Shown here: in pieces, positions 1-64,000 of the stretch
Layout: each line of letters opens with the position of its first letter
Numbering within the stretch: the stretch's first letter is position 1
Assembly: GCA_963848445.1 (NCBI GenBank)
Contig: CAWKDT010000001.1
Location: 330,667-394,666, forward strand
Source of the DNA: Candidatus Dormiibacterota bacterium
GTDB taxonomy: Bacteria; Chloroflexota; Dormibacteria; Aeolococcales; Aeolococcaceae
Reading direction: 5' to 3'
Length of the DNA stretch: 64,000 bases
The notes under the pieces: generated by a model
What the model saw: the letters and a program-made list of their open reading frames with translations, nothing else
Databases searched by the model: none
Told to the model about the DNA's origin: nothing
Translations under genes and position numbers: made by a program

Positions 1-328
1 CGACCACGGCGTCGTCGCCCGCGCCGTCTGGACCGCATGCCGGCCGTACCGCGCCCCGTTCGTGCGACGGTTCCTCGTCTTCGAGACGCCGTCGTCGACG
101 GAGTGGGCGTGGCCGCTCCCGGGTTCGGCCTTCAGCCCCAACCACTATGTCGACATCGCCGGCACGCTCGACGTCAAGGTGCGCGCGATGGCCTGCTACG
201 AGAGCGAGTTGCGCGAGTATCCACACCCGCGATCCGAGCGTGCCCTGCGCGAGCGAGCGGCGTTCTGGGGCAGCCACGTCGGCCGCGTCGCCGCAGAGGC
301 GTTCTGCGTGCTACGCGATATCCGATAG
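1..328 (+). CDS. PIG-L/LmbE-family N-acetylglucosaminyl deacetylase, C-terminal part. The 5' end lies outside the window.
   Basis: The reading frame runs in from the window edge. The C-terminal sequence 'HPRSERALRERAAFWGSHVGRVAAEAFCVLRDIR' resembles LmbE-like deacetylase C-termini. It is convergent with and overlaps the sugar transferase 3' end. Confidence 0.45.
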   Translation, partial: DHGVVARAVWTACRPYRAPFVRRFLVFETPSSTEWAWPLPGSAFSPNHYVDIAGTLDVKVRAMACYESELREYPHPRSERALRERAAFWGSHVGRVAAEAFCVLRDIR

Positions 329-979
329 GGGGTCGCCGCCGGCCTTGCGAAGTCCGAGCATCACCGCCAGCGTGCCGATCAACAGCGCGATCGTCGCCGC
401 AACCGTCGGCTGCTGCAGGTACTCCATGTCGAGAGCCACGCGGCGCGGCACCAGGTGGGAGATGTAAAAGCGTTCGGGATCGGCATCAGGAGGCGGCCAT
501 GCCCTGCCCATGAAAACCTGGCACGGCCCGGTCATGCCGGGGCGGTACGCGAACACCTCACGCAGCTCAGGGGGATACTGGCGCGCGAGTCCCGGCGTCT
601 CCGGCCGGGGGCCGACCAGGCTCATCTCACCCCGCAACACGTTGCCGAACTGCGGCAACTCGTCGAGATGCGCGGCGCGGAGCACTCTGCCCACCCGGGT
701 CACCCGGGGGTCATCCGGCACGGTGAACTCGGGTCCACTCGAGCGGGCGCTCATCGTGCGGAATTTGTAGAGGGTGAAGGTGGCGCCGCCCTCGCCCACG
801 CGCTGCTGCAGAAAGAGAATCGGTCCGCGGCTCGTACAGCGGATGGCGAGCGCGATCACGAAGAGCACGGGGAGCCCTGCCACCAGGACGATCGCCGAGA
901 CCGCGAGGTCGAGGGAACGCCGCGCCGCGCCGACACCGGCACGACGCCATGCGAGGGCGCTCGAGTCACTCACTGTCAT
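311..979 (-). CDS. Bacterial sugar transferase (WbaP/WcaJ-like polyprenyl-phosphate glycosyl-1-phosphate transferase, C-terminal catalytic domain type)
   Basis: An N-terminal TM helix is followed by a conserved 'ILFLQQRVGEGGATFTLYKFRTM...DELPQFGNVLRGEMSLVGPRPE' bacterial sugar transferase domain. It is the last gene of the coupled operon. Confidence 0.85.
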   Translation of the reverse strand: MTVSDSSALAWRRAGVGAARRSLDLAVSAIVLVAGLPVLFVIALAIRCTSRGPILFLQQRVGEGGATFTLYKFRTMSARSSGPEFTVPDDPRVTRVGRVLRAAHLDELPQFGNVLRGEMSLVGPRPETPGLARQYPPELREVFAYRPGMTGPCQVFMGRAWPPPDADPERFYISHLVPRRVALDMEYLQQPTVAATIALLIGTLAVMLGLRKAGGDPLSDIA

Positions 980-2175
980 GACGCCTGAGACAGCAGCTGC
1001 AGCCCGGCGGGGGACCGGCCCAGCGCATCCTCGTACAGCTCGCTCAACGCCGATGCCGCCTCCCGCGCTCCGAACCGCCCGTCCACCCAGCGCCTGCCAT
1101 TCTCGGCCATGCGCATCGCTTCACCCGGGTGCTCGAGCAGATGGCTCACCGCCGAGACACAGACCGCGGGTCGCGCGGCCGGGACGAGCAGCCCGGTTTC
1201 GCCGGTGACGATCACCTCGGGCACACCGTTGACCGCGGTGGCCACGACGGGCAGCCCGCATTGCATCGCCTCGACGACCGCGCACGGGAGCCCCTCGTAG
1301 AGGCTGGTCATCACGAAGACGTCGAGCGCGGGCAGCAGGCGCTGCACGTCGTCGCGTTCCCCGATGAAGTGCACCCGGCTGTCGATGCCCATCCGGTGGC
1401 AGCGCGCCTCGACCTCACGGCGCAGGGGTCCATCGCCGATCCACACCGCATGGACGTCCAGACGGCGCAGCCCGCGCACCACCTCCAGAAAATCGAACGG
1501 TGCCTTCTGATCGTCCATCCTTCCGACGGTGCCGATCAGCGCCGTGCCGTCCGGGATGCCGAGGTGCCGGCGGGCAATCCGCCGGCTGGCAGGATCGCAG
1601 CGGACGGAACGATCTTCGATCGAGACCGGGATGACCCGCACTCGCTCGGGCGGCGCGATGCCGAGACGTACCGCGTCGGCGCCCACCGTCGAGCTCACCG
1701 CCACGAAACGGTCCGTCAGCCGGCCCAGGCGGCGCTCGATCGCGATGAGCGCGGCCCGCTGTGGTGGATATTGAAAGCCATGGAAGGGAAAGCCGTGGAA
1801 GGTGTGCACCACGGCGGGCACCCCGGCCCGCCGCGCGGCGATGCGCCCGAGCGCACCGGCCTTCGCGCTGTGCGTGTGCACGACGTCAAACCTCCCGACC
1901 TCGAAGAGCGCGCGCAGCTCGCCGATCCCGGCGATGTCATCACGGGGAGCAACCTCCGGGCGCATGTGACGGAGGATCAAGACCTCCAATCCCTCGGCCC
2001 GGGCACGCTCGACGAGCGGCCCACCGGCCGCGGTGACGATCACCGGCTCGAACCGCTCGCGGTCGAGACCCGCCGCGCCCCGCAATGCCACGCCGCCGGC
2101 TCCCGCGATGAAGCGGGTGACCACCTGCGCGACGCGTATCCGGCCGGACGGCGCGCGCATCGTCCGCCGCGTCAT
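976..2175 (-). CDS. Family 4 (GT-B) glycosyltransferase
   Basis: A GT4 fold with the 'EGLPCAVVEAMQCGLPVVATAVNGVPEVI' C-terminal motif. The true start is the internal ATG (MTRRTM), which overlaps the flippase stop in an ATGA. The upstream 330 aa of the long ORF is an Arg-rich shadow. Confidence 0.85.
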   Translation of the reverse strand: MTRRTMRAPSGRIRVAQVVTRFIAGAGGVALRGAAGLDRERFEPVIVTAAGGPLVERARAEGLEVLILRHMRPEVAPRDDIAGIGELRALFEVGRFDVVHTHSAKAGALGRIAARRAGVPAVVHTFHGFPFHGFQYPPQRAALIAIERRLGRLTDRFVAVSSTVGADAVRLGIAPPERVRVIPVSIEDRSVRCDPASRRIARRHLGIPDGTALIGTVGRMDDQKAPFDFLEVVRGLRRLDVHAVWIGDGPLRREVEARCHRMGIDSRVHFIGERDDVQRLLPALDVFVMTSLYEGLPCAVVEAMQCGLPVVATAVNGVPEVIVTGETGLLVPAARPAVCVSAVSHLLEHPGEAMRMAENGRRWVDGRFGAREAASALSELYEDALGRSPAGLQLLSQAS

Positions 2176-3479
2176 GCCGAGCCCTCCTGGGTGCCGACGC
2201 GTCGCGCGCCGAGCGCCGCCGGCCTGCTCTGGGTGACGAAGAACGCGACGCATGCCGCGGTGGTGGTCAGGTATGCCGCTGTCGAGGCGACCGCGGCGCC
2301 CGCGATGCCCATCTTGGGGATCAACAGGAGGTCCAGGGCGATCGTGACGACGACACCCGCGGCGACACCCGTCGATGCCCTCCCCGGCATACCGTGGCCG
2401 TAGAGGTACGCGATGGCAACCGCCGCGACGCCCTCGCCGGCGAGACCGATGAGGAGGATGCATGCGGGGACCACGGCGGGCTTGAAGGCGCTCCCGAACA
2501 GGACGGGGATGACGACAAACGACAGCGCCGCCAGCGGGACGGCGGCGGCGGCGACGGCGAGTCCCGCGCGGCGCATGGTGGCACGCGCCGCGGCGCGCGG
2601 CGCGGCCCCGTCGCCACGCGCGAATCGTGGATACGCGACCCACAGCACCGCATCCGAGGGCTGACGGAGGAGTTCCGCGTATTTCGACGCCACCGCATAG
2701 ATTCCGAGCGCCGCCGGTCCCGCGACGAGGTCGACGATGATGAAGTCGAAGCGCAGGTTCATCAGCAACAAGACATTGCCGACCTGACCACGAATGGAGT
2801 ACCGCCATATCTCGCGGGCGAGGGCGAGGTCGATGCCGCCGCCATGTCGAAAGAACCCGCGCCGCCGCAGTCGCATGCCACCGATCACCGCCGTGCTGAG
2901 GCGCGAGGCGAGCAACGCGACGACGATGAGCGCGCCGTCGCGGAGTCCGGCCAGCCACAGCGCGCCGAAGGCGGGCAGGAACGTCGCCTCTTCGAGCAGG
3001 ATGATGAGGTTGCTGCCCGGGAGGTCGTTGTCGCCCTGACAGAATGACTTGAAGCTCGAGACCGCCATCTGGCTGAGCACGAGGATCCCGGTGAACGCGA
3101 CCATGCCCAGCCCGAGCTCCGGGAGGAGCAGGTGCCCGATGAGCGGCGACAGGGCGACCCATCCCAGGGCGCCGAGGACGGATCCACCTGCGGCGAGCCC
3201 GAGCAGCGTGGGAGGCAGGCTGCGTTGCTCGCCGCGCGTCCCTCCCAGGAAGTACGGCGCCGCGAGCGGCAGCCCGCCCGTGCCAAGGAACCCCGCGAGG
3301 GGCGGCAGCACCCGCAGCAGCGCGAGCGCGCCGACCCAGACGGGCCCGGCGGTGCGTGCCACGAGCAGCGTCGCCACTCCGACGGCGAACAGGGCGCCGA
3401 CCCGGGCGCCGAGATTGGTCAGGACCAGCCGGGCGCCACCGCCACGGATGAGCGCCACGCGAGCGCCGGCGAATTTCAT
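2172..3479 (-). CDS. Polysaccharide biosynthesis protein / Wzx-type flippase (MOP superfamily)
   Basis: About 12 predicted TM segments with a typical Wzx C-terminal region. The start 'MKFAGARV' overlaps the upstream stop in an ATGA. Confidence 0.75.
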   Translation of the reverse strand: MKFAGARVALIRGGGARLVLTNLGARVGALFAVGVATLLVARTAGPVWVGALALLRVLPPLAGFLGTGGLPLAAPYFLGGTRGEQRSLPPTLLGLAAGGSVLGALGWVALSPLIGHLLLPELGLGMVAFTGILVLSQMAVSSFKSFCQGDNDLPGSNLIILLEEATFLPAFGALWLAGLRDGALIVVALLASRLSTAVIGGMRLRRRGFFRHGGGIDLALAREIWRYSIRGQVGNVLLLMNLRFDFIIVDLVAGPAALGIYAVASKYAELLRQPSDAVLWVAYPRFARGDGAAPRAAARATMRRAGLAVAAAAVPLAALSFVVIPVLFGSAFKPAVVPACILLIGLAGEGVAAVAIAYLYGHGMPGRASTGVAAGVVVTIALDLLLIPKMGIAGAAVASTAAYLTTTAACVAFFVTQSRPAALGARRVGTQEGSA

Positions 3480-4759
3480 GCGCTGCGCTCCACGCCCCAG
3501 ATGCTCACCGCCGCGACGACCGCGAGCGCGGTCCACACGTAGTCAAAGTGCAGCAGCTCGTAGATGTTCGCCGTGATCGCGTAGGCCACGAGCAATCCCA
3601 CCAGCGCGCCCGGATGGCGCAGCACCGCCGCGAAGCGAGACTGGAGCGGGCCCAGCACCCGGCGTGCGTTGAAGGCGATCACGAGCAGCAGCAGGAACAG
3701 ACCGATGCCACCGATCAGACCGCGCTCCGCGATCGAGGCGGTGAAGTCGCTGTGTGCTTCAAACGCCACGCTCGCCTGTTGCGCCTGCAGGGTCGGCTTG
3801 GTCGCGCCGGGTCCGATGCCGATGAGTCCGCCATGTTCGACGAGCGCGAGCGTCTCGTGCAGCAGCGTGTCGCGACCCGCGGTGGTCTGTGCGAATCGGC
3901 CCACGTAGTCACGCAGCAGCGGGGTGCTCGCCGCCGCATCGTTGACTACGGTGTTGATGTTCACCTGGGAGCCGATCACCCCGCCCACGAGCACGACTGC
4001 GCAGGCACCCGCGATCGTCGGGACGACGCCGTACCGCCGGGCCATGGCGATGCCGGTCGCCACCGCGCACGCGGCGAGGACGGCGATCGAAAAACCGTTC
4101 GAGCCGGTGAAGACGATCGCCGCGAGCAGGAGGGCGCCCGCCCCCACCCTCGCGATCCGGCGCCGCGGGGTCGCCGACGCCCAGACGATCATCAGGCTCG
4201 AGGCGAAGTACCCGGCCGCGATATTGGGATCGCCGAACGTGATCGAGGCGCGGTTCCCCTCGCGTGCGGTGATTCCCGACAGCACGTCGATGTTGGCCAG
4301 CGCGCCCAGCAGCATCAGACCCGCCCACACCAGGCTCGCGTATGCCCAGGTTCGCAGCACCGGGGACAGCCCGCCGGGAGTCCGGCATATGGTCACGACC
4401 GTGGTGCTCCAGGCGAGGAGAAACAGGTCCTGCAGCACGGCGAGCAGCCCGCTTCCGGGATAGACGCTGAAGAACGAGGCGATCAACCCGCCGAGTGCCA
4501 TCACGCCGACGGGCACCACGTACGGCACGCGAATGGGCAGGCGATCCGCGAGGGCCCAGCACAACGTCGCCGCCATGGACAGGGCCATGAGGCAGTCGGC
4601 GGGGGCGACGTTCCCGGGACCCGAGGGCTGGAGAAACGGCAGGATCGCGATGGCCGCGCATGTGGTGCCGACGGCCAACCGGCGCCACGGCAGCAGGGCG
4701 GGCCGCGCCGCCATGCGCCGGGGCAGCACGAGCCGGCGGTCGAGCACCATCGCCATCAC
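3476..4759 (-). CDS. O-antigen ligase/polymerase-like membrane protein (Wzy/WaaL family)
   Basis: A multi-TM protein with an O-antigen-ligase-like periplasmic loop ('FTGSNGFSIAVLAA'). It sits between the flippase and a kinase. Confidence 0.65.
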   Translation of the reverse strand: MMAMVLDRRLVLPRRMAARPALLPWRRLAVGTTCAAIAILPFLQPSGPGNVAPADCLMALSMAATLCWALADRLPIRVPYVVPVGVMALGGLIASFFSVYPGSGLLAVLQDLFLLAWSTTVVTICRTPGGLSPVLRTWAYASLVWAGLMLLGALANIDVLSGITAREGNRASITFGDPNIAAGYFASSLMIVWASATPRRRIARVGAGALLLAAIVFTGSNGFSIAVLAACAVATGIAMARRYGVVPTIAGACAVVLVGGVIGSQVNINTVVNDAAASTPLLRDYVGRFAQTTAGRDTLLHETLALVEHGGLIGIGPGATKPTLQAQQASVAFEAHSDFTASIAERGLIGGIGLFLLLLVIAFNARRVLGPLQSRFAAVLRHPGALVGLLVAYAITANIYELLHFDYVWTALAVVAAVSIWGVERSA

Positions 4760-5781
4760 GCAGCTCCGGGCAGTGCCGCGGACGGCATGCGAGCCAGCAC
4801 ACGCAGGTGGTCGCGCGCGAAGCCGTCGTCGTCGGCTCGCGCCGCCACCTCCGCAACGCCCGCAACGACGGCATCGCGCCAGAGTTCCCCGGGCACACCG
4901 AGACGGCGCATGCCGAGGCGGAGGAAGGCACGCAAGAGATCACAGATCCACCCGTCACCGTCCAGCAGGTAGTGGATGCCACAGCCCCAGGTGGTGGCGC
5001 GGAGGCCCGGATGTCCGGCCACCGACGCTCCCGGACGGGTGTGCCTGTCGAGGTAGAGAGCGTACGTGAGCGCAAACCTGGCAAGGTCGCGCAACGGCTC
5101 GCCGCGCAACTCGGCCTCCTCCCAGTCGACGACACCCGTCACCGCTCCGTCGCCCACCAGCACATTGCCGCACCAGAGATCGCCGTGGACGGCGGTGCGA
5201 GGCGCGCGGTGACGCCGCAGCGTCGCGCACGCGTGCTCCACACGGGCGAGCACCTCCGGCAGCTCGGGTTCGCCGCGAAAACGTTCGCGCAGACGCTGCA
5301 CCGTCCCACCGTCCATCTCGACGCACGCCTCGCCGTCCGCGGTCTCCTGATGAAACCGGCTGAGCCACTCGGCGACTGCGCCGAGGTCGCTCGCGACGCG
5401 GCGCGGCGACCGCGTATGTCTCCAGCGGTGGTAGAGCGTCGTCATCGGCGTTCCGGGGAGGAGCGTGAGCACCATCGCGTCGAGACCACCGGAGCTCACG
5501 GTCTCGAGCGGCAGCGGCGCCGTCGACCGGATGACGCTCGAGCCGAGGTTGTGCAGCGCATCGAGCATGCGCCGCTCGCGCGCCACCGCGGCGGCGCCGG
5601 CCGCGGTCGTCGGCACCTTGACCGCCAGACGCGGCAGCCGCGGATCGTCCGGCAGCACCAGCACGGTCACCTTGCCGTTGGGATCGCGCGACGCGCCCAG
5701 CACCGCCATGCGCACGCTCGGGTCTCCGACGATGTCCAGGAGGTCGCGGCGGGATCCGGTGACCGCCGCCATGGCGGTCAT
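4756..5781 (-). CDS. Phosphotransferase-family kinase (APH / choline-ethanolamine kinase fold)
   Basis: Brenner motif 'HGDLWCGNVLV' and a downstream 'VVDWEEA' (DxE/D) motif typical of the APH/ChoK superfamily. Confidence 0.7.
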   Translation of the reverse strand: MTAMAAVTGSRRDLLDIVGDPSVRMAVLGASRDPNGKVTVLVLPDDPRLPRLAVKVPTTAAGAAAVARERRMLDALHNLGSSVIRSTAPLPLETVSSGGLDAMVLTLLPGTPMTTLYHRWRHTRSPRRVASDLGAVAEWLSRFHQETADGEACVEMDGGTVQRLRERFRGEPELPEVLARVEHACATLRRHRAPRTAVHGDLWCGNVLVGDGAVTGVVDWEEAELRGEPLRDLARFALTYALYLDRHTRPGASVAGHPGLRATTWGCGIHYLLDGDGWICDLLRAFLRLGMRRLGVPGELWRDAVVAGVAEVAARADDDGFARDHLRVLARMPSAALPGAA

Positions 5782-6200
5782 GCGCGCCAGCCGACCGCGA
5801 TCCGCGAGCGCAGCAGGCGGCGTGCCGGCTTGAACCGCCCCGCCACACCGCCGGCGCGGAGCAGGGCGGCGGCCGGACCGGCGAGTCGCACCAACCCCGG
5901 GGGGACACTCAAAAACGCGCTGCAGAGCAGCGCCAGCGGCACCGCGTCGTCCTCGACGAGGTACGCGGGCGACGCCGCCGACGGAAGCGCGATCAGCTCA
6001 CGAGTGACACGGACACCGGCGGCGCGGGCCAGCGCATGCACAGAGGTGCTGCTGCCGCGCAGGACCACACCACGTCCTCGAGGCAGCGCGCGCAGCCTGG
6101 CGGCGGCAGCGTGGCGGGCGCGGCGCCCGCGCGGCACGTCGACGACCACCGCGTCCGCCGCGGTGAGCACCTGGTATCGCTGCGCCCACGTCGCGTTCAA
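5778..6200 (-). CDS. Hypothetical protein (Ala/Arg-rich, 140 aa)
   Basis: It is translationally coupled (4-nt overlaps) to both neighbours within the operon. No recognizable motif was found. Confidence 0.4.
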   Translation of the reverse strand: MNATWAQRYQVLTAADAVVVDVPRGRRARHAAAARLRALPRGRGVVLRGSSTSVHALARAAGVRVTRELIALPSAASPAYLVEDDAVPLALLCSAFLSVPPGLVRLAGPAAALLRAGGVAGRFKPARRLLRSRIAVGWRA

Positions 6201-7654
6201 TTCATCCCCGCGATCGGTCGCATCCGGGCGACGGGACGGACGATGCCGTTGCGGACCAGGATGTCGAGCCCGGCGGTGACGCCGCGGTCATCCAGGTGCG
6301 GCACGCGCTCGGGAGCCGCGGTGTCGTAGCGGAACCTCAGCGTCGACCGTCCCTGCGGATCCACCGCGGAGAGCCCGCGCTTTTCGAAATCGGCGATGAT
6401 CGTGCCCGTTCCGTGGCACGTCGTGTGCAGGGTGGCATCGGCATCGTCGCCCGCGACGCAGAGGAAGGAGGACGTGCGGTTGGACCCTGGAAGGAGCACC
6501 GGTTGACCGGTCGTGGCAAACACGGGGTGCGCTGCCATCATCGCCGCGGGAAACGCGCGTGAGGAATTGTGGCGGTGCATCACGACGCTCTCGCCGCGCA
6601 GCTCCTCCTCGTACATCGAGTCGTGCGGCGAGTCGACGATGAGCCGGTCGCGGTTGATCCCCAGCACCTCGCGCGCGATGCCGCGCAGGGCCGCATACGT
6701 GGCCAGGCGGAACGCGAAGCCGTAGTTCATCGCCAGCGCGTTGGCGAGGAGCAGGCGATCGCCCTCGGAGCTGTGGCGCGGCACTGCCGGACAACCATCG
6801 CGGAAGTAGAGGCCGAGCCTCGCTCGCAGGTCCGCGACCGAGCGCGCGGAGGCCAGGTGGTACAGGGGCTTCTCCACCGCCATCACCGCACGATGCTTGC
6901 GCGGATAGTCGATACGCCGCCCGAACAGGCGCCCGATCGCACCGGTCAGGATCCCTCCGCCACCGTGGTACTGCAGCGTGAGCTGGCCCGCCACGATCCC
7001 CAGCCGGCGCGCCGTCTCCGGCTCGTAGATCTCCTCGACACGCTGCAGCTCGATGAAGTGGTTGCTGGGACCGATGATCCCGAAGCGGAAGCGCGACAGC
7101 TGGATGAGCAGCCAGGGGAGCTGCCGTCGCGCGCGGTGGATGCCGCCATACGCGTCGAGGTCCAGCCGGCCTCCCTCCTCGATGCGATCGAGGTCGGCGG
7201 CCGCGATGCCATACCGCTCGGCGGCGAAGCGGGCGCCGTCGAGGGCGCACCGCGCAACCTCATCCGACGACAGGTCAAAGCGGTTGCCGGACGGGTACGG
7301 CAACCGCTTCCGGACGCTGTCGAAGAACGCAGCCAGGGCGGTATCGGATGGCTCGTCGGTGTCGAACGCCATCAGCGCCATGCCGCAGTTCACGGCCGCG
7401 CTCGTGAGCGTCGGACGGATCGTCTCGCGCGTTGCGATGGCGATGCTCGACGGCATCTCGACGTTGCGCTTGTGGTGGAAGTCCGGGAGCACCACCGGCG
7501 GCGCCGCGAGATCCATGCCGCGCACGGATTCCTCCAGGCGCTCGACGAGCGCCGCATCGGCCCGCGTGTCGTCGCTCTCGAACACCGACGGCTTGGAGGT
7601 GCTTCCACCCCGGTACGAGGTGACGGGCAGTGGCAGCGCCGGCGCGGCCATCAT
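6197..7654 (-). CDS. RtcB-family (RNA 3'-phosphate ligase-like) protein
   Basis: 'IGPSNHFIELQRVEEIY' matches the RtcB 'GSGNH[FY]xEIQ' motif. The N-terminal 'PDFHHKRN...AAVNCGM' region and C-terminal 'CHGTG' resemble the RtcB metal-site motifs. The chosen start is the internal ATG-ATG overlapping the upstream stop (ATGA). The 104 aa upstream in the ORF track is an Arg-rich GTG-initiated extension. Confidence 0.7.
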   Translation of the reverse strand: MMAAPALPLPVTSYRGGSTSKPSVFESDDTRADAALVERLEESVRGMDLAAPPVVLPDFHHKRNVEMPSSIAIATRETIRPTLTSAAVNCGMALMAFDTDEPSDTALAAFFDSVRKRLPYPSGNRFDLSSDEVARCALDGARFAAERYGIAAADLDRIEEGGRLDLDAYGGIHRARRQLPWLLIQLSRFRFGIIGPSNHFIELQRVEEIYEPETARRLGIVAGQLTLQYHGGGGILTGAIGRLFGRRIDYPRKHRAVMAVEKPLYHLASARSVADLRARLGLYFRDGCPAVPRHSSEGDRLLLANALAMNYGFAFRLATYAALRGIAREVLGINRDRLIVDSPHDSMYEEELRGESVVMHRHNSSRAFPAAMMAAHPVFATTGQPVLLPGSNRTSSFLCVAGDDADATLHTTCHGTGTIIADFEKRGLSAVDPQGRSTLRFRYDTAAPERVPHLDDRGVTAGLDILVRNGIVRPVARMRPIAGMN

Positions 7655-8640
7655 GCGCACGTCGACCGCTCCGCCGCTTCGAGAATGTGGTGCAAGCGCA
7701 GCTCGCAGTGCAGGGGCAGACCAACCTCCACGCAGGCAAGGCGCCGGGTGATCGTGGCGGACGTCTCGGCGATCGCGGGATGGATGGGGCCGAGCCCGGT
7801 TGCGGTGGCCACGGTCGCGGCGAACTCCCAATACCGCCGCAGCTCCCCGGCCATGTACGTCCCACCGGTCAGCGAGCGCGCCGCCGCGATCGAGCTGCAT
7901 TGCGTGACGGCCAGGGCGCCGTCCACGCTGCGCCGGAGCACGACGACGACGTCCGGGGTCAGGCACGCGGCGCGCTGCGGTAGCGCCGTCTCACGCCGGC
8001 CATGCGGCATCCGCCGGCCCGTGGCTCCCTCGACACGGACGGGCTCGACCACGCCCCAACACTGCGTGCCGTCGCTGACGCAGAGGTTGTCGGAGGTCGC
8101 GACCCCACCCTGGCGCAACTCGCGCATGAGCAGCGTGGTCTTGCCGGCACCCGCGGGACCGGCGAGGAGCATCGCGCTGCCCCCGGCACCGAGCACCGCC
8201 GCGTGGAGCGGCACCGCGCCGCGGGTCGACGCCCACCACATCGCCGGGTACTGCAGGAGCGCGGCGCGCACCAGGAGGTGGAAACGCGCACGCAGCGCCA
8301 TCGAGGCACCCCGCGTGGCCGGCGGGGGCCGCCAGCGGTAGGTGATCACCGGACGGTCGTCGATCACGCTGAGTCGCAGGTCGAACCCCGAGGTGCAGAC
8401 GTCGCGCATCACCAGGTCGCCCGCACCGGCCCATGCGGACCGCGACAGCGGCGTCAACCCGGACGTTTCGAAGGCATCGCGTGAGCGCTCGACTCGGATG
8501 GAGAGCTGCGTGGGTCCTGCCGGAACCGCAGCCTCGGGCCTCATCGTGTCCGCGCAGCATTCGGCCAGGAGCCGGGCCACCCAGGGCAACTCGCAGTCCA
8601 CTCCGACGCGCACGCCGGCGGTGCTGACCACGGCTTGCAT
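7651..8640 (-). CDS. HPr-kinase-related P-loop kinase (HprK C-terminal-like domain)
   Basis: Walker A 'GPAGAGKTT' is followed by 'SDN' and a Gly-rich segment, as in HprK-related kinases. There is no HPr-kinase N-domain. Confidence 0.55.
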   Translation of the reverse strand: MQAVVSTAGVRVGVDCELPWVARLLAECCADTMRPEAAVPAGPTQLSIRVERSRDAFETSGLTPLSRSAWAGAGDLVMRDVCTSGFDLRLSVIDDRPVITYRWRPPPATRGASMALRARFHLLVRAALLQYPAMWWASTRGAVPLHAAVLGAGGSAMLLAGPAGAGKTTLLMRELRQGGVATSDNLCVSDGTQCWGVVEPVRVEGATGRRMPHGRRETALPQRAACLTPDVVVVLRRSVDGALAVTQCSSIAAARSLTGGTYMAGELRRYWEFAATVATATGLGPIHPAIAETSATITRRLACVEVGLPLHCELRLHHILEAAERSTCA

Positions 8641-10134
8641 CTACCAGTCGTCCGGGTAGGGAGCGACCGCTGCCATAGGGTCGCCGACGGTGGGCCGATA
8701 GCCGGGAACGAGCATGGCGAGGCGGCGACGCACCTCCGCCATGTTGTTCGCGCTGCTCGCCGCGAACAGTTGCTGCACCGCGGCCTCGAAGCCCGCGGGC
8801 GGCTCCGTGTTGGTGCGTGAGCTCCAGATCTTGGGATGGGCGGTCGGGGTGCGTTCCTCGTTCTCGCTGACCAGTATCTCGTCGAGCTTCTCGCCTGGCC
8901 GCAGCCCGGTGAACCGAATCACCACGTCGTTGGTGCGATGGAGTTGCTCGGTGTACGCGCGCACCAGGTCGACGATCAGCACCGGATCGCCCATGTCGAG
9001 GACGAAGACCTCTCCGTCCGACGCCATCACAGCCGCTTCGAGGACCAGCCCGACGGCCTCTTCGACGGTCATGAAGAAACGGGACACGTCGGGGTGGGTG
9101 ATCGTGACCACCTCCCCCTTCTCGATCTGCGACTCCAGGACCGACAGGAGGGAGCCGCGGCTGCCGAGGACGTTGCCGAAGCGAACAGATGCGATCCGGG
9201 TGTCGCGGCCGGCATAGGAGCGAAGGATCATCTCGGCGAGGCGCTTGGTCGCACCAAGCACCGAACTGGGATCCGCCGCCTTGTCGGTCGAGATGAGGAT
9301 GACGCGTTCCACTCCCGAAGCAACGGCGCACTCGATGATGTTGTACGTGCCGGCGACATTGGTCTTCACCCCCTCGCACGGGTGGCGCTCCAGGAGTGGA
9401 AGATGCTTGTGGGCGGCCGCATGGAAGACGACCTCCGGCCTCAGCTCGGCGAACAGTTGCTGCACCCTTCTGCGATCGCGGATGTCGGCGATGATGATGT
9501 CGTCCGAATCGAGCAGGCCGTGTCCGCGCAGCTCGAGCTGCAGGCGATGCAGGTTGGACTCGTCGTGATCGAGCATGTAGAGCGCCGCCGGACCGAAGTG
9601 ATCGATCTGGCGGCAGAGCTCGCTACCGATGGACCCGCCTGCTCCGGTCACCAGGACGCGGCGCCCGGCGATGACCGAGCGCGACGACGAACGGATGACA
9701 TGCACCTCGTCCCGGCCGAGCAGCGTGTCGACGCGAACGCTGCGCAGGTCGGAGATACGCACGTCGCGCTCGAGCGCGGAGACGAAGGACGGCAGGAAGC
9801 GGACCATCAGCCCGACGGAATGCGCGCGGGCAGCGATCGCGGCGATGCGCCGGGGCGACAGCGAGGGGATCGTCACGAGCGCCACGTCCACGTCGTTCGC
9901 CACCGCCACGTCGGCCATGTCGCTGATGCTGCCGAGCACCGGCAACCCGGCGACCTGCCGCCGGTGCGGGTTGTCGTCGAGGAAGCCGATCGGTGCCAAG
10001 CCGTACTCGGGCACCCTCCGGAGCGCGTGCGCCATCGTCCGGCCCGCCTCGCCGGCGCCGATGAGCAGCGAGCGCAGCGCCGCCGAGCGCACGCGTGGTT
10101 CCGGCGCGATGCGACCTTCCAGCTCGAGCATCAC
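8641..10134 (-). CDS. Nucleotide-sugar 4,6-dehydratase/epimerase (CapD/PglF/WbpM family polysaccharide biosynthesis protein)
   Basis: An N-terminal Rossmann-like region is followed by a second 'VLVTGAGGSIGSEL' NAD site and a YxxxK dehydratase core. Confidence 0.85.
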   Translation of the reverse strand: MMLELEGRIAPEPRVRSAALRSLLIGAGEAGRTMAHALRRVPEYGLAPIGFLDDNPHRRQVAGLPVLGSISDMADVAVANDVDVALVTIPSLSPRRIAAIAARAHSVGLMVRFLPSFVSALERDVRISDLRSVRVDTLLGRDEVHVIRSSSRSVIAGRRVLVTGAGGSIGSELCRQIDHFGPAALYMLDHDESNLHRLQLELRGHGLLDSDDIIIADIRDRRRVQQLFAELRPEVVFHAAAHKHLPLLERHPCEGVKTNVAGTYNIIECAVASGVERVILISTDKAADPSSVLGATKRLAEMILRSYAGRDTRIASVRFGNVLGSRGSLLSVLESQIEKGEVVTITHPDVSRFFMTVEEAVGLVLEAAVMASDGEVFVLDMGDPVLIVDLVRAYTEQLHRTNDVVIRFTGLRPGEKLDEILVSENEERTPTAHPKIWSSRTNTEPPAGFEAAVQQLFAASSANNMAEVRRRLAMLVPGYRPTVGDPMAAVAPYPDDW

Positions 10135-11315
10135 TGCACACCCACCGCATCCGCAACGGCTTCACACACGCGGTCGACGTCTGCGTCGCTGAGGCGCGGG
10201 TGCATCGGCAGCGACAGGACGCGATCCGCGGCCTCGTCCGTTCCCGGAAGCAGCCCCGCGTGGTCGCCGAGCGTTTCCCGGAAATAGCTGAGCTGATGCA
10301 CCGGGATGAAGTGCACCGAGCACCCGATGCCGGCGTCCTCGAGGTTCGCCGCGACGGTGTCGCGACACGTGCCGCGCCCGCCCTCGATCTGGACCACGAA
10401 GAGGTGCCACGCATGGCGCCCGTCGGAGGACTCGATGGGCAGGAGCACGCCCGCGACCTCCGCGAGGAGACTGCGATATCGCTCCGCGATCTGCTCGCGC
10501 CGAGCCTGCCAGGCCGGCAGATGCCGCAGCTGGGCCCGGCCCATGGCGGCGGTGACATCGGTCATGTTCGCCTTGATACCGGCAACTTCGATGTCATACC
10601 GCCAGGTGCCACCCGGGAGGTACCGCCGCCAGGCGTCCTTGCTCATTCCGTGGAGCCGGGCGCGGCGAAGATACGACGCGATGAGGTCGTTCTCCGTCGT
10701 GACCATGCCACCCTCGCCGAGCGGGAGATTCTTGGTCGCATAGAAGCTGAAACAGGTCGCTCCGGACACCGTGCCGATGTCACGCCCCCCCGGCGCGCGC
10801 GTCCACAACGCGTGGGCGGCGTCCTCGACGACGAGATCCAGCGGGAGCCCTGCGGCATCCGCCAACGCGGCGACATCCGCCGGTGCTCCTCCGTAGTGCA
10901 TCACCACCATCGCACTCGGTCGCGGACCCCGCCCGGCTGCGGCGGCGACATGCTCCGGTGTGGGCATCAGCGTCCGCGGATCGACGTCGACGAGGACGGG
11001 CTGCAACCCGGCCTGAAGAATCGCGTGCACCGCGCCCGCGAACGTCATGGACGGTGTGAGGACGCGCGACCGCGGGGGGAGATCGAGGGCGCGGAGCGCC
11101 AGCTGCAGACCGGCGGTGCACGACGACACCGCAACGGCGTGCCGGGCCCCGACCACGGCCGCGAACTCGCTCTCGAATGCGCCGACCTCCGGGCCCGAGG
11201 TGACCCAACCACCGCTCAGTGCTCGGACGGCGGCCGCCCGCGCGTCGGGCGTGATATCCACAACGCAGAATGGGATCGGCTCGGGCCGGGACTCGACGGC
11301 TGCGACGGCGGTCAT
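10131..11315 (-). CDS. DegT/DnrJ/EryC1/StrS-family PLP-dependent sugar aminotransferase
   Basis: Typical family sequence 'FSFYATKNL' with the PLP lysine in a 'SFxxxK' context. It overlaps both neighbours by 4 nt. Confidence 0.85.
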   Translation of the reverse strand: MTAVAAVESRPEPIPFCVVDITPDARAAAVRALSGGWVTSGPEVGAFESEFAAVVGARHAVAVSSCTAGLQLALRALDLPPRSRVLTPSMTFAGAVHAILQAGLQPVLVDVDPRTLMPTPEHVAAAAGRGPRPSAMVVMHYGGAPADVAALADAAGLPLDLVVEDAAHALWTRAPGGRDIGTVSGATCFSFYATKNLPLGEGGMVTTENDLIASYLRRARLHGMSKDAWRRYLPGGTWRYDIEVAGIKANMTDVTAAMGRAQLRHLPAWQARREQIAERYRSLLAEVAGVLLPIESSDGRHAWHLFVVQIEGGRGTCRDTVAANLEDAGIGCSVHFIPVHQLSYFRETLGDHAGLLPGTDEAADRVLSLPMHPRLSDADVDRVCEAVADAVGVQ

Positions 11316-12589
11316 GACACCAACACCGCGGAAGCCTGGTCTCCCGCGACCTCGCCGTTTCCCTGCTCAGGGATCGCGGCGTTCGTGGCATCGCCGCGCC
11401 GCCGGTGCCATCCCATGGGCCGCCGGCGGGGCGCGATGATGGCACCGAGAATCGAAACTCCCTCGCTTCCACGAAGCTCCGCTGCCTCATCGATCGTTCG
11501 CAGCGGCAGCACCGGGGGAACCACGACCACCAAGGCGCATCGGGGATTGACCGCTTCCACGGAAACGGCCGCACGGATGCTGAATGAGGGACGCCCGGCG
11601 GCGCGGACCACCTCGGGCTTGGTCGCCTGGAGCCGCCGCGCGACGTCGCTCAAGTCCTCGTCCCGGTTCCAGAGGAGCACCGTCGAGGCTCGGACGTGCT
11701 CTGCAGCGCGGCGGACCCGCGCGCTGATCACGAGGACGTTCGATCGGCTTGCGTCCGCGGTCATGACGCCGAGCACCGGTGCTCCCAGGGCCCGCTCGAT
11801 CGCTTCGCGGCCCACGAGCGTCGGCCGCAGTGATTCCAGCAATGCGGCGAGCGCAACGCCGACGATGAGACCCGCGAGCGCGCCCAGGATGAGGTCGAGC
11901 GGCAGCCGCGACGGGTCGGCCAGCGTCGGCCGGGTTGCCGGCGCGATCACGCCGGCGCCCACGCTCTGCGCAATCTGTTGCTGGACATCGGCGCGCTTGG
12001 TGATCAGCGCGGTCATCTGCTGGGCGTCATCACTCTGCCGCGCCAGCAACGCCGCGGCGGTGGGGGAGTTCGGAGCAGCCGTCGCGAGCTGCAACTCGAC
12101 GGTGTCGATATCCGCGCTGAGCCCAGTGATCTGAGCCTGCAGCTGCGCCTCCAACTGCTCGCTCGGTTGCCGCTGTTCGGCGTTGATGGTGGCCACCGCC
12201 CCGGAGGCGAGGGCGTTGGCCACCGAAGCGGCGACGCGCGCGTCGGTGTCCGTCACCGACAGCTCGAGGATGCTCGAGTCGCTCAGCGACTGTGTGTCGA
12301 TCTCTCGCGCGAACTTCACGATGTCGCGTACGGCGCCGGCATCGGCGAGCGCCGCTCTGATGCGGTCCGGGCTTGTCACGATCCCCTGAACGGTGCCGGC
12401 AAGAGCGGACGCCCAATCAGCGGTTTGGGGGACGCCCCCACCAAGGACGAGTCGCTCCGACGCGGTGTAGGTTGTCTTCTCGAAGACCCTGTGCACGGTG
12501 AATCCGGCCGCAAGACCTGCGACGAGGCACGCAAGGATGATCAGCCCCCGGACTCGAAAGATGCGTTGCGCCGCTTCACGGATTTCCAT
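11312..12589 (-). CDS. Polysaccharide chain-length determinant (Wzz/PCP family) with degenerate C-terminal BY-kinase-like domain
   Basis: An N-terminal TM and a Q/A-rich coiled coil precede a second TM ('LDLILGALAGLIVGVALAALL'). The C-terminal ~170 aa has no Walker A. Confidence 0.65.
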   Translation of the reverse strand: MEIREAAQRIFRVRGLIILACLVAGLAAGFTVHRVFEKTTYTASERLVLGGGVPQTADWASALAGTVQGIVTSPDRIRAALADAGAVRDIVKFAREIDTQSLSDSSILELSVTDTDARVAASVANALASGAVATINAEQRQPSEQLEAQLQAQITGLSADIDTVELQLATAAPNSPTAAALLARQSDDAQQMTALITKRADVQQQIAQSVGAGVIAPATRPTLADPSRLPLDLILGALAGLIVGVALAALLESLRPTLVGREAIERALGAPVLGVMTADASRSNVLVISARVRRAAEHVRASTVLLWNRDEDLSDVARRLQATKPEVVRAAGRPSFSIRAAVSVEAVNPRCALVVVVPPVLPLRTIDEAAELRGSEGVSILGAIIAPRRRPMGWHRRRGDATNAAIPEQGNGEVAGDQASAVLVS

Positions 12590-12629
12590 TCCTGGTTACT
12601 CTGCGACCCCTACCGAACGGTTGACGTCT

Positions 12630-13406
12630 TCAATTAACTCTGTACAAAGCGCGCATCGCGCGCATCGGCACCGCGGATGAGCCCACGCTCACCCGTTTGC
12701 GGTAGTCACCATGCTCGCCGGGCGTTGCGCTCGGCCCGGCGATTCCGACCACGGACGGCCTCACGCCGCACCGGAACGCGAAGTGGACTGCCTCGAGGCT
12801 CGAGTGAACACCGAGCTTCGCGTAACAGTTCTGCGTGTGCGTTCGGATCGTGTTCCGGCTCACACCCAGATGCCTGGCGATCGCATCACGATCGATGCCG
12901 GCGACCATGCAGTCGAGCACTGCCCGCTCGCGCTCGCTCAACCGCAACAGACGCGCCCGGTCCTCCTCGCGGTCCGAGCGACGCGCCTGGAGCCCGCGGA
13001 TCACCGATGTCAACATCCGCGGCGGGACCGAGATCTCGTCGGACATGGCATCGCGAATCGCCTGCACCAGAGTGGCGGTCGAGGAGTCCGCTGCGACCCA
13101 CGCGTGAGCGCCTTCGCACAGGCAGTCGCACACGATCTGAGGATCTTCGTCGTCGCCGATCACCACGACTCGCAGGTCGGGCAGCGCCTCGCGAAGCCGC
13201 CGCGTCAGGTCGGATGCGGCGACGCCGTACGAGAGCGCCCCCATGACCACGACATCCGGCCGCATCACCTGCGCGGCCAGGCAGGCCTGGGCATCCTTGT
13301 TCGCGGTCCCCAGGATGACGATTCCCTCCTCGGACGCCAACCGCATGGCGATCGCATCGCCGACCAGCGGTTGCCCGTCGGCGATCAGCACCCTCACCCC
13401 ACTCAC
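12630..13406 (-). CDS. LuxR/NarL-family transcriptional regulator with atypical (pseudo-)receiver domain
   Basis: It has a C-terminal LuxR HTH. The receiver-like N-domain has Gly at the phospho-Asp position ('VVVMGALSYG') and lacks the conserved Lys. It lies 40 bp upstream of wzz. Confidence 0.75.
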   Translation of the reverse strand: MSGVRVLIADGQPLVGDAIAMRLASEEGIVILGTANKDAQACLAAQVMRPDVVVMGALSYGVAASDLTRRLREALPDLRVVVIGDDEDPQIVCDCLCEGAHAWVAADSSTATLVQAIRDAMSDEISVPPRMLTSVIRGLQARRSDREEDRARLLRLSERERAVLDCMVAGIDRDAIARHLGVSRNTIRTHTQNCYAKLGVHSSLEAVHFAFRCGVRPSVVGIAGPSATPGEHGDYRKRVSVGSSAVPMRAMRALYRVN

Positions 13407-13857
13407 CGCTCAACCATCCCCCAAGGCCGCGCCGTCCACAACCGGCGCCTGCATGAGGTGTGCCTCCCTCAAATGCACGACGACGGCTGTCTCCGGGCGC
13501 TCATCCGCTCGGCGTATCCCTCAAATGATGTAGACGCGTACATCATCCGCAGGACAACCGGGCGTAGACCGCGGCGCGCCGGCACTCACGCGCTGGCCAT
13601 TTGCCTTGCTTTGTGGCCTAATATAGGAGCGAGACAATTTGGCGTCCAGGCGGGGGGAGAGCCGCCGGAAACGCAGGGGGGCGACGAAGGGGTATGCCAT
13701 CGAGGGCAGCGGGGGATTGCCGCACGGGCGATTCACCTCGGATCAGGAAGGGTCGGCGACCATTGGAGCAGGGCGTGGATGCCACGCTCGCAACAACGAG
13801 CCGCCGTTATCGCAGGCGGACGCCGTGCGGACCGCCGCGCTCACGAGCTCGATCGAC

Positions 13858-14562
13858 GTGAGACTCGTTCTGTGTGACCGTCACCGGCTGTTCGCGGAGT
13901 CGTTCGCCCAGGTGCTCGAGACGCTCGGACACGACGTCCGCCTGGTCAACTCGCCGGAGGAGACCATCGACGCGGTCCTCGCTCAGCCCGCTACCGATGC
14001 CTGTCTCCTCGAGGTTGAGTACGGCGATCACCGTGGCCTGGCCGCGGTGCAGACGCTGCGTGGAGAGCATCCTGGTATTCGTGTGGTGCTCCTCTACGGC
14101 CGCGATGATCCGCGGCTTCTCGACTGGATGATCGCGGCCGGCGTCACCGGCGTGATCTCCAAGGCGCACGGCCTTGACAAGGTCATCGTCACCCTCGCAC
14201 GGCTGATGAATGCGGAACCGAACGATCGCGCGCATGCGCGTCTCATGTGTGTACCCGCCCGAAGCGTCACCCGCCGTCGGGAGCGCTCGATCAGCGAACT
14301 CACGCCGCGAGAGCGCGAGACGCTCCGGTTGCTGGCCCTCGGTCACAGCACTGGTGCCCTCGCGCTGGCCATGGACGTCAGCTATGCCACCGCGCGCACG
14401 CACATCCAGAACGTGCTCGCCAAGCTGGAGGTCCACTCCCGGCTTGAAGCCGTGGCAATGCTGCATCATCAGGACGGTGGTCCGGGTTTCAGAGAGACGC
14501 GTTTCGAGCGCCGGGCGATCGCCGTGCCGGATGCTCCTGAGGAAGAGCGGCTGATCCTCTGA
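13858..14562 (+). CDS. LuxR/NarL-family transcriptional regulator with atypical receiver (Glu at phospho-acceptor position)
   Basis: The LuxR HTH at the C-terminus carries 'LTPRERETLRLLALGHS'. In the receiver, 'LLEVEY' replaces 'LLDLxMP'. The proposed start is a GTG giving MRLVLCDRH. The Lys/Arg-rich upstream part of ORF 13639.. is probably not coding. Confidence 0.65.
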   Translation: MRLVLCDRHRLFAESFAQVLETLGHDVRLVNSPEETIDAVLAQPATDACLLEVEYGDHRGLAAVQTLRGEHPGIRVVLLYGRDDPRLLDWMIAAGVTGVISKAHGLDKVIVTLARLMNAEPNDRAHARLMCVPARSVTRRRERSISELTPRERETLRLLALGHSTGALALAMDVSYATARTHIQNVLAKLEVHSRLEAVAMLHHQDGGPGFRETRFERRAIAVPDAPEEERLIL

Positions 14563-14785
14563 CAACACCACGCGTTGCGCGGGGAACGGGACCAACGCCG
14601 GTGCGGTGGCACGCGTAGCCGGCGCGGATTGTTGTAGTTTGGTCACGGATCGGTAACACGCCCTGGGACGGCGCACGTCTGAGCGCCGCGGCGGTTCTAG
14701 GTTGGGCGCGCCGGTAACCAGCAGATTGCGCTCAGCCGCGAACCGGCGTTGCCGAGGGTGCGTCGGTTGCCACAAGGAGATCGCG

Positions 14786-15841
14786 ATGACGGCGAGTCCG
14801 CGGCAGGTCCTCGGCCTGGTCCTCGTGCTGACCACCGCCGGCGTGGCCGCGTGGCTGCTCGCACACGGTCCTCCCTCCGTGGTTGCGGCACCGGTGGACA
14901 ATGCGCCGTCACATCAACATCAGCGGCCCTCACCCACGTCCACACCCACCGCCGAACCGTCGCCGCCACGCTCCACGTCATCGCCGACGCCGGCGCCGAC
15001 GCTGACGCCGGCAATCATTCCCACGAGCGCCCCGACGCCGCCGGCAGTCCCATCGGCGACCCCGTCGTCCACGCCGGCGCCGACGCGATGGCCGGTCACC
15101 GGCCTCCATTACACGGCCAACGGCAACTTCGGCTCGTCCGGTCAGTATCTGCCCGGTGCCGATGGCTTCAACCTGGCGGACGTCAGCTCCGTGTCGGTCC
15201 TGGACGCACTGCCGGCCGGCACCGACGGTCTGGTGTGGATCGGATCCTGCGAAGGCTCGGACAGCACCTTTCAAGCGATGGTCTCGCCGTTCATCGGCAA
15301 TCCCAGGCTGTTCGGTTTCTACGTGGTGGACGAACCCGACCCGTCGACATGTCTCGCAGCCAACCTCAAGGCCGAGGACGATTGGATTCACGCCCACGTT
15401 CCTGGAGCCCGAGCGTTCGCGATCCTCCAGAACGTCGGCTCGTCCGACGAGCCGACGTTTGCCGGCACGTACACGCCACAGAACTCAGACCTCGATCTGA
15501 TCGGCCTCGATCCCTATCCCGTGCGTTCTGAGCTGCCCTCCCCCGATTACGCGGCGATCAGCGGCTATGTGCGCGCGGCAGAAGCGGCGGGTTGGCCGCA
15601 GCGATCCATCGTCCCCGTCTACCAGGCGTTCGGCGGCGGCACGGAGAACGACGGTGGGGGTGGGCACTGGTCATTGCCCACGGCTGCCGAGGAGGCGGCG
15701 ATGCTCGCGGACTGGTCCGGCGTCGTGCCCACTCCGGTCTTCGACTACGCGTACTCCTGGGGCACGCAGTTCGGAGACACCGCGCTGAGCGAGAGTGCGT
15801 CGCTGCAGGCAGTGTTCACGGCGAAGAACGCGGGCCGGTAA
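14786..15841 (+). CDS. Secreted protein with Pro/Thr/Ser-rich linker and C-terminal globular domain of unknown function
   Basis: An RBS 'AAGGAG' lies 7 nt before the ATG. The N-terminus has a signal anchor ('LGLVLVLTTAGVAAWLLA') followed by a PT-rich linker. The C-terminal domain contains 'FYVVDEPD' and 'GLDPYP'. Confidence 0.6.
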   Translation: MTASPRQVLGLVLVLTTAGVAAWLLAHGPPSVVAAPVDNAPSHQHQRPSPTSTPTAEPSPPRSTSSPTPAPTLTPAIIPTSAPTPPAVPSATPSSTPAPTRWPVTGLHYTANGNFGSSGQYLPGADGFNLADVSSVSVLDALPAGTDGLVWIGSCEGSDSTFQAMVSPFIGNPRLFGFYVVDEPDPSTCLAANLKAEDDWIHAHVPGARAFAILQNVGSSDEPTFAGTYTPQNSDLDLIGLDPYPVRSELPSPDYAAISGYVRAAEAAGWPQRSIVPVYQAFGGGTENDGGGGHWSLPTAAEEAAMLADWSGVVPTPVFDYAYSWGTQFGDTALSESASLQAVFTAKNAGR

Positions 15842-15853
15842 TCCGACGCGGGG

Positions 15854-17203
15854 TCAGCTGGGCGGGGGGGCCAGTGGCGGCGCCGGGGGCACAATCGGTG
15901 TGCCGCCGCCGCCGATGGAGGTCGGGCCGTTGTTGGTGACGATCGAGAGGTTGGCGAAGATGGTTTGGATGTCGTGCGCCCATGTCGCATCGGCGCCCGG
16001 GGTACAGGTCTCGAACGGAAAGCCCCCCCATGCCGTGTCGAACTCGCCCGTTTGCTGAACGACGCACGTGCTGTTGACGACGTCGGCGACGCTGCCGGTG
16101 GGACCGTACTCCGTCACGATGTTGTTGACCGATCGATGCGCGTCATTGGCGATGTACGCGCCGTAGTCCTGGAACGCCTTCGCCAGGATCACGCCGGGTT
16201 GCGTTTCGAGGCCGAGGCTGTTCAGGTCGAGCGACGCGGGCAGTGCCAGGAGCGAGCCCATGGTGAGGTCCGGGTTGGTTCCCGTATAGGTGGTGGCAGA
16301 TGCGTAAGGATCGCAGACCGTCGCGGGCCAGCGCGGACGTGTCAACGCGCTGCCGGCGTAGTAGAGGTTCGTCGCGTCGACGTCGATCTGCAACGCATGG
16401 TCAATTGCACCGCCCGGTACGAGCTCACCGAGCCGGATAGCCCCACCCAGCGCGGAGAGATGGCTGCCGCCGTCCCAGCCCGACACGCCGTCCCCGTACA
16501 GGTCGCCGGGTACAGGATCGAGCGGTTGGTCAAGCGTGCCGTCGGCGAAGCCGAGGCAATGCGCGAACGGTTCACCCTGGATCAGGGTCCGGCCGTCCGC
16601 GGCCACGGCAACCAGCGGCAGGTTGCTGGTCGATGAGGCAACGTAGAAATCGGCGGGAATGGGGGCGGTGGTGAGGAACGCGCCTGACGTGTCGCATCGT
16701 TGCCCGGATCCTCCCACCGCGCCCGCGGGGTTCTGGACGATGGTCATCGGCGACGCGGTCGGCGTCATCACGATGACATGCTGGTCGCTCACCAGCGTGT
16801 GTATCGCCGCCGGTATGAGGTTCGCCGGCTCGTACAAAGCGCCAGACCCGATCGGCATGTTCCAGATGGATGTGCTCGTGAACGGCTGCAGGAGCGGATC
16901 TCGATCGCCCTGCAGAACGAAGCCCTGCGACACCATGCCCCCCACGCCGACCGTCACGGTCTCCGGTGCGGGCGCGATGTAGCCCTTATCCACCACAGCG
17001 ACGATGTACCTGCCCGGAGACACGCCGCTGAACGTGTAGGCACCGCTGACGTCCGTCGTCGTTGTGCCGCCGGCGGTGCTCCCGCCGGTGCGCGTATACG
17101 TGACAGCCGCACCGAACACCGGCTGCGATGGCGTTTCCGTGTCGCTCACCACACCGCCGAGCCGGAACAGGCCGACGAGGACGACCATGAGACCGACCAC
17201 CAC
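15854..17203 (-). CDS. Membrane-anchored secreted protein with carboxypeptidase-regulatory-like (Ig-like) domain
   Basis: An N-terminal TM is followed by 'GAAVTYTRTGG...DVSGAYTFSGVSPGRYIVAVVDKGY', a CarbopepD_reg-like beta-sandwich. The C-terminal part is large and S/T/G-rich. Confidence 0.55.
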   Translation of the reverse strand: MVVGLMVVLVGLFRLGGVVSDTETPSQPVFGAAVTYTRTGGSTAGGTTTTDVSGAYTFSGVSPGRYIVAVVDKGYIAPAPETVTVGVGGMVSQGFVLQGDRDPLLQPFTSTSIWNMPIGSGALYEPANLIPAAIHTLVSDQHVIVMTPTASPMTIVQNPAGAVGGSGQRCDTSGAFLTTAPIPADFYVASSTSNLPLVAVAADGRTLIQGEPFAHCLGFADGTLDQPLDPVPGDLYGDGVSGWDGGSHLSALGGAIRLGELVPGGAIDHALQIDVDATNLYYAGSALTRPRWPATVCDPYASATTYTGTNPDLTMGSLLALPASLDLNSLGLETQPGVILAKAFQDYGAYIANDAHRSVNNIVTEYGPTGSVADVVNSTCVVQQTGEFDTAWGGFPFETCTPGADATWAHDIQTIFANLSIVTNNGPTSIGGGGTPIVPPAPPLAPPPS

Positions 17204-17214
17204 CGCGAGAAGTG

Positions 17215-17505
17215 CTACGAGCTCCGCGTAGTTGCCCGAGCCACTCTGGGCCAGGGTGCCGATACCGATGCGAAGAGCGGGGCGATCGTCGAATCGGCCC
17301 CCACTGACATCTGCGGGTTGGATCCGAACAGCGCGAACACCACCGTGCCGGCGATGAAGGCATACAGCCCCGTGATCGGAGGCATCTCAGCGAGGCGGGA
17401 CGTCGCGAGCTGCTCGGGCACGGCGATCACGAGCAGCGTCACCGCGGCGAGCGCGTCAGCAGACGCCCACCCGCGGCGATACCTGTGCAGTGACGAGAAG
17501 AGCAC
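17215..17505 (-). pseudogene. SulP-family sulfate/anion transporter, N-terminal remnant (~80 aa homologous, then out of frame and truncated)
   Basis: 'LAAVTLLVIAVPEQLATSRLAEMPPITGLYAFIAGTVVFALFGSNPQMSVGADSTIAPLFA' is a canonical SulP N-terminus. The ORF ends after 96 aa. The downstream space is occupied by an unrelated gene. Confidence 0.6.
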
Positions 17506-17908
17506 GGGGCCGAGGGCGTGACGCAGGCCCGGATGTGCGTTTCCACGTTCAGATCCCGCGCTCAGCGTCCGGGCTCCACGGATTCACCGCGCTCATTCGG
17601 CGCCGCGGGAAGAAGGATCAACCAACGTCGGACAGATCAGCGGCGCCTGTGCTCGCCGCTCGCTGCAACCAGCGCTTCCGAAGGCCGGCAATGTGAGGCG
17701 TCAAGGATGAAGTGTCGTATGCCCCGGGCCGCAACCGGGTATGGGATGCGTGTATCGCGCGTCTCATCGTTCACGTGCCGATCATCACGCAGGGCTGATC
17801 ACCGCCACCGCGCAGGTGCGCGATCGCCTCGATTGCCAGCGTCGAGCGGCGCTTCGGTGCATGGTGATTCGGTGACCGAAGCGCCGTCGTCGCTGCTGGC
17901 GGCGCCCG

Positions 17909-20024
17909 CTATTCCACGCTGCCGAATGCCTTGATCTCCTCGAGCTCCTCGGCCGACAACTCGCGCGGAACCCCGCCCTTCGCCACCTTCTCGCTCTGGA
18001 CCTGACGCCGGATGCTCTCGACGATCTCGGGGTTCGCCAACGTGGTCACGTCACCGACATCCATGAAGTTCGAGATCGACGCGATCACGCGGCGCATGAT
18101 CTTTCCGGATCGAAGTCTTGGGCATGTCGTGTACGATCCAGACGTTCGTGGGTCGTGCGATCTTCCCGATCTCACGGTCGATGGCGTGGACCACCTTCTC
18201 CTTGATCTCGTCGCTGGGCGTGACACCGGGCTTCAGCGCAACGTACATCTCCACCGCGCGACCGCGCAGATCGTCGACCACCGGGACTGCGGCGGCCTCC
18301 GCGATCTCGTCGACCGTCAGGCATGCCGATTCGAGCTCCTTGGTCCCCAAGCGATGTCCGGCGACGTTGATCACGTCGTCGACCCGACCCAGGATGCGTA
18401 TGTAGCCGTCCGCGGCCTGAACGGCCCCGTCGCCTGCGAGGTAGGGCCAATCGTGCCAATCCTTGCTCTCCGGGTCCTTGTTGTACTTCTTGTAGTACGT
18501 GTCCACGAATCGCTCGGGCTGCCCCCAGATCGTCTCGAAGATGCCTGGCCACGGGTTGCGGATGCAGATGTTCCCGGCCTTGCCGCTGCCCGGCTCGACG
18601 ATCTGGCGATCCTCATCGTAGATGGCGGGATAGATTCCGAGGACCCCAGGCCCGCAGCTGCCCGGCTTCATCGGATCGAGGGCCGGGAGCGTGCTCCCCA
18701 GGAATCCGCCGTTCTCGGTCTGCCACCACGTGTCAACGATCACCGCCTCGCCCTTGCCGACCACCTTGTGGTACCAGCGCCAAACTTCCGGTTCGATGGG
18801 CTCGCCGACGGTGGTCATGTGCTTGAAGTGGTAGTTGTACTTGGCCGGCTCATCCGGCCCGAACTTGCGCAGCATCCGGATGGTGGTGGGCGCGGTGTGG
18901 AAGATGTTGACACCGAGGCGCTCGGCGATCCTCCAGGGTCGGCCGGCATCGGGGTAGAGCGGCACCCCTTCGTACATCACGCTTGTCGCCCCCAGGGAGA
19001 GCGGCCCGTAGACGATGTACGAATGCCCGGTGATCCACCCGATGTCGGCGAAGCACCAGTAGGTGTCTTCCGGATGGATGTCCTGGTAGTACTTCGACGT
19101 CCCGGTAACGTACGACAGGTAACCACCGGTGCTGTGCTGACAGCCCTTGGGACGGCCCGTGGTGCCGCTCGTGTACATGAGGAAGAGCGGCGCTTCCGCA
19201 GGCATCGAGACGGGCTCGACTAATCTGCCCGCGTAATCCTTCAACAGGTCGTCGACAAAGAAGTCGCGACCTTCCACCATCGGTGTCTTGGAGCTGTACT
19301 GGCCGGGGTAGCGTCGCCACACCAGTACCTTCTCGACCTCCATGCCCTGCTCGCGAGCCACCGCGACTGCCTCATCTGCCTTGGCCTTGTGGTCGATCAG
19401 TTCGCCGTTGCGGTAGTAACCATCCATGGTCACCAGGATCCGGCTCTGCGAGTCGGCGATGCGGCCCCCACAGGCCGGCCCGCTGAAACCTCCGAACACC
19501 TCGCTGTGAATCACGCCGAGGCGGGCGCAGGCGAGCATCGACACCGGGAGATCCGGGACCATCGGCATATGGAAGGTCACACGGTCACCGACCTTGACGC
19601 CCCCGAATCCCTGGAGAAGTGCAGCGAACTCATTGACCCGCTTGTACAGCTCCTGGTAGGTGATCGCCTGGGTCGCCTCGGCCTCGGGCTCGGGCACCCA
19701 AATCAGGGCCGCCTTATTGCGGTTCTTTGCCAAATGCCGATCAACACAGTTGGTGCTCGCGTTGAGCCGGCCCCCGACGAACCACTTCCAGAATGGTGGG
19801 TTACTGGTATCCAGGGTCGTGTGCCAGTACTTGTCCCAGGTGAGCAGGTCCGCATACTCCTTGAAGCACTCCGGGAACTTGTCCTCGCGGAATCGTTCGC
19901 GGATGCTGGGGTCGTTCGCGTTCGCCTGGCCGATGAAGCTCGCCGGCGGAAAGAAGTACTCCTCCTCGCGCCAGTGCACCGCGATCTGTGCCTCAGAGAC
20001 CTGCTTCTCGACTTCCACAGCCAT
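17909..20024 (-). pseudogene. acs: Acetyl-CoA synthetase (AMP-forming) with a +1 frameshift near position ~18121
   Basis: A 657-aa ORF carries full Acs motifs (YTSGTTGRPKG etc.) and ends in 'HDMPKT'. The adjacent frame encodes the Acs C-terminus 'RSGKIMRRV...TLANPEIVESI'. Removing one T in 'aagacTTcga' restores the frame. Confidence 0.85.
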
Positions 20025-20085
20025 TGGCCCACTCCTTGGATTCGGGTACCACCGAGCTGGGGCGCGTGCGCGCCACCCAGCGACT

Positions 20086-20373
20086 CTAGTCTTCGCTCAG
20101 CAGGCTTGCAGCGGCGGCGAACTCCCGTAGTTCACACGCTAGGGTCGCCTGGTGGGTAAGCGCCCTGAGATCGCCCCTGGCGAGCAACTCTCGGCAGAGC
20201 TCGCGGGTCAGGTCCAGCGCTCGGAGTGCCATCTCAGGCAGCGCTTCCAGCGATGCCTGCTCGGTATCCAGGCGAAGCCTGGCCAGTCCAGCCGCGGTTG
20301 TATCGTCAGGAGCAATCGATTGCAGCTGAAGCAGCCAGAGCGATAGCTCCCCGACGATGTACTGCTGGGTCAT
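20086..20373 (-). CDS. Hypothetical small helical protein
   Basis: A 95-aa ORF upstream of acs on the same strand. It has no motif. Confidence 0.25.
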   Translation of the reverse strand: MTQQYIVGELSLWLLQLQSIAPDDTTAAGLARLRLDTEQASLEALPEMALRALDLTRELCRELLARGDLRALTHQATLACELREFAAAASLLSED

Positions 20374-20710
20374 GCCCGACGCTTCTGGCTCTTCACTTGC
20401 ATGCCTGTCCGAGCCAAGCTCTCATGGCGTGGCTCCGATCGCGTTCATGGTGCTCCGCCCCGTCGATGTGGTCAAGAATCTGCGTGCACCCAGACACTGT
20501 CGACGCGGTTGAATTCGGCCACGCCTACGCCGTCTGGTGGAGCCGGCGCTCCTCCTGCGCGATCCAATTCAGCGCGGTGATGCTCACCGTGGCGGCGTCC
20601 CCGCATTAGAAGCCCCCTGACTCGCCATTTTCTCCACGGCTTCCACGTCGCTCCCCCGGAAACGCCGCGTGAATTCAGCTCGTATTCAGAATGTCGAGGT
20701 CAGATTGACG

Positions 20711-20785
20711 TGGTCGGGGCGACTGGACTCGAACCAGCGACCCCCTGCTCCCAAAGCAGGTGCGCTACCACTGCGCCACGCCCCG
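20711..20785 (-). tRNA. tRNA-Pro (anticodon TGG), CCA encoded
   Basis: The reverse complement folds as a cloverleaf. The acceptor stem is CGGGGCG/CGCCCCG. The anticodon stem-loop CCTGC-TTTGGGA-GCAGG gives anticodon UGG. The T-arm is GGTTCGAGTCC. Confidence 0.85.
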
Positions 20786-20914
20786 ATGCTCTCTGATCTC
20801 AGCCAACTCCGTTGCCTCGCCTCTGGTGTCCCTGACGGGGCCCCAACTCCGAGCAGCCGATTGAGCGTGAAATCAGGCTCGAAAGGTACCACGGCATGGG
20901 CGTAGGATCGCTCC

Positions 20915-21238
20915 ATGGCCGACCAAGGGAGCGTGTCCGAACGCTGGTATGACGCGAATGACATTGGGGGTCGAGCCGGGTTTTTCCGTGACCTCATCGC
21001 AAACTTTCGGAAGGATCACTCGCGCGAATTGTACGGAGAGAACCGACGTCGCCTCTGGCAGCTCATCGAGAAACACGGCGGAATCCTGGACGGCCGCCCG
21101 ACCTGGTTGCGCATCGTCTCCGAGATGATCGATCAGGACACGGTTGAGGTGAGGCAGACGCAGAAGGACGGCGCCTACAAGCTGTTCACCCTCACTGCGG
21201 CCGAAACACGCGAGCTGATCAGCGCGCCGGTTCAGTAG
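20915..21238 (+). CDS. Hypothetical protein (107 aa)
   Basis: A clean ORF in a lower-density region next to tRNA-Pro. It has no motif. Confidence 0.35.
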   Translation: MADQGSVSERWYDANDIGGRAGFFRDLIANFRKDHSRELYGENRRRLWQLIEKHGGILDGRPTWLRIVSEMIDQDTVEVRQTQKDGAYKLFTLTAAETRELISAPVQ

Positions 21239-21652
21239 CCCGTACCGTGCAGCGGAGCGGCGGGCGCCGTCCAAAGAAGCGCTTGTGGCCGTATCTGTTC
21301 GTTCGCGCGCGGACAGACAGCGCGTGCGCAGCGGCACACACTGCTGAGCCTCTTGTCTCAATGCCCCGTGTGCGGTTCTGAATGGGCGATTCCGCTCACC
21401 TTCCCCACGGCGTTCGGGTGGGTGGTTCCGGACGATGCGGACAGATTACCCATCGCCGAGTGCACGGCATGCAGCCATCGCTTCCTCGCCGGCGAGATCG
21501 ACGTTCAAGACATGGACGCCTCGAACCGCTAGCCGATCATCCTTCCCCAGGCCCGCGGCCACGCTTGCCGGATCGGTGACCACCACACCCGTGGGCACGC
21601 TGGAGAGAATGGCGTCGAAGTCACTTTGGCAATACTCTTCGGGCTGGCTGGT

Positions 21653-22513
21653 CTAGTGCAGGGTTGGATCACTTCTCGTGCAGTCCCATGAATACCTGCC
21701 GTCGTGGCCGGCGCCGGTGACGAGCTTGTAGAACTGCAGGTCGATCCACTGATTGTCGCCTTCACGTGCCACGCGAGCCTCGAGCTTCGCTGGGCTCGTG
21801 TACTGCTTGTGCTTCTGACCGTTGATCGTCCGGTAGCAGGGAGCCTCGACCTGCTCGCAGGCACCGCCAGTGATGCTGGTGCTGGCCTGGAAGCCGTCGG
21901 GGTTCATGGTGGATTCGTAGTTGACGCCGCCGTGGTAGGTTCGACCGTAGTAGAAACACGTGCTCACGACCTGGCTCTGCACGGTGGAGTCGAACTGATT
22001 GTCCGGGTAGGCGAAGAGGCCGTTGGCGCTCAGCCCCTCAGCGGTGAAGCTGGGCAACGATCCGCAGCTCTCGGTCACTTGCTCCGCTTCGCTCATCTGG
22101 GTGATGTCGCTGTAGGTCAGGCCTGCAGAGACGATCTGCCATCCGTAGCTGGTGTTGAGCGCTTGGAGATCGGCCCAGTCGGCATAGATATTGGTGTGGT
22201 AGCACGTCTCACTGCTCGCCCCGGTGAATGCGACCACCGCCGCCACAGTCGCGCTCATGCCCCGTGCGGCGAGATCCTCGGCGACTTGAGTCAGCGTGAG
22301 GATCCCCGGAACCGCAGCGCAGGCGGTGGAGCCCTTCACCGGGTTGTACGAGCCCTCCATTGCCCGGCCGAATTGGATGGTCAGATATCCGGGCAGTGGC
22401 ACCGCACTCAGCGATCCCGCCACGGTGGCGGCAGGCGGAGCGGCGGTGACCTTCGCGCCCGGTGCACCTGTCACTGTGGAAGGCGGCGCGGTGGGCCGCC
22501 GCGGATGCTGCAA
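21653..22513 (-). CDS. Hypothetical Cys-containing Ser/Thr/Tyr/Gly-rich protein. A possible signal peptide lies in an upstream frame (22514-22619).
   Basis: A 286-aa ORF with a secreted-protein-like composition. The neighbouring frame upstream encodes 'MRGHRIRRPSRLPAHLSVRHTPVLNQWIASACAAIFAASAAAH', which resembles a signal peptide. This suggests a 1-nt frameshift or sequencing error. Confidence 0.4.
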   Translation of the reverse strand: MQHPRRPTAPPSTVTGAPGAKVTAAPPAATVAGSLSAVPLPGYLTIQFGRAMEGSYNPVKGSTACAAVPGILTLTQVAEDLAARGMSATVAAVVAFTGASSETCYHTNIYADWADLQALNTSYGWQIVSAGLTYSDITQMSEAEQVTESCGSLPSFTAEGLSANGLFAYPDNQFDSTVQSQVVSTCFYYGRTYHGGVNYESTMNPDGFQASTSITGGACEQVEAPCYRTINGQKHKQYTSPAKLEARVAREGDNQWIDLQFYKLVTGAGHDGRYSWDCTRSDPTLH

Positions 22514-22887
22514 AGATGGCAGCGCATGCGGAAGCGATCCATTGGTTCAACACAGGGGTATGCCTCACTGAGAGATGGGCGGGCAGCCGCGACGGTCGCC
22601 GGATCCGGTGACCCCTCATCGGACGTCTCGGTCACGACCGTGCGAAGCGACGTTGACGGTTGTCGATGGATGCCGAGACGCCAACCCGGCTGTGAATCGT
22701 TCACCATCCAACGATGGACACGAAGGCCAAACTGCTGCTCGCCGGGCTTGCCCTGGTCGTTCTGGCCTTCATGGTCATCTATGGGCTCCTGGCCATCCTC
22801 GCCGGCCCCAGCTGCTGCTGACGCCGGAACGCCGCTGGACGCCAACCCCTCCGAATCGCGGGGTCTCACGGCACACTGAGCGCTGCA

Positions 22888-24066
22888 GTGGACTACCTCG
22901 ACATCGTCATCCTCGTCTTCCTCGTGCTGTTCGCGCTCTCGGGGTTCCGGCGCGGCCTGAGCGGAATCGTGTTCGCCCTGGCCGGGCTGCTGGTCGGTCT
23001 CTTCGTCGGGGCGCTGATCGCGCCGCCGATCGCGCGCCTGATCACCCACGATCGGACCACCACGCAACCCGCGATCGCCATCGCGGTGTTCCTCGGCATC
23101 ACGTTCGTCGTCGAGGCAATCGGCGCCGGCGTGGGGTTCCGCATCCGGCAGCGGACTCAGCGCACCGTCCTCGGTCCGGCCGACGCGGGCATCGGCGCCG
23201 TCATCGGCTTGATCGGGGCGCTCGCCGCCGCCTGGTACCTCGGCCTCGTGTTCTCGCAGAGCTCCTGGGTTGCACTGGACGATCAGATCAGCAGCTCGTC
23301 GATCGAGCGCGCCCTCGACCACGTGATGCCTCGTCCCCCGGCCTTCCTGGCCACGATCGGCAATCTCCTCCGGCCGAGCGACTTTCCCAACCCCTTCTCG
23401 ACCATCCTCAGCATCCCGGCCGCGCCGGTGGCGATCCCCCCACTGGTGGACACCGCCGGGATCCGGCAGGCGGTGACCGTGACGTCCAAGGTGATCGCGG
23501 CGGGATGCAACGGGGGCGCCGAGGCCGGATCATCGTGGCCGCTCGCCGCGGGATACATGGTCACCAACGCGCACGTGGTGGCCGGTTCGAACAGCGTGGA
23601 GATCGACACGCCGGATGGCCGCCATCACACCGCAACGGTGGTGCTCTTCGACCCCGACACCGATCTCGCGGTGCTCTACGCCCCAGGCATCACGCTGCAG
23701 CCGCTGACGCTCGTGAACCGGGATCCGTCGCGCGGCACCGGCGGGGCGGTGATCGGATACCCCGGCGGCGGCTCGGAGACGGTGGTGGCCGCAGCGGTGA
23801 GCGCCACGGAAACAGTGCAGGGCTACAACATCTACGGCGACAACCTGGTCACCCGTGACCTCGAGGTGCTGGCCGCGCACGTGATTCCCGGGAACTCCGG
23901 CGGGCCGATCGTCAACGACAGCGGTCAGATCATCGGTGTCGTCTTCGCGGCAAGCACCACGCAGACCGATGTCGCCTACGCGCTCAGCATTCCCCAGGTG
24001 TTCCCCGATCTGCAGGCGGCCCGCCACCGGACCGCGGCGGTCTCGACGCAGAGCTGCACGAGCTGA
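22888..24066 (+). CDS. MarP-like membrane serine protease (CvpA-like 4-TM domain + chymotrypsin-like S1 protease)
   Basis: An N-terminal CvpA-type membrane domain. The C-terminal protease has His (TNAHVV), Asp and 'GNSGGP' Ser motifs. The architecture matches Mycobacterium MarP (Rv3671c). Confidence 0.85.
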   Translation: MDYLDIVILVFLVLFALSGFRRGLSGIVFALAGLLVGLFVGALIAPPIARLITHDRTTTQPAIAIAVFLGITFVVEAIGAGVGFRIRQRTQRTVLGPADAGIGAVIGLIGALAAAWYLGLVFSQSSWVALDDQISSSSIERALDHVMPRPPAFLATIGNLLRPSDFPNPFSTILSIPAAPVAIPPLVDTAGIRQAVTVTSKVIAAGCNGGAEAGSSWPLAAGYMVTNAHVVAGSNSVEIDTPDGRHHTATVVLFDPDTDLAVLYAPGITLQPLTLVNRDPSRGTGGAVIGYPGGGSETVVAAAVSATETVQGYNIYGDNLVTRDLEVLAAHVIPGNSGGPIVNDSGQIIGVVFAASTTQTDVAYALSIPQVFPDLQAARHRTAAVSTQSCTS

Positions 24067-24079
24067 GCGCCGCGCTCAG
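24063..24079. terminator. GC-rich hairpin (7-bp stem CTGAGCG/CGCTCAG, 3-nt loop) spanning both convergent stop codons. It is a possible bidirectional terminator.
   Basis: The perfect inverted repeat ctgagcg-ccg-cgctcag lies between the marP-like (+) and L,D-transpeptidase (-) stops. There is no clear U-tract. Confidence 0.3.
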
Positions 24080-25446
24080 TCGGTGATGATCACGGTGGTG
24101 CCGATGGGGCTCCATGCGTACAGCCACTGCATCGTCGCCGTCGGGACGTGCACGCACCCGTGGCTCGCGTAGGCGCCGTCCTCACTCCCCGGGCCGAATG
24201 CGCTCGTCGGCTCCCAGGGCGCGTCGTGGAAGAAGAATCCGCCACTCGCGAACTCCATGCCGAATTCCGCTGTCTCCGGTGCGTAGTAATAGGGGGAGGA
24301 CTTCGGCCACTGCGAATAGAAGGTGATCGGCGTGTCCTTCGCGTAGATGTGATAGGTCCCCGCCGGGGTGCGAAGGCCCGCCATACCGCTCGTGATCGGG
24401 GACGACCCCGCCACGCACCCGTCGTCGTAGAAGACGGCGTCCTGCGTGGCGAGGGTGACCTCGATCACCTTGCCCGCGGGAACGTCGTGTCCGCATCCGA
24501 CCGCGGCAAGCGCCGTGTTCACCGCTACCTCCGTCGACGCGATCTGCGCGGCGACCTCCTGCAATCGAGACGCATCACCTCCCGCGTGGAGCGCCGCGGC
24601 GAGCGTCGAGGAGCGGTCGGCAAATCCCGCGGCGCCGGCTGCGAGGTGTGCCGCGGCGAGCCGCACCTTCGCATCGAGTGCCTGGAGCTCGGCGGCGACC
24701 TTGCCGTCGAGGGTGATGAGCGCGTCGAGCTGCTCGAGGTCGGCGACCATCGACCTGATGGCCGCGACTGCCGCGGCCGTATTCGCGCTGTCAGCGCTCA
24801 GCGTCGCGATGAGTGACGGGATGGCGCCGGCGGACAGGTTGTCGCCATGCGCGACCGAAACCGCATGGCGCGCTGCGGCCAGCAGGGTCTCCACGCCACG
24901 GTAGGCACCCGACGCGTCCGTGAGCTCGGTGACCCGCGCTCCATTGCGGGAACTCGAGACCTGCGCGGCCCAGGTGGTGACGAGTTCGTCGATCTGCGCC
25001 GGGGTGCGCGCCGCCGTGAGTTGCGCCTCCCATTGCGCCGCCGAGGTCGCCGCCGCCCTGGACACGTACGCCCCGAACTCCATCTCCATCTCGCTCCACG
25101 CGGTCATGATCGCGTCGGCGCGCGATCGCGCGACGGCCACCGCCGCGGTCCAGATCGCGGCGGTCTCGCGATGAAGCCCTCCGAGCAGCGCACTGCCGTC
25201 GTCGGTCCACCACAGCGGTGACCACGCGGCCGTGTGCATGTATGGCGAAGCGTTGAGTATCCGGCGGACCTGGACGACGCTCGACGCGGGGACACCCTCG
25301 CGCTCGTCCGCCGTCCAGGTCCGCTCGAGTGTCGCGGCAGCACGCTGGAAGGACGAAGCGCGACTCATCGCGTGCGCGGTCGCCGCTCCGCCTGCTCCGA
25401 TCAGCGCGCACGACACCGCGGCCGTCGCAACCGGTAGCAGTCGCAT
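24076..25446 (-). CDS. Secreted L,D-transpeptidase (YkuD domain) with long Ala-rich N-terminal region
   Basis: A signal peptide is present. The C-terminal 'TPAGTYHIYAK' and the catalytic 'ASHGCVHVP' (HGC) motif match the L,D-transpeptidase family. Confidence 0.85.
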   Translation of the reverse strand: MRLLPVATAAVSCALIGAGGAATAHAMSRASSFQRAAATLERTWTADEREGVPASSVVQVRRILNASPYMHTAAWSPLWWTDDGSALLGGLHRETAAIWTAAVAVARSRADAIMTAWSEMEMEFGAYVSRAAATSAAQWEAQLTAARTPAQIDELVTTWAAQVSSSRNGARVTELTDASGAYRGVETLLAAARHAVSVAHGDNLSAGAIPSLIATLSADSANTAAAVAAIRSMVADLEQLDALITLDGKVAAELQALDAKVRLAAAHLAAGAAGFADRSSTLAAALHAGGDASRLQEVAAQIASTEVAVNTALAAVGCGHDVPAGKVIEVTLATQDAVFYDDGCVAGSSPITSGMAGLRTPAGTYHIYAKDTPITFYSQWPKSSPYYYAPETAEFGMEFASGGFFFHDAPWEPTSAFGPGSEDGAYASHGCVHVPTATMQWLYAWSPIGTTVIITD

Positions 25447-25469
25447 CTCTCCGGGATGCTACCCGAGAA

Positions 25470-26468
25470 TCAGCTGGAGAGGAACCCGTTCTGCACGAGC
25501 CAGGCGTGCGCGACGTCGGCCACGGTCATGTTCTGGATCTCCACCATCGCGTTGAGCTGGAGCATCACATCGGTGGTCAACTTCGCGGCGACGGGCGTCA
25601 TCAACGCGTCGATCGCCGGGTACTTCTTGAGCACGTCAGACCGGACGACAAGGCCCGCGTTGTCGGGCGGGAAGAGGTTCTTGTCGTCGGTGAGGGTCAC
25701 CTCGTTGTTCGCCTGGATGCCCGAATCGGTCGTGAAGACCTCGCCAGCGTCGCATTGCCCGTTGGCGATCGCCTTCTCGGCGGTGGTGCCGATCTGCGTG
25801 TAGCTGAAGCTCGACGCGGACGGCCACCCGTACGTGCTCACGAGCCCGGGAAGACCATCGGGGCGCGTGAGGAACTCCGACATGATGCAGACCTTCGTGT
25901 TGGGATGTGACGTCAGGTAGGTGCCGAAATCCCCGAGCGAGGACCCGAAGGTTCCCGTCTGACTCTGCTTGATGGCGATGCCGTTGGTGTCGTCGAACTG
26001 TGTCGGTGCGACCCAGCAGAGATCGTGGGGCTCGTCTGCCTTCTGCACGAACGTGAAGGCGGCGGCGAGCGCGGTCGGGAACGACCCGGTCTGCAGACCC
26101 AGGTAGTCCGTCAACTCAGTCCCGGTGTACTGCCAGTACATGTCGATGGTGCCGTTGGTCAGCGCGGTGCCGATCGCCTTGTCGGCGGCCTGAAACGTGT
26201 AGTTGACGGTGAATCCGTGAGCCCCGAGGACGTCCTTGGTCATCTGGGCCATCAACTGCTCCTCGGCAAAGGACTTGCTGCCGATCGACACCGTCGCGCC
26301 ATTGCCGCTCGAGCCCGATCCCGCCGGGCAGTTGCTCTGGGTGCCGCTGCTCGTCGGTGAGCTGCCGCCGGAGTTTCCACCCCCGCATGCAGCAAGGACT
26401 GCGGTGATCGCCACTGCGACACCCGCGATGAACTTGCGCCTCATGAGTGTGTTCCTCCGCCTGATCAA
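25470..26468 (-). CDS. Glycine betaine/choline/carnitine ABC transporter substrate-binding lipoprotein (OpuAC/OpuCC family)
   Basis: Lipobox 'LAACGG'. The OpuAC-like fold carries aromatic-box residues. Confidence 0.8.
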   Translation of the reverse strand: MIRRRNTLMRRKFIAGVAVAITAVLAACGGGNSGGSSPTSSGTQSNCPAGSGSSGNGATVSIGSKSFAEEQLMAQMTKDVLGAHGFTVNYTFQAADKAIGTALTNGTIDMYWQYTGTELTDYLGLQTGSFPTALAAAFTFVQKADEPHDLCWVAPTQFDDTNGIAIKQSQTGTFGSSLGDFGTYLTSHPNTKVCIMSEFLTRPDGLPGLVSTYGWPSASSFSYTQIGTTAEKAIANGQCDAGEVFTTDSGIQANNEVTLTDDKNLFPPDNAGLVVRSDVLKKYPAIDALMTPVAAKLTTDVMLQLNAMVEIQNMTVADVAHAWLVQNGFLSS

Positions 26469-27205
26469 CCGTTGACGCGTCTCGGGACTGCAACGCGCTC
26501 GACCATCGAGAGCGCCCAGTCGGCCAGCAAAGCAAGCGATGCCACCATCACAGCTCCCACAAAGACGACCCGATCACTGTTGTTGATGCCATTGGCGATG
26601 ACATCACCAAGTCCACCACCCCCGATGAAGTTCCCGAGTGTAGCGGTTCCGATGATAAGGACGAGGGACGTCCGCAAACCCGCGAAGATCAGTGGCGACG
26701 CCAGCGGGAACTGCACTCGCACCAAAGCCTGCCAACGCGTCATCCCCATGCCCCGAGCCGCGTCGATCGCCGCCGGATCGACCCCCTGGATGCCTGCGAC
26801 CGTGTTCCGGAGGACGGGCAGCAGCCCGTAGAGGCTGAGCGCGATCACCGTCGGTGTGGCCCCGAGGCCGAAGAAGGCGAAGAGCAGGACGAGGAGCCCG
26901 ATCCCTGGGATCGCCTGTCCCAGGTTCGCGATGAGGAACACCGGGACGCGCACGATCGGGCCCGCCTGGGCGATCAACACCCCGAGCGGCACCCCGACGA
27001 CGAGGACGATCGCGAACGAAACTCCCGAGAGGAAGATGTGCCTGATCGTCTCGCTCTCCAGGGAGGGCGCGTTGATCACCTCGGAGTCGAACGGTTTGCC
27101 GATCAGCGTCTGATAGATCCCGAAGGAGAGCGCGATCGCAATCGCCACCCCGATGGGGACGGCGAACGGCCGCAGCCGGTGTATCCACGCCGGCAGCCGG
27201 GGCAT
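26465..27205 (-). CDS. Osmoprotectant ABC transporter permease (OpuCB/CD-like)
   Basis: Multi-TM protein with the EAA-like loop 'AARGMGMTRWQALVRVQFPLASP' of binding-protein-dependent transport systems. It overlaps its neighbours by 4 nt. Confidence 0.8.
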   Translation of the reverse strand: MPRLPAWIHRLRPFAVPIGVAIAIALSFGIYQTLIGKPFDSEVINAPSLESETIRHIFLSGVSFAIVLVVGVPLGVLIAQAGPIVRVPVFLIANLGQAIPGIGLLVLLFAFFGLGATPTVIALSLYGLLPVLRNTVAGIQGVDPAAIDAARGMGMTRWQALVRVQFPLASPLIFAGLRTSLVLIIGTATLGNFIGGGGLGDVIANGINNSDRVVFVGAVMVASLALLADWALSMVERVAVPRRVNG

Positions 27206-28153
27206 CTAGCGCGCCTGCCTCGATGCAGCGCGAATCACGTCGGCGTCGACGAGGCCGAGCGTCCGGTCGCCGTCCACCACTCGGGCGCGGCCTTCGGGCG
27301 ACCGGAGCACGGCGTCGAGTGCGTCCCGGAGGGTGCCCGTCACCGGCACGCTCGCCTCCGGCGGTGTCGCCCCGTTCGATGACGCCAGATCCACACTGCT
27401 GAGCGGGATGAGCGCCAGGCGGCGGACGAGCCGTCCCTCGCCGAGAAACTCGGTGACGAAGTCCGACTGGGGGTGCGCGAGGAGATCCTCCGGCGTCGCG
27501 AACTGCTCGAGCACCCCTCCACGGGAGAGCAGGGCAACCCGGTCCCCCAGCTTCACCGCCTCGTCGATGTCGTGGGTGACGAAGACGATGGTCTTGCGGA
27601 CCACGCTCTGGAGCCGGAGCAGCTCGTTCTGGAGCCGTTCCCGGGCGATCGGGTCGATGGCGCCGAACGGCTCGTCCATCAGCAGGATGTTCGGGTCGGC
27701 GCCGAGGGCTCGAGCGACCCCGACCCGCTGGCGCTCGCCGCCGCTCAACTCGGACGGCAGCCGGCGGGCGTAGTCCGCTGCCGGCAGGCCGACGAGGTCG
27801 AGGAGCTCCTCCACCCTCGATTGGATCCGCTGCTTGGTCCACCCGAGCAGGCGCGGCACCGTCGCCACGTTCTCGGCGACCGTGTAATGCGGGAACAGCC
27901 CGACCTGCTGGATCACGTACCCGATCGACCGGCGGAGGTCGTCGACCTCGTAGGTGCGAGTGTCGCGATCGTCGATGCAGATCATCCCCTCGGTCGGCTC
28001 GATGAGCCGGTTGATCATCTTGAGCGAGGTGGTCTTGCCGCATCCCGACGGGCCGACCAGGATCACGATCTCGCCCGACTTGATCTCGAGCGAGAGGTGG
28101 TCGACGGCGACCTGCTGGCCGTAGCGCTTGACCACCGCCTCGAAGGTGATCAC
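27206..28153 (-). CDS. Osmoprotectant ABC transporter ATP-binding protein (OpuCA/ProV-like with C-terminal CBS-like region)
   Basis: Walker A 'GPSGCGKTT', signature 'LSGGERQRV' and Walker B 'LLMDEPF' are present. The GTG start 'VITFEAV' overlaps the upstream permease stop. The remaining 190 aa of ORF 27206..28720 is a shadow. Confidence 0.85.
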   Translation of the reverse strand: MITFEAVVKRYGQQVAVDHLSLEIKSGEIVILVGPSGCGKTTSLKMINRLIEPTEGMICIDDRDTRTYEVDDLRRSIGYVIQQVGLFPHYTVAENVATVPRLLGWTKQRIQSRVEELLDLVGLPAADYARRLPSELSGGERQRVGVARALGADPNILLMDEPFGAIDPIARERLQNELLRLQSVVRKTIVFVTHDIDEAVKLGDRVALLSRGGVLEQFATPEDLLAHPQSDFVTEFLGEGRLVRRLALIPLSSVDLASSNGATPPEASVPVTGTLRDALDAVLRSPEGRARVVDGDRTLGLVDADVIRAASRQAR

Positions 28154-28800
28154 GTGGCCGCCACCGAAACGCGGCCCCGCGAAAGGGCCCGCTGGATCGC
28201 CGCGAGGACGACGTCGGCGACGATCCCGATCGCGGCCACCGGCAGGATGCCGGCTAGCACGGCATCGAGCGTCCCCGTGCTCCTGCCGATCGCCGCCAGG
28301 ATCGTCTGCCCGAGGTCGTTCACCCCGACGGTGGCCCCGACCGTGGCGATCGCGACGATCATCACAGTCGCCTGGCGGATCCCGCCGAGCACGACCGGGA
28401 CGGCGAGCGGCAGCTCGACCTTGCGCAGCACCTGCCAGGAATTCATGCCCATGCCGCGTGCGGACTCCACCACCGCGGGATCGACGGTCTTGATCCCCGC
28501 TCGCGTGTTCCTGGTGACCGGCAGAAGCCCGTACATGACGAGCCCGATGATGACCGGAGGGTTGGCGAGGCCGAACCAGATCGAGAGGAGCCCGAAGAGG
28601 GCGAAGCTCGGCACCGTGAGGATGGTGCTCGTCACCGCCAGGATGAACGTGGACAGGGGCTCGGATCTCGCTGCGGCGATACCGAGCCCCAGGCCGAGCA
28701 GGCTCGTGATCACGATGCACTCGCCCACGATCTCGAGGTGGGTGGCGATCTGTGGACCGATCTGCTCCCAGTTGGCGGCTATGTACTGAAAGACGCTCAC
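28150..28800 (-). CDS. Osmoprotectant ABC transporter permease
   Basis: A multi-TM protein. The EAA loop 'SARGMGMNSWQVLRKVELPLAVP' marks it as a permease. Confidence 0.8.
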   Translation of the reverse strand: MSVFQYIAANWEQIGPQIATHLEIVGECIVITSLLGLGLGIAAARSEPLSTFILAVTSTILTVPSFALFGLLSIWFGLANPPVIIGLVMYGLLPVTRNTRAGIKTVDPAVVESARGMGMNSWQVLRKVELPLAVPVVLGGIRQATVMIVAIATVGATVGVNDLGQTILAAIGRSTGTLDAVLAGILPVAAIGIVADVVLAAIQRALSRGRVSVAAT

Positions 28801-28812
28801 ATCTGTGAGGCG

Positions 28813-29334
28813 TCAGTATCCATTACCTCCCGTGCTGCTGGACGGCGTTGCGGAGGAGCCGCCGGTGGCGCCCGTCTCCGACGAGGTGGTTGCGGGCATC
28901 GCCACGAACCAGGTGTTGCCGAGGCCCTGACCGCTGGTCTGTCCGGCGCCGCTGTCCCCCGAATACGTGTGCAGCGGCCAGCTGTTGTAGGTCGCCTCGG
29001 TCACCTGGGCGCCGTTGAACGTGATCGACACCGTGCCGAGCGTGCCGGTCACGCCCGAGGCCGCGGTGGGCGACCCGGAGACGACGACGGGAGGCCAGGT
29101 CGCGAGGCAGCCGGCGTTGCACGCCCCGACGGTGGCGCTCTTCTCCGGCAGGAAGTAGTAGAGCGTCTGCCCCTGGGAGTTCACGAGCACGGTGCCGAGC
29201 GAGCTGCTGCCGGTGGCGATCGTCGGCGACGTCGAGCTTCCGCTGCCGTTGCCCGGACCGGACGTGGCGGTCGAAGCGGCGCCGCAGGCGGCGAGCGCCC
29301 CGGCACACACCAGTGTCACGAGGATGCGTCGCAT
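28813..29334 (-). CDS. Predicted lipoprotein with tandem COG4315-type repeat (secreted repeat of unknown function)
   Basis: Lipobox 'LAACG'. The motifs 'GQTLYYFLPE...GAC...WPP' and 'TYNSWPLHTYSGD' match PF03640-type repeats. It lies 13 bp upstream of the opu operon. Confidence 0.65.
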   Translation of the reverse strand: MRRILVTLVCAGALAACGAASTATSGPGNGSGSSTSPTIATGSSSLGTVLVNSQGQTLYYFLPEKSATVGACNAGCLATWPPVVVSGSPTAASGVTGTLGTVSITFNGAQVTEATYNSWPLHTYSGDSGAGQTSGQGLGNTWFVAMPATTSSETGATGGSSATPSSSTGGNGY

Positions 29335-29405
29335 GGTGGAGAACCTCTGCTGTGGTGGATGCAGAGGAGTACGGCCGGACGTTACGTGGCGGGTATTCTC
29401 TGCAC

Positions 29406-29606
29406 ATGTGCAGAAGCATCAAGACGCTGCGCGGCGCTGACCCGCCCGCAGGCGAGGACGAGACGCGCGCGGCCGCGCTGCAGTTCGTGCGCAAGATCAG
29501 CGGCTACCGGGCTCCGTCCGTCGCGAACCGGCCGGCCTTCGACGCCGCGGTCGACGAGGTGACGGCAGCGACGGCCCGCCTGCTCGAAACTCTGCAAACA
29601 CGATGA
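29406..29606 (+). CDS. DUF2277-family small protein
   Basis: 'MCRSIKTLRGADPPAGEDETRAAALQFVRKISGYRAPSVANRPAFDAAVDEV' matches the conserved actinobacterial DUF2277. The start was moved to the internal ATG. Confidence 0.7.
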   Translation: MCRSIKTLRGADPPAGEDETRAAALQFVRKISGYRAPSVANRPAFDAAVDEVTAATARLLETLQTR

Positions 29607-29657
29607 ATCAGCCGCCGGACGGCGGATAATTCACCCCATGCGACGCAGCCGGATGCC

Positions 29658-30056
29658 TTACTCCGACTCGATCGCACCCATCGTGATGCTGCCGTTCACG
29701 GTGCCGCCGTCGTCAACGCGCAATCTGGTGGCGCGAACGTCTCCGCGTACGACCCCGCTTCCGGAGACGCTCAGGCGTCCGCGGGCGACCACGTTGCCGG
29801 TCACGTTGCCGCGCACCGTGACGTTGCGACCATCGATGCTCGCGCGCACCGTCGCGGATCCTTCGACGTCGACGTCGCCTGACGCGCTGATCTCGCCGTC
29901 CGCGGTGCCCTCGATGTGGAGATCACCCTCGATGGTCAGCGAGCCGTTGAGCACGTCGCGCGGCCCGAGCGTGACTCCCTTGGCGCCCGCCGCGCCGTTC
30001 CGGTGACCGCCACGTGGAATGGACGCTTCCTCGATCTCGGTGATGATGTTCTCCAT
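29658..30056 (-). CDS. Bactofilin-family polymer-forming protein (DUF583/CcmA)
   Basis: A beta-helical repeat pattern, 'GDLHIEGTADGEISASGDVDVEGSATVRASIDGRNVTVRGNVTGNVVARGRLSVSG'. The start was set at the internal 'MENIIT'. Confidence 0.75.
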   Translation of the reverse strand: MENIITEIEEASIPRGGHRNGAAGAKGVTLGPRDVLNGSLTIEGDLHIEGTADGEISASGDVDVEGSATVRASIDGRNVTVRGNVTGNVVARGRLSVSGSGVVRGDVRATRLRVDDGGTVNGSITMGAIESE

Positions 30057-31101
30057 GGATGTGTCGTCTCCTTCTCGGCCGCTGCTCGGCGCATATCGTA
30101 CTGATCCTGCGCCGCCTCCGCTGGCGGACCACCGCGTCTTCACGACGCACGGCGCCGCGACGGCCGAGATCGAACCGGAGACATTCCGTCAACTGCAACT
30201 CGACTTCTATGAAGATGCTGCGCATCGATACAACTCGTGGGCGGGAGGCGCAAACGTTCGTGCCGCGGAACGGCTTGTCGAGTTCGCCGCAGTGCGGGAC
30301 GGCGAACGCGTGATCGATGTGGGGTGCGGTACCGGCCTTCTCAGCCGCAGCCTCACCACGGCATACCCGGCCCAGGAGCACATGGCGATCGATCTGTCGC
30401 CGGCGATGATCACTCTCGCGCGCGAGCGCACGCCGCCCGGCGCCGGGGTCAGGTACTCGGCGATGGACGCGCACCACCTCGTGTTCCACGACAGCATGTT
30501 CGATGTCGCGATGCTCGGCCAGTCGCTCGCGTACTTCGAGGACCCGTGGCGCGCGCTCGCGGAGGTGCGCCGCGTGCTCACGCCAGGAGGACGGATCGCG
30601 GTGAGCTGCCGCTGCCGCAGCCTGTCGACCCCGGCGCAGGACGTGTTCTTCGATCGCCTGGAGCGGCTCGCCATCCGGTTGCCGCGGACACCTGCCCATC
30701 ACGCGCTCTTCGGCGAACCCTGGGTGCTCAGCGAGATGCTCGAGATGGCGGGTTTCACCGACGTCGCCGTCACTCAGCTGCTCGTCGGCGTCCGAGCCGA
30801 CGACGTGCACGAGTGGACGGAGATGATGGGCGGGTCGGGACCCTGGCCGCACGCGATGCTCGGATTGCTGAGCCCGCGCGCGCGCGCAACCTTCGAGGAG
30901 GAGCTCGATCTCACGATGCATCGCCTCGGCGAAGGTGACTACGCGTTCCACGGCGCATTCACCCTCGCCACGGGACGGCTCCGCGAGCGCTGCTCGGATC
31001 AGCCCTCCGAGGAATCCGAGCCCGAGGTGATCGCCGAGGGCTCCGCCGCCCGGTCGTCGCTGTACGCGTCAGGCTCCGCGCCGGCGTTCACCTCCGCATA
31101 G
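30055..31101 (+). CDS. Class I SAM-dependent methyltransferase
   Basis: Motif I 'VIDVGCGTGLL' and post-I acidic 'AIDLS'. Motif III lies in 'RVLTPGGRIAVS'. The start is uncertain. The 3' ~100 nt overlaps the downstream bactofilin on the opposite strand. Confidence 0.65.
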   Translation: MDVSSPSRPLLGAYRTDPAPPPLADHRVFTTHGAATAEIEPETFRQLQLDFYEDAAHRYNSWAGGANVRAAERLVEFAAVRDGERVIDVGCGTGLLSRSLTTAYPAQEHMAIDLSPAMITLARERTPPGAGVRYSAMDAHHLVFHDSMFDVAMLGQSLAYFEDPWRALAEVRRVLTPGGRIAVSCRCRSLSTPAQDVFFDRLERLAIRLPRTPAHHALFGEPWVLSEMLEMAGFTDVAVTQLLVGVRADDVHEWTEMMGGSGPWPHAMLGLLSPRARATFEEELDLTMHRLGEGDYAFHGAFTLATGRLRERCSDQPSEESEPEVIAEGSAARSSLYASGSAPAFTSA

Positions 31102-31601
31102 GCGCCTTCCTCAGCCTCCGCCTCGACCGCCGAGCCGGTCACGTCGATCGTCGCCTCGTCATCGTGCTCGTCCATCCGCCGTGCGGGCGGGGCGTCGCCG
31201 GAGCCGGCCATCGCGATCGTCGCGTTCACGGTTGCGCCATCCTCGACGCGCAGGCGCGACGAACGCAGCTCACCGGAAAACGTCGCGGTCTCGGCAAGCA
31301 GGACAAGGTCGCGTGCGATCGCGCTGCCCTCGACCTCGCCGGCGATGAGGATGTCGCGCGCTTCGATGCGGGCATGCGCGTTCCCGCTCGATTGCACGCT
31401 CACCTCGCCGGTCGCCGACACGTCGCCCTGGAGGGTGCCCTCGACACGCACGTCGCCTTCGACCTTGAGTGTTCCGATCAACGTGTCACGCGGCCCGAGC
31501 ACCACCGTATTGGGTGTCTCAGGCTGGGACGGCGTCGCAGCACCACGTCGCCCACGTCCACGGCTCGATGTCGATGTCCCGATGTCGCTCGTGTCCATTG
31601 C
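30999..31601 (-). CDS. Bactofilin-family protein with acidic C-terminal tail
   Basis: 'TLKVEGDVRVEGTLQGDVSATGEVSVQSSGNAHARIEARDILIAGEVEGSA' is a bactofilin beta-helix. The Asp/Glu/Ala-rich C-terminus is typical. The start was set at the internal 'MDTSDIG'. Confidence 0.7.
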   Translation of the reverse strand, partial: AMDTSDIGTSTSSRGRGRRGAATPSQPETPNTVVLGPRDTLIGTLKVEGDVRVEGTLQGDVSATGEVSVQSSGNAHARIEARDILIAGEVEGSAIARDLVLLAETATFSGELRSSRLRVEDGATVNATIAMAGSGDAPPARRMDEHDDEATIDVTGSAVEAEAEEGAYAEVNAGAEPDAYSDDRAAEPSAITSGSDSSEG

Positions 31602-31696
31602 GGCTCCTTCGCTACGGCTCGGCGGACTGCGGTGTCGGTAATCGTACAAGTCCGCCCACCGACGGGGTCACGCGTCCACGTTACAAATCGCGCGGC

Positions 31697-32752
31697 TCAG
31701 CCGAGGAGATCGCGGGAGACCGCGGCGGCGCTCGGGGCGCCGGCCAGCCCCATCGCGTGATCGAGCTCATCGCGGAACCCGGCGAGGACTCGCGCGACGC
31801 CCTCGCTTCCCGCGGCGGCCAGGCCCCAGAGCACCGGGCGCCCGATCATCGTGGCTGTGGCGCCGAGCGCGAGCGCGACCAGGACGTCGGTGCCGCTCCG
31901 GACGCCGCCGTCGACCAGCACGGGCCCGCGCCCTTCGACTGCCGCCACGACCTCGGGGAGCGCGACGGCGGGGGCGATCGCCCGGTCGAGCTGGCGGCCA
32001 CCGTGGTTGGACACCACGACCCCGGCGGCGCCCGCGTCGAGGCAGGCGGCCGCGTCGTCCCCGCGGAGGACGCCCTTGACGAGCACGGGGAGCCCGGTCA
32101 TGTCCTTCAGCCACTCGATCGTGTCGAGCGCGATCGTCGGGTCCTGGTCGAGGCTCGGCGCCAGCGTCTCGATCGGAGTATCCGGTGCGACGTGGGCGCC
32201 GAAGTTGACGAGATGCTGCTCCGGGCGCAGCGGCGCCCGATTGCCCCGGCGTTTGAACCCGATATACGGGATGTCGGCGGTCAGCATCAGCGCCCGCGCT
32301 CCCAGCCCGGCCGCCCGCCGGACCAGCTCGGCGGTCAGCCGCCGCTCGCGAACGATGTACACCTGGAACCACCACGGTCCGTCGAGCGCCGCGACCACAT
32401 CCTCGATGACCGCCGTCGCCCTCGTGGCCACCACCATGAGGCCCCCGGCGGCCTTGACGCCACGAGCGGTCTCGACCTCGCCCTCGGGATGGACGAGCTG
32501 GTGGTACGCGGTCGGGGCGACGAGCACCGGCGCGCTGAGCCGGGTGCCGAGCACGTCGATCGCCAGATCCGGCTCCGGCGCGACCGGGAACACGTGCGGG
32601 CGAAGCCGGTGCCGGCGCCACGCCACCCTGGCCTCCTCGAGGCTGAGCTCATCCCCGGCTCCGGCGGCGATGTAGTCGTAGGCGGCTGCCGGGAGGCGCT
32701 CCCGAGCAGCGAGCTCGTATTCGCCGAGGAGATCCGTCAGCGCCACGTCCAT
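31697..32752 (-). CDS. FMN-dependent alpha-hydroxy-acid dehydrogenase/oxidase (LldD / glycolate oxidase family)
   Basis: 'VVSNHGGRQLD', 'GGVRSGTDV' and N-terminal 'YDYIAAGAGDE' are family signatures. Confidence 0.85.
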   Translation of the reverse strand: MDVALTDLLGEYELAARERLPAAAYDYIAAGAGDELSLEEARVAWRRHRLRPHVFPVAPEPDLAIDVLGTRLSAPVLVAPTAYHQLVHPEGEVETARGVKAAGGLMVVATRATAVIEDVVAALDGPWWFQVYIVRERRLTAELVRRAAGLGARALMLTADIPYIGFKRRGNRAPLRPEQHLVNFGAHVAPDTPIETLAPSLDQDPTIALDTIEWLKDMTGLPVLVKGVLRGDDAAACLDAGAAGVVVSNHGGRQLDRAIAPAVALPEVVAAVEGRGPVLVDGGVRSGTDVLVALALGATATMIGRPVLWGLAAAGSEGVARVLAGFRDELDHAMGLAGAPSAAAVSRDLLG

Positions 32753-32790
32753 GACGTGGATTGTGGGTGAGGCGCGCCCCCGGGCGGGGC

Positions 32791-33990
32791 TCAGGCGGCC
32801 GGGGCGGCGGCGAGGGTGATGGTCGCCTGCTGCTGCTTTCCCTGGGGCGTCTCCCAGGAGAGGCTCACCTTGTCGCCCGCGTGATGCTCGAGGAGGATGC
32901 TCTGCAGCGCGTCCTTCGAGTCGACGACCGCGCCACCCAATCCCGTGACCACATCACCGGCGGCAAGGCCCGTCGTCGCCGCCGGACTGCCCGGCGCGAC
33001 ACCGTCGGGAGCTCCGGAGCATCCCGTCCCGATCAGCGCCCCGGGCGGGTCGGTGCTCGTCGTGGCGCACACACCGAGCAGCGCACCGTGGCCGGTGTTG
33101 ATCCTGGGGGCGCCGGATCCGCTCATGATCTGGTGGGCGATGTTCAGCGCGGCGTTGATGGGGATCGCGAACGCTTCCACCGCGCCGGTCTGCTCCCATC
33201 GCCGCCCGCCGCTTGCGGCCGTGTCCATCCCGATGACCTGGTTCGAGCTGTTGAGGAGCGGACCTCCGGAGTCGCCGGGCTGGATGGCCGCGTTCATCTG
33301 GATCATCCCGGAGAGGCTCTCGAGATCGCCGCCCGTCTGATCCGAGGCGGTGATGCTCTGATCGAGCGCCGTCACCTCCCCGCTCGCGGACGATGGCGTG
33401 CCGCCGCGGCCCAGCGCGTTGCCGAGGGCGGTGACGTGGTCGCCGACGTGCACTGTTGACGAATCACCGATCGGTACGGTCGCCAGTCCGGAGACGGCGT
33501 CGAGCTGGATGACGGCAACGTCGTCGGCCACGTCGGTACCGACGACGTGGGCGTCGTACGAGGTGCCACTCGCGGTCAGCTGGACCGTGATCGTCTGCGC
33601 CTGCGCGATCACATGGTTGTTGGTGAGCACCTCCCCGGATGACGTGAGCACCATGCCCGTTCCGGCCGCGGACCCGCCCGCGCCAAGCGTGGTATCGATA
33701 TCCACGATCGCCGAGTCAACGTTGGTGACGCTGTCAGCCGCGTGAATCCCGCGAGTGGCGATCGCCGCGGCTCCCGCGGCGCTGGCGCCGAATGCGACCA
33801 GCACCACTGCGACCGCGAGGACGCGGAGGCGCGATGTGCGTCGCGGTGGTGGTGGCGGTTCGTAGTGGTAGTACTGCGGCCACCAGCCGTCCGGCACAGG
33901 CGGCGACCCCCACCCGGCCGTCCCCCACTGCTCGTGCGATTCGCCCCCAGGCCACGCCGGCGGTCCGGCGGGGACCTCGTCCTCGCTCAT
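32791..33990 (-). CDS. HtrA/DegP-family serine protease with PDZ domain, Pro-rich N-terminus and TM anchor
   Basis: 'TNNHVI' (His), 'DVAVIQL' (Asp) and 'GDSGGPL' (Ser) motifs are present. The C-terminal PDZ carries 'GDVVTGLGG'. Confidence 0.85.
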   Translation of the reverse strand: MSEDEVPAGPPAWPGGESHEQWGTAGWGSPPVPDGWWPQYYHYEPPPPPRRTSRLRVLAVAVVLVAFGASAAGAAAIATRGIHAADSVTNVDSAIVDIDTTLGAGGSAAGTGMVLTSSGEVLTNNHVIAQAQTITVQLTASGTSYDAHVVGTDVADDVAVIQLDAVSGLATVPIGDSSTVHVGDHVTALGNALGRGGTPSSASGEVTALDQSITASDQTGGDLESLSGMIQMNAAIQPGDSGGPLLNSSNQVIGMDTAASGGRRWEQTGAVEAFAIPINAALNIAHQIMSGSGAPRINTGHGALLGVCATTSTDPPGALIGTGCSGAPDGVAPGSPAATTGLAAGDVVTGLGGAVVDSKDALQSILLEHHAGDKVSLSWETPQGKQQQATITLAAAPAA

Positions 33991-34125
33991 GCTGCTTGTA
34001 TTGTCGCGATTCGGGCCTGTCGGATGTGTGACGCGCCGAGCCGGGGACCACCCGGCCCGACGCCATCACGAGCAGCGCTCCCGACCCTGTCGCCGCGCCA
34101 CGTGCCCGGCCGGGGGCCGGGATCC

Positions 34126-34437
34126 CTACATGTCGAACGTCTCGGCAACCTCGATGGTCGCGCCACCCTGCAGCACCGGGCATCCCTTCGCCAGGTTGAC
34201 CGCCGCCTCCATGCTCTCAGCCTGGATGAGGCTGTACCCGGTGGCGGCGTTAGCGCCACCTCCGTCCGAAACCGAGTCCGCGCCGACTGTCCTGGTCTGC
34301 GAGATCGGGTTGCCGCCATCCGCAAGTGCGGGACCGAGGTTCTCGAACCATGTCCCCCACGCCGCCATCACCTGGTCGCGTGCCTCCTGGCCCTCGGGCA
34401 TGCCGCCCCCGTGGTAGACGAGCAGGTACTTCGCCAT
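34126..34437 (-). CDS. YciI-like / dimeric alpha-beta-barrel small protein
   Basis: 103 aa, 'MAKYLLVYHGG...'. It lies immediately downstream of the ECF sigma gene. Confidence 0.5.
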   Translation of the reverse strand: MAKYLLVYHGGGMPEGQEARDQVMAAWGTWFENLGPALADGGNPISQTRTVGADSVSDGGGANAATGYSLIQAESMEAAVNLAKGCPVLQGGATIEVAETFDM

Positions 34438-34457
34438 GTCGTGCCTCCTGTGATCCG

Positions 34458-35699
34458 TCAGCTGTTGTTCGCGCCGCCCGCGGCGCGGATGACCGTGGGT
34501 TCGAGCCGCGCTTCGAGGAGGGCGCGCTCGGACGGGTTGTCGGTGAGCTCGATCGCACGGCGGTCCGCCGCCGTGGCCTCCTCGAGCCTGCCGAACCGGC
34601 GGAGCAGCTCGGCCCGTGTCGCCCAGTAGAGGTGATACCCGCTCAGCTCGTCGCGCAGCGCGTCAAGCTCCTCCATCGCCGGCGCGGGACCGGCCACGTG
34701 CTCCAGCGCGATGGCACGGTTCAGCCGGATGACCGGGCTCGGATTGAGTCGCACGAGTGCGCCATAGAGCGCGAGGATCTGGGCCCAGTCGGTCTCCTCG
34801 AAGGTCGGGGCCTCAGCGTGGCAGGCGGCGATCGCCGCCTGCAGCCAGTAGGGGCCCGGCCGGCCGAGCCGCCGCGCCCGCTCGAGGAGTGCGCCCGCCT
34901 GGGCGATGGCGGCGTGATCCCAACGGGTCCGGTCTTGATCCTGGAGGAGCACGAGCGCCCCGCCGCGGCCGAAACGGGTATCCCGGCGCGCCTCGTGCAG
35001 CTGCATGAGCGCCAGCAGCGCGATGATCTCGGGCTCCTCCGGGAGCAACCGGGCGACCAGACTGCAGAGCCAGACCGCATCGGCGCACAGGTCTCGGCTG
35101 GTCGCGCGATCGGGACCGCTGCCCAGGTAGCCCTCGTTGAACACGATGTAGAGCGACGCGAGCACTTCGGCAAGGCGGTCGGGCAGCTCGTCCGGGCCGG
35201 GCACCCGATACGGGATGCGCGCTCCGACGATCTTGCGCTTGGCCCGCACGATCCGCTGCGCCATGGTCGCCTCGGAGACGAGGAAGGCTTTCGCGATCTG
35301 GCCGGTGGTCATGCCCATGACGGCGCGCAGCGTCAGCGCGACCTGTGCGTCGCGGGCGATCGCGGGATGACAGCACGTGAAGAGCAGGCGCAACCGGTCG
35401 TCGGGGTCCGGGCGCACCGCCGGCGCCCAACCCTCGGTCAGCAATTGGAGCTTCGCCCGATACGCGGTGTCGCGCCTGAGGCGATCGATGGCGCGGCGGC
35501 GCGCCGTCTGGAGGAGCCAGGCCGCCGGCCGGTCGGGAACCCCGTCGACCGGCCAGCGCTGCAGGGCGATGACGACCGCATCCTGGACAAGGTCCTCGGC
35601 GAGATCGAAGTCACCGGTCATCCGGACGAGCGAACCGCAGATCGGGCCGACCTGGTCGCGGAAGACCGCGGTCATCGCGTCGCTCGTAGGGTCGATCAC
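34458..35699 (-). CDS. ECF sigma factor with long C-terminal TPR-like extension (ECF42-like)
   Basis: Sigma-70 region 2 ('DLAEDLVQDAVVIALQRW') and region 4 (HTH 'GMTTGQIAKAFLVSEATMAQRIVRAKRK') are followed by ~230 aa of helical-repeat extension. It is flanked by DGPF/YciI genes. Confidence 0.75.
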   Translation of the reverse strand: MIDPTSDAMTAVFRDQVGPICGSLVRMTGDFDLAEDLVQDAVVIALQRWPVDGVPDRPAAWLLQTARRRAIDRLRRDTAYRAKLQLLTEGWAPAVRPDPDDRLRLLFTCCHPAIARDAQVALTLRAVMGMTTGQIAKAFLVSEATMAQRIVRAKRKIVGARIPYRVPGPDELPDRLAEVLASLYIVFNEGYLGSGPDRATSRDLCADAVWLCSLVARLLPEEPEIIALLALMQLHEARRDTRFGRGGALVLLQDQDRTRWDHAAIAQAGALLERARRLGRPGPYWLQAAIAACHAEAPTFEETDWAQILALYGALVRLNPSPVIRLNRAIALEHVAGPAPAMEELDALRDELSGYHLYWATRAELLRRFGRLEEATAADRRAIELTDNPSERALLEARLEPTVIRAAGGANNS

Positions 35700-35725
35700 C
35701 CCCGCACTCCAGCGTCCAGCGGGGC

Positions 35726-36079
35726 TCAGCCGACCGGGTGGTTCGGCATGTCGTCGTGCGAGATGACGGGCCGGATCTCCACCGCCTGGTCCTGCACAGG
35801 CCAGCCCTTGGCGATCGAGATCGCCTCGTCGAGATCGGTGGCGTCGATCGTGACAAACCCGGCGACTGTCTCCTTTGCCTCCATGAACGGGCCGTCGGTG
35901 ACCATGGGCCGGCCGTCGTTCCAGCGGATGGTCGTCGCGGTGGAGGGAGGCTGCAGCTCTTCGCCGGAGAGCACCTTGCCCCGCCTGCCGAGCTCGCCGA
36001 ACCAGGCATCGATCGCGGCGTAACGCGCCTCGTCGACGGTGCTCGCCTCGTCGCGGATGAACAGCAGCATGTACTTCAC
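35726..36079 (-). CDS. DGPF-domain (YCII-related) protein
   Basis: A literal 'TDGPFMEAKE' motif. 117 aa. It lies upstream of the ECF sigma gene on the same strand. Confidence 0.7.
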   Translation of the reverse strand: MKYMLLFIRDEASTVDEARYAAIDAWFGELGRRGKVLSGEELQPPSTATTIRWNDGRPMVTDGPFMEAKETVAGFVTIDATDLDEAISIAKGWPVQDQAVEIRPVISHDDMPNHPVG

Positions 36080-36205
36080 AGATCAGCTCCTCGGGTCTCG
36101 GGTTGGTCGTCCCATCATGACGACGAACGGCGCCGCCTCAAATCGACAGCCGGGCGACCGCTAACGCACACCGGCTCACGTCGAGGTGATGCACGCTTGC
36201 GATCA

Positions 36206-37072
36206 ATGAGCGAATGGATACTCGAGGGGCGACCACGACTGAGCGAGAACGAGCGGGCGAGGATCGAGCGCCTCCGTCAGGTCTGCGAAGCGGCCGAGCC
36301 CCTGGATCTCAAGATCGAGCTCGACGAGTTGGGCGGCCCGGCGGAACCGCTCCACCGGCTCGCGCTCGTTGCGGGCGAGCTCGTGGGGTACGCGGGCATG
36401 ACGCGCGACACCCGGCCCGAGGCGTGCGGCATGGTGCACCCGGGCTGGCGACGCCGGGGCATCGGCACCTCGCTGCTCGCCGACCTGCGCGCGGTCGCAC
36501 GAGGGCTTGGACGCGAGACCCTCCTGCTCGTCTGCGAGGACTCGGGCCCGACCGCGCTCGACTGGATGCGCCGGCTCGGAGCCGTCCACGAAGCGTCGGA
36601 GCGGCGGATGACACTTCGCGTGGACGCGGACGGGATCGCCATTCGTCGCATCGCGCCGGGCGGCGCGGCGCTCGAGCTTCGCCGGCCCACCGCGGCCGAC
36701 CGCCGGGTTCGGATGCGTCTCCTCATGGAGCGATTCGACGAGACGGCCGAGGAGATCGAGGCGCGCCTCGCGAGCTATGAGGACGGGGAAAGCCTCATCG
36801 CGCTCGACCGAGATGTCGTGGTCGGGACGCTACGGCTGATTCCGGCCCCGGGCCGATGGATGATGTACGGATTCGTGATCGACCGCGAGCGACGCGGTCA
36901 GGGACTGGGATCGCGCATGCTCGCGACCGTGCTGGAGCGTCTCCGCTCCGAGGGTGTGGCCGAGGTCGGCCTCGAGGTTGATCCCGAGAACACGCCCGCG
37001 GTCCGCCTCTATGAGCGCTTCGGGTTCGAGACCGTCACCACGTACCGCTACATGCGCCTGATGACCGCCTGA
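36206..37072 (+). CDS. GNAT-family N-acetyltransferase (tandem GNAT-like domains, MshD-like architecture)
   Basis: Acetyl-CoA-binding motifs 'RRRGIGTSLL' and 'RERRGQGLGSRML' are present. The start is the internal ATG 'MSEWILEGR'. The upstream part of ORF 35738.. is antisense to the DGPF gene. Confidence 0.7.
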   Translation: MSEWILEGRPRLSENERARIERLRQVCEAAEPLDLKIELDELGGPAEPLHRLALVAGELVGYAGMTRDTRPEACGMVHPGWRRRGIGTSLLADLRAVARGLGRETLLLVCEDSGPTALDWMRRLGAVHEASERRMTLRVDADGIAIRRIAPGGAALELRRPTAADRRVRMRLLMERFDETAEEIEARLASYEDGESLIALDRDVVVGTLRLIPAPGRWMMYGFVIDRERRGQGLGSRMLATVLERLRSEGVAEVGLEVDPENTPAVRLYERFGFETVTTYRYMRLMTA

Positions 37073-37075
37073 ACG

Positions 37076-37663
37076 TCAGACCCTCAGCGCGCCCGGGTCA
37101 TGACCCGGATGGGAGTGCCGTGCCTGCCGCAGGCGGCGCACCCAGGCGAAGGTGGGTTGCGGCGGCGGACCGAGATCCCCTGCAGACCCCGCCGGGAGCC
37201 GGCGCCGGGCGAGCTCGAGCCGCATGCTGTCCTCACCTTTGCGCATCGCCCAGCGATGGTTGGCGCTGAACGCGGGGCGCATCAGCCAGGTCAGGCGGCG
37301 CAGGAGCGGCTTCTCTGCCCGTATCCGCCAGTCGTAGTACGCGTTGACGTGGTCACCGTCCGCACGGAATGTCCAGGTCCCCACGCCGACGAAATCGCCA
37401 TCGGCGCGCAGCGACATCCCCCGAGCGCCGTCGTTGCGCGTGGTCGTGAAACGCCAGCAGAGCGTGTAGGGGAGCCAGCCCTTGGTCCACAGGTCGACGA
37501 CACGACCGATGCCGCGCTCATCACCCTCCTCCATCATCCGGACCTCGAGGTACACCGACGGCCACCAGCGCGGCAGGTCTCGGGCATCGCGGAGGACATC
37601 GGCGACATCCTCCGGCGTGCCGACCACCCGCCAGCGCGTGAGGAAGTGATACTCGCTGTTCAT
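37076..37663 (-). CDS. SRPBCC-superfamily protein (polyketide cyclase/dehydrase-like)
   Basis: 'DLPRWWPSV...' is a typical Polyketide_cyc2 N-terminus. The start at the internal ATG overlaps the upstream stop (ATGA). Confidence 0.55.
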   Translation of the reverse strand: MNSEYHFLTRWRVVGTPEDVADVLRDARDLPRWWPSVYLEVRMMEEGDERGIGRVVDLWTKGWLPYTLCWRFTTTRNDGARGMSLRADGDFVGVGTWTFRADGDHVNAYYDWRIRAEKPLLRRLTWLMRPAFSANHRWAMRKGEDSMRLELARRRLPAGSAGDLGPPPQPTFAWVRRLRQARHSHPGHDPGALRV

Positions 37664-38118
37664 CCGTAGACCGGTGGCGGCGGTGGTGGCGGGATCACGC
37701 CGACACCGCGATATCGATCCCACAGGCCGTTGAGGTGGTCCTGGTAATACAGGCTGTACAGGGAGAAGACGAACCCCAGCACCAGGCCGACGACCGGCTC
37801 CGCGCGATTGGGGCTGCCCGCCGCCTGCTCCATCCGGGAGATTCGCGCGCCGGTCCTGTAGATCGTGATGAACGGCGGCACGATGAGGATGAACCCGGGG
37901 ATGAACGCCAGCACCGACATGACGGGTCGAATCGAGTCGTCGCGGAGAAAACGGCGAGCTTCGTCATTGACCTTGTAGATCCACACGAAGCTGTAGATCC
38001 CGAGGGTGATCAGCGGCAACCCCAACCACACGGCGACGACGTTGCGCTTCTTGAACGTCTGATTGCCAACCACGACGGTTTGCGCCACAGGCAGCCTCCC
38101 GCGCGCCGTCGCCCCCAT
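37660..38118 (-). CDS. DUF4234-family small membrane protein with poly-Pro C-terminus
   Basis: 'KRNVVAVWLGLPLITLGIYSFVWIYK' matches the DUF4234 signature. It has two TM segments. Confidence 0.6.
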   Translation of the reverse strand: MGATARGRLPVAQTVVVGNQTFKKRNVVAVWLGLPLITLGIYSFVWIYKVNDEARRFLRDDSIRPVMSVLAFIPGFILIVPPFITIYRTGARISRMEQAAGSPNRAEPVVGLVLGFVFSLYSLYYQDHLNGLWDRYRGVGVIPPPPPPPVYG

Positions 38119-38207
38119 TTCCGGGCGCGCGCGTGCAGTTTACCCAAACGCCCGGCCGAAACCCACGAGGTTCTTGCGGTCGTGGCGCGGGACGTTAGAG
38201 TCCGGCC

Positions 38208-38738
38208 ATGGTCGACTGGACCGCGGTCGGGATCTGGGTCGTCGCAGCCGCCGTGCTGCTCAACGCCGCGATCGCCGCGCTCGCGTACCAGCATGCGCGC
38301 ACGGTATCGGGACGGCGACGCCCCATCGTGATCGGGCGGCCCAAGGGCAGCGACGTGTTCATGACCCATCCGCTCAACACGCATGACCCGCATGAGCGCT
38401 CGAGAACGGTGTGGATTCGGATCTTCAACCAGTCCTCTGTGGCGCAGAGCTTCATCGTCGATGCCGACAAGTCCGCGGTGCTGTCCCCGAAGATGGAGGG
38501 CGTCCAGCCCTTCTTCCGTTACCAGGTCATCGATTTCCCACCCAACGACGGTGGCAACGTCTCACTCGTCATCAGCCACGTGTACGGCGAGTGGCCGGAC
38601 GACGTCGATCCGAGCACGGGCGAGACGCGCACGCCGTATCGCCTGCGCCTGGTCGGTGAGACCAAACGTGGTCGCCGGCAGTCGTGGGAGGGTGAGCTGC
38701 AGCTGCAGGACCCTCTCTGGGAGCCCCCCGTCGAGTAG
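38208..38738 (+). CDS. Hypothetical membrane-anchored protein
   Basis: An N-terminal TM. 176 aa. No motif. Confidence 0.4.
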   Translation: MVDWTAVGIWVVAAAVLLNAAIAALAYQHARTVSGRRRPIVIGRPKGSDVFMTHPLNTHDPHERSRTVWIRIFNQSSVAQSFIVDADKSAVLSPKMEGVQPFFRYQVIDFPPNDGGNVSLVISHVYGEWPDDVDPSTGETRTPYRLRLVGETKRGRRQSWEGELQLQDPLWEPPVE

Positions 38739-38746
38739 CTCCCGGC

Positions 38747-40357
38747 TCAGGCGGCCGCGGGTGACGCGGGAGGTTTCACCGGAGCGTGTGCCACCTGATT
38801 CCCTCCGGCTCGCTTCGCCTGGTGGAGCGCGCTGTCCGCGGCCGCGACCCGTCCGGCGGCGTCCGCGCCTGCCGAGAACGCGGCGACACCGATGCTGATG
38901 CTCGGTCGCAGCCCCTGAACAGCGATGGCTGCGAGCCCCGCGACGATGCGATCGACGATGATCGTCGCCCGGCCGTCATCGGCGTCGGGGAGGACGACGA
39001 AGAACTCATCGCCGCCGACGCGCGCCACGACATCACCGCGCCGCGTCGATTGGCGGATCACCCCGGCCACCGCCTGCAGCAGTTCGTCGCCGGCGTGATG
39101 TCCGAACGTGTCGTTCATCGCCTTCAACCGGTCCACATCGATGGCGAGGACCGAGTAGCGCGTGCTCCGCGGCATGTGGCTGAGACGGCGGTCGAACTCG
39201 CGGCGATTGGCCAACCCGGTGAGGTGATCGGTGGTCGCCTGCGCTTCGAAGACGAGTGCCCGCGAGAGCGCGAACTCCACAATCGGTGCGAGCCCGCGAA
39301 GCTGCTCGCGCTGCGCGGATGTGTACTCGGCGCCTCCATGGTTGATGACCGCCATGAGTCCCGTTCCCGCGTCCCCGACGCGTACCAGCTGCACGATCGC
39401 GTTCACCACGTCCAGCTCATCAAGCACCGCCCGGATGTCGGGCGGGACTGACATCCTGCTGTTCAGGAGGAACAGCCGATCGTTGTCCTTCCCCGCCACG
39501 GCCGAGAGCAGGTTGGTGGTCGAGGACAGCGACACCGATAGCCGATCGATCCGCGCGTCGTCTCGCGCCGGGCGGGTTGACTCGGCGGAGTACGAGGCGA
39601 TGAGCGTCGCACGATCGCCTTCAACGAGGAAGAACACCGCGTCCGAGCCCGGCATCCCGGGGAGGTCGGTCAGGCGCGCGGCGCTCTGCAGGCCGAGATT
39701 GAGCACGCGCTCCCCGTCGAACGTCGAGTAGAGCTCGTCCGCGATCAGGGAAAGAATGGCGTCGTGACGGATGGAGTCCTCGCGCTCGGCGACGGTGCGC
39801 TCCAGCCGGAAGCGCAGCTGGTGGATCGTGTACGCGATGCCGAGCCCCGTGATCGGCCACACCGTCAGCAGCTGAGCGTAGTCGGAAACGCTCAACGCGT
39901 TGGCATCGGCCTCCACCACGAGGGTCGCAGTTGCGGCCAGGAGCGACAGGATCGTGAGCCATGGGGGTCCGTAGAGCGCGCACGCGACCACCGGTATCGC
40001 CACGAGCGCGAGCAGCCCCACGTTTCCCCCGCCGTCGCCGAGCAGGATGAGCGTCAGCGCTGCGTAATACAGGAGGACGGACGCCGCGATCAGGGGAAGC
40101 ACCGGACGGCGCACCAACCCGATGGCGAGCCCGACCGTCACCCCCGCCATGATCACCGCGGCCGCCGTCATCTGCGGACGTGCGAAGTCTCCGGGTGCGA
40201 TCGCGGCCGCGAAGCCGACGACTGACGCCACCGCGAAGGCCAGGAGCCCGGCCTCCCTGCTCTCGTGCGCCGCCCGGCCGAGCCTGGGGCGGATGCGTCG
40301 CATGCCGAATCCGCGCCGCCCCTTCGAGGACGCTGCGGCCGCCACGTCGGCGCTCAT
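38747..40357 (-). CDS. Membrane-bound diguanylate cyclase (multi-TM sensor + GAF-like + GGDEF)
   Basis: About 6 TM segments. The GGDEF domain has 'RVGGDEFFVVL' (active GGDEF) and 'HLTGLANRREF'. It overlaps the upstream HD-GYP gene by 4 nt. Confidence 0.85.
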   Translation of the reverse strand: MSADVAAAASSKGRRGFGMRRIRPRLGRAAHESREAGLLAFAVASVVGFAAAIAPGDFARPQMTAAAVIMAGVTVGLAIGLVRRPVLPLIAASVLLYYAALTLILLGDGGGNVGLLALVAIPVVACALYGPPWLTILSLLAATATLVVEADANALSVSDYAQLLTVWPITGLGIAYTIHQLRFRLERTVAEREDSIRHDAILSLIADELYSTFDGERVLNLGLQSAARLTDLPGMPGSDAVFFLVEGDRATLIASYSAESTRPARDDARIDRLSVSLSSTTNLLSAVAGKDNDRLFLLNSRMSVPPDIRAVLDELDVVNAIVQLVRVGDAGTGLMAVINHGGAEYTSAQREQLRGLAPIVEFALSRALVFEAQATTDHLTGLANRREFDRRLSHMPRSTRYSVLAIDVDRLKAMNDTFGHHAGDELLQAVAGVIRQSTRRGDVVARVGGDEFFVVLPDADDGRATIIVDRIVAGLAAIAVQGLRPSISIGVAAFSAGADAAGRVAAADSALHQAKRAGGNQVAHAPVKPPASPAAA

Positions 40358-41769
40358 GCGGGTACCTCCGACGCGATCGGCCGATCGTCGGTGATGCGAC
40401 CGTCGGCGATGAGGCGCATGAAGGCATCCACCACGGTTGCGTCGAACCGCACCCCCTGCCCTCGGCGCAGCTCATCGAGCGCGTAGCCGATGCCGCGGGA
40501 TGCGCGATACGGCCGGTGCGAGCTCATCGCCTCGAACACATCGGCGACGGCGATGACACGAGCGCCCATCACGATGTGCTCGCCGGCCTTGCCGTCGGGA
40601 TAGCCGCTGCCGTCGAGACGTTCGTGGTGGCGGAGGATCATCTCGGCGACGGGCCACGGAAAGGCGATGCCGGCGACGATGTCGTGGCCGATCTTCGAAT
40701 GGTTCTGGATCAGCTCGAATTCAGCTGGCCGGAGCGGTCCGGGCTTGTTGAGAATCTCGGATGGAATGGCGAGCTTGCCGATGTCGTGGATGCTCGCCGC
40801 AACCTTCACGCCCTTCACCGTGAAACGGTCGAGCCCCATCTCGCGCGCGATCGCGGCTGCCATCTGGGCGACGCGATCCTGGTGACCCGCGGTGTACGGA
40901 TCACGTACCTCCACCGTCGCGCCGATGGCGGTCACGGCTGCCTGGGTCAGCTCGATGCGGCCGGATTCCGCCAGCTTGCGCTCGGTCACGTCCACCACGA
41001 CGACGGCGATGCCGATCACCTCGCCGTTCATCCGGACCGGGTAGTAGCTCCGGAGCCAGTGGCGCAGGATCTCAGGGCTTTCGGCGCTCACCCCGGTGAT
41101 CTCGCGGTTGACGACCGCCTCGCCGGTTTCCAGGACGTGCCTGTACGTCGGTTCCAGATCCGGCCACAGCGAAGGCACGACGTCGGCGATGGTGTGGCCG
41201 ACCTGCAACTCGGGCGAGCCTCCCGCGGCCGCCGCCAGGCGCTCGTTGATGCGCGCGATTCGGAAATCGCGATCGATGTAGGCGAATCCGACCGGCGCCA
41301 TCGATTGCAGGGTGTCGAGCAGTGTCAGCATCTCGGCGCTGTCGCGTTCCACCTCGCGGAGCTGGCGCTCGACGGCACGCTCGTGATGGACGTCCCAGAC
41401 GGTGCCGATCCACTTCCTCGCCCGCTCCCGATCGTCGCGAATCGGGATGCCCTCGACAGCGTGCCAGCCGTACTCACCGCCGGCGCCCCGTACCCGGTAC
41501 TCGTCGCGGTACGGGCTCTGCGTGCGCACCGCCAGATCCCAGCCATCGCGTGCCCTGGCTACGTCGTCCGGATGCAGTTGCGCCATCCAGCCGCCGCCCT
41601 CGAGTGCCGCCGCTTGTCTTCCCGTGTACTCGACGGCACGCCGGTTCACATACTCGATCCTGCCCTCGGAATCGGCGACCCACACGATGTGCGGGATGGA
41701 CTCGCAGAGAGCTCGGAGGTCGTCGTCACTCTGAGAGATCCGGGACACTGGGCTTTGGGCGCTCACCAT
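40354..41769 (-). CDS. PAS-PAS-HD-GYP c-di-GMP phosphodiesterase
   Basis: Two PAS-like blocks are followed by the HD-GYP motifs 'HDIGK' and 'HHERLDGSGYP'. Confidence 0.85.
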   Translation of the reverse strand: MVSAQSPVSRISQSDDDLRALCESIPHIVWVADSEGRIEYVNRRAVEYTGRQAAALEGGGWMAQLHPDDVARARDGWDLAVRTQSPYRDEYRVRGAGGEYGWHAVEGIPIRDDRERARKWIGTVWDVHHERAVERQLREVERDSAEMLTLLDTLQSMAPVGFAYIDRDFRIARINERLAAAAGGSPELQVGHTIADVVPSLWPDLEPTYRHVLETGEAVVNREITGVSAESPEILRHWLRSYYPVRMNGEVIGIAVVVVDVTERKLAESGRIELTQAAVTAIGATVEVRDPYTAGHQDRVAQMAAAIAREMGLDRFTVKGVKVAASIHDIGKLAIPSEILNKPGPLRPAEFELIQNHSKIGHDIVAGIAFPWPVAEMILRHHERLDGSGYPDGKAGEHIVMGARVIAVADVFEAMSSHRPYRASRGIGYALDELRRGQGVRFDATVVDAFMRLIADGRITDDRPIASEVPA

Positions 41770-41835
41770 GAGTTCCTTGTTTGGTCCCCTCGGCGGTCGA
41801 TCTCCCCGTCTAGCGTGCGGGACCCTGAAGGTGGC

Positions 41836-42228
41836 TCATATCCCGGCCAGCTGCGATCCGTCGCGAACGGCGGCGAGCAACTCCGGGATGCTCGCCGATT
41901 TCGAGACGTACGCGTCCGCTCCCGCCGAGAGCATCACCTTGCGGATCAGCGCCTTGTCGAATGCGGAGAACGCGACGATCCTGACGCCTGGGACGGCGGC
42001 GCTGATCTCCCGAGCCGCACGTTGACCGCCACCCTCGGGCATGTTGACGTCGAGGATGACGACGTCGGGCTGCACCTGCTTCGCGAGCATGACCCCCTCG
42101 ACAACTCCACCGGCGACACCCACGACGTCGAGGTCCGGCTGGCCGTCGATGACGCTTGCGAGCGCCGAAAGGACCTCGTCGCTGTTGTCGACGATCAGCA
42201 CGCCCAGCTTCACCGTCCTGTACGCCAT
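41836..42228 (-). CDS. Stand-alone response regulator receiver (CheY-like)
   Basis: 'VLIVDNSDE', the phospho-Asp 'VVILDVNMP' and 'AYVSK' Lys are all present. Confidence 0.8.
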   Translation of the reverse strand: MAYRTVKLGVLIVDNSDEVLSALASVIDGQPDLDVVGVAGGVVEGVMLAKQVQPDVVILDVNMPEGGGQRAAREISAAVPGVRIVAFSAFDKALIRKVMLSAGADAYVSKSASIPELLAAVRDGSQLAGI

Positions 42229-42291
42229 GTCAGCGACTATGGGGGGACCCCCAGTGGTGTTCCCGGGGATGATCGGTTCGTGACCGGACCG

Positions 42292-44052
42292 TCATGCCGC
42301 GGGCACGCGCGGCGCCACCTCGAGGCGGTTCGGCAGCCAGACGTCGATCGTCGTGCCCTGTCCGGGCGCGCTGGCGAGTCGAGCCCATCCCCCGAGCGCC
42401 TCGGCCCGTTCGCTCATCGAGCTCAGCCCGCGGTGACCCATCGGCGACTTGCCGTTGCTCCGTGGCGTGAACCCGGGGCCGTCATCGTGGATCCTGAGGC
42501 TGAACCCCTCCGCGACCCCGCCTGACAGCGACACGGTGACCGTCGCGCCCGGCGCGTGCTTGTGGGCGTTGTTGAGGGCTTCGCGCACGATGCGGTATAG
42601 GCTGGTCCCGACGAGGTTGGACGGGTCGTCGATGAGGTGATTCTCGAGCGCCACGGTGAGGTCGCCGGCCTCGTTGAACTCGGCGATCGACTGCTCGAGC
42701 GTGGGCAACAGCCCGAGATCGAGGATCTGCGGACGAAGGTCGGTCATGAGGCTGCGCATACGGACGATCGCCCGGTCGATCGCGCTCTCGATCGATGCCG
42801 TCGCCGTATCGGATCCGGCGCCGTCGTGGAGCAGGAATGTGCGCATCTTCGCGCCGATCATCGACTGGAGCATGTCGTCGTGGATGACGTCGGCGATCTG
42901 CCGTCGCTCCTCCTCCTGGACCGTCACCAGCCGCAACACCAGCTGACGCCGCTCGTCGTCGGTCTGGTAGAGCTCCTCGAGGCTCTGGGTGAGCGCGCGC
43001 GTCCGTTCTCGCACCTGGCGGTCGAGATCCTCGTTCTGGTTCGCGACCTCCCGGTTGAGCGCCTCGGTCTCGCCGAGGAACAGGAACTGCCGGATCAGGA
43101 CGACTGTGATGATCACCAGCAGATCCCACTCGAGCACCGCGTTGAGCGAGCCTTGCGTGAATTCGGTGATGACCGCGACCAACCCGGCGGCGCCCACCGT
43201 CCAGTACGGCAGCATGAGGTTCCAGTGCGGCATCCTCGCCTCGGTGGTGCCGGCACCCGTTGCGGACTCCAGGGAGCCGACCGCCGCAAGCCCGATGAGG
43301 GCATATCCCAGCGTCCAGCCGATATCGATGATGTTGCTCGATCCGAATCCCTGCACCGTCGTCAGATATGCGAAGGCGCTGTCGGCCAGCGCGGTGAGCA
43401 GGAGGCCGCCGCCGAGCAACGCCAGGGGTACGCGCCTGCCAACTCGCAGACGCATGATCGTCAACAGAATGATCGTGACCATCGCGATGTCACTTGCCGG
43501 ATAGGCCAGGCCCACCGACTTCGCGAGCAGGTCGGTCGGCGAATTCGCATAGACGGGGCCGAGCACGAGGTCCCAGCTGATGAACAGCAGCGCTCCGGCG
43601 ATGACCATCCCATCCAGGAGCGACCGGACCCGCGCGCCGACCGATGTCGCACCCTCCGAGAGCCGGAGCAGGCCGAGCACGGCGAACGGCACCGACGTCA
43701 GGAATCCCAGGTCGGCGTACGACGGAAAGAGTGCGGCGGCATCGACGCGGAGGAAGACCTCCTCGTAGGTCCAGTACCCCTGACCAAGGCCCCAGCACGC
43801 GGCCGAGACGCCGATGAATCCCCACGCCTGGGTCGCCCGCCCATGGCCGCGGAACGCGGCGACGAAGCACAGCGCCGCGGCTCCCAGCGGAGCGAGGCAC
43901 TCGGAGAAATCGTCGACGATCACGGTGGCACGCTGCCCCGGAGCGAGCACCAGGAGGCCGATGTTGATCAGCGCGATCAGCGCGGCGGCTGCTGCAAGAG
44001 CGATGAACGTGCGTGTGCGCATGGCCTCGCGTCGAGTGTTCGGATCTCGCAC
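42292..44052 (-). CDS. Sensor histidine kinase (NarL-type, HisKA_3) with multi-TM N-terminal sensor
   Basis: About 8 TM segments. The H-box 'VQEEERRQIADVIHDDMLQ' precedes a HATPase_c domain with 'HDDGPGF'. Confidence 0.85.
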   Translation of the reverse strand: MRDPNTRREAMRTRTFIALAAAAALIALINIGLLVLAPGQRATVIVDDFSECLAPLGAAALCFVAAFRGHGRATQAWGFIGVSAACWGLGQGYWTYEEVFLRVDAAALFPSYADLGFLTSVPFAVLGLLRLSEGATSVGARVRSLLDGMVIAGALLFISWDLVLGPVYANSPTDLLAKSVGLAYPASDIAMVTIILLTIMRLRVGRRVPLALLGGGLLLTALADSAFAYLTTVQGFGSSNIIDIGWTLGYALIGLAAVGSLESATGAGTTEARMPHWNLMLPYWTVGAAGLVAVITEFTQGSLNAVLEWDLLVIITVVLIRQFLFLGETEALNREVANQNEDLDRQVRERTRALTQSLEELYQTDDERRQLVLRLVTVQEEERRQIADVIHDDMLQSMIGAKMRTFLLHDGAGSDTATASIESAIDRAIVRMRSLMTDLRPQILDLGLLPTLEQSIAEFNEAGDLTVALENHLIDDPSNLVGTSLYRIVREALNNAHKHAPGATVTVSLSGGVAEGFSLRIHDDGPGFTPRSNGKSPMGHRGLSSMSERAEALGGWARLASAPGQGTTIDVWLPNRLEVAPRVPAA

Positions 44053-44264
44053 GCGGCGCAGGGTGTCGGGGGTGAGACAGTCGGGTGACGATCGCGCGCA
44101 CCGTGCGGGATCGCGCCCGCGGCTCGCGCGCTCAGGCCACTCGGCTCAATACATGACCCGAGCGCTGGTATCAAATGTGATAGCTTCATGGTATTGATGC
44201 AGCATCCGGACGTCGGGAACCGCCGGCCGTTTCGAGGAGGGCTCGGGCGCCGAAGGTTCCGGAG

Positions 44265-44708
44265 GTGCCCGCCATGAACGAGCCATTCGACCCCATCGAC
44301 CAGCCCGTCGCGACCGAGGTTCCGCCGCCTCCACCGCCGCCTGCACGGCGCGTTTCTCCGGTCTCGCCCACCGCGCCGGTGATGGCGACGAGAACCGCAC
44401 CCTACGGCTATCGCGGACGCCAGGTCGTCTGGCTTGCCGTGGCCGTCGTCGATGCTTTCCTCGTCGTCCGCTTCGTCTTCCTCGCCGTCCGCGCCGGAGC
44501 GAGCGAGTTCACCTCATTCATCTACACCGTCGGCGGCGCACTCGCCGAGCCCTTCCGCGGGATCTTCGCAACCACGGTGCGCAACGGCCACCCGCTCGAG
44601 TGGGCCGCCCTCCTGGCGATCGCCGTCTACACGTTTGCCGCCTGGGTCGTCACGCGCCTCATCACCATCGCCTCGAGGTCGTACAACCGCGGCCTGACCG
44701 CGTATTGA
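44265..44708 (+). CDS. YggT-family-like small membrane protein with Pro-rich N-terminus
   Basis: Two TM segments. 'LAEPFRGIF' resembles the YggT 'TePxLxPxR' motif. Confidence 0.45.
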   Translation: MPAMNEPFDPIDQPVATEVPPPPPPPARRVSPVSPTAPVMATRTAPYGYRGRQVVWLAVAVVDAFLVVRFVFLAVRAGASEFTSFIYTVGGALAEPFRGIFATTVRNGHPLEWAALLAIAVYTFAAWVVTRLITIASRSYNRGLTAY

Positions 44709-44771
44709 TCCGCCCTGAGTTGCGTCGATCCGCGCGCGTGCGATCGCCTTCGGCGGGATGGCTCGGGACTC

Positions 44772-45467
44772 CTACTTCGTGACTTCGACGCGGTCCGCGT
44801 GGGTCCGGAACCGCGCCACCGCCTCGGAGATGTTCTCCTCGAGAAAGCGGTAGAAGCGTTCGCGCTGCGAGATGTCGATGGCCGCCTCGACGTCCGCATC
44901 GCCGCGGCGCCGCGCGATCCACGGCGGCACAGCGTCGGCGGCGAGCTCGTTGCCGACTCCGACATGGACGCCCTCGTCGTCCTCGGACATGTGGATGACC
45001 ACCTTGAGGACGACGCCGGTGTGATCGACGATCCGCCAGCTCCGCTCCCACCGCACACGGCGCAGCCCGTTGCGCGTGAGGCGGACGACGCTGTCGGCGA
45101 GGACCTTCTCGCCGGGGCGCATCGCCCGAGTCAGCATTTCGCGGATCGTGCTGTCCAGATCGCGCGCGATCCAGTTGACGAGCGACGGCTTCCGGTCGTC
45201 CACGTCGGGACGCCCGACCATCTGGGTGGCGAGGTCACCGATCGCCTGCACCGTCCCCGCGTGGCGCCGGCAGTACGCGACACCGTCGAGGACCACGGAG
45301 TGGGCGGCGCAGAACTGGGCGGTGCACTGACGTTCCCGTCGGTCGCGATATGCGCACCGCACCGCGGTCTCCTTGGCGCAGCCCGGCGCGGCGCAGATGA
45401 CGCCGGTGACGGCCTCGAGGGCCGGCGTGACGTCGGGCGTACGGTGGCGGTTGAAGAGCGTGGGCAT
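44772..45467 (-). CDS. Hypothetical protein with N-terminal Cys4/His zinc-ribbon-like motif
   Basis: 'CAAPGC...CAYRDRRERQCTAQFCAAHSVVLDGVAYCRRH' suggests a zinc ribbon. The start is the internal ATG. Confidence 0.45.
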   Translation of the reverse strand: MPTLFNRHRTPDVTPALEAVTGVICAAPGCAKETAVRCAYRDRRERQCTAQFCAAHSVVLDGVAYCRRHAGTVQAIGDLATQMVGRPDVDDRKPSLVNWIARDLDSTIREMLTRAMRPGEKVLADSVVRLTRNGLRRVRWERSWRIVDHTGVVLKVVIHMSEDDEGVHVGVGNELAADAVPPWIARRRGDADVEAAIDISQRERFYRFLEENISEAVARFRTHADRVEVTK

Positions 45468-45671
45468 TCGACTACGCGAACCTGTACCCGCCATCGGTGG
45501 CGTCGCTCATGATCTCCAGACCCCCTGTGCAGGATGCGAGCGCTTGAGTCGCTCTGTTGCAATGAAACGCTCGCACGCAGGCGGCGAACGCCCTTGTGCG
45601 ACGAGTCGCGATGCCGTGTTACCAGCAAGTGACGTCCGGTTGCGTTCCCGTGCCCGAGGTTGATGGGTGGA

Positions 45672-47012
45672 TCAGACGGCGGCCGGGGCAGCGAGCTTGG
45701 CGCTCGCCACGAACGGCGCCAGCACCGATGCGAGAGTTGGCTCACCGATCTCCTGAAGCTCGTAGGACACGTGCCGGATGGGGTGCGTCGAGTGGATCAG
45801 GCGTCCGAGGTCCATCGGCGTTCCCGTGATCACCACATCGCATTCGGCGTCGTTGATCGTCTGCTCGAGCTCGGCGAGCTGGGCATCCGAATAGCCCATC
45901 GCGGGAAGCACCTGGCCGAGGTGCGGGAAGCGCCGGAACGTCTCGGCGATGGATCCGACCGCATGGGGCCTCGGATCGACGAGCTCGGCGACCCCGGCGA
46001 GTCGCGCGGCGACCGCTCCGGCGCCGTAGCTCATGCCCCCGTGCGTGAGCGTCGGTCCGTCCTCGACGACGAGGACGCGCTTGCCCGCGACAGACGGCCC
46101 CTCATCGAGGCTGCACGGCGATGCCGCCCTGATGATGGTGGCCCTCGGGTTCACCGAGATGACATCCTCGATCACTTTCTCGGTGGCGTCGAGACCCGCG
46201 CTGTCGACCTTGTTGATGACCACGATGTCGGCCATGCGCAGGTTCGTCTCGCCCGGGTGGTACGAGAGCTCGTGTCCCGCGCGGAGTGGATCCACCACGA
46301 CGATGCTGAGCGTCGGCCGGTAGAAGGAGAAGTCGTTGTTGCCACCGTCCCAGATGACGACGTCGGCCTCCGCCTGCGCCTGCTCCAGGATCGCTCCGTA
46401 GTCCACGCCGGCGTACATGATCATGCCCATCTCGACCGGACGCTCATACTCCTCGCGCTCCTCCACCGTCGGATGCGACCTGTCGATGTCGGCAAGCGTG
46501 GTGAACCGCTGGACGCGCATCGCGACGAGATCGCCGTAGGGCATCGGATGGCGCACGAGCGCGACGCGGAGGCCCGCGCCCATGAGGATCTGCCCGACGC
46601 GACGGCTGGTCTGGCTCTTGCCCGAGCCGGTGCGCACGGCGCACACGGACACGACGGGCTTGGTGCTTTCGAGCATGGTCGACTTGGGGCCGAGCAGCGT
46701 GAAATCCGCGCCCGCGGCGAGGACGATCGATCCGCGTCGCATCACCTCGATGTGCGGCATGTCGGAGTACGCGAACACCACCTCATCGACGTCATGCTCG
46801 CGAACGAGTGCGGTGAGCTCCTGCTCGGGGCGAATGGGAATGCCCAGCGGATACAGCGCACCGGCAAGCTCTGGCGGATACACCCGGTCATCGATGCCTG
46901 GGATCTGCGTCGCGGTGAATGCGACCACCTGGACGTCCGTGCGGTCACGGTAGACGACGTTGAAGTTGTGGAAGTCGCGGCCGCCCGCGCCCATGATGAT
47001 GACCTTGCGCAT
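45672..47012 (-). CDS. Cyclic 2,3-diphosphoglycerate synthetase-like P-loop protein
   Basis: 446 aa. P-loop 'RTGSGKSQTS'. The overall architecture resembles the archaeal cPGS/DUF family. It lies immediately upstream of OTC. Confidence 0.5.
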   Translation of the reverse strand: MRKVIIMGAGGRDFHNFNVVYRDRTDVQVVAFTATQIPGIDDRVYPPELAGALYPLGIPIRPEQELTALVREHDVDEVVFAYSDMPHIEVMRRGSIVLAAGADFTLLGPKSTMLESTKPVVSVCAVRTGSGKSQTSRRVGQILMGAGLRVALVRHPMPYGDLVAMRVQRFTTLADIDRSHPTVEEREEYERPVEMGMIMYAGVDYGAILEQAQAEADVVIWDGGNNDFSFYRPTLSIVVVDPLRAGHELSYHPGETNLRMADIVVINKVDSAGLDATEKVIEDVISVNPRATIIRAASPCSLDEGPSVAGKRVLVVEDGPTLTHGGMSYGAGAVAARLAGVAELVDPRPHAVGSIAETFRRFPHLGQVLPAMGYSDAQLAELEQTINDAECDVVITGTPMDLGRLIHSTHPIRHVSYELQEIGEPTLASVLAPFVASAKLAAPAAV

Positions 47013-47023
47013 GTGCGTATCCC

Positions 47024-48055
47024 CTAAGAGGAAGAGTCGGTGACGTGGAGGGTGCCCTGGATCAGCGCCCAGAGAATCGCCTGCTCCGTGGGAAGCCGGT
47101 TTGCCGCCTGATGAAAAACTCGTGACTGCGGGCCGTCGAAGACATCAGCCGTGACCTCTTCGCCGCGGTGGGCCGGCAGGCAGTGGAGAAACACCGCGTC
47201 GGGAGCGGCATGCTCCATGAGCCGCGAGTCGACCTGATACGGCTGGAACGCGTGAATGCGAGACGCGCGTTCGAGCTCGGAGACGCCCATCGAAAGCCAT
47301 ACGTCGGTGTACACCGCGTCGGCGCCACGCACGGCCTCGAGCGGGTCATTGGTGATCACCACGCGGCTGTCGCATTCGGCGGCGAGATCGACCGCACGTG
47401 CCACCACGTCAGGGTCGGGCTCGTAGCCCGGGGGAGCGGCCACGGCGATGTCGACGCCGACCAGGGCACACGCCTCGATGAGGCTGTGGGCCACGTTGTC
47501 GCCGTCCCCGATGAACGCCAGCCGCCGTCCGCTGAACCCGCCCCACAGCTCGCGCAGTGTCAGCATGTCCCCCACGCTCTGGCACGGATGGTGCAGGTCG
47601 GTGAGCGCGTTGATCACAGGAATCGTGCTGGCGTCCGCGAAACGGCGCACGTCGTCGTCGCTGAACGTCCTGATGACAAACGCTCGCGAATAGCTGCTGA
47701 TCACCCGAGCGGTGTCCTCGATGGTCTCGCCGCGATCGAGCTGCAACTCGTGCGGGCCGATCGAAAGGGGTGTGCCGCCGAGGCGCGTCACCGCCGTCTC
47801 GAATGAGATGCGCGTTCGTGTGGACGGCTTGTTGAAGTACAGCACGACCGTGTCGCCGCGCAGCAGATCGCTGAAGCGGTGCGGCAACTCCTTGCACTGC
47901 GCCGCGAGGTCGAGGAGGGCGATCAGGTTCTCCGCACCGAGGTCCGCCGTGGTCAGAAGATCGCTGACCGGCCCGTCGTCATCGACCAGGCGCCCGACGA
48001 CCGGCGAAACGGCGTGGGTTTCGGGATCAGGCAGCAGCCATGTGTTCGCCACCAC
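47024..48055 (-). CDS. argF: Ornithine carbamoyltransferase
   Basis: Carbamoyl-P motif 'STRTRISFE', ornithine-binding 'DVWLSMG' and 'HCLPAHRGEEV' are all present. An N-terminal extension of ~35 aa is unusual. Confidence 0.8.
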   Translation of the reverse strand: MVANTWLLPDPETHAVSPVVGRLVDDDGPVSDLLTTADLGAENLIALLDLAAQCKELPHRFSDLLRGDTVVLYFNKPSTRTRISFETAVTRLGGTPLSIGPHELQLDRGETIEDTARVISSYSRAFVIRTFSDDDVRRFADASTIPVINALTDLHHPCQSVGDMLTLRELWGGFSGRRLAFIGDGDNVAHSLIEACALVGVDIAVAAPPGYEPDPDVVARAVDLAAECDSRVVITNDPLEAVRGADAVYTDVWLSMGVSELERASRIHAFQPYQVDSRLMEHAAPDAVFLHCLPAHRGEEVTADVFDGPQSRVFHQAANRLPTEQAILWALIQGTLHVTDSSS

Positions 48056-48216
48056 TCGATCATTGGCCGTGGCGACGCGGGTATCAAGTGCCCTTGGCCG
48101 TACAACCCCGGGTCCTTGGTCACATGCTCATCGCCGAGCCGGCCGATGCGGACTACGCCGGTCCCGCTTGCATGGCCTCCGGAGACGAGCAGCAGCAGCG
48201 CGACGTTCGGCAGCGA

Positions 48217-48411
48217 TCAGCTGGGCGGCGGCGGTCCCTTTGCGGTCGGGAACGAGATCGGACCGATACGGGACAGCACGTGGAAGCCGACGGCGAACAG
48301 CGCCAGCGCCACGGCCGTCCTGGAAATCACGGCGGCGGTGACCAGCTCGACCACGCCGGCCACCAGGAACAGCGTGAAACTGACGACGGTGCAGAAATCC
48401 TTGAAAGTCAT
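48217..48411 (-). CDS. Small hydrophobic membrane protein (64 aa)
   Basis: 'MTFKDFCTVVSFTLFLVAGVVELVTAAVISRTAVALALFAVGF' forms two TM helices. The rest of the upstream ORF is Arg-rich shadow. Confidence 0.35.
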   Translation of the reverse strand: MTFKDFCTVVSFTLFLVAGVVELVTAAVISRTAVALALFAVGFHVLSRIGPISFPTAKGPPPPS

Positions 48412-48777
48412 CGCTCCTCCTTGACGCCGTGTGACCGTTCCATCTCGGCAATTCCTACTCTCGTCGCATGCCCTCCTGCCGAGAGCGGCCACCGCGGCCC
48501 GCGCTCGTGCCGCGACGCCGAAGGGTGCGGGGTGACGGTCGAAGCCGACGCGGTATGCGGCCATCCGCGCGGCGGTGACCGACGCTAGTCCTTGACGCAC
48601 GTCCATCCACCGGTACGGGAGCGAGAACACTCGTCCCGAATCTGCTGCCGAGCAACGAAGTCAAGCAAATATGTGCGGCCCACAATGGTGAGCGCGGGCA
48701 CTCGAGGATCGCGAATCCATCAGCACCTCGGCCTGCTCACGGCGGCAGCATCGTGGCCTGCGATCTCACGCGGAGAG

Positions 48778-48861
48778 TGCCGAGGAAGGGAATCGAACCC
48801 TTACGCCCTTACGAGCACAGCGCCCTGAACGCTGCGTGTCTACCAGTTCCACCACCTCGGC
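48778..48861 (-). tRNA. tRNA-Leu (anticodon CAG), long variable arm, no encoded CCA
   Basis: The reverse complement GCCGAGGTGGTGGAACTGGTAGACACGCAGCGTTCAGGGCGCTG...GGTTCGATTCCCTTCCTCGGCA has the acceptor GCCGAGG/CCTCGGC and the anticodon loop TTCAGGG. Confidence 0.85.
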
Positions 48862-48927
48862 GAGGCGTCCTGCGATGGTATCAGCGCCAGAGGACAGCGC
48901 CCACGCCCGGCGTGGGCCACTCAACGG

Positions 48928-50484
48928 CTACCGCAACTGCCACGCGGCGATGTCGTCGTAGCGGGCTGACTCGTTGCCGATCGCGGGGATCGGCGCGTAC
49001 GGCATCGGCGCCCTGAACACCACCGAAACCTGGGGCGTGTAGAGAAAGACCGCGGGCGCGTCTTCGGCCACCAGCGTCGTGACCTTCGCCGCTGCGGTGG
49101 CCCGGGCCGATCGCTCCGATGACATCGCGAGGACATCCAGGGCGGCGTCGAGGAAGGGGTCCACCGGTGCTCCGGATACGTTGTACCCGTGAGGCGGGAC
49201 GGCGTTCGACCTCCAGAAGGCACTCACATCGGGGTCGGGATTCGGGCTCCATTGGTCGATGGCGAGCTGGAAATGGCCGCTCGCGAGTGTGCCGCTGAGG
49301 AAGCTCGCCGGCGGCACGATCTGAACCGTCACGCGGACGCCGATCGTCCCGAGCTGCGCCGCGACCTCCTTTGCCACGAGGGGCAGCGGAGCGATCGAGG
49401 GTACTGACAGGGTGTACGCCAGCCGTTCGGTCCCGCGCTGTCGGGTCCCGTCGGGACCGGGTGTCCAGCCCTCCCCCTGCAGGACCGCATCGGCGGTCGA
49501 CGGCGACGTGGCCTCGACATTGGATGCGCCGATCCACTGCAGCCCCTGCGAGAACGGGCCGGTCTGGACCACGCCGCCGCGTCCCTCGAGCGCACCGGCG
49601 ACGACGGCCGAGCGGTCGATAGCGACCCCGATGGCATGGCGCACGACCGAGTCGTCGAGGCCGGGAACCCGCTCGTTGAACATCAGGTCGACGAACCCGA
49701 GTGTCGTCATGCTCTCCGCCTGCGCTCCCTTGACCGCCAGCAGCGTCGACAGCTCCCCGGGTGTCGTCGCGAGCAGCGCGTTGACGTTTCCCTGAGCGAA
49801 TGCCGACTCGGCGTCCTTGAACGTGAGGAACAGCCGCAGCTCGTAGGTGGCGATGTCGGGACGCCGGGCGGCGTGAGGGTTCGGCCGGAGCACGATGGCG
49901 AGGGCGCCGGACGAGGCGATCTCATACTCGCCGGACGTCGGGAGCGGCGTGGTGGGATGTCCGATCGCCGTGAGCAGCGCCAACTCGCCAAGCGCCCCGA
50001 GCGGAAGGATCGGCAGCTCGCTGAGTGTCGCCGCGAAGGACGCGCGCGGCGCGGGGAGTGTGAACGTGACCGCGGAGCCCTGGCTGCTCACGGCGGCGCC
50101 CGCCAGCGCCGAGGCGAGGGTGGGATTGCCCGCCTGCGCGGAGACCGCGAAGTCGTAGGTCGCGGCAACGTCGGCAGGAGTGATGGGCTGCCCGTTCGAC
50201 CATTCGAGGTCGTCGGGCAGCACGACCGTGTACGTGCGGCCGTCGCCGCTCACCGCGTAGGACGACGCCAGGTCGGGCACCGGATAGCCGGTCCGGTCCA
50301 GCTTCAGCAGCGAGCGATACAGGAGATGACCGACGTCGACGACGGCGGGATCGGAGGCGCCGACCAGCGGGTTGAGCGACATGGGCCGCTCGCTGACGAC
50401 CAACCCCTCGGTGAACTGAGGCCCGCCGATGAGCCCGAAGTGGAGGGAGAGCGCGAAGCCGAGCGCTCCGACCGCCACGACCAC
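48928..50484 (-). CDS. ABC transporter substrate-binding protein, family 5 (peptide/nickel type), membrane-anchored
   Basis: 'LASSYAVSGDGRTYTVVLPDDLEWSNGQPITPADVAATYDF' is an SBP_bac_5 signature. The start is uncertain, a GTG within 'ALVVVAVG'. The upstream 115 aa of the ORF overlaps secG. Confidence 0.65.
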   Translation of the reverse strand: MVVAVGALGFALSLHFGLIGGPQFTEGLVVSERPMSLNPLVGASDPAVVDVGHLLYRSLLKLDRTGYPVPDLASSYAVSGDGRTYTVVLPDDLEWSNGQPITPADVAATYDFAVSAQAGNPTLASALAGAAVSSQGSAVTFTLPAPRASFAATLSELPILPLGALGELALLTAIGHPTTPLPTSGEYEIASSGALAIVLRPNPHAARRPDIATYELRLFLTFKDAESAFAQGNVNALLATTPGELSTLLAVKGAQAESMTTLGFVDLMFNERVPGLDDSVVRHAIGVAIDRSAVVAGALEGRGGVVQTGPFSQGLQWIGASNVEATSPSTADAVLQGEGWTPGPDGTRQRGTERLAYTLSVPSIAPLPLVAKEVAAQLGTIGVRVTVQIVPPASFLSGTLASGHFQLAIDQWSPNPDPDVSAFWRSNAVPPHGYNVSGAPVDPFLDAALDVLAMSSERSARATAAAKVTTLVAEDAPAVFLYTPQVSVVFRAPMPYAPIPAIGNESARYDDIAAWQLR

Positions 50485-50534
50485 CAGAGCAGCGCCGGCC
50501 GCAACCTCAATCGGCCGGTGGCGCCGCAGCCACC

Positions 50535-50768
50535 TTACTTGGTGACGTAGGTGGAGAGAATCGAGACGACGACGAAGAGCACGATCATCGCCGCGGAGAA
50601 CCGCAGCAGGCTGGCTTCGAGGCCGCGCCGGCGCCGGTACCCGCCGCCGGAATCGCCGCCACCACCGATGGTGCCGCCGAGACCGGTCGCCTTCGGAGTC
50701 TGGATCAGGATGCCAAGCATCGCGAGGATGCCGATGACCACCTGGGCTACGGCGAGAGCCGTCTTCAC
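50535..50768 (-). CDS. secG: Preprotein translocase subunit SecG
   Basis: 77 aa. A TM helix, then a Gly-rich 'TGLGGTIGGGGDSGGG' loop, then a second TM. An RBS 'AAGGAGG' lies 5 nt upstream of the GTG start. Confidence 0.8.
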   Translation of the reverse strand: MKTALAVAQVVIGILAMLGILIQTPKATGLGGTIGGGGDSGGGYRRRRGLEASLLRFSAAMIVLFVVVSILSTYVTK

Positions 50769-50925
50769 GCAACAACGCCTCCTTGGCAACGCACGGGCCG
50801 AGTATAGGTGGATCGGCGCGATCCAACCCCCGGCCAGTTCGCGCCGTGGCCCTGCGGGAGCATCATCACGATTGTGATAGTGTCTTCACGAAATGTCTTT
50901 GCAGTGTACGTCGTCGGCATGGGGG

Positions 50926-51957
50926 GTGTGCTTTCGGGTGGCGGCGTTGGGCGCCGTGATGCAGATCGCCGCCTGTGCCGCGGGGCCCGTGCCGCCCGCC
51001 GCCGCACACCCGCCGGCGCCCCTCCTCGGACCGGCGCCCACGGTCCTCGCCGGCTCCGACCAGGTCACGCTCCTGCGCAGCGGGGCGGCGACCTTCGCGC
51101 GCATCCGGCTGCTGATCGATGGTGCCCGGAGCAGCGTGCACGTCGAGGTCTACGAGTTCGGGCAGCGAGGACTTGCCACCGCGCTGATCGATGCGGAGCG
51201 CCGGGGGGTGGCGGTGAGCGTCATCGATGATCCTTCCGAATTGAGCAGCGTGGCAACGGCGGCGACGCTCCGCGCCCAGGGTGTCGACGTCCTCGACTAT
51301 CCCGTTCGGGCTCAGATGATCGACCACGTCAAGCTGCTCGTCGTCGACGCGCGAGTTGCGGTCGTCGGTGGCATCAACTGGGGCGTCAAGTCTCCCGCGA
51401 ATCACGACTACGACGCCGAGCTCCGTGGGCCGGTGGTCCGAAACCTTGATCGGGTGTTCGTCCGAGACCTCGTCACCTGCGGCCGCGACGCGAGCGTGCC
51501 GGACCCGGTTCGGGACCCGTCGATCGTGGTCGCCGCGACCCTTCCGGGCGCCGAGATCCGTCCGCTCGCGCTGGGATTGATCGACGGCGCTCTCCACAGC
51601 CTCGACCTCGAGCTGTTCGTGCTCACCGACACCGGCGTCGTCCATGCCCTCGAGGCCGCCGGGCTCCGCGGCGTCGCGGTGCGCGTGCTCCTCGATCCCT
51701 CGCAGCCGTCGAGCGATCCGGCATACGCGGCGCTTCGGGCCGGCGGCATCCCGGTGCGCTGGTACCGCAGCCGGGGCGAGCTTCTCCACGCCAAGGCGAT
51801 CGTCGCCGACCGGGCCTCGATCCTCTTCGGGAGCGCGAACTGGTCCGGTGGCGGGTTTGCGCGCAACCACGAGCTCGACATCGAGATGGCCGCCGCACCC
51901 GAGGTCGCCGCGCAGATGCTCGCCCAGATGGACCTCGACTGGGCGGCGAGCGCCTGA
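50926..51957 (+). CDS. Phospholipase D-family lipoprotein (two HKD motifs)
   Basis: GTG start giving 'MCFRVAALGAVMQIAAC' (lipobox). HKD-1 is 'DHVKLLVVD', HKD-2 is 'LHAKAIVADRASILFGSANWS'. Confidence 0.7.
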   Translation: MCFRVAALGAVMQIAACAAGPVPPAAAHPPAPLLGPAPTVLAGSDQVTLLRSGAATFARIRLLIDGARSSVHVEVYEFGQRGLATALIDAERRGVAVSVIDDPSELSSVATAATLRAQGVDVLDYPVRAQMIDHVKLLVVDARVAVVGGINWGVKSPANHDYDAELRGPVVRNLDRVFVRDLVTCGRDASVPDPVRDPSIVVAATLPGAEIRPLALGLIDGALHSLDLELFVLTDTGVVHALEAAGLRGVAVRVLLDPSQPSSDPAYAALRAGGIPVRWYRSRGELLHAKAIVADRASILFGSANWSGGGFARNHELDIEMAAAPEVAAQMLAQMDLDWAASA

Positions 51958-52025
51958 GTGCGCTTGACAAGCGACCGCTCTCGATATATCGTTCATCGCA
52001 GGAACCACCTCACGGAGTCACCCCG

Positions 52026-52703
52026 ATGAACCGCCCAGACAGACATGCCGCCCATGACGAACCGTGGACCGACATCCATCACGAAGCGGCGCGACGCTTC
52101 CATCACATGCGCCACCAACTCGACCATCGCGCTCGCTTTCGCCACCGCCGAGGCTGGCCGCCCTTCGATCCGGCCGACCTGCACGGATTCGTGGGCGGTG
52201 GGTTCGGATCGCCGTTTGCGTCCGGACGCCGCGCGGCGCGCGGCGACGTTCGAGCCGCAATCCTCGTCCTCCTCGCGGAGAAGCCCTCGCACGGCTACCA
52301 GATCATCCAGGAGCTCGAGCGTCGCAGTGACGGCGCCTGGCGCGCGAGCCCCGGATCGGTCTATCCGACCCTCCAGCAGCTCGAGGACGAAGGGCTCGTC
52401 CGTGCGGTCGAGGCGGATGGTGGGCGGCGCGTCTTCGAGCTGACCGACACCGGTCGTGACGAGGCGGCGCGGCTCGCTGCCGGCCCGGCCCCATGGGACG
52501 AGGCCGCGGGTGCCGTCGGCGGCGACCATCGCGACCTCCGCGATCAGGCGTTTCAGCTGCTCGCGGCCACCTGGCAGGTGAGCAGGGCCGGCGACGCCGC
52601 CCACATCGCACAGGCGCGCAAGATCCTGCACGACGCCCGGCGCCGGATCTACCTCCTCCTCGCCGGCGCCGAATCGTCGCCTTCCGAGAAGACCGAGGAC
52701 TGA
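52026..52703 (+). CDS. PadR-family transcriptional regulator with N-terminal extension
   Basis: 'LVLLAEKPSHGYQIIQELERRSDGAWRASPGSVYPTLQQLEDEGLV' is a PadR winged helix. Confidence 0.8.
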   Translation: MNRPDRHAAHDEPWTDIHHEAARRFHHMRHQLDHRARFRHRRGWPPFDPADLHGFVGGGFGSPFASGRRAARGDVRAAILVLLAEKPSHGYQIIQELERRSDGAWRASPGSVYPTLQQLEDEGLVRAVEADGGRRVFELTDTGRDEAARLAAGPAPWDEAAGAVGGDHRDLRDQAFQLLAATWQVSRAGDAAHIAQARKILHDARRRIYLLLAGAESSPSEKTED

Positions 52704-52889
52704 CGACAGGCACCTGTCGCGACGGGCGCGAATACTGCGCACATGCCCCCGAACGCCGTGATCATCGATGCCGCCACCCGGTTCCTCCGGACGAACCCCG
52801 AGGTCCTCGAGCTTGCCCGCCGCGGCGCCGGCGAGAGCGGCGTGGCGGTCGAGTTCCTGCTCACCGACGCGGTGCGCAGGATCCGGCGC

Positions 52890-53712
52890 TCAGGGTTCGA
52901 GGCGGTAGCGCAGAAACAGGTGGTCGCGGCATCGGCGGGCCGACTCGAGCGTAGCCGGGCGCAGCGCGTCAGGCCCGGCCGCCCAGGCCTCGACCAGCCC
53001 TGGCCGCGGATGGTCGTGATCCCGTCCGGCGATGCGTGGGGACACCGTCAGGAACAGTTCGTGGACGGCGCGAGCCGCGATCAGCCGGCCTAGGAGCTGC
53101 GGGCCACCCTCGCTCAGGACCACACCGGACCCGGAGACCGAAGAGAGTGCGTCGACGATCGCGGGTGCACTCAGCGCACCGCCGTCTTCCAGTTCGAGGG
53201 CTTCGACGAGTGGATGGGCGGCACGCACCTTGCGTGCGCCCGCTGGGCGTGGTGAGCACGACGGTGCGTGTCGCAGGCTGATCGAGCGCGACGTGTGCGG
53301 GGAGGTCGCCACTCGCCGTCACAACGACCAGCGGCGCGGGCTCTGAACGCCCGTGCAGCTGTGCACGGTAGGCATCGAACCGTGCCGCCCGCTCACCGGC
53401 CACGGCAGCGGGAATCCACTGGTGACCCGGCGTCGCCCGGAGGGTGCCCGCTCCGATCACCACGGCGCCGGCGGCAGCGCGAAGCATCGCCATCAGGTAC
53501 CGATCAGCCGCTGATCCGGCGCCGACCGTCGACGAGTCGGTCCCATCGCTCACCCCGAGCGATACCACGCCGTCGATCGTCGACACGAAGTTCGCGACGA
53601 TGTAGGGACGCGGCCGGTCGGGGAAGCGCAGGCGACCCCCGTACGCCACCTCGACGCCGAGGGGAGTTCCCGCCTCGGCACCCACCAGGACCTCGAACGC
53701 CGGATCCGCCAC
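52890..53712 (-). pseudogene. RibD C-terminal domain / dihydrofolate-reductase-like reductase, frameshifted (~53235)
   Basis: The N-terminal half 'YIVANFVSTIDGVVS...AAGAVVIGAGTL' is in one frame. The C-terminal half 'LSEGGPQLLGRLIAARAVHELFLTVSPRIAG...LFLRYRLEP' is in the adjacent frame. The junction is a 1-nt indel. Confidence 0.7.
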
Positions 53713-53722
53713 CGCTCGACCG

Positions 53723-56374
53723 TCAGGCCGTGCTGACCGGTGCGCTCGTGAGCACCTCGTCGAGCATGCGCAGAAAGCGCTGCACCTTCACGGGTTTCGT
53801 GAGGTACGCGCGCGCCCCCGCGTCCATCAGCTGCTTGCGACGGCGGTCGGTGGCATCGGCGCTGCACATGACGACCGGGATGCCCGCGGTGCGCGGGTCG
53901 GATCGAAGCTGCGCCAGGACCTCGTCGCCCTGGAGGTCCGGAAGATGCTGATCGAGCACGATCAGGTCCGGCCGGTGCTCGCGAGCGAGCTCCAGGGTGA
54001 GACCGCCCTGCATCGCCGTGAGCAGATGGATCTGCGGCCGCATCGCGAACACCTCCTCCATGAGCCCTATGGTCGCAAGGTTGTCCTCGACGTAGAGCAC
54101 GGTGCGCTCGCAGGCCAGCAGCGGCGCCACGACCTTCGACTTGCGCCGGACGCGAGGCTTGGCGGCCGCGCTCGGCGAGCGGAACAGCCGGATCCAGAAG
54201 GTGCTGCCCACGCCCGGCTCGCTGTCGACACCGATGGTGCCGTCCATCGCCTCGACGAGCTTGCGGGTCAACGCAAGCCCCAGGCCGGTGCCCGGCACCG
54301 AGGTGCGCTCCGCGCCGAGGCGCTCGAAGGGTTGGAACAGGCGGGCTTTCGCGTCCTCACCGAACCCCGGCCCGGTGTCGCGGACGCCGATCCGGATGAA
54401 GTCGCCAGGCGTTGCCCCGGATCCGTTGTGCGTGCCCGGCGACACGACGCCGACCTCACGGGCGGCCTCGACGACGATGTGCGCGGCGTCGCCGGAGTAC
54501 TTGACCGCGTTCGAGAGCAGATTGAGCAGCGCCTGCACCAGCCGCTGCCGGTCCGCAAGCACGTATTCGTCAGCGCAGTCGCCCAGGGTTCGGGTGATCG
54601 TCGAGTGGTGGCTCAACGCCGACGGCGCCACCAGCCGGACGCACTCCTCCACCGTCGCCTCGAGCGAGACGGGCTCGAGCGAGAACGTCTCCCTGCCCAA
54701 CTCGATACGCGCGATGTCCAGGACATCGTTGACCAGGCTCAGCAGATGCCCGCTCGCCTCCTGCACCGCTGCGATCGACTCGGTCTGGTCGTCGCGGGGT
54801 TCGCGCATCTCGAGGAGATCGCTGTAGCCGAGGATGGCGGTCAGCGGGGTGCGGAGCTCGTGGCTCATCCGCGAGAGGTACTCACTCTTCGCCTGTGACG
54901 CCTGCTCCGCCACGTCGCGCGCCTGACGGATCTCAGCGGCGGCGAGCTTGTCGGCGGTGACGTCCCGGGCGATCTCGATCACGGCCTCGGGCCACCCCGC
55001 GGTGTCGCTCTGCAGGGCCCACCGCGCGGCGACATGGATGCGCCGCCCGTCCTTGGTGGTCTGGATGATCTCCCCGTCCCAGCGACCCGCCGACCGGAGC
55101 AGCGCGAGGATCGAGTCCTTGCTCTCGGGAAGCTCCGACCCGAGCAACTCGGCGGAGTCCCGTCCGATCGCCTCCTCGCTGCTCCACCCGTACAGCTCCT
55201 GGGCCCCCTTGTTCCAGAACGTGATCAGCTGGGTGCGGACGTTCCACGTCGTGACCGCGTCGTAGGCGAGGTCGAGCAGCTGCGCGTTGCGACGCATCCG
55301 CTCGACGAGGAGCACCCGGTCGAGCGCGGGACCGAGCGCGGTGCCGTACTGGGTGAGGCGCAGGGCTTCGTCGTCACCAAGGAGCGGGGTGAGCGGCCCC
55401 GAGGTGACCGCCATGACCCCGCTGCTGAACTGCGCGTCGAGGTGGACGCGAATGACTCCCTGCGGCTGTGGGGTTCGCGGGTCGATGACGCGGCCGCCGC
55501 CGACCCGGTCGCCGTCGGAGACGAGGGTCCATCCGGCCTCCCGCTCGATCCCGTGAACTGCGAGCACCTCCCCGTCGTCGGTGGCGATCACGGCTCCATC
55601 GGCTCCCACGAGCCGGGCGGCCCATTCCACCGCGCGCTCCGCGAGCCGCTGCCGGTCGGGGGAATACAGCACGAGATCGTTGAAGGCCTCGCGGAAGTTC
55701 CCCTCGTCACGCTGGCGCCAGAAGGCGCGAAGCCATCGAGGCGGTTCGAATCCGATGTAGAAGAGTGGGAGCACCACGAGCGCCGGGATGGCCATCGCGG
55801 CCGCGGGCCGGCTCCCACCGAGGACGACGTCCGAGACGATCGACACGATGAGCACGACGATCACGACCCCGTAGGCAAGTGAGATCGACCGCAGGCGCGC
55901 CCGCTGCACGGACGGCATACCCTTCGAGATCCTCCACAGCCACGCAGCCGGCTCCGCGACGCATGCGAGCCAGACGGCTCCGAGCAGCGCCACGATCAGC
56001 GGCTGCCGGTTCGAACCCGCCCCGGCGAGCGCCACTCCGGCGACGCACACCAGGAGGATCGTGGCGAGCACCGCGACCGCGGTGCCGGTGCCGACCGCTG
56101 CCGGGATCCGGGTCATCGCGGCGCGGAATGCGAGCAGCGCCCACCCCGACCCGAGCAACAGCCCGAGCGTGACATCGCTGATCCACTCCTGGTGCTCCCC
56201 GGTGAGGACACCGGTCGCGACGCTCACCCCACACGCGCACAGCAGGGCGATCGACAGCGCCAGCAGTGCGCGCGTGCGATCGCGGTAGCGCCACCATCCT
56301 TCGATGGTGAGTGCGCCGACGAGAACACAGGCACCCCCCACAGCCCATGACAAAGCCAGGGTCGCGGTGCTCAA
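53723..56374 (-). CDS. Hybrid sensor histidine kinase/response regulator (TM sensor, GAF, PAS, HisKA, HATPase_c, REC)
   Basis: H-box 'SHELRTPLTAILG', G-box 'GTGLGLALTRKLVE' and a C-terminal receiver with 'LIVLDQHLPD'. Confidence 0.85.
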   Translation of the reverse strand: MSTATLALSWAVGGACVLVGALTIEGWWRYRDRTRALLALSIALLCACGVSVATGVLTGEHQEWISDVTLGLLLGSGWALLAFRAAMTRIPAAVGTGTAVAVLATILLVCVAGVALAGAGSNRQPLIVALLGAVWLACVAEPAAWLWRISKGMPSVQRARLRSISLAYGVVIVVLIVSIVSDVVLGGSRPAAAMAIPALVVLPLFYIGFEPPRWLRAFWRQRDEGNFREAFNDLVLYSPDRQRLAERAVEWAARLVGADGAVIATDDGEVLAVHGIEREAGWTLVSDGDRVGGGRVIDPRTPQPQGVIRVHLDAQFSSGVMAVTSGPLTPLLGDDEALRLTQYGTALGPALDRVLLVERMRRNAQLLDLAYDAVTTWNVRTQLITFWNKGAQELYGWSSEEAIGRDSAELLGSELPESKDSILALLRSAGRWDGEIIQTTKDGRRIHVAARWALQSDTAGWPEAVIEIARDVTADKLAAAEIRQARDVAEQASQAKSEYLSRMSHELRTPLTAILGYSDLLEMREPRDDQTESIAAVQEASGHLLSLVNDVLDIARIELGRETFSLEPVSLEATVEECVRLVAPSALSHHSTITRTLGDCADEYVLADRQRLVQALLNLLSNAVKYSGDAAHIVVEAAREVGVVSPGTHNGSGATPGDFIRIGVRDTGPGFGEDAKARLFQPFERLGAERTSVPGTGLGLALTRKLVEAMDGTIGVDSEPGVGSTFWIRLFRSPSAAAKPRVRRKSKVVAPLLACERTVLYVEDNLATIGLMEEVFAMRPQIHLLTAMQGGLTLELAREHRPDLIVLDQHLPDLQGDEVLAQLRSDPRTAGIPVVMCSADATDRRRKQLMDAGARAYLTKPVKVQRFLRMLDEVLTSAPVSTA

Positions 56375-56488
56375 GGCACGATGCAGTATCAGGCAGAATT
56401 CGCGAATTCCTCTGACTTCACCGCATCGTCAAAGTCGGCGCCGCCCTCCGGCCGGCGGCGGGCTCGGTCTCACCTGCAGGGAATGGGT

Positions 56489-57580
56489 CTAGCGTCCCAG
56501 CGCGTCGATCACCGCATCGGCGACCTGCGAGGTTCCCACGGCCGTCGGATCGTCGCGGTCCGGCTTCATGTCGTAGGTCACGCTGCGCCCCTCGGCGATC
56601 ACCGCCGCGATCGCGCGCTCGAGCCGGTCGCCGGCCTCGCCCTCGCCGATATGCCGGAGCATCAGAACCCCGCTCAGCATCATCGCCATCGGATTCGCCT
56701 TGTTCTGCCCGGCGTACTTGGGCGCGCTCCCGTGGGTGGCCTCGAAGACCGCAACGTCGTCACCGGTGTTCGCGCCGGGCGCAAGCCCGAGTCCACCGGT
56801 CAGCCCCGCGCAGAGATCGCTGAGGATGTCGCCGTACAGATTCGGCATCACCATGACGTCGTACAGCTCCGGCTTCTGCACGAGCTGCATCGACATATTG
56901 TCGACGATGCGGTCCTCGAACTCGACCTGGGGGAACTCGGCGCTCACCTCCTGAGCCACGCGCAGCCACAGCCCGTCGGTGTGCTTCATGATGTTCGCCT
57001 TGTGCACGGCGGTCACCTTGCGACGGCCGTTGTCGATGGCCCACTGGAAGGCGAATCGGAAGATGCGCCGAGTCCCGAACACCGAAAGCGGCTTGATGCT
57101 GATGCCCGAGTCCTTGCGGATCGCGCGCCCTCCGAGGCGTTCGATGTCCGCGATCAGCTCGAGGGTCTCCGCGGCTCCCTCGGCAAACTCGATGCCGGCG
57201 TAGAGGTCCTCGGTGTTCTCCCGGACGATCACGAGGTCGACGTCCTCGTACCGGCTGCGCACACCCGGGTACGACTTACAGGGACGCACCAGCGCGTAGA
57301 GGTCGAGCTCGCGCCGCAGCGCCACGTTCACCGACCTGATGCCCTTGCCGATCGGGGTGGTGAGCGGCCCCTTGATCGCCACCTTGTTGCGGCGGATCGA
57401 ATCGAGCACGTGCGCGGGCAGCGGGTCGCCGTACTCCTCCATCACGCCGAGACCCGCGTCGTGGATCTCCCAGTCGATCCCGACGCCGGTGGCATCGATG
57501 ACCCGGCGAGCCGCCTCGCTGACCTCGGGTCCGACCCCGTCGCCGGGGATCAGGGTGATCGTGTGTCGCGTCATGCTCAT
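56489..57580 (-). CDS. Isocitrate/isopropylmalate dehydrogenase-family enzyme (likely NAD-dependent isocitrate dehydrogenase)
   Basis: '[10 protein letters not shown]' and 'LDLYALVRP' are family signatures. The start was chosen at the ATG preceded by RBS 'GGAGGA'. Confidence 0.8.
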
Positions 57581-57671
57581 GCTGTCCTCCAGGTACTCGT
57601 CGTCTCGAAGTCTGACGAACCGCCGTGCTGCCGTGCGTCGGCTGCCGGAGCGCTCTGACACACTGAGCGCG

Positions 57672-58532
57672 ATGTGGACTCGGGGGCTCGGGCGGTGGTA
57701 CGAGGCGAACGGCCGGCACGATCTGCCGTGGCGGGCGACCGACGACCCGTGGGCGATCCTCGTCAGCGAGGTGATGCTCCAGCAGACCCAGGTCTCGAGG
57801 GTCGCAGGACGATGGGAGTCGTTCCTCGCCAGGTGGCCCTCGCCGCAGGCCTGTGCCGCGGCGCCGCTCGATGACGTGCTGCGCGAGTGGCAGGGGCTGG
57901 GCTACCCGCGCCGGGCTCGTGCCCTCCACGACACCGCCGGGCTGGTCGCCGCCGAGGGCTGGCCGGCCACCGAGCAGGGGCTGCGAGCACTGCCGGGCAT
58001 CGGCGCCTACACGGCCCGCGCCCTGCGGGTCCTCGCCTTCGATGACGGTGGGCCGCCGCCGCAGGACGTCAACATCGCAAGGGTCACTGCCCGCGCGGCA
58101 CTGGGCCGCGAACCGCACGATGTCGGCCACTCGTTGATCGCCGCGGGCCTCTCCGGCGGGCGGCCACGCGGCATGAGCTCCCGGGCGTACACGTACGCCC
58201 TGTTCGACGCCGGAGCCCTGCACTGCAGAGCGATACCGCGCTGCAGCGGCTGCCCGCTGGGCGGCAGCTGTGCCTCACGGCCCCGGCTGGCCGCCGCGCC
58301 TCCCCCACGACGCCGCAGCCAGGGGCGCTTCAGCGGAAGCGTCAGAGAATTACGGGGAGCGCTGCTGAAAGCCATGCTCGCCGACCCACCTCCGGAGACG
58401 ATGCAAGCGCTGCGACTTCGAGCCGGCCCGCCGGCAACCGGCCGCGATCCGGGCGACGTCGCCGCCGCGCTCGACGCGCTCGTCCGTGAGGGACTCGTTG
58501 CCGCGAAGCCCCGCATCAGTAGCATCACGTGA
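57672..58532 (+). CDS. MutY-like HhH-GPD DNA glycosylase with 4Fe-4S loop, lacking NUDIX-like C-terminal domain
   Basis: '[20 protein letters not shown]' is MutY N-terminus-like. The HhH motif '[12 protein letters not shown]' and the Cys cluster '[16 protein letters not shown]' are present. The protein is only 286 aa. Confidence 0.7.
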
Positions 58533-58533
58533 C

Positions 58534-59559
58534 GTGGCGACCACCTCCCCGTACCTCAACTCCGTCTGGCGCGACCTCTGGGCGCGCGACGTATTCACGT
58601 TCATCCCCGATCGCGACCTGCCGCCCCCACCTGACACGGTCACGCCGGGCTCCGGCCCACGCGTCGCCTTCGCCGGGTTCCCCTCGGACTTCAGCCTGGC
58701 ATTTCTGCTCCGGCTCCTCCAGTGCGACGTCCATCCGGTCGGGATCATCACCTCACCCGGCGCCCACCCCGCCATCCTCGGTGACAACGCCCTGAGCCGG
58801 ATCGCCGGCCACCTCGGGATCCCGCTCATCCGCGCCTGGCGCATCAACGACGAGCACTCACGGTTCGCGCTCGAGGAGATGGACCTCGACGCGGTGGTGA
58901 TGGCCAGCTTCGACCAGATCGTGGGCGCGCGCGCCCTCGGCCTCGCCCGGCATGGGTGGCTGAACGTCCACCCGAGCCTCCTCCCCGCGTATCGCGGGCC
59001 CGAGCCGGTCTACTGGGCGATCGCCGACGGCGTCGCCGAGACCGGCATCTCGCTGCATCGCGCGGTCCCCAAGGTCGACGCCGGGCCCATCCTCGCTCAG
59101 ACGCGGGTGGCGATCCTTCCGACCGACACTGCCGGAACCCTGACGAAGCGCCTCGTGGAGGCCGGCCTCGAGCTGGTCCCGCAGGCGCTGGAGCGACTGC
59201 TCGCGGACGCCGACGGCATCCCCGTGGACGCGACCACGTCCTCCTATCGCACCTCGGTCGGGCATCGCTCCCTCGATGAGGCGCGATCGGCGGCCGAGGC
59301 CGAGCGGATGGTTCGTGCCGGTGCTCCGAACATGCTGCCGTGGGTGGACGTCGACGGTCGCGCGGTGTACGTCAAGGCGGCTCAGGTCGCGGACGGCGGT
59401 TCGAGCGACGGAGCCCCCGTGGTTCACTTTCCCGCGGGGGACCTGCTCCTCCTCGAGACCATGAACACCTGCGGTTGTCACCACAACACCAACGACTGCC
59501 AGCACCGGCGCGCGAAGGCATCGACGACACACCACCCCGGCATGGAGACGTACCGATGA
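58534..59559 (+). CDS. Formyltransferase-family protein (Fmt-like N- and C-domains) with N-terminal extension and Cys/His-rich tail
   Basis: 'GWLNVHPSLLPAYRGPEPVYWAI' is the Formyl_trans_N catalytic motif. The tail is 'CGCHHNTNDCQHRR'. The start is proposed at the GTG just after the MutY-like stop. Confidence 0.65.
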   Translation: MATTSPYLNSVWRDLWARDVFTFIPDRDLPPPPDTVTPGSGPRVAFAGFPSDFSLAFLLRLLQCDVHPVGIITSPGAHPAILGDNALSRIAGHLGIPLIRAWRINDEHSRFALEEMDLDAVVMASFDQIVGARALGLARHGWLNVHPSLLPAYRGPEPVYWAIADGVAETGISLHRAVPKVDAGPILAQTRVAILPTDTAGTLTKRLVEAGLELVPQALERLLADADGIPVDATTSSYRTSVGHRSLDEARSAAEAERMVRAGAPNMLPWVDVDGRAVYVKAAQVADGGSSDGAPVVHFPAGDLLLLETMNTCGCHHNTNDCQHRRAKASTTHHPGMETYR

Positions 59560-59969
59560 ATGAGCCGAGCATCATCACTCAGCTCCCGTGGCAGGTCACG
59601 CTGGATGAGTTCACGCGGGCAGCGCTGGAGGTCGCGGAGGGCGGTGCCTGCTGCGTGTTCGCCGTCGATCCCTCGATCCCGATCAAGGCTCGCGGCGGCT
59701 ACGCCTCGCTGGTCATGGCCTACTCACGGGCGGATGAGCCCGTCTGCGTTCTCGACGACGGCACCGCGCTCGTGCTCGTTCGCGAAGGGGGCGCGAGCTC
59801 CGCGGACGCACTGGCGAATCGGGTGATGGCGCTGATGCGGAAGCTCGCGCTGGACCACACGCTCACCGTCGGAGTCGCGGCGCTCGGGCTCGATCCGGGT
59901 CAGGCGCTCGCGGCCGCACGTGACGCCGCCCACTCGGTACCCGCGGGGCAGATCCACCGCGCCGGTTGA
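59556..59969 (+). CDS. Hypothetical protein (137 aa), weak resemblance to a degenerate GGDEF C-terminal half
   Basis: ATGA overlap with the formyltransferase stop. It contains 'LTVGVAALGLDPGQALAAARDAAHS'. Confidence 0.4.
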   Translation: MNEPSIITQLPWQVTLDEFTRAALEVAEGGACCVFAVDPSIPIKARGGYASLVMAYSRADEPVCVLDDGTALVLVREGGASSADALANRVMALMRKLALDHTLTVGVAALGLDPGQALAAARDAAHSVPAGQIHRAG

Positions 59970-59979
59970 CCCGCCCTCC

Positions 59980-61887
59980 TCAACGACGCCTGTTGAGGGC
60001 AGCCGCGATGCGGCGCGGAAGCCGGTCCCTGCGCAGCTGCTCGAGCGTTCGCGGGAGCGGGATCGACCAGTTCGGCCGATCGGTCACACCGGGAAGGTTC
60101 GGGCGCCGGACGGCGAGGCTGGCATCGTCGAGGGTCGCCACCACCAGCCGGCTCGGCGCGCCGGCGAGCGCTTCGTAGGCGCGCTCGACCACGAGATCCG
60201 CCGGCGCCGTGTCCTCCACTCGCGCAAGGCGCTGCAGCCGCCGCCGAACCCCGAGCTCCGCCTCACGGTTGACCGGCCGGCCGCCGGCCTCCATCTCGCT
60301 CAGATCGGCGCCGGTCCAGAGCCCGGCGGCCGTGGGGAGGTCGTGCGTGCTCAGGGCTGCCAGCGCCTGCACCGGGAACCGGGTGGGCCGCTCCGCCTCG
60401 AACCAGGCGAGCCGGTACGACAGCACACCCCGGCGGCGCAGCTCCGCGCGCACCCCATCCTCGACGGTACCGAGATCCTCACCGATGACCCCGCATCCGG
60501 CCCGATCGCTCTCGATGGCGAGGATGTCGAGGAGCTCGCGGGCGGGGTAGCGCACGTACGCGCCGGCGGAAGGGTCCCGCGCCGCGAGGGGTACCCACCA
60601 GAGCCGGAACATCCCCATGACATGGTCGATGCGGATGCCCGTGCCGGCGGCCATCATCCGGCGCAGCGTCGCCACGAGCGGCGCGTATGCCGCCGCTCGC
60701 AGCATGCCCGGGTCGAACGGCGGCACACCCCAATCCTGGCCGGCCGTGTTGAACTCGTCCGGCGGAGCTCCGATCCGCGCCTCCGACGCAACCAGGTCCT
60801 GCCACATCCAGGCGTCGGCGCCGTCGGGCGCGAAGCCCACGGCGAGATCGTGCACGAGTGGTCGCTCGCCGGCGGCGACGCCGAGCTGCAAGTCGATGCA
60901 CCACTGCAGCCAGCGGTGAAAGTCGACCCGATCGCGCTCCTCGGCCACGAGGCGGGCCACGGCGGCGCCGTCCGGGCGCCGGTACCTCGCCGGCCACGAC
61001 TCCCACGATCCGCGGAGCCGCTCCGCCAGCACGCAGAAGCACGCGTAGCGTTCGAGCAGCATCCCCTCCCTGGCGACGTAGGCATCGAAGTCGGGGTCGC
61101 CACGAAAGCCGGCCCACAACGATTCGAGCGCTCGCATCTTGAGCGGCAGCACACCGTCCCGGTCGACGATCGGCGCCTCGCGCAGCGCGCTCGAGGCACG
61201 GCGTGCCTCCTGCACCGCGGGGTCGGCGGCCGCACCCGGTAGCGCATCGATGCTCAGGTAGAGCGGGTTGCGATACAGCCGGCTGGACGGGAAATACGGG
61301 CTCGGCTCCTGCGGCAGCCCGGGCCGGACGGCATGGAGCGGGTTGAGGAGGATGACCTCGGCGCCCGTGCGCCGCGACCACGCGCCCAGCTCGGCGAGGT
61401 CCCCGAGGTCGCCGATCCCCCAGTTGCCTCGCGACCGCACCGAGTAGAGCTGCACCGCCCATCCCCAGCCGCGAAAGCTGCCGGGCATCGCGCACCTCGC
61501 CGGAGCCGTGATGAGCTGCCGCCGGCGACCTCCACGCAGCACGATGTGGTGGTAGCCGTGGGGCACGTCGCGAGCGAGAGTCGCAGCGCCGCGGATCTCC
61601 CGGCCGTCCTCCAGCTCGATGCTCGTCACCCCGGCGGGCAGCGCACCTCCGGGGTGCACGAACAGCGGGGCCGCCTCACCGTCGCCGCCGACCGGCCGCA
61701 GGGTCGCCTCGACGGCGCCTGCGTCAGCAGGACCGACTCTGCGGCGAGCCCCGGTTGCATCCACGTACTCTCTCTGGACGCCCCACGGCCGCACGGCGCG
61801 GCGCGGCACCCTGCCGGTCACCCGGGGTCTCGAGAGAGCACGAACAGCATGCAGCGATGACCGTCCCCGATCTGCCCCCCGGCGCAC
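59980..61887 (-). CDS. malQ: 4-alpha-glucanotransferase (amylomaltase, GH77)
   Basis: GH77 blocks 'WGIGDLGDL', 'DHVMGMFRLWWVP' and 'VIGEDLGTV' are present. The start is uncertain, either the ATG at 61887 or a downstream GTG. It overlaps the divergent glgX start. Confidence 0.85.
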   Translation of the reverse strand: MRRGADRGRSSLHAVRALSRPRVTGRVPRRAVRPWGVQREYVDATGARRRVGPADAGAVEATLRPVGGDGEAAPLFVHPGGALPAGVTSIELEDGREIRGAATLARDVPHGYHHIVLRGGRRRQLITAPARCAMPGSFRGWGWAVQLYSVRSRGNWGIGDLGDLAELGAWSRRTGAEVILLNPLHAVRPGLPQEPSPYFPSSRLYRNPLYLSIDALPGAAADPAVQEARRASSALREAPIVDRDGVLPLKMRALESLWAGFRGDPDFDAYVAREGMLLERYACFCVLAERLRGSWESWPARYRRPDGAAVARLVAEERDRVDFHRWLQWCIDLQLGVAAGERPLVHDLAVGFAPDGADAWMWQDLVASEARIGAPPDEFNTAGQDWGVPPFDPGMLRAAAYAPLVATLRRMMAAGTGIRIDHVMGMFRLWWVPLAARDPSAGAYVRYPARELLDILAIESDRAGCGVIGEDLGTVEDGVRAELRRRGVLSYRLAWFEAERPTRFPVQALAALSTHDLPTAAGLWTGADLSEMEAGGRPVNREAELGVRRRLQRLARVEDTAPADLVVERAYEALAGAPSRLVVATLDDASLAVRRPNLPGVTDRPNWSIPLPRTLEQLRRDRLPRRIAAALNRRR

Positions 61888-64000
61888 GCGCGCCGAACCA
61901 TCGCGCGGCGTGGCCCGGAACCGACGCGCCGCTCGGTGCCACCTGGGATGGATCGGGCACGAACTTCGCCATCTTCTCGGAGAATGCCGAGGGCGTGGAC
62001 CTCGTGCTCTTCGACGAGCGCGGCGCCGAGATCGGCACTCACCCGCTCGTGGAACGCACCGATCTGGTGTGGCACGGCTACATCGCCAATGTCGGACCCG
62101 GTCAGCGCTACGGCTTCAGAGTCGACGGTCGGTACGCGCCGCACGAGGGGTTGCGCCACAACCGCGCAAAGCTGCTGCTCGATCCGTACGCTCGGGCCAT
62201 CTCCGGCCGCTTCCGGCACGGCCGGTCGCTCTTCGGATACCGCATCGGCAGCGACGACCTGCGCATCAGCGGGATCGACTCCGCCCCGGCGATGCCGCGG
62301 TGCGTGGTCGTCGATCACTCGTTTCCGTGGGGTGACGATCGCAGGCCCAACACCGCTTGGTCCGACACGATCATCTACGAGCTGCACGTCAAGGGTTTCA
62401 CCAAGCGCCATCCGGATATCCCCGACGCGTTGCGCGGAACCTATGCGGGGCTCGCGCATCCCGCCGCGATCGAGCACCTCCAGCGCCTGGGTGTCACCGC
62501 CGTTGAGCTGATGCCGGTTCATCACTTCTACGATGCCGCAACGCTTGTCGAACGCGGCCTCGTCAACTACTGGGGATACAACTCGATCGGGTACTTCGCG
62601 CCCGAGGGACGCTACTCCTCGTCCGGCACCAACGGGGAGCAGGTGCGGGAGTTCAAGGCCATGGTGCGCGCGCTGCACGCCGCGGGCCTCGAGGTGATCC
62701 TCGACGTCGTCTACAACCACACCGGCGAGGGCAATCATCTCGGTCCGACGCTCAGCTTTCGCGGCATCGACAACGCGGCGTACTACCGGCTCAATGACGA
62801 CGATCCGCGCTTCTACTTCGATGTCACCGGCACCGGGAACAGCCTCAACGTGCGCAACCCGCACACGCTGCAACTGATCATGGACAGCCTCCGGTACTGG
62901 GTGCAGGAGATGCATGTCGACGGGTTTCGATTCGACCTCGCGTCCGCGCTCGCGCGCCAGTTCTATGACGTCGATCGGCTCTCCGCATTCTTCGACATCA
63001 TCCATCAGGACCCGGTGCTTTCGCGTGTGAAGCTGGTCGCCGAGCCCTGGGACGTCGGTGCGGGCGGGTATCAGGTCGGCAACTTCCCGGTGCGCTGGGC
63101 GGAATGGAACGGCGCGTTCCGCGACACGGTCCGCGATTTCTGGCGCGGCACCACCGGGATTCGAGACCTGGCGTACCGCCTCACCGGGTCCAGCGACCTC
63201 TACCAGGGCGACGGCCGCCAGCCGTCCGCGAGCGTCAACTTCGTCACCGCGCACGACGGCTTCACCCTCGCCGACCTCGTCTCGTACAACGAGAAGCACA
63301 ATGAGGCCAACGGCGAGGAGAACCGCGATGGGAGCGACGACAACCGTTCGTGGAACTGCGGCGCTGAAGGCGACACGGACGACCCGGCAGTCCGCGAGTT
63401 GCGCCGGCGGCAGCGTCGCAACCTCATCGCGACGGTCCTGCTCTCCGAGGGATGTCCGATGCTCCTCGGCGGTGACGAGATCGGGCGCACGCAGCAGGGC
63501 AACAACAACGCGTACTGCCAGGACAACGAGATCTCGTGGGTCGACTGGGATCACGTCGACACGGCGATGCTCAGCTTCGTCGAGCGCATCGTCGCGCTGC
63601 GCCGGAGCGACCCCGTGCTCCGCCGACGTCACTTCTTCTCGGGGCAGGCCGTGCACGGCTCGGGACGCAAGGACATCGCGTGGTTCCTCCCGTCCGGCCA
63701 GGAGGTCGGCGACGCGGAGTGGTTCGACGACGGCCAGCGGTCGCTGGGGATGATCCTCAACGGCGATGAGATCCCGGACCGCGATCCACGCGGCAGACGC
63801 ATCCGCGGCAGCACCCTGATGGTGCTCCTGCACGCCGGAGATCACGAGGTCGGGTGGGTCATCCCGAGCGGGTGGGGCAATCGCTGGTCGGTGTTCGCGG
63901 ACACCGCCGACATGGAGACGGTGCCCTCGACGCGACAGCACCATCCCGGCGAGACGATCACGGTCAGCCCCCGGTCGCTGATCGTCCTCCTCAGGATCTG
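61857..64000 (+). CDS. glgX: Glycogen debranching enzyme GlgX (GH13), 3' end beyond window
   Basis: An open frame from the ATG at 61857 to the window end. It is not in the ORF track because no stop lies within the window. GH13 motifs 'DVVYNHT', 'GFRFDLAS' and 'EPWD' are present, and 'MTVPDLPPG...WDGSGTNFAIFSENAEGVDLVLFDE' is a typical GlgX N-terminus. Confidence 0.85.
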   Translation, partial: MTVPDLPPGARAPNHRAAWPGTDAPLGATWDGSGTNFAIFSENAEGVDLVLFDERGAEIGTHPLVERTDLVWHGYIANVGPGQRYGFRVDGRYAPHEGLRHNRAKLLLDPYARAISGRFRHGRSLFGYRIGSDDLRISGIDSAPAMPRCVVVDHSFPWGDDRRPNTAWSDTIIYELHVKGFTKRHPDIPDALRGTYAGLAHPAAIEHLQRLGVTAVELMPVHHFYDAATLVERGLVNYWGYNSIGYFAPEGRYSSSGTNGEQVREFKAMVRALHAAGLEVILDVVYNHTGEGNHLGPTLSFRGIDNAAYYRLNDDDPRFYFDVTGTGNSLNVRNPHTLQLIMDSLRYWVQEMHVDGFRFDLASALARQFYDVDRLSAFFDIIHQDPVLSRVKLVAEPWDVGAGGYQVGNFPVRWAEWNGAFRDTVRDFWRGTTGIRDLAYRLTGSSDLYQGDGRQPSASVNFVTAHDGFTLADLVSYNEKHNEANGEENRDGSDDNRSWNCGAEGDTDDPAVRELRRRQRRNLIATVLLSEGCPMLLGGDEIGRTQQGNNNAYCQDNEISWVDWDHVDTAMLSFVERIVALRRSDPVLRRRHFFSGQAVHGSGRKDIAWFLPSGQEVGDAEWFDDGQRSLGMILNGDEIPDRDPRGRRIRGSTLMVLLHAGDHEVGWVIPSGWGNRWSVFADTADMETVPSTRQHHPGETITVSPRSLIVLLRI

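Follow-up and report, generated by a model that had tools for sequence, protein, structure and literature searches.

An RtcB-family protein encoded inside a glycan operon of a Candidatus Dormiibacterota bacterium is proposed to catalyze the nucleotide activation of a phosphomonoester, leading to a phosphodiester on a lipid-linked glycan, a reading to which we assign roughly even odds (about 0.5). In the 64,000-nucleotide stretch of DNA that was analysed (the window), this protein belongs to a cassette of four translationally coupled minus-strand genes (4756-8640), located within a 12-gene Wzx/Wzy-type operon (311-12589; Table 1). The arrangement recurs in more than 200 bacterial species and suggests a possible reuse of RNA-ligase chemistry for making phosphate links within a glycan, the phosphodiester being plausibly formed on a sugar or a polyprenyl-linked intermediate. 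Somewhat more tentatively, the protein may represent a large unrecognised clade of the RtcB family whose members would be NTP-dependent phosphodiester ligases for lipid-linked envelope glycans, and not nucleic-acid ligases, paired with a PEPCK/HprK-fold kinase of their own that acts on a glycan or an alcohol, and found widely in soil Actinomycetota, Dormibacterota and Chloroflexota. If true, this would constitute a third route to phosphodiester-containing glycopolymers, beside CDP-alcohol/LicD/TagF-type transferases and sugar-1-phosphate transferases. The RtcB-like cassette is common, but neither its characterisation nor a published description of such a glycan role for an RtcB-like enzyme was found in the literature.

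By its gene content, the operon is a Wzx/Wzy-dependent glycan locus, Pfam searches having identified in a single operon an initiating phosphoglycosyl transferase, a glycosyltransferase, a Wzx flippase and a Wzy-type polymerase/ligase. The initial annotation had placed the four genes within such an operon and considered them co-expressed with it. Their coordinates proved exact, all on the minus strand, and the embedding is supported by translational coupling and by the Pfam-confirmed neighbours (Bac_transf, GT4, Wzx, Wzy_C, CapD/PglF-like, DegT and the LuxR regulator). Four-nucleotide overlaps had also been described within the cassette and to both of its flanks. They are indeed found at the three internal junctions (ATGA for HprK/RtcB, TTGA for RtcB/small and ATGA for small/APH) and at the APH/Wzy_C junction (GTGA), but not between the CapD and HprK-like genes, where the TAG stop is immediately followed by the ATG. 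Elsewhere, the operon is 4-nt coupled throughout, with the Wzz-like gene (12589) at one end and the Bac_transf gene (311) at the other. The shadow ORFs that overlap the cassette on either strand have a GC3 of 0.49-0.78, lower than the 0.84-0.88 of the cassette frames. The public call for the RtcB-like gene is a 487-aa protein starting from a GTG at 7660, and no Pfam match was obtained for the protein encoded by the first gene of the operon, a candidate chain-length regulator (Wzz/PCP) by its position and hydrophobic segments.

Table 1. Genes of the glycan operon and the regulator gene upstream of it, with positions in the window.
Product	Position	Strand	Basis or remark	Homologue (51 loci)
LuxR-type response regulator	12630..13406	-	Pfam GerE + Response_reg; upstream of operon	36/51
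Wzz/PCP-like membrane protein, 425 aa, operon gene 1	11312..12589	-	Position; hydrophobic N-terminal and mid-protein segments	44/51
DegT/PglE-like sugar aminotransferase	10131..11315	-	Pfam DegT_DnrJ_EryC1, E 7e-103	51/51
CapD/PglF-like UDP-HexNAc 4,6-dehydratase	8641..10134	-	Pfam Polysacc_synt_2, E 3e-100	47/51
PEPCK/HprK-fold P-loop kinase, 329 aa	7651..8640	-	Core partner of RtcB-like enzyme	51/51
Diverged RtcB-family enzyme, 485 aa, ATG start	6197..7654	-	Pfam PF01139; alignment to PhRtcB	
Small conserved protein, 140 aa, TTG start	5778..6200	-	Matches no known family	
APH-fold kinase, 341 aa (aminoglycoside/macrolide/choline-kinase-like)	4756..5781	-	Pfam PF01636	47/51
Wzy_C-family polymerase/ligase	3476..4759	-	Pfam Wzy_C, E 1.5e-10	48/51
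Wzx-type flippase	2172..3479	-	Pfam Polysacc_synt_3 (4e-9) + Polysacc_synt; start MKFAG at 3479, ATGA overlap	
GT4 glycosyltransferase	976..2175	-	Pfam Glycos_transf_1, E 7e-35, + Glyco_trans_4_4; start MTRRT at 2175	51/51
Small Bac_transf phosphoglycosyl transferase, initiating enzyme, last operon gene	311..979	-	Pfam Bac_transf, E 2e-51	

The RtcB-like protein matches the Pfam profile PF01139 with 136.4 bits (cut-off 27) over profile positions 16-421 of 426 and aligns end to end with Pyrococcus horikoshii (Pho) RtcB (1uc2; E 2e-30); its scores against the NCBIfam RtcB equivalog models are far under their cut-offs. The catalytic roles of RtcB residues and the identity of the M1 and M2 metal ligands have been described (PMC9745838). 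Seven of the eight catalytic ligands listed for the comparison are kept, only D95 being lost. In Pho numbering followed by that of the window protein, the residues kept are D65=D58, H67=H60, C98=C90, N202/H203/F204/E206=N198/H199/F200/E202, H234=H230, H329=H344, S385=S396 and H404=H414, the last of these being the His nucleophile, within TCHGTG. Together with this motif, SNHFIELQ, PDFHHK and AAVNCGM, which had been pointed out initially, are all present. The equivalents of H404, C98, H234, H329, H203, N202, F204, E206 and S385 are invariant in 16 subfamily members, the whole M1 site (Cys98, His234, His329) included, and also in almost every full-length cluster representative that was inspected. 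Approximately 150 residues, active site included, are invariant in the subfamily, a pattern according to which the catalytic core is under selection. From this shared core, it is probable that the RtcB-like enzyme uses the same three-step nucleotidyl-transfer chemistry as canonical RtcB from P. horikoshii, E. coli or human (RTCB), with which it shares fold and domain.

The M2 site (Asp95, Cys98, His203) is incomplete. C98 and H203 are kept, and D95 is replaced by A87 in the window protein and by Ser in most clade members, or else Ala; no acidic residue was found up to nine residues upstream of the Cys. Since the equivalent Asp is needed in E. coli RtcB, the activity of the RtcB-like enzyme may be altered or require a compensating residue. 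Further differences from canonical RtcB are the change of PDxHxGYG to PDxHxKxxxE, the replacement of PxAYK and of the Y451 motif and, in the window subfamily, the loss of Lys480, which contacts the guanine O6, the C-terminus reading ...RPIAGMN without Lys when other clade members keep ...LK(G). Of the guanine contacts, E206 is therefore kept (E202) and K480 is not; the absence of Lys480 and the replaced Y451 motif make the nucleotide used uncertain.

It has been shown that Arg190, Arg238, Gln194 and Asn202 of RtcB contact the 5'-OH polynucleotide strand and that N202 anchors the attacking hydroxyl (PMC8051266). In the window protein, R190 is changed to L, R238 to G (within HGGGG, invariant in the subfamily), R408 to T and Q194 to R, so that, at the level of sequence, the nucleic-acid handles are lost while N202 is retained. 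The loss of the polynucleotide-contacting R190, R238 and R408 argues against a nucleic-acid enzyme, such as an RNA repair or tRNA-related ligase or a capping enzyme, merely co-transcribed with the glycan genes (for instance to couple repair and envelope stress). Characterised RtcB enzymes all act on nucleic acids, and the full-length RtcB domain with its intact His nucleophile and M1 site would be consistent with such a function. We nonetheless regard it as very improbable: the RNA repair partners RtcA, RtcR, archease and PrfH were not found in or near the operon by profile search of its genes, in line with the initial annotation for the first three, the neighbours all belong to glycan genes, relatives are fused to a flippase or to a PEPCK/HprK-fold kinase, and the glycan context found across the clade is virtually missing from canonical RtcB loci. 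In 61 such loci (571 kb), used as a control, no HprK-fold kinase, Wzx, Wzy_C or APH gene was detected.

The HprK-like protein was assigned to the PEPCK/HprK fold, its N-terminal domain resembling the PEPCK N-domain (257 residues aligned). Its Walker A motif G164-x-G166-K-T-T169, together with H146 and D184, which we take to be the equivalents of the HprK catalytic His and Asp, is invariant in 35 homologues, and region 138-194 gives a marginal profile alignment with the HprK P-loop region (E 0.095). Matches to HprK and to HprK-like tailoring kinases (lasso-peptide kinases, FomB, ScmC, HprK-related kinase A/B) are far under the family cut-offs, with 27 bits against 125 for ScmC, 20 against 200 for HprK_rel_A and 16.8 against 400 for FomB. 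In contrast to these kinases, the window protein has a PEPCK-like N-terminal domain and an RtcB-like partner in a glycan locus, and neither HPr nor peptide substrate genes were found nearby. The second kinase matches PF01636 with 75 bits (cut-off 23.2); its translation contains the Brenner motif H199-G-D201-LWCG-N206 and the Mg-binding D219 (VVDWEE). Among solved structures, it comes closest to hygromycin B 4-O-kinase (2e-4) and macrolide 2'-phosphotransferase (1e-3), and its NCBIfam scores against characterised APH subfamilies (Mph, APH(4), Cph, LicA/choline kinase, homoserine kinase II) reach 10-25 bits for cut-offs of 194-725. The 140-aa protein is a candidate partner or N-terminal accessory domain of this APH kinase. 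With neither an archease-like fold nor an archease profile match, it does not resemble an archease.

A relative of the RtcB-like gene is encoded in 226 species genomes (cultured hosts include Kribbella, Terrabacter and Intrasporangium), and neighbourhoods were counted in 51 loci having at least 9 kb of flank on each side. In this survey, which the initial annotation had proposed, the association recurs in glycan loci: all 51 contain the HprK-fold kinase, DegT and GT4, the last two being linked to the RtcB-like gene as tightly as the kinases are, and GT4 often adjoins it. Across several phyla, the gene set is held constant and the gene order is rearranged between lineages. Because of this conservation across species and lineages, the juxtaposition of RtcB-like and glycan genes is not due to chance. 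The missing D95 might be taken as a sign of inactivation, and the genes as pseudogenes or inactive passengers brought together fortuitously, but such an explanation is effectively refuted by the comparative data, namely the association in 51/51 loci despite shuffled gene order, the invariant residues, the coding GC3 signature, the fusions and the translational coupling. Initially viewed as one unit, the cassette resolves into a core pair (HprK-fold kinase and RtcB-like enzyme) and an accessory pair (small protein and APH kinase). The former are fused in an 885-aa protein known from four independent records in Chloroflexota; the latter are fused in two cases and lost together in a few loci. A 996-aa fusion of a Wzx flippase with the RtcB-like enzyme was found in two records; such a fusion is encoded in an Eisenbacteria MAG. 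Distant clade members (30-45% identity) likewise occur in glycan loci, with GT4, Wzy_C, Wzx, APH, Metallophos and HprK-fold kinase genes among their neighbours. A CDP-alcohol phosphotransferase gene comes immediately after the RtcB-like gene in one of these loci (L087), and in two others (L091 and L109), it overlaps the RtcB-like gene or follows within 3 nt; no HprK-fold kinase and no separate cytidylyltransferase were seen in these three loci. Such neighbours equally fit a role limited to the synthesis of an NDP-activated phosphoester.

For the substrates, the nucleotide and the product of the module alike, we infer the following scheme. The repeat unit would have undecaprenyl phosphate as its carrier, CapD, DegT and Bac_transf providing a first sugar of the 4-amino-4,6-dideoxy-HexNAc type and a single GT4 lengthening the unit, and a cytoplasmic two-enzyme module would add phosphate chemistry ahead of flipping. 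First, the PEPCK/HprK-fold kinase would phosphorylate a hydroxyl of the lipid-linked unit or a small alcohol. The RtcB-like enzyme would then attach a nucleotide to its own His414 (probably GMP, since the Glu that reads guanine is retained) and pass it to the phosphomonoester to give an R-O-P-P-N anhydride. Finally, a second hydroxyl, placed by the conserved Asn198, would attack the anhydride, yielding the phosphodiester and NMP. Overall, the scheme would amount to an RtcB reaction in which sugars or alcohols take the place of RNA ends. The operon does not encode an obvious source for the second alcohol. In kinase-less relatives, the last step may be performed by the membrane CDP-alcohol phosphotransferase encoded after the RtcB-like gene, a family which does the same chemical step as the third step of RtcB. 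The phosphodiester reading is strengthened by these neighbours and by the Wzx and kinase fusions. The APH kinase and its small partner could add or prepare a second phosphorylated group; two kinases exceed what a simple model requires.

Alternatively, the enzyme could halt after the second RtcB step and release an NDP-linked phosphoester (NDP-sugar or NDP-alcohol), which we consider rather unlikely. It would then replace a sugar-1-phosphate or alcohol-phosphate nucleotidyltransferase, one kinase supplying the phosphate ester and a separate transferase (GT4, or the CDP-alcohol phosphotransferase where present) consuming the product. Precedents for a kinase associated with a nucleotidyltransferase are the anomeric-kinase pairs AmgK/MurU, or NahK and LicA/LicC. 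This possibility is consistent with the invariant GT4, with the CDP-alcohol phosphotransferase genes described above and with the operon, in which Pfam searches found no nucleotidyltransferase gene. In addition, RtcB enzymes are able to leave ends with a stable pp-G cap, DNA3'pp5'G and RtcB3 capping being cited in two reports (PMC8051266; PMC10630183). The Wzx::RtcB fusion, however, puts the enzyme at the membrane near the lipid-linked unit and not in soluble precursor metabolism, and Asn202, required for sealing, is kept almost universally among full-length cluster representatives, a weak argument because this residue also contributes to the second step. Moreover, from Glu206, the products would be expected to be GDP-linked, whereas the usual donors for CDP-alcohol phosphotransferases are CDP ones.

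Improbable, too, is a different phosphate chemistry on the glycan, either a cyclic phosphate formed or opened on a sugar or a phosphoramidate bond made to the DegT product at its free 4-amino group. Such an amine is likely, since DegT is invariant and no N-acetyltransferase gene was found in the operon by Pfam searches. The handling of cyclic phosphate by the RtcB active site has been described (PMC3458531), RtcB having a 2',3'-cyclic phosphodiesterase step, and Metallophos phosphoesterases account for 4 of the 77 neighbours of distant clade members. Against this chemistry, clade members are also found in loci without DegT or CapD (e.g., L088 and L091), so that an amine-specific role cannot be general.

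The phosphodiester-forming scheme can be compared with the Wzx/Wzy-dependent teichoic acid of pneumococci, in which phosphocholine is introduced by the LicA kinase, the LicC cytidylyltransferase and the LicD transferase. Both systems share an undecaprenyl phosphate base, a 4-amino-4,6-dideoxy-HexNAc-type first sugar, Wzx- and Wzy-like proteins and an APH-fold kinase, and the logic would be that of the pneumococcal and CDP-alcohol routes: phosphorylation, nucleotide activation and transfer as a phosphodiester. In contrast, the operon described here, whose relatives are hosted by Dormibacterota, Actinomycetota and Chloroflexota, lacks a cytidylyltransferase and a LicD or TagF-type transferase, and the RtcB-family enzyme and the PEPCK/HprK-fold kinase occupy their places. 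There is also an analogy with RNA 'heal and seal' kits of polynucleotide kinase, phosphoesterase and ligase (e.g., bacterial Pnkp/Hen1), since a P-loop kinase and, in some loci of the clade, a calcineurin-like phosphoesterase accompany a nucleotidyl-transferring ligase; here, the enzymes belong to other families and are predicted to act on glycans or alcohols, and their genes stand among those of glycan assembly.

The initial annotation placed genes for a P-loop kinase, an RtcB homologue, a small protein and an APH-fold kinase inside a Wzx/Wzy-type glycan operon, and this observation has been confirmed on the basis of the gene junctions, the coding signature and the Pfam assignments of the flanking genes (see Table). 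An unbroken minus-strand gene series runs from 12589 down to 311. In this window of ~70% G+C, all four genes exhibit a GC3 of 0.84-0.88 with GC3 > GC1 > GC2, a high-GC coding signature which the long ORFs that overlap them, whether on the plus strand or in other minus-strand frames, do not share. The 4-nt overlaps (ATGA, GTGA or TTGA) initially described within the group of four and at its borders were found, each checked on the DNA, among the four genes and at all other junctions but that of CapD with the P-loop gene, where TAG is directly followed by ATG without a gap. In the rest of the window, past the LuxR gene, neither glycan genes nor genes for RNA repair or archease were found.

Table. 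Genes of the glycan operon and its upstream neighbor in the window.
Product	Coordinates	Strand	Remark
LuxR-type response regulator	12630-13406	-	Pfam match; just upstream of operon
Wzz/PCP-like	11312-12589	-	
DegT aminotransferase	10131-11315	-	Pfam match
CapD/PglF-like dehydratase	8641-10134	-	Pfam match
P-loop protein (HprK-fold)	7651-8640	-	
RtcB homologue	6197-7654	-	Pfam PF01139
Small ORF, 140 aa	5778-6200	-	
APH-fold kinase	4756-5781	-	Pfam match
Wzy_C protein	3476-4759	-	Pfam match
Wzx flippase	2172-3479	-	Pfam match
GT4 glycosyltransferase	976-2175	-	Pfam match
Bac_transf phosphoglycosyl transferase	311-979	-	Pfam match

The RtcB-like protein matches Pfam PF01139 with 136 bits (cut-off 27) and aligns with Pyrococcus horikoshii RtcB over its full length (E 2e-30); no match to a curated NCBIfam model was found at cut-off. 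Using the residue roles established for RtcB (PMC9745838; PMC8051266), the nucleophile His404 is present as H414, the ligands of metal site M1 are complete (C90, H230 and H344) and the M2 ligands Cys98 and His203 are kept, as are Asn202, which holds the attacking hydroxyl in place and contacts the NMP phosphate, Glu206, which reads guanine, Phe204 and Ser385. The M2 ligand Asp95 is replaced by Ala87, Arg408 by Thr, and Arg190 and Arg238, which grip the phosphates of the 5'-OH polynucleotide (PMC9745838; PMC8051266), by Leu and by Gly within an invariant HGGGG, while neither PxAYK nor Lys480 at the C-terminus is present. This pattern of kept and lost residues is invariant in 16 subfamily members sharing 57-81% identity. 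Judged by its profile and by the retention of most catalytic residues, the protein is thus a member of the RtcB superfamily, as first annotated, albeit one unlike the RNA-ligase class, since it is devoid of the M2 Asp, of the polynucleotide contacts and of the genomic partners. The RtcB enzymes characterised so far all act on RNA or DNA ends, the only substrates covered by a 2023 review, and for a protein with such losses an action on nucleic acid appears very unlikely. Asp95 may be replaced at M2 by one of several candidates: K62, E66 and S69-S70 of PDFHHKRNVEMPSS, which do not vary in the clade, and the HRHN stretch at 360-363.

RtcB-like proteins encoded in glycan loci, the glycan clade, differ from canonical RtcB in their N-terminal motif (PD[FLI]HxKxxxE versus PDxHxGYGxP), in the motif at Cys98 ([ST]SxSxNCGM, in which Ser or Ala takes the place of Asp95, versus GYDINCG) and in their C-terminal motif (HxxD[ED]G[IV] versus PxAYK). 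The Asp95 position was read from the ungapped context at the Cys, the mixed MAFFT alignment being unreliable there for canonical-like sequences. In the subclade to which the Wzx fusion belongs, the metal-bridging Cys98 itself is replaced by Asp, giving N-D-G-M versus N-C-G-M (locus L087 of an Eisenbacteria MAG, 10001-12991; relatives P0350, P0402, P0413 and P0416), which hints that the site is insensitive to oxidation and binds a harder metal, Mg or Mn for example.

Regarding the partner proteins, the P-loop protein shows weak matches, far under the cut-offs, to ScmC, HprK-related kinase A and FomB. Its designation as HprK-like holds for the fold but not for membership of any curated HprK family. 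Among 35 homologues, neither His146 nor the Walker A motif nor Asp184-Asn185 varies. The APH-fold assignment is upheld by a clear Pfam match (75 bits), the catalytic loop is intact, and the nearest solved structures are kinases acting on antibiotic sugar hydroxyls. No family match was found for the small ORF, whose predicted model is poor and whose similarities, to generic alpha/beta folds, are weak. It nevertheless codes for a real protein, since 34 recognisable homologues share sharply conserved motifs. Comparison ruled out an archease, hhalign gave a probability of 0.1% for a remnant of the methyltransferase of the related locus L090, and an anti-phage defence system was rejected, PADLOC returning no match for any of the four proteins.

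Of 80 genome loci, 59 gave a match to the small protein with an iterated HMM, and 58 of these also contain the APH gene; the small gene directly precedes APH, in the same orientation, in 56 loci and is fused to it in-frame in two others (L014, 11402-12973; L086, 5798-9565). From this co-occurrence, adjacency and fusion, the small protein is a partner of the APH kinase or its N-terminal domain. Several other APH genes, from related loci, encode long products (420-492 aa) in which the same N-terminal domain may be present. Five loci (L021, L038, L049, L058 and L079) miss both genes and keep the others. The cassette is made up of two pairs, of which the HprK-fold kinase and the RtcB-like protein form the invariant core.

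The RtcB-like protein has >1500 database homologues, and a scan using one genome per species identified a relative in 226 species. The closest ones (82-85% identity) are encoded by Candidatus Dormibacterota MAGs, which makes this phylum the probable origin of the window, and cultured carriers are found in Kribbella, Terrabacter, Intrasporangium, Dactylosporangium, Nonomuraea and Pedococcus. When the 12 window proteins were searched for in loci flanked by at least 9 kb on either side (51 loci), the HprK-fold kinase, DegT and GT4 were each present in all 51, Wzy_C in 48, APH and CapD in 47 and the Wzz-like protein in 44, the missing Wzx and Bac_transf genes being mostly beyond the flank that was fetched. 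The grouping of the kinases with the RtcB-like gene thus recurs in glycan loci, and independent metagenomic loci show the same association. The gene set is constant and its order varies by lineage: in Kribbella and Terrabacter, CapD is followed by the RtcB-like gene, with the kinase 3-8 kb downstream, past a giant beta-helix/PKD protein. That the set is kept despite such shuffling points to functional linkage more strongly than frozen synteny would, and chance juxtaposition is effectively excluded.

Among cluster representatives, relatives of the RtcB-like protein grade down to ~25% identity, and the distant clade members are likewise located in glycan loci. Two fusions, found in different glycan clusters, join it to the HprK-fold kinase (P0299, 885 aa, Chloroflexota, four independent full-length records) and to the Wzx flippase (P0336, 996 aa, Eisenbacteria MAG, two records). 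Further fusions, among other genes of the conserved set, are DegT::CapD (891 aa; L006, a close relative of the window, 6345-9020) and Bac_transf::CapD (814 aa; L087, 5053-7497). Among the distant loci, the HprK-fold kinase is present in L089 and L090 and absent from L087, L091 and L109. Each of the latter three has a CDP-alcohol phosphotransferase gene, scoring 30.7-31.8 bits with Pfam (cut-off 22), which directly follows the RtcB-like gene (L087, 13000-14076), follows it within 3 nt (L091, 1487-2326) or overlaps it (L109, 6902-7678). As these loci lack the kinase, the phosphotransferase is an alternative partner of the RtcB-like protein.

As a control, canonical RtcB loci were taken from the metagenome scan. 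While the 22 glycan-clade loci contained Wzy_C (10), GT4 (9), the small protein (8), APH (7), Wzx (7) and the HprK-fold kinase (8 by phmmer; 11, plus the intermediate locus L106, by HMM), the 61 canonical loci (571 kb) yielded one GT4 and none of the others. Pfam matches among 77 neighbours in ten clade loci comprised GT4 (7), Wzy_C (4), Metallophos (4), APH (3), Wzx (3) and CDP-OH_P_transf (2). In L106 (1983-4459), an intermediate-type RtcB (PDIHRKARNP, with a PGAFKD motif retained) has the HprK-fold kinase directly upstream, so that the kinase partnership may predate the loss of canonical motifs.

Collectively, the data show an RtcB catalytic core that is maintained by strong purifying selection while its polynucleotide handles are lost. 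The protein has a PEPCK/HprK-fold kinase as its specific and obligate partner, is physically fused in one lineage to a lipid-linked-oligosaccharide flippase and is alternatively partnered with CDP-alcohol phosphotransferases. In the latter enzymes, an alcohol attacks an NDP-activated phosphoester and NMP is expelled, which is the chemistry of RtcB step 3. We propose that the PEPCK/HprK-fold kinase would generate a phosphomonoester, which the RtcB-like protein would activate by nucleotidyl transfer via His414, before attack by a hydroxyl would form a phosphodiester on the repeat unit while this is lipid-linked and cytoplasmic, ahead of Wzx flipping. The APH/small-protein pair would perform a second phosphorylation. 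The initial suggestion of a phosphate or phosphodiester step on a sugar or polyprenyl-linked intermediate is partly supported and refined, being favored by the kept catalytic core, the kinase partnership and the Wzx fusion; the mechanism itself we infer, in its general form, with a probability of about 0.5. The main alternative is that the RtcB-like protein makes the NDP-activated ester only, which another transferase would use. We consider this activation-only role rather unlikely, although it agrees equally well with the linkage to GT4 and with the CDP-alcohol phosphotransferases encoded nearby.

The presence of CapD and DegT without an acetyltransferase points to an amino sugar whose amine is free, which together with phosphate would make a teichoic-acid-like, possibly zwitterionic polymer, by analogy with pneumococcal teichoic acid. 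No usable Kribbella cell-wall glycopolymer structures were found in the literature searched. The glycan role is directly testable because cultured hosts possess the locus.

The operon is a Wzx/Wzy glycan pathway with an unprecedented RtcB-like/kinase module. The claim that no RtcB-like ligase had been described in an EPS/O-antigen pathway agrees with the literature searched, in which a glycan role for RtcB was not found, a passing mention elsewhere being possible. A new enzymatic function of the RtcB fold has a considerable probability, though with the odds somewhat against it. If the clade acts on glycans, the universal chemistry of RNA repair and tRNA splicing would reach cell-envelope biosynthesis, providing a new enzymatic route to phosphodiester-bearing surface polymers in abundant, poorly studied soil phyla, and two large families of hypothetical proteins, those of the PEPCK/HprK-fold kinase and of the small protein paired with APH, would gain a function.

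Several additional features were observed. Large, secreted-looking proteins with right-handed beta-helix (Pel9A/NosD-like) and PKD repeats recur in or beside the loci (L084, 11373-15677; L027, 11502-15992; L001, from 20614; L005, from 19699; L087, 14043-15884), directly after the RtcB-like gene in Kribbella and Terrabacter, and may be processing or depolymerising enzymes for the same polymer. Some actinobacterial loci contain, between a glycosyltransferase and Bac_transf, a Lactamase_B_2 protein with a weak Rieske-like match (L001, 17112-18725; L005, 17285-18847), which is absent from the window. In L090, a methyltransferase gene separates the kinase and RtcB-like genes, and downstream of these and Wzx are found, at 6148-10378, a DXP-synthase-like transketolase, an FMN-dependent dehydrogenase, a radical SAM/SPASM protein and then two small ORFs, a curious neighbourhood given the weak likeness of the kinase to ScmC of the SynChlorMet cassette. 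Canonical RtcB genes of ~1000 aa in four metagenomic control loci (L118, L131, L133 and L171) are probably intein-containing, since unrelated sequence precedes the active-site NCG motif. Finally, ARAGORN called a tRNA-Leu(CAG) in the window (48777-48861, minus strand) that the Rfam tRNA model did not report at its gathering threshold, and a tRNA-Pro (20711-20785) is the sole tRNA called by both.

Follow-up and report, generated by a model that had tools for sequence, protein, structure and literature searches.

The divergent genes regA and regB encode two paralogous regulators of the NarL/LuxR type, about 31% identical, whose receiver domains both lack the phospho-acceptor aspartate. An earlier note on this DNA had described these Asp-less receivers, and the observation is confirmed here. 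RegA and RegB belong to the NarL/FixJ family by descent and fold, yet they are not canonical response regulators. The pair is a real and tidy case of the pseudo-receiver (atypical) response regulators, a class already known, and does not represent a new type of system. With their conserved pseudo-receivers, both proteins probably stand outside His-Asp phosphotransfer and are dedicated to the adjacent glycan cluster.

The regA/regB locus

The locus comes from Candidatus Dormiibacterota bacterium, an uncultured soil organism, and was analysed within a window of 64 kb, the whole stretch of DNA under study. Both reading frames are found where they had been placed before. The 258-aa RegA, with an aspartate-less pseudo-receiver, is encoded at 12630..13406 on the minus strand, and the 234-aa RegB, with a Glu-type pseudo-receiver, at 13858..14562 on the plus strand; profiles, alignments, AlphaFold2 models and dN/dS underlie both assignments. 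The G+C content of third codon positions is 0.83 in regA and 0.77 in regB. The GTG at 13858 is the best start of regB, because its homologs begin with 'MRLVLCDRHRLF' and nucleotide conservation drops sharply just 5' of this codon. Starts at 13639, which would give a longer ORF, and at 13825, chosen by a metagenome gene caller, are unsupported by homology. The receiver domain is retained with every plausible start.

Domain architecture and active sites

A NarL-like architecture, a receiver followed by a LuxR-type HTH, had been proposed for both proteins, and Pfam, NCBIfam and AlphaFold2 agree on it. The Pfam GerE profile (PF00196; cut-off 23.5) gives 56 bits for RegA and 49 bits for RegB, and Response_reg gives 27 bits for RegA, under the gathering cut-off of 30.2 bits, and 36 bits for RegB. 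The NCBIfam models NarL, MadR and MctR align end to end with both proteins (E 1e-16 to 1e-25), at scores far under their equivalog cut-offs, and full-length HMMER alignments to VraR, LiaR and NarL reach E values of 1e-12 to 1e-16. A (beta-alpha)5 receiver and a four-helix HTH are predicted in both AlphaFold2 models (mean pLDDT 81.8 for RegA and 76.6 for RegB), the best structural matches of which are LiaR, VraR, RcsB, NarL and DesR. The RegA receiver superposes on those of VraR and DesR at 1.8-2.2 A (TM 0.87-0.89), and the RegB receiver on those of VraR, MicA and PhoP at 1.7-2.7 A.

RegA is composed of a receiver (residues ~1-125), a long linker helix (129-154), a GerE HTH (153-217; window positions 12756-12950) and a C-terminal tail (220-258) that is predicted to be disordered. 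The layout of RegB comprises a receiver (1-118), a disordered linker (119-143) and an HTH (144-205). The recognition-helix motif RTHxQN...AKLxVHSxLEAV is common to both proteins; since the RTHxQN helix occurs throughout the subfamily, in canonical relatives too, it argues only weakly for a common target.

The register of the active sites was established by gap-free HMMER alignments to the PDB chains of NarL, VraR and LiaR and by MAFFT alignments with 120 homologs of each protein, which are concordant. At the positions of the NarL reference residues D13/D14/D59/S87/K109, RegA has D10/G11/G56/G84/A106, and RegB, numbered from GTG 13858, has D7/R8/E52/Y80/K102. The catalytic quintet DD-D-T/S-K is therefore absent from both, being D-G/G/G/A in RegA and D-R/E/Y/K in RegB. 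The Gly at the acceptor position of RegA with loss of the Lys, and the Glu of RegB with the Lys kept, both as originally described, hold in the PDB-chain and the 120-homolog alignments alike. In the alignment to NarL receivers that the earlier note had proposed, no conserved Asp stands at the acceptor of either protein. The description of the residues had overlooked two further replacements common to RegA and RegB, at the Thr/Ser and at the second acidic residue: RegA is without D, T, K and one metal-binding acid, and in RegB Glu replaces D, Arg occupies the second metal-binding acid position and Tyr replaces T. The codons of the acceptor residues lie at 13239..13241 on the minus strand (RegA Gly56, the Gly in 'VVVMGALSYG', equivalent to NarL D59) and at 14011..14013 on the plus strand (RegB Glu52, the first Glu of 'LLEVEY'). 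According to the AlphaFold2 models, G56 directly follows strand beta3 of RegA (52-55), and E52 is the final residue of beta3 of RegB (48-52), the acceptor position being at the C-terminal end of the strand. The Gly, Glu, Lys-lost and Lys-kept assignments are correct: the three independent alignments to PDB chains concur with both 120-sequence alignments and with the strand ends of the models, and homology fixes the regB start at 13858, so that an artefact of register or start codon is ruled out.

An aspartate-less receiver is defined by replacement of the acceptor Asp (PMC12632262), here by Gly56 in RegA and Glu52 in RegB, and the two proteins add to this known kind of regulator. The residues D, DD, T and K are all required for receiver phosphochemistry (PMC12632262). 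The missing catalytic residues support the view that neither receiver would be able to act as an ordinary phospho-acceptor in His-Asp phosphotransfer, and thus that both proteins would work independently of phosphorylation.

Conservation and evolution of the substitutions

The acceptor position of RegA is Gly in 17 of the 18 closest relatives and Ser in the remaining one. Among RegB relatives of full length, every one with about 40% identity or more (P0121 to P0153) has Glu at the acceptor and Arg or His at DD2. Judged from these comparisons, the Gly and Glu substitutions are lineage traits and not errors. Among relatives in named genomes, those above 45% identity come only from Candidatus Dormiibacterota MAGs. 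On the path from canonical relatives to RegA, the T, K and DD2 residues were lost first and the D afterwards; on the path to RegB, the change of DD2 to Arg coincides with that of D to Glu.

The dN/dS ratio is about 0.16 for the receiver of RegA and 0.14 for that of RegB, and about 0.12 and 0.09 for the respective HTH domains. By this measure both receiver domains, at about 0.15, are under purifying selection. It is hardly conceivable, then, that regA and regB are decaying, functionless remnants of response regulators. Several catalytic residues are indeed gone from both proteins, and the Pfam receiver score of RegA falls under its gathering threshold; however, the dN/dS values reject pseudogene decay, the ORFs are intact across many MAGs, the folds are confidently predicted, and the substituted residues are themselves conserved.

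Gene order around the glycan cluster

A glycan cluster, recognized from profile scans and related loci, lies downstream of regA at 2172..12589. Its genes, all on the minus strand like regA, encode a two-TM, coiled-coil PCP/Wzz-like protein assigned on topology only (11312-12589), a DegT aminotransferase (10131-11315), a PglF/CapD-like dehydratase (8641-10134), a hypothetical protein (7651-8640), an RtcB-like protein (ORF 6197-7966), an APH-family kinase (4756-5781), a Wzy_C protein (3476-4759) and a flippase (2172-3536). The regulators had been described as directly upstream of the glycan operon. This is correct for regA, which is on the same strand with a gap of 40 bp to the first operon gene; regA, however, appears to open the operon as its first member and not to be a separate unit. 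No terminator-like site was found between the two on the regA strand, and in the related locus L004 there is an overlap of 10 nt between the regA homolog and the gene that follows it, which is consistent with co-transcription.

The order regB <-> regA -> PCP-like -> DegT -> PglF -> ... is kept in L001 and L005-L010. The regulator pair is in tandem in L004, and in L002 and L016 the RegB homolog is at the far end of the cluster, with the two genes about 15 kb apart. The link to the glycan cluster is thus maintained in three arrangements: divergent, tandem and cluster-bracketing. Since a RegB homolog is found at the far end of the cluster in a related genome, divergent pairing is not essential. 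On the other side of the pair, a predicted secreted protein of 379 aa (14702..15841, plus strand) is also a neighbour of the regulators in L002, L005, L009 and L010; it has no match among Pfam and PDB sequences, and the orientation of its gene relative to regB varies between loci.

The shared intergenic region

The intergenic region between regA and regB, previously put at about 450 bp, measures 451 bp (13407..13857). In the alignment of 7 loci, the ~170 bp adjoining regA are strongly conserved, and the half on the regB side is poorly conserved. The conserved block upstream of regA contains a perfect 8-6-8 palindrome, ATGATGTA-N6-TACATCAT (13525..13546), which is a candidate operator to which a regulator may bind. 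It is the single match in the 64-kb window, where 0.02 would be expected by chance. Its TGTA-N6-TAC core is invariant in the 7 loci, with A or G as the last base (G in L005-L007). Upstream of more distant homologs (L002, L004, L011, L016 and L017) the palindrome was not found. It sits downstream of the sole sigma-70-like promoter match, so that it may serve as an operator, as a site for an activator or within an RNA leader. This predicted promoter, with the sequence TGGACG-17-TATATT, faces regA (13620..13648, minus strand), and its TA-rich -10-like element is roughly conserved in other loci.

Additionally, two exact copies of CATTTGAGGGA are present on the minus strand (13465-13475 and 13517-13527, together spanning 13465..13527), with starts 52 bp apart. 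One copy abuts the palindrome, and the other overlaps the Shine-Dalgarno-like sequence GAGGGAGG; at least 2 matches to this repeat occurred in 4 of 100 shuffles. The locus alignment also contains a conserved inverted repeat with the consensus CCTGCAT...ATGCAGG (13410..13477, minus strand), within which lie GAGGGAGG and, at 13454-13452, an ATG that is invariant. A 14-codon upstream ORF, MQAPVVDGAALGDG, begins at this ATG in the window and has its stop codon at 13412-13410; in other loci the frame and the length are different. A conserved leader peptide was considered and rejected, as the frame relative to regA is 0, 1 or 2 depending on the locus and the peptide is unconserved beyond MQAPVV (MQARVV in two loci). 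A function at the peptide level is therefore unlikely, despite the invariant Shine-Dalgarno-like sequence and ATG. The search of Rfam for structured RNA gave no match in the intergenic region, the only hit being a chance snoRNA match outside it (E 0.77). The RNAalifold covariation term is about 0, and the single-sequence folding z-score is -1.6. Either DNA sites or hairpins may account for the conserved inverted repeats.

The gene order and the intergenic region bear on how the two proteins may divide their work. According to one tentative reading, RegA and RegB are independent regulators linked only by a shared pathway: RegA would autoregulate the glycan operon, and RegB would control other genes of the locus, either that of the 379-aa secreted protein or the transferase and formyltransferase genes at the far end. 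The RegB homolog of L016 at the other end of the cluster, beside formyltransferase, PIG-L and Bac_transf genes, the conserved neighbourhood of the 379-aa protein and the confinement of conservation to the regA-proximal part of the intergenic region are consistent with this. However, both proteins have recognition-helix residues in common, the orientation of the 379-aa gene against regB differs among loci, and no conserved candidate site or motif was found near regB or the 379-aa gene.

An obligate heterodimer acting as a coincidence detector is somewhat less probable still. RegA and RegB would then pair via their pseudo-receivers and only the heterodimer would control the glycan promoter, so that expression would need both genes to be on. 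The linkage of the two families in three gene arrangements and the near-identical recognition helices, by which the palindrome could host a heterodimer, argue for such pairing, and precedents exist in WhiI, which lacks the Lys and one Asp and works only when paired with BldM (PMC4125116), and in the capsule genes under RcsA-RcsB heterodimers (as reviewed in PMC4125116). On the contrary, the candidate site in the window is a perfect palindrome, unlike the non-palindromic composite site of BldM-WhiI (PMC4125116), and the genes of L002 and L016 are about 15 kb apart.

Kinases and other signalling genes

The scan between 2 and 40 kb of the window, over ORFs chosen for their codon-position G+C, found no kinase domain, and none was found in related loci L001, L002, L004, L005, L016 and L017 within 8-10 kb. 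The statement that no cognate histidine kinase is nearby therefore stands for the scanned ORFs within 25 kb of regA/regB, but the window does hold a HisKA_3 kinase (42292-44052), the nearest to the pair at 28 kb and located beside its own stand-alone receiver. A hybrid kinase is also present in the window (53723-56374). Continued membership of RegA and RegB in a two-component pathway, for example with this HisKA_3 kinase, through phosphorylation at another residue or as kinase-binding decoys, is very improbable. HisKA_3 is the class that partners NarL-type regulators, and pseudo-receivers such as CmrT have been proposed to interact with two-component partners (PMC12632262). However, the adjacent receiver of the HisKA_3 kinase is canonical and the kinase belongs to a GGDEF/HD-GYP cluster, D and DD2 are missing from both regulators and T and K from RegA as well, and no kinase is tied to the pair in any related locus.

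Sensing of a non-phosphate cue by the pseudo-receivers, be it through redox or metal switching at thiols, the binding of a small molecule or phosphorylation on Ser/Thr, appears unlikely. A redox or metal switch would involve the CxC(LC) motif of RegA, Cys93-Asp-Cys95-Leu-Cys97 in helix alpha4 (13116..13130, minus strand), which homolog comparison and the AlphaFold2 model place on the alpha4-beta5-alpha5 output face, and which is present in the pseudo-receiver clade and absent from canonical relatives. Among known pseudo-receivers, some respond to oxidation of Cys (RitR, HP1021) and others to ligands (PMC12632262; PMC5965902), and a c-di-GMP signalling cluster is in the window. Against this, the third Cys is variable, being Ser in most orthologs, and more distant members retain one or two Cys; the neighbourhood is without a redox or metal gene; and a regular-expression search for the VpsT c-di-GMP motif W[FLM][TS]R found it in neither protein. 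Moreover, no Ser/Thr kinase was found in the scanned ORFs, and the substrate of the APH-family protein is more likely to be a sugar or another small molecule.

Comparison with known regulators

A literature search on Dormibacterota regulators found nothing relevant. Compared with aspartate-less receiver (ALR) and pseudo-receiver regulators in general (PMC4395418, PMC12632262), RegA and RegB likewise have a recognizable receiver with the acceptor Asp replaced, retain the first acidic residue and lose the second, which is the usual ALR pattern, and are orphan proteins whose output domain binds DNA. The earlier note made the arrangement seem more unusual than it is, because Glu is the commonest (26%) and Gly the fourth commonest (11%) acceptor replacement in ALRs (PMC4395418). 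What differs is the conserved joint presence, in an uncultured phylum, of a Gly-type and a Glu-type NarL regulator next to a single gene cluster. The 2015 survey (PMC4395418) listed no Gly-type ALR that had been characterised or whose structure had been solved.

BldM and WhiI of Streptomyces (PMC4125116) are also orphan NarL/LuxR-type regulators, and they do not require phosphorylation, as is presumed for RegA and RegB; WhiI resembles RegA in that the conserved Lys is gone together with one Asp of the pair, and BldM and WhiI cooperate on one regulon, as may be proposed for RegA and RegB. However, the pocket of BldM is intact whereas both partners are degenerate here, bldM and whiI are not adjacent, and their shared site is non-palindromic, unlike the only conserved candidate site of this locus. 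VpsT of Vibrio cholerae and CsgD of enterobacteria share the pseudo-receiver followed by a LuxR-type HTH and control extracellular or matrix polysaccharide genes, as is presumed for RegA and RegB; VpsT appears in the structural match list of RegA at ranks 28 and 41-43. In contrast to this pair, VpsT and CsgD are single regulators with sequence identity of merely about 17-18%, and the c-di-GMP-binding motif of VpsT is missing from RegA and RegB.

In the colanic-acid capsule operon of E. coli, RcsB and RcsA are two LuxR-type HTH proteins acting jointly on a polysaccharide operon, and RcsA is a phosphorylation-independent, autoregulated partner, as is proposed here. Unlike the present pair, RcsB is canonical, phosphorylated and fed by a phosphorelay, RcsA is without a receiver-like domain, and the rcs genes form no divergent pair at the operon head. 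ChxR of Chlamydia and plant pseudo-response regulators share with RegB a natural Asp-to-Glu change and phosphorylation-independent activity, which for RegB is presumed; ChxR, however, is a member of the OmpR/PhoB family, and CCT domains are found in the plant proteins. Whether it occurs naturally or is engineered, a change of Asp to Glu is no reliable phosphomimetic, ChxR being active after its Glu was changed (PMC4395418; PMC12632262). Since the Glu of ChxR is dispensable for activity (PMC4395418), a Glu alone does not mean that RegB is 'locked on'.

Proposed mechanism and significance

The phosphorylation-independent control of the polysaccharide locus that was suggested earlier gains support from receivers unfit as phospho-acceptors, from the conserved substitutions and from a cluster link kept in three arrangements. 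In the mechanism considered probable, regA would lead the glycan operon as its first gene, and a RegA dimer would bind, via its GerE HTH, the conserved block of palindrome and repeats 60-140 bp upstream of the regA start, resulting in autoregulation of regA and the operon. RegB, which shares the recognition-helix motif, would act on the same control region. Activity would be set by the amount of each protein and its dimerisation state rather than by phosphorylation, and in RegB the metal-site Arg and the acceptor Glu, alongside the retained Lys, may hold the pocket in one fixed state. Whether the operon would be activated or repressed, and how RegA and RegB would interplay, are conjectural parts of this scheme. 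Equally conjectural is the locked-on/locked-off pair that the earlier note had put forward.

A more elaborate version is speculative and rather improbable: a two-protein switch without a kinase, in which the Glu-type RegB, with its pocket fixed by Arg, Glu and Lys, and the Gly-type RegA, whose output face carries the clade-specific CxC motif, would form a heterodimer or compete for one palindromic operator. The ratio of the proteins, and a redox or metal cue sensed by RegA, would then set the expression of the glycan cluster, which is unusual in its RtcB and APH genes. If true, this would be the first described regulatory module in which both NarL-type proteins are aspartate-less, and a Gly-type ALR would have its first functional model.

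The current view of two-component signalling is unchanged by the regA/regB pair. How pseudo-receivers are switched on and off is an acknowledged open problem (PMC12632262), for which the locus is a compact natural test case, combining one Glu-type and one Gly-type NarL-family pseudo-receiver with a candidate operator and a defined target cluster. The locus is, in addition, a first point of entry to the possible regulation of surface glycans in Candidatus Dormiibacterota, a widespread uncultured soil phylum.

Genes and domain architecture

Both regA and regB are real genes. In the high-G+C window, regA occupies 12630-13406 (minus strand, 258 aa) and regB lies in the open reading frame 13639-14562 (plus strand); their third-codon-position G+C is 0.83 and 0.77, each product has hundreds of homologs, and a protein identical to RegA is encoded on an ENA metagenome contig of 255 kb. 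RegB homologs open with MR(L/I)VLCDRHRLF, and in a seven-locus nucleotide alignment conservation ends exactly upstream of the GTG codon at 13858. Therefore, regB is taken to start at this GTG and to encode 234 aa. The earlier note had allowed that another start might remove the receiver-like region; the receiver domain is kept with every plausible start. The intergenic region, put at 450 bp in that note, spans 13407-13857 (451 bp).

By Pfam, a GerE/LuxR helix-turn-helix (HTH) is present in RegA (56 bits) and RegB (49 bits), preceded by a receiver domain that scores 36 bits in RegB and, at 27 bits in RegA, falls short of the gathering threshold. The NarL, MadR and MctR models of NCBIfam align end to end with both proteins, at scores far below the equivalog cut-offs. 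The top solved relatives are VraR/LiaR, NarL, DevR and EvgA. AlphaFold2 models built from ortholog alignments display, for each protein, a confident (beta-alpha)5 receiver and a four-helix HTH. In the RegA model (mean pLDDT 81.8), the linker is a long helix and the tail (220-258) is disordered; in the RegB model (mean pLDDT 76.6), the linker (119-143) is disordered. Foldseek matched LiaR, VraR, RcsB, EvgA, NarL and DesR, with VpsT in addition for RegA, and the isolated receivers superpose on known structures at about 2 A. At residues 218-258 (12630-12755, minus strand), the RegA tail has pLDDT below 50 and is predicted to be disordered. Its motif Y-x-KRV-R-x-GSS-x-x-PMR ... Y-R-I/V is still recognisable in close orthologs, and constraint on it is weak overall (pN/pS about 0.7).

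Loss of the phosphorylation site

The residue register was obtained from gap-free pairwise HMMER alignments and from MAFFT alignments with E. coli NarL as the anchor, its sequence having been compared with the PDB alignment; both approaches agree. At the acceptor position, NarL D59, the Asp is absent from both proteins, being replaced by G56 in RegA and E52 in RegB. In the AlphaFold2 models, Gly56 is the first residue past predicted strand beta3 and Glu52 the final residue of that strand. The conserved Lys (NarL K109) is A106 in RegA and is kept as K102 in RegB. All of these assignments bear out what the earlier note had read at the acceptor and Lys positions. On this alignment, degeneration of the active sites goes further than was described there: NarL D13 is retained (D10 in RegA, D7 in RegB), and the second acid, NarL D14, is G11 and R8, and NarL S87 is G84 and Y80, respectively.

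RegA also carries Cys-Asp-Cys-Leu-Cys at residues 93-97 (13116-13130, minus strand), within helix alpha4 of the receiver. Its CxC part is kept in the pseudo-receiver clade and missing in canonical relatives, and for this reason may form a thiol or metal site.

Evolutionary routes and selection

Among the 18 closest relatives of RegA (62-98% identity), the acceptor is Gly in 17 and Ser in 1; the T position is Gly in all 18, and the K position holds Q, R, L, A, E or N. In the next tier (P0017, P0019-21, P0024-26; 44-63% identity), the acceptor Asp is present and T, K and the second acid are already gone. Relatives at or below about 45% identity are mostly canonical DD-D-T-K. These tiers place RegA at the end point of a stepwise residue loss. 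All full-length RegB relatives to about 40% identity (P0121-P0153) have 'CD(R/H)HRLF' and an acceptor Glu, with Lys kept. Since the closest canonical relatives read 'CDDHRL ... D', the metal-site Asp-to-Arg and acceptor Asp-to-Glu changes occur together. Acceptor Glu is found in 46 of the 120 best RegB hits, spread over several separate sub-groups, which suggests repeated conversion to Glu-type pseudo-receivers within this NarL subfamily. In this subfamily, an acceptor Glu goes with replacement of the second metal-binding acid by Arg, His, Gln or Ser.

Selection was estimated by the Nei-Gojobori method from five or six orthologs in Dormiibacterota. The receiver of RegA gave dN 0.150, dS 0.95 and pN/pS 0.25, with pN/pS of 0.18 for the HTH and 0.72 for the tail; that of RegB gave dN 0.141, dS 1.04 and pN/pS 0.23, with 0.13 and 0.61. 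By these estimates both pseudo-receivers are functional domains that are not decaying. Pseudogene decay of regA or regB is excluded on the same grounds.

Histidine kinases in the window

Open reading frames chosen by codon-position G+C, up to about 56.4 kb, were scanned for kinases. No histidine kinase was found among those between 2 and 40 kb, in agreement with the earlier note, nor within 8-10 kb in related loci. A HisKA_3 kinase (42292-44052, minus strand), the nearest, adjoins a canonical stand-alone receiver, a PAS-HD-GYP protein and a GGDEF protein, and a PAS hybrid histidine kinase lies at 53723-56374 (minus strand). Both are at least 28 kb from the pair and have partners of their own. 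The signalling cluster at 38747-44052 (minus strand) includes GGDEF, PAS-PAS-HD-GYP, stand-alone receiver and HisKA_3 kinase genes.

Linkage to the glycan cluster

When GTDB species genomes were scanned with the RegA family alignment, ten loci were found. Six of them, including all matches of at least 48% identity, belong to peat and soil MAGs of Candidatus Dormiibacterota. Downstream of regA, on its strand, the glycan cluster encodes a two-TM coiled-coil protein (PCP/Wzz-like by topology only), a DegT aminotransferase, a PglF/CapD-type dehydratase, a hypothetical protein, an RtcB-like protein, an APH-family kinase, a Wzy_C protein and a flippase. The cluster gene order, with the regA homolog at its head, is kept in related loci (L002, L004, L005-L011). 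The window, L001 and L005-L010 have the regB homolog divergent from regA; in L004 it is tandem and upstream, and in the L002/L016 contig it stands at the opposite cluster end, past glycosyltransferase, Bac_transf, PIG-L and formyltransferase genes. These three placements around the same cluster indicate that the link outlasts rearrangement. Of all the evidence in this analysis, such synteny makes the strongest case for the cluster as the probable target of RegA and RegB.

As had been noted earlier, regA lies directly upstream of the glycan operon. In the window, 40 bp separate regA from the following gene, a spacing of about 42-47 bp in five other loci; the L004 homolog overlaps its downstream neighbour by 10 nt, and no terminator-like site was found on the regA strand between regA and the next gene. 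Therefore, regA is probably co-transcribed as part of the operon.

Several neighbouring features were also observed. The RtcB-like (RNA-ligase family) and APH-family phosphotransferase genes (4756-7966, minus strand) lie between sugar-modifying and Wzy/flippase genes and are kept in the longer Dormiibacterota loci (L002, L004, L005, L008-L010, L016); an RtcB homolog inside a polysaccharide cluster is unusual. A predicted secreted protein of 379 aa (14702-15841, plus strand) has a Pro/Thr/Ser-rich linker, matched no sequence in Pfam or the PDB and may be an enzyme that processes glycans; its gene also adjoins the regulator pair in L002, L005, L009 and L010, in varying orientation. L001, an ENA contig with identical RegA and RegB, differs from window positions 2172-17203 by apparent frameshifts in the genes for the 449-aa, 379-aa, RtcB-like, PCP-like, Wzy and flippase proteins, and so the two seem to be differently polished assemblies or close strains. 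A 96-codon open reading frame (17215-17505, minus strand), resembling the N-terminus of a SulP-type sulfate transporter and apparently truncated, abuts the gene for a secreted CarboxypepD_reg-domain protein (15854-17203) and is possibly what remains of a gene in a variable region. Bactofilin genes at 29658-30143 and 30999-31649 (both minus strand) flank a plus-strand class I methyltransferase open reading frame overlapping both.

Control region upstream of regA

In seven close loci, only about 170 bp of the intergenic region, next to regA, is conserved. A perfect 8-6-8 palindrome, ATGATGTA-N6-TACATCAT, lies in this block at 13525-13546; across the 64 kb of the window its core pattern has a single occurrence, where 0.02 would be expected. 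TGTA-N6-TAC is invariant in the seven loci, with A or G as the last base; the palindrome was not found upstream of more distant homologs. Its size and symmetry are those expected for a dimer of GerE-type domains (NarL/LuxR sites), and it is a candidate operator to which the regulators may bind. The block also contains CATTTGAGGGA twice, both copies exact and their starts separated by 52 bp, and a conserved inverted repeat (13410-13477, minus strand) surrounding a Shine-Dalgarno-like GAGGGAGG and an invariant ATG. This ATG opens a 14-codon upstream open reading frame in the window, ending 3 nt ahead of the regA start. In other loci its frame relative to regA differs, with an in-frame fusion to regA in L008, and the peptide is conserved over its first six residues only, which argues that constraint acts on nucleotides. 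No Rfam match was found in the intergenic region, and its RNA structure had no covariation support and no significant folding z-score. A sigma-70-like promoter match, TGGACG-17-TATATT (13648-13620), faces regA; from it, the palindrome, CATTTGAGGGA repeats and inverted repeat would lie within a leader of about 200 nt.

RegA and RegB are about 31% identical across the C-terminal two-thirds and have in common the recognition-helix motif T-x-R-T-H-x-Q-N ... A-K-L-x-V-H-S-x-L-E-A-V, which fits similar half-site specificity. Canonical relatives carry this motif too, and so it is weak evidence of a common target.

Proposed mechanism and relation to known regulators

The best-supported reading is that RegA and RegB would be phosphorylation-independent transcription factors dedicated to the cluster. 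RegA would be made from the operon promoter region, probably feeding back on it, and RegB would act on the same control region, with output fixed by protein levels and dimerisation. The analysis itself establishes the domain architecture, the residue losses, the selection, the synteny and the conserved palindrome; binding at the palindrome, co-transcription, the sign of regulation and any interplay between RegA and RegB are inferred. The interpretation in the earlier note is upheld in part: regulators independent of phosphorylation and linked to the cluster are supported, and the locked-on/locked-off pair or ligand-binding mode suggested there is a hypothesis.

By published definitions, the two proteins are atypical response regulators with aspartate-less pseudo-receivers (PMC12632262). 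In a survey of such receivers, Glu (26%) replaced the Asp most often and Gly (11%) ranked fourth, retention of the first acid with loss of the second was typical, LuxR/GerE outputs were about equally frequent in aspartate-less and canonical receivers, and Gly-type members were uncharacterised at the survey date (PMC4395418). Glu at the acceptor is an unreliable phosphomimetic, and ChxR works without needing its Glu (PMC4395418; PMC12632262). Precedents within the NarL family are BldM/WhiI (PMC4125116), VpsT and CsgD (PMC12632262) and the RcsB-like SecR (PMC13199381). The c-di-GMP motif of VpsT is absent from RegA and RegB. RcsA/RcsB, with capsule genes, is a further NarL-family precedent.

What is particular to this locus is that, in an uncultured phylum, a Gly-type and a Glu-type NarL regulator are conserved together with a single glycan cluster, and that stepwise routes to them from canonical ancestors are visible. 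The class is already known and would not surprise specialists; RegA and RegB are a useful natural case of it.
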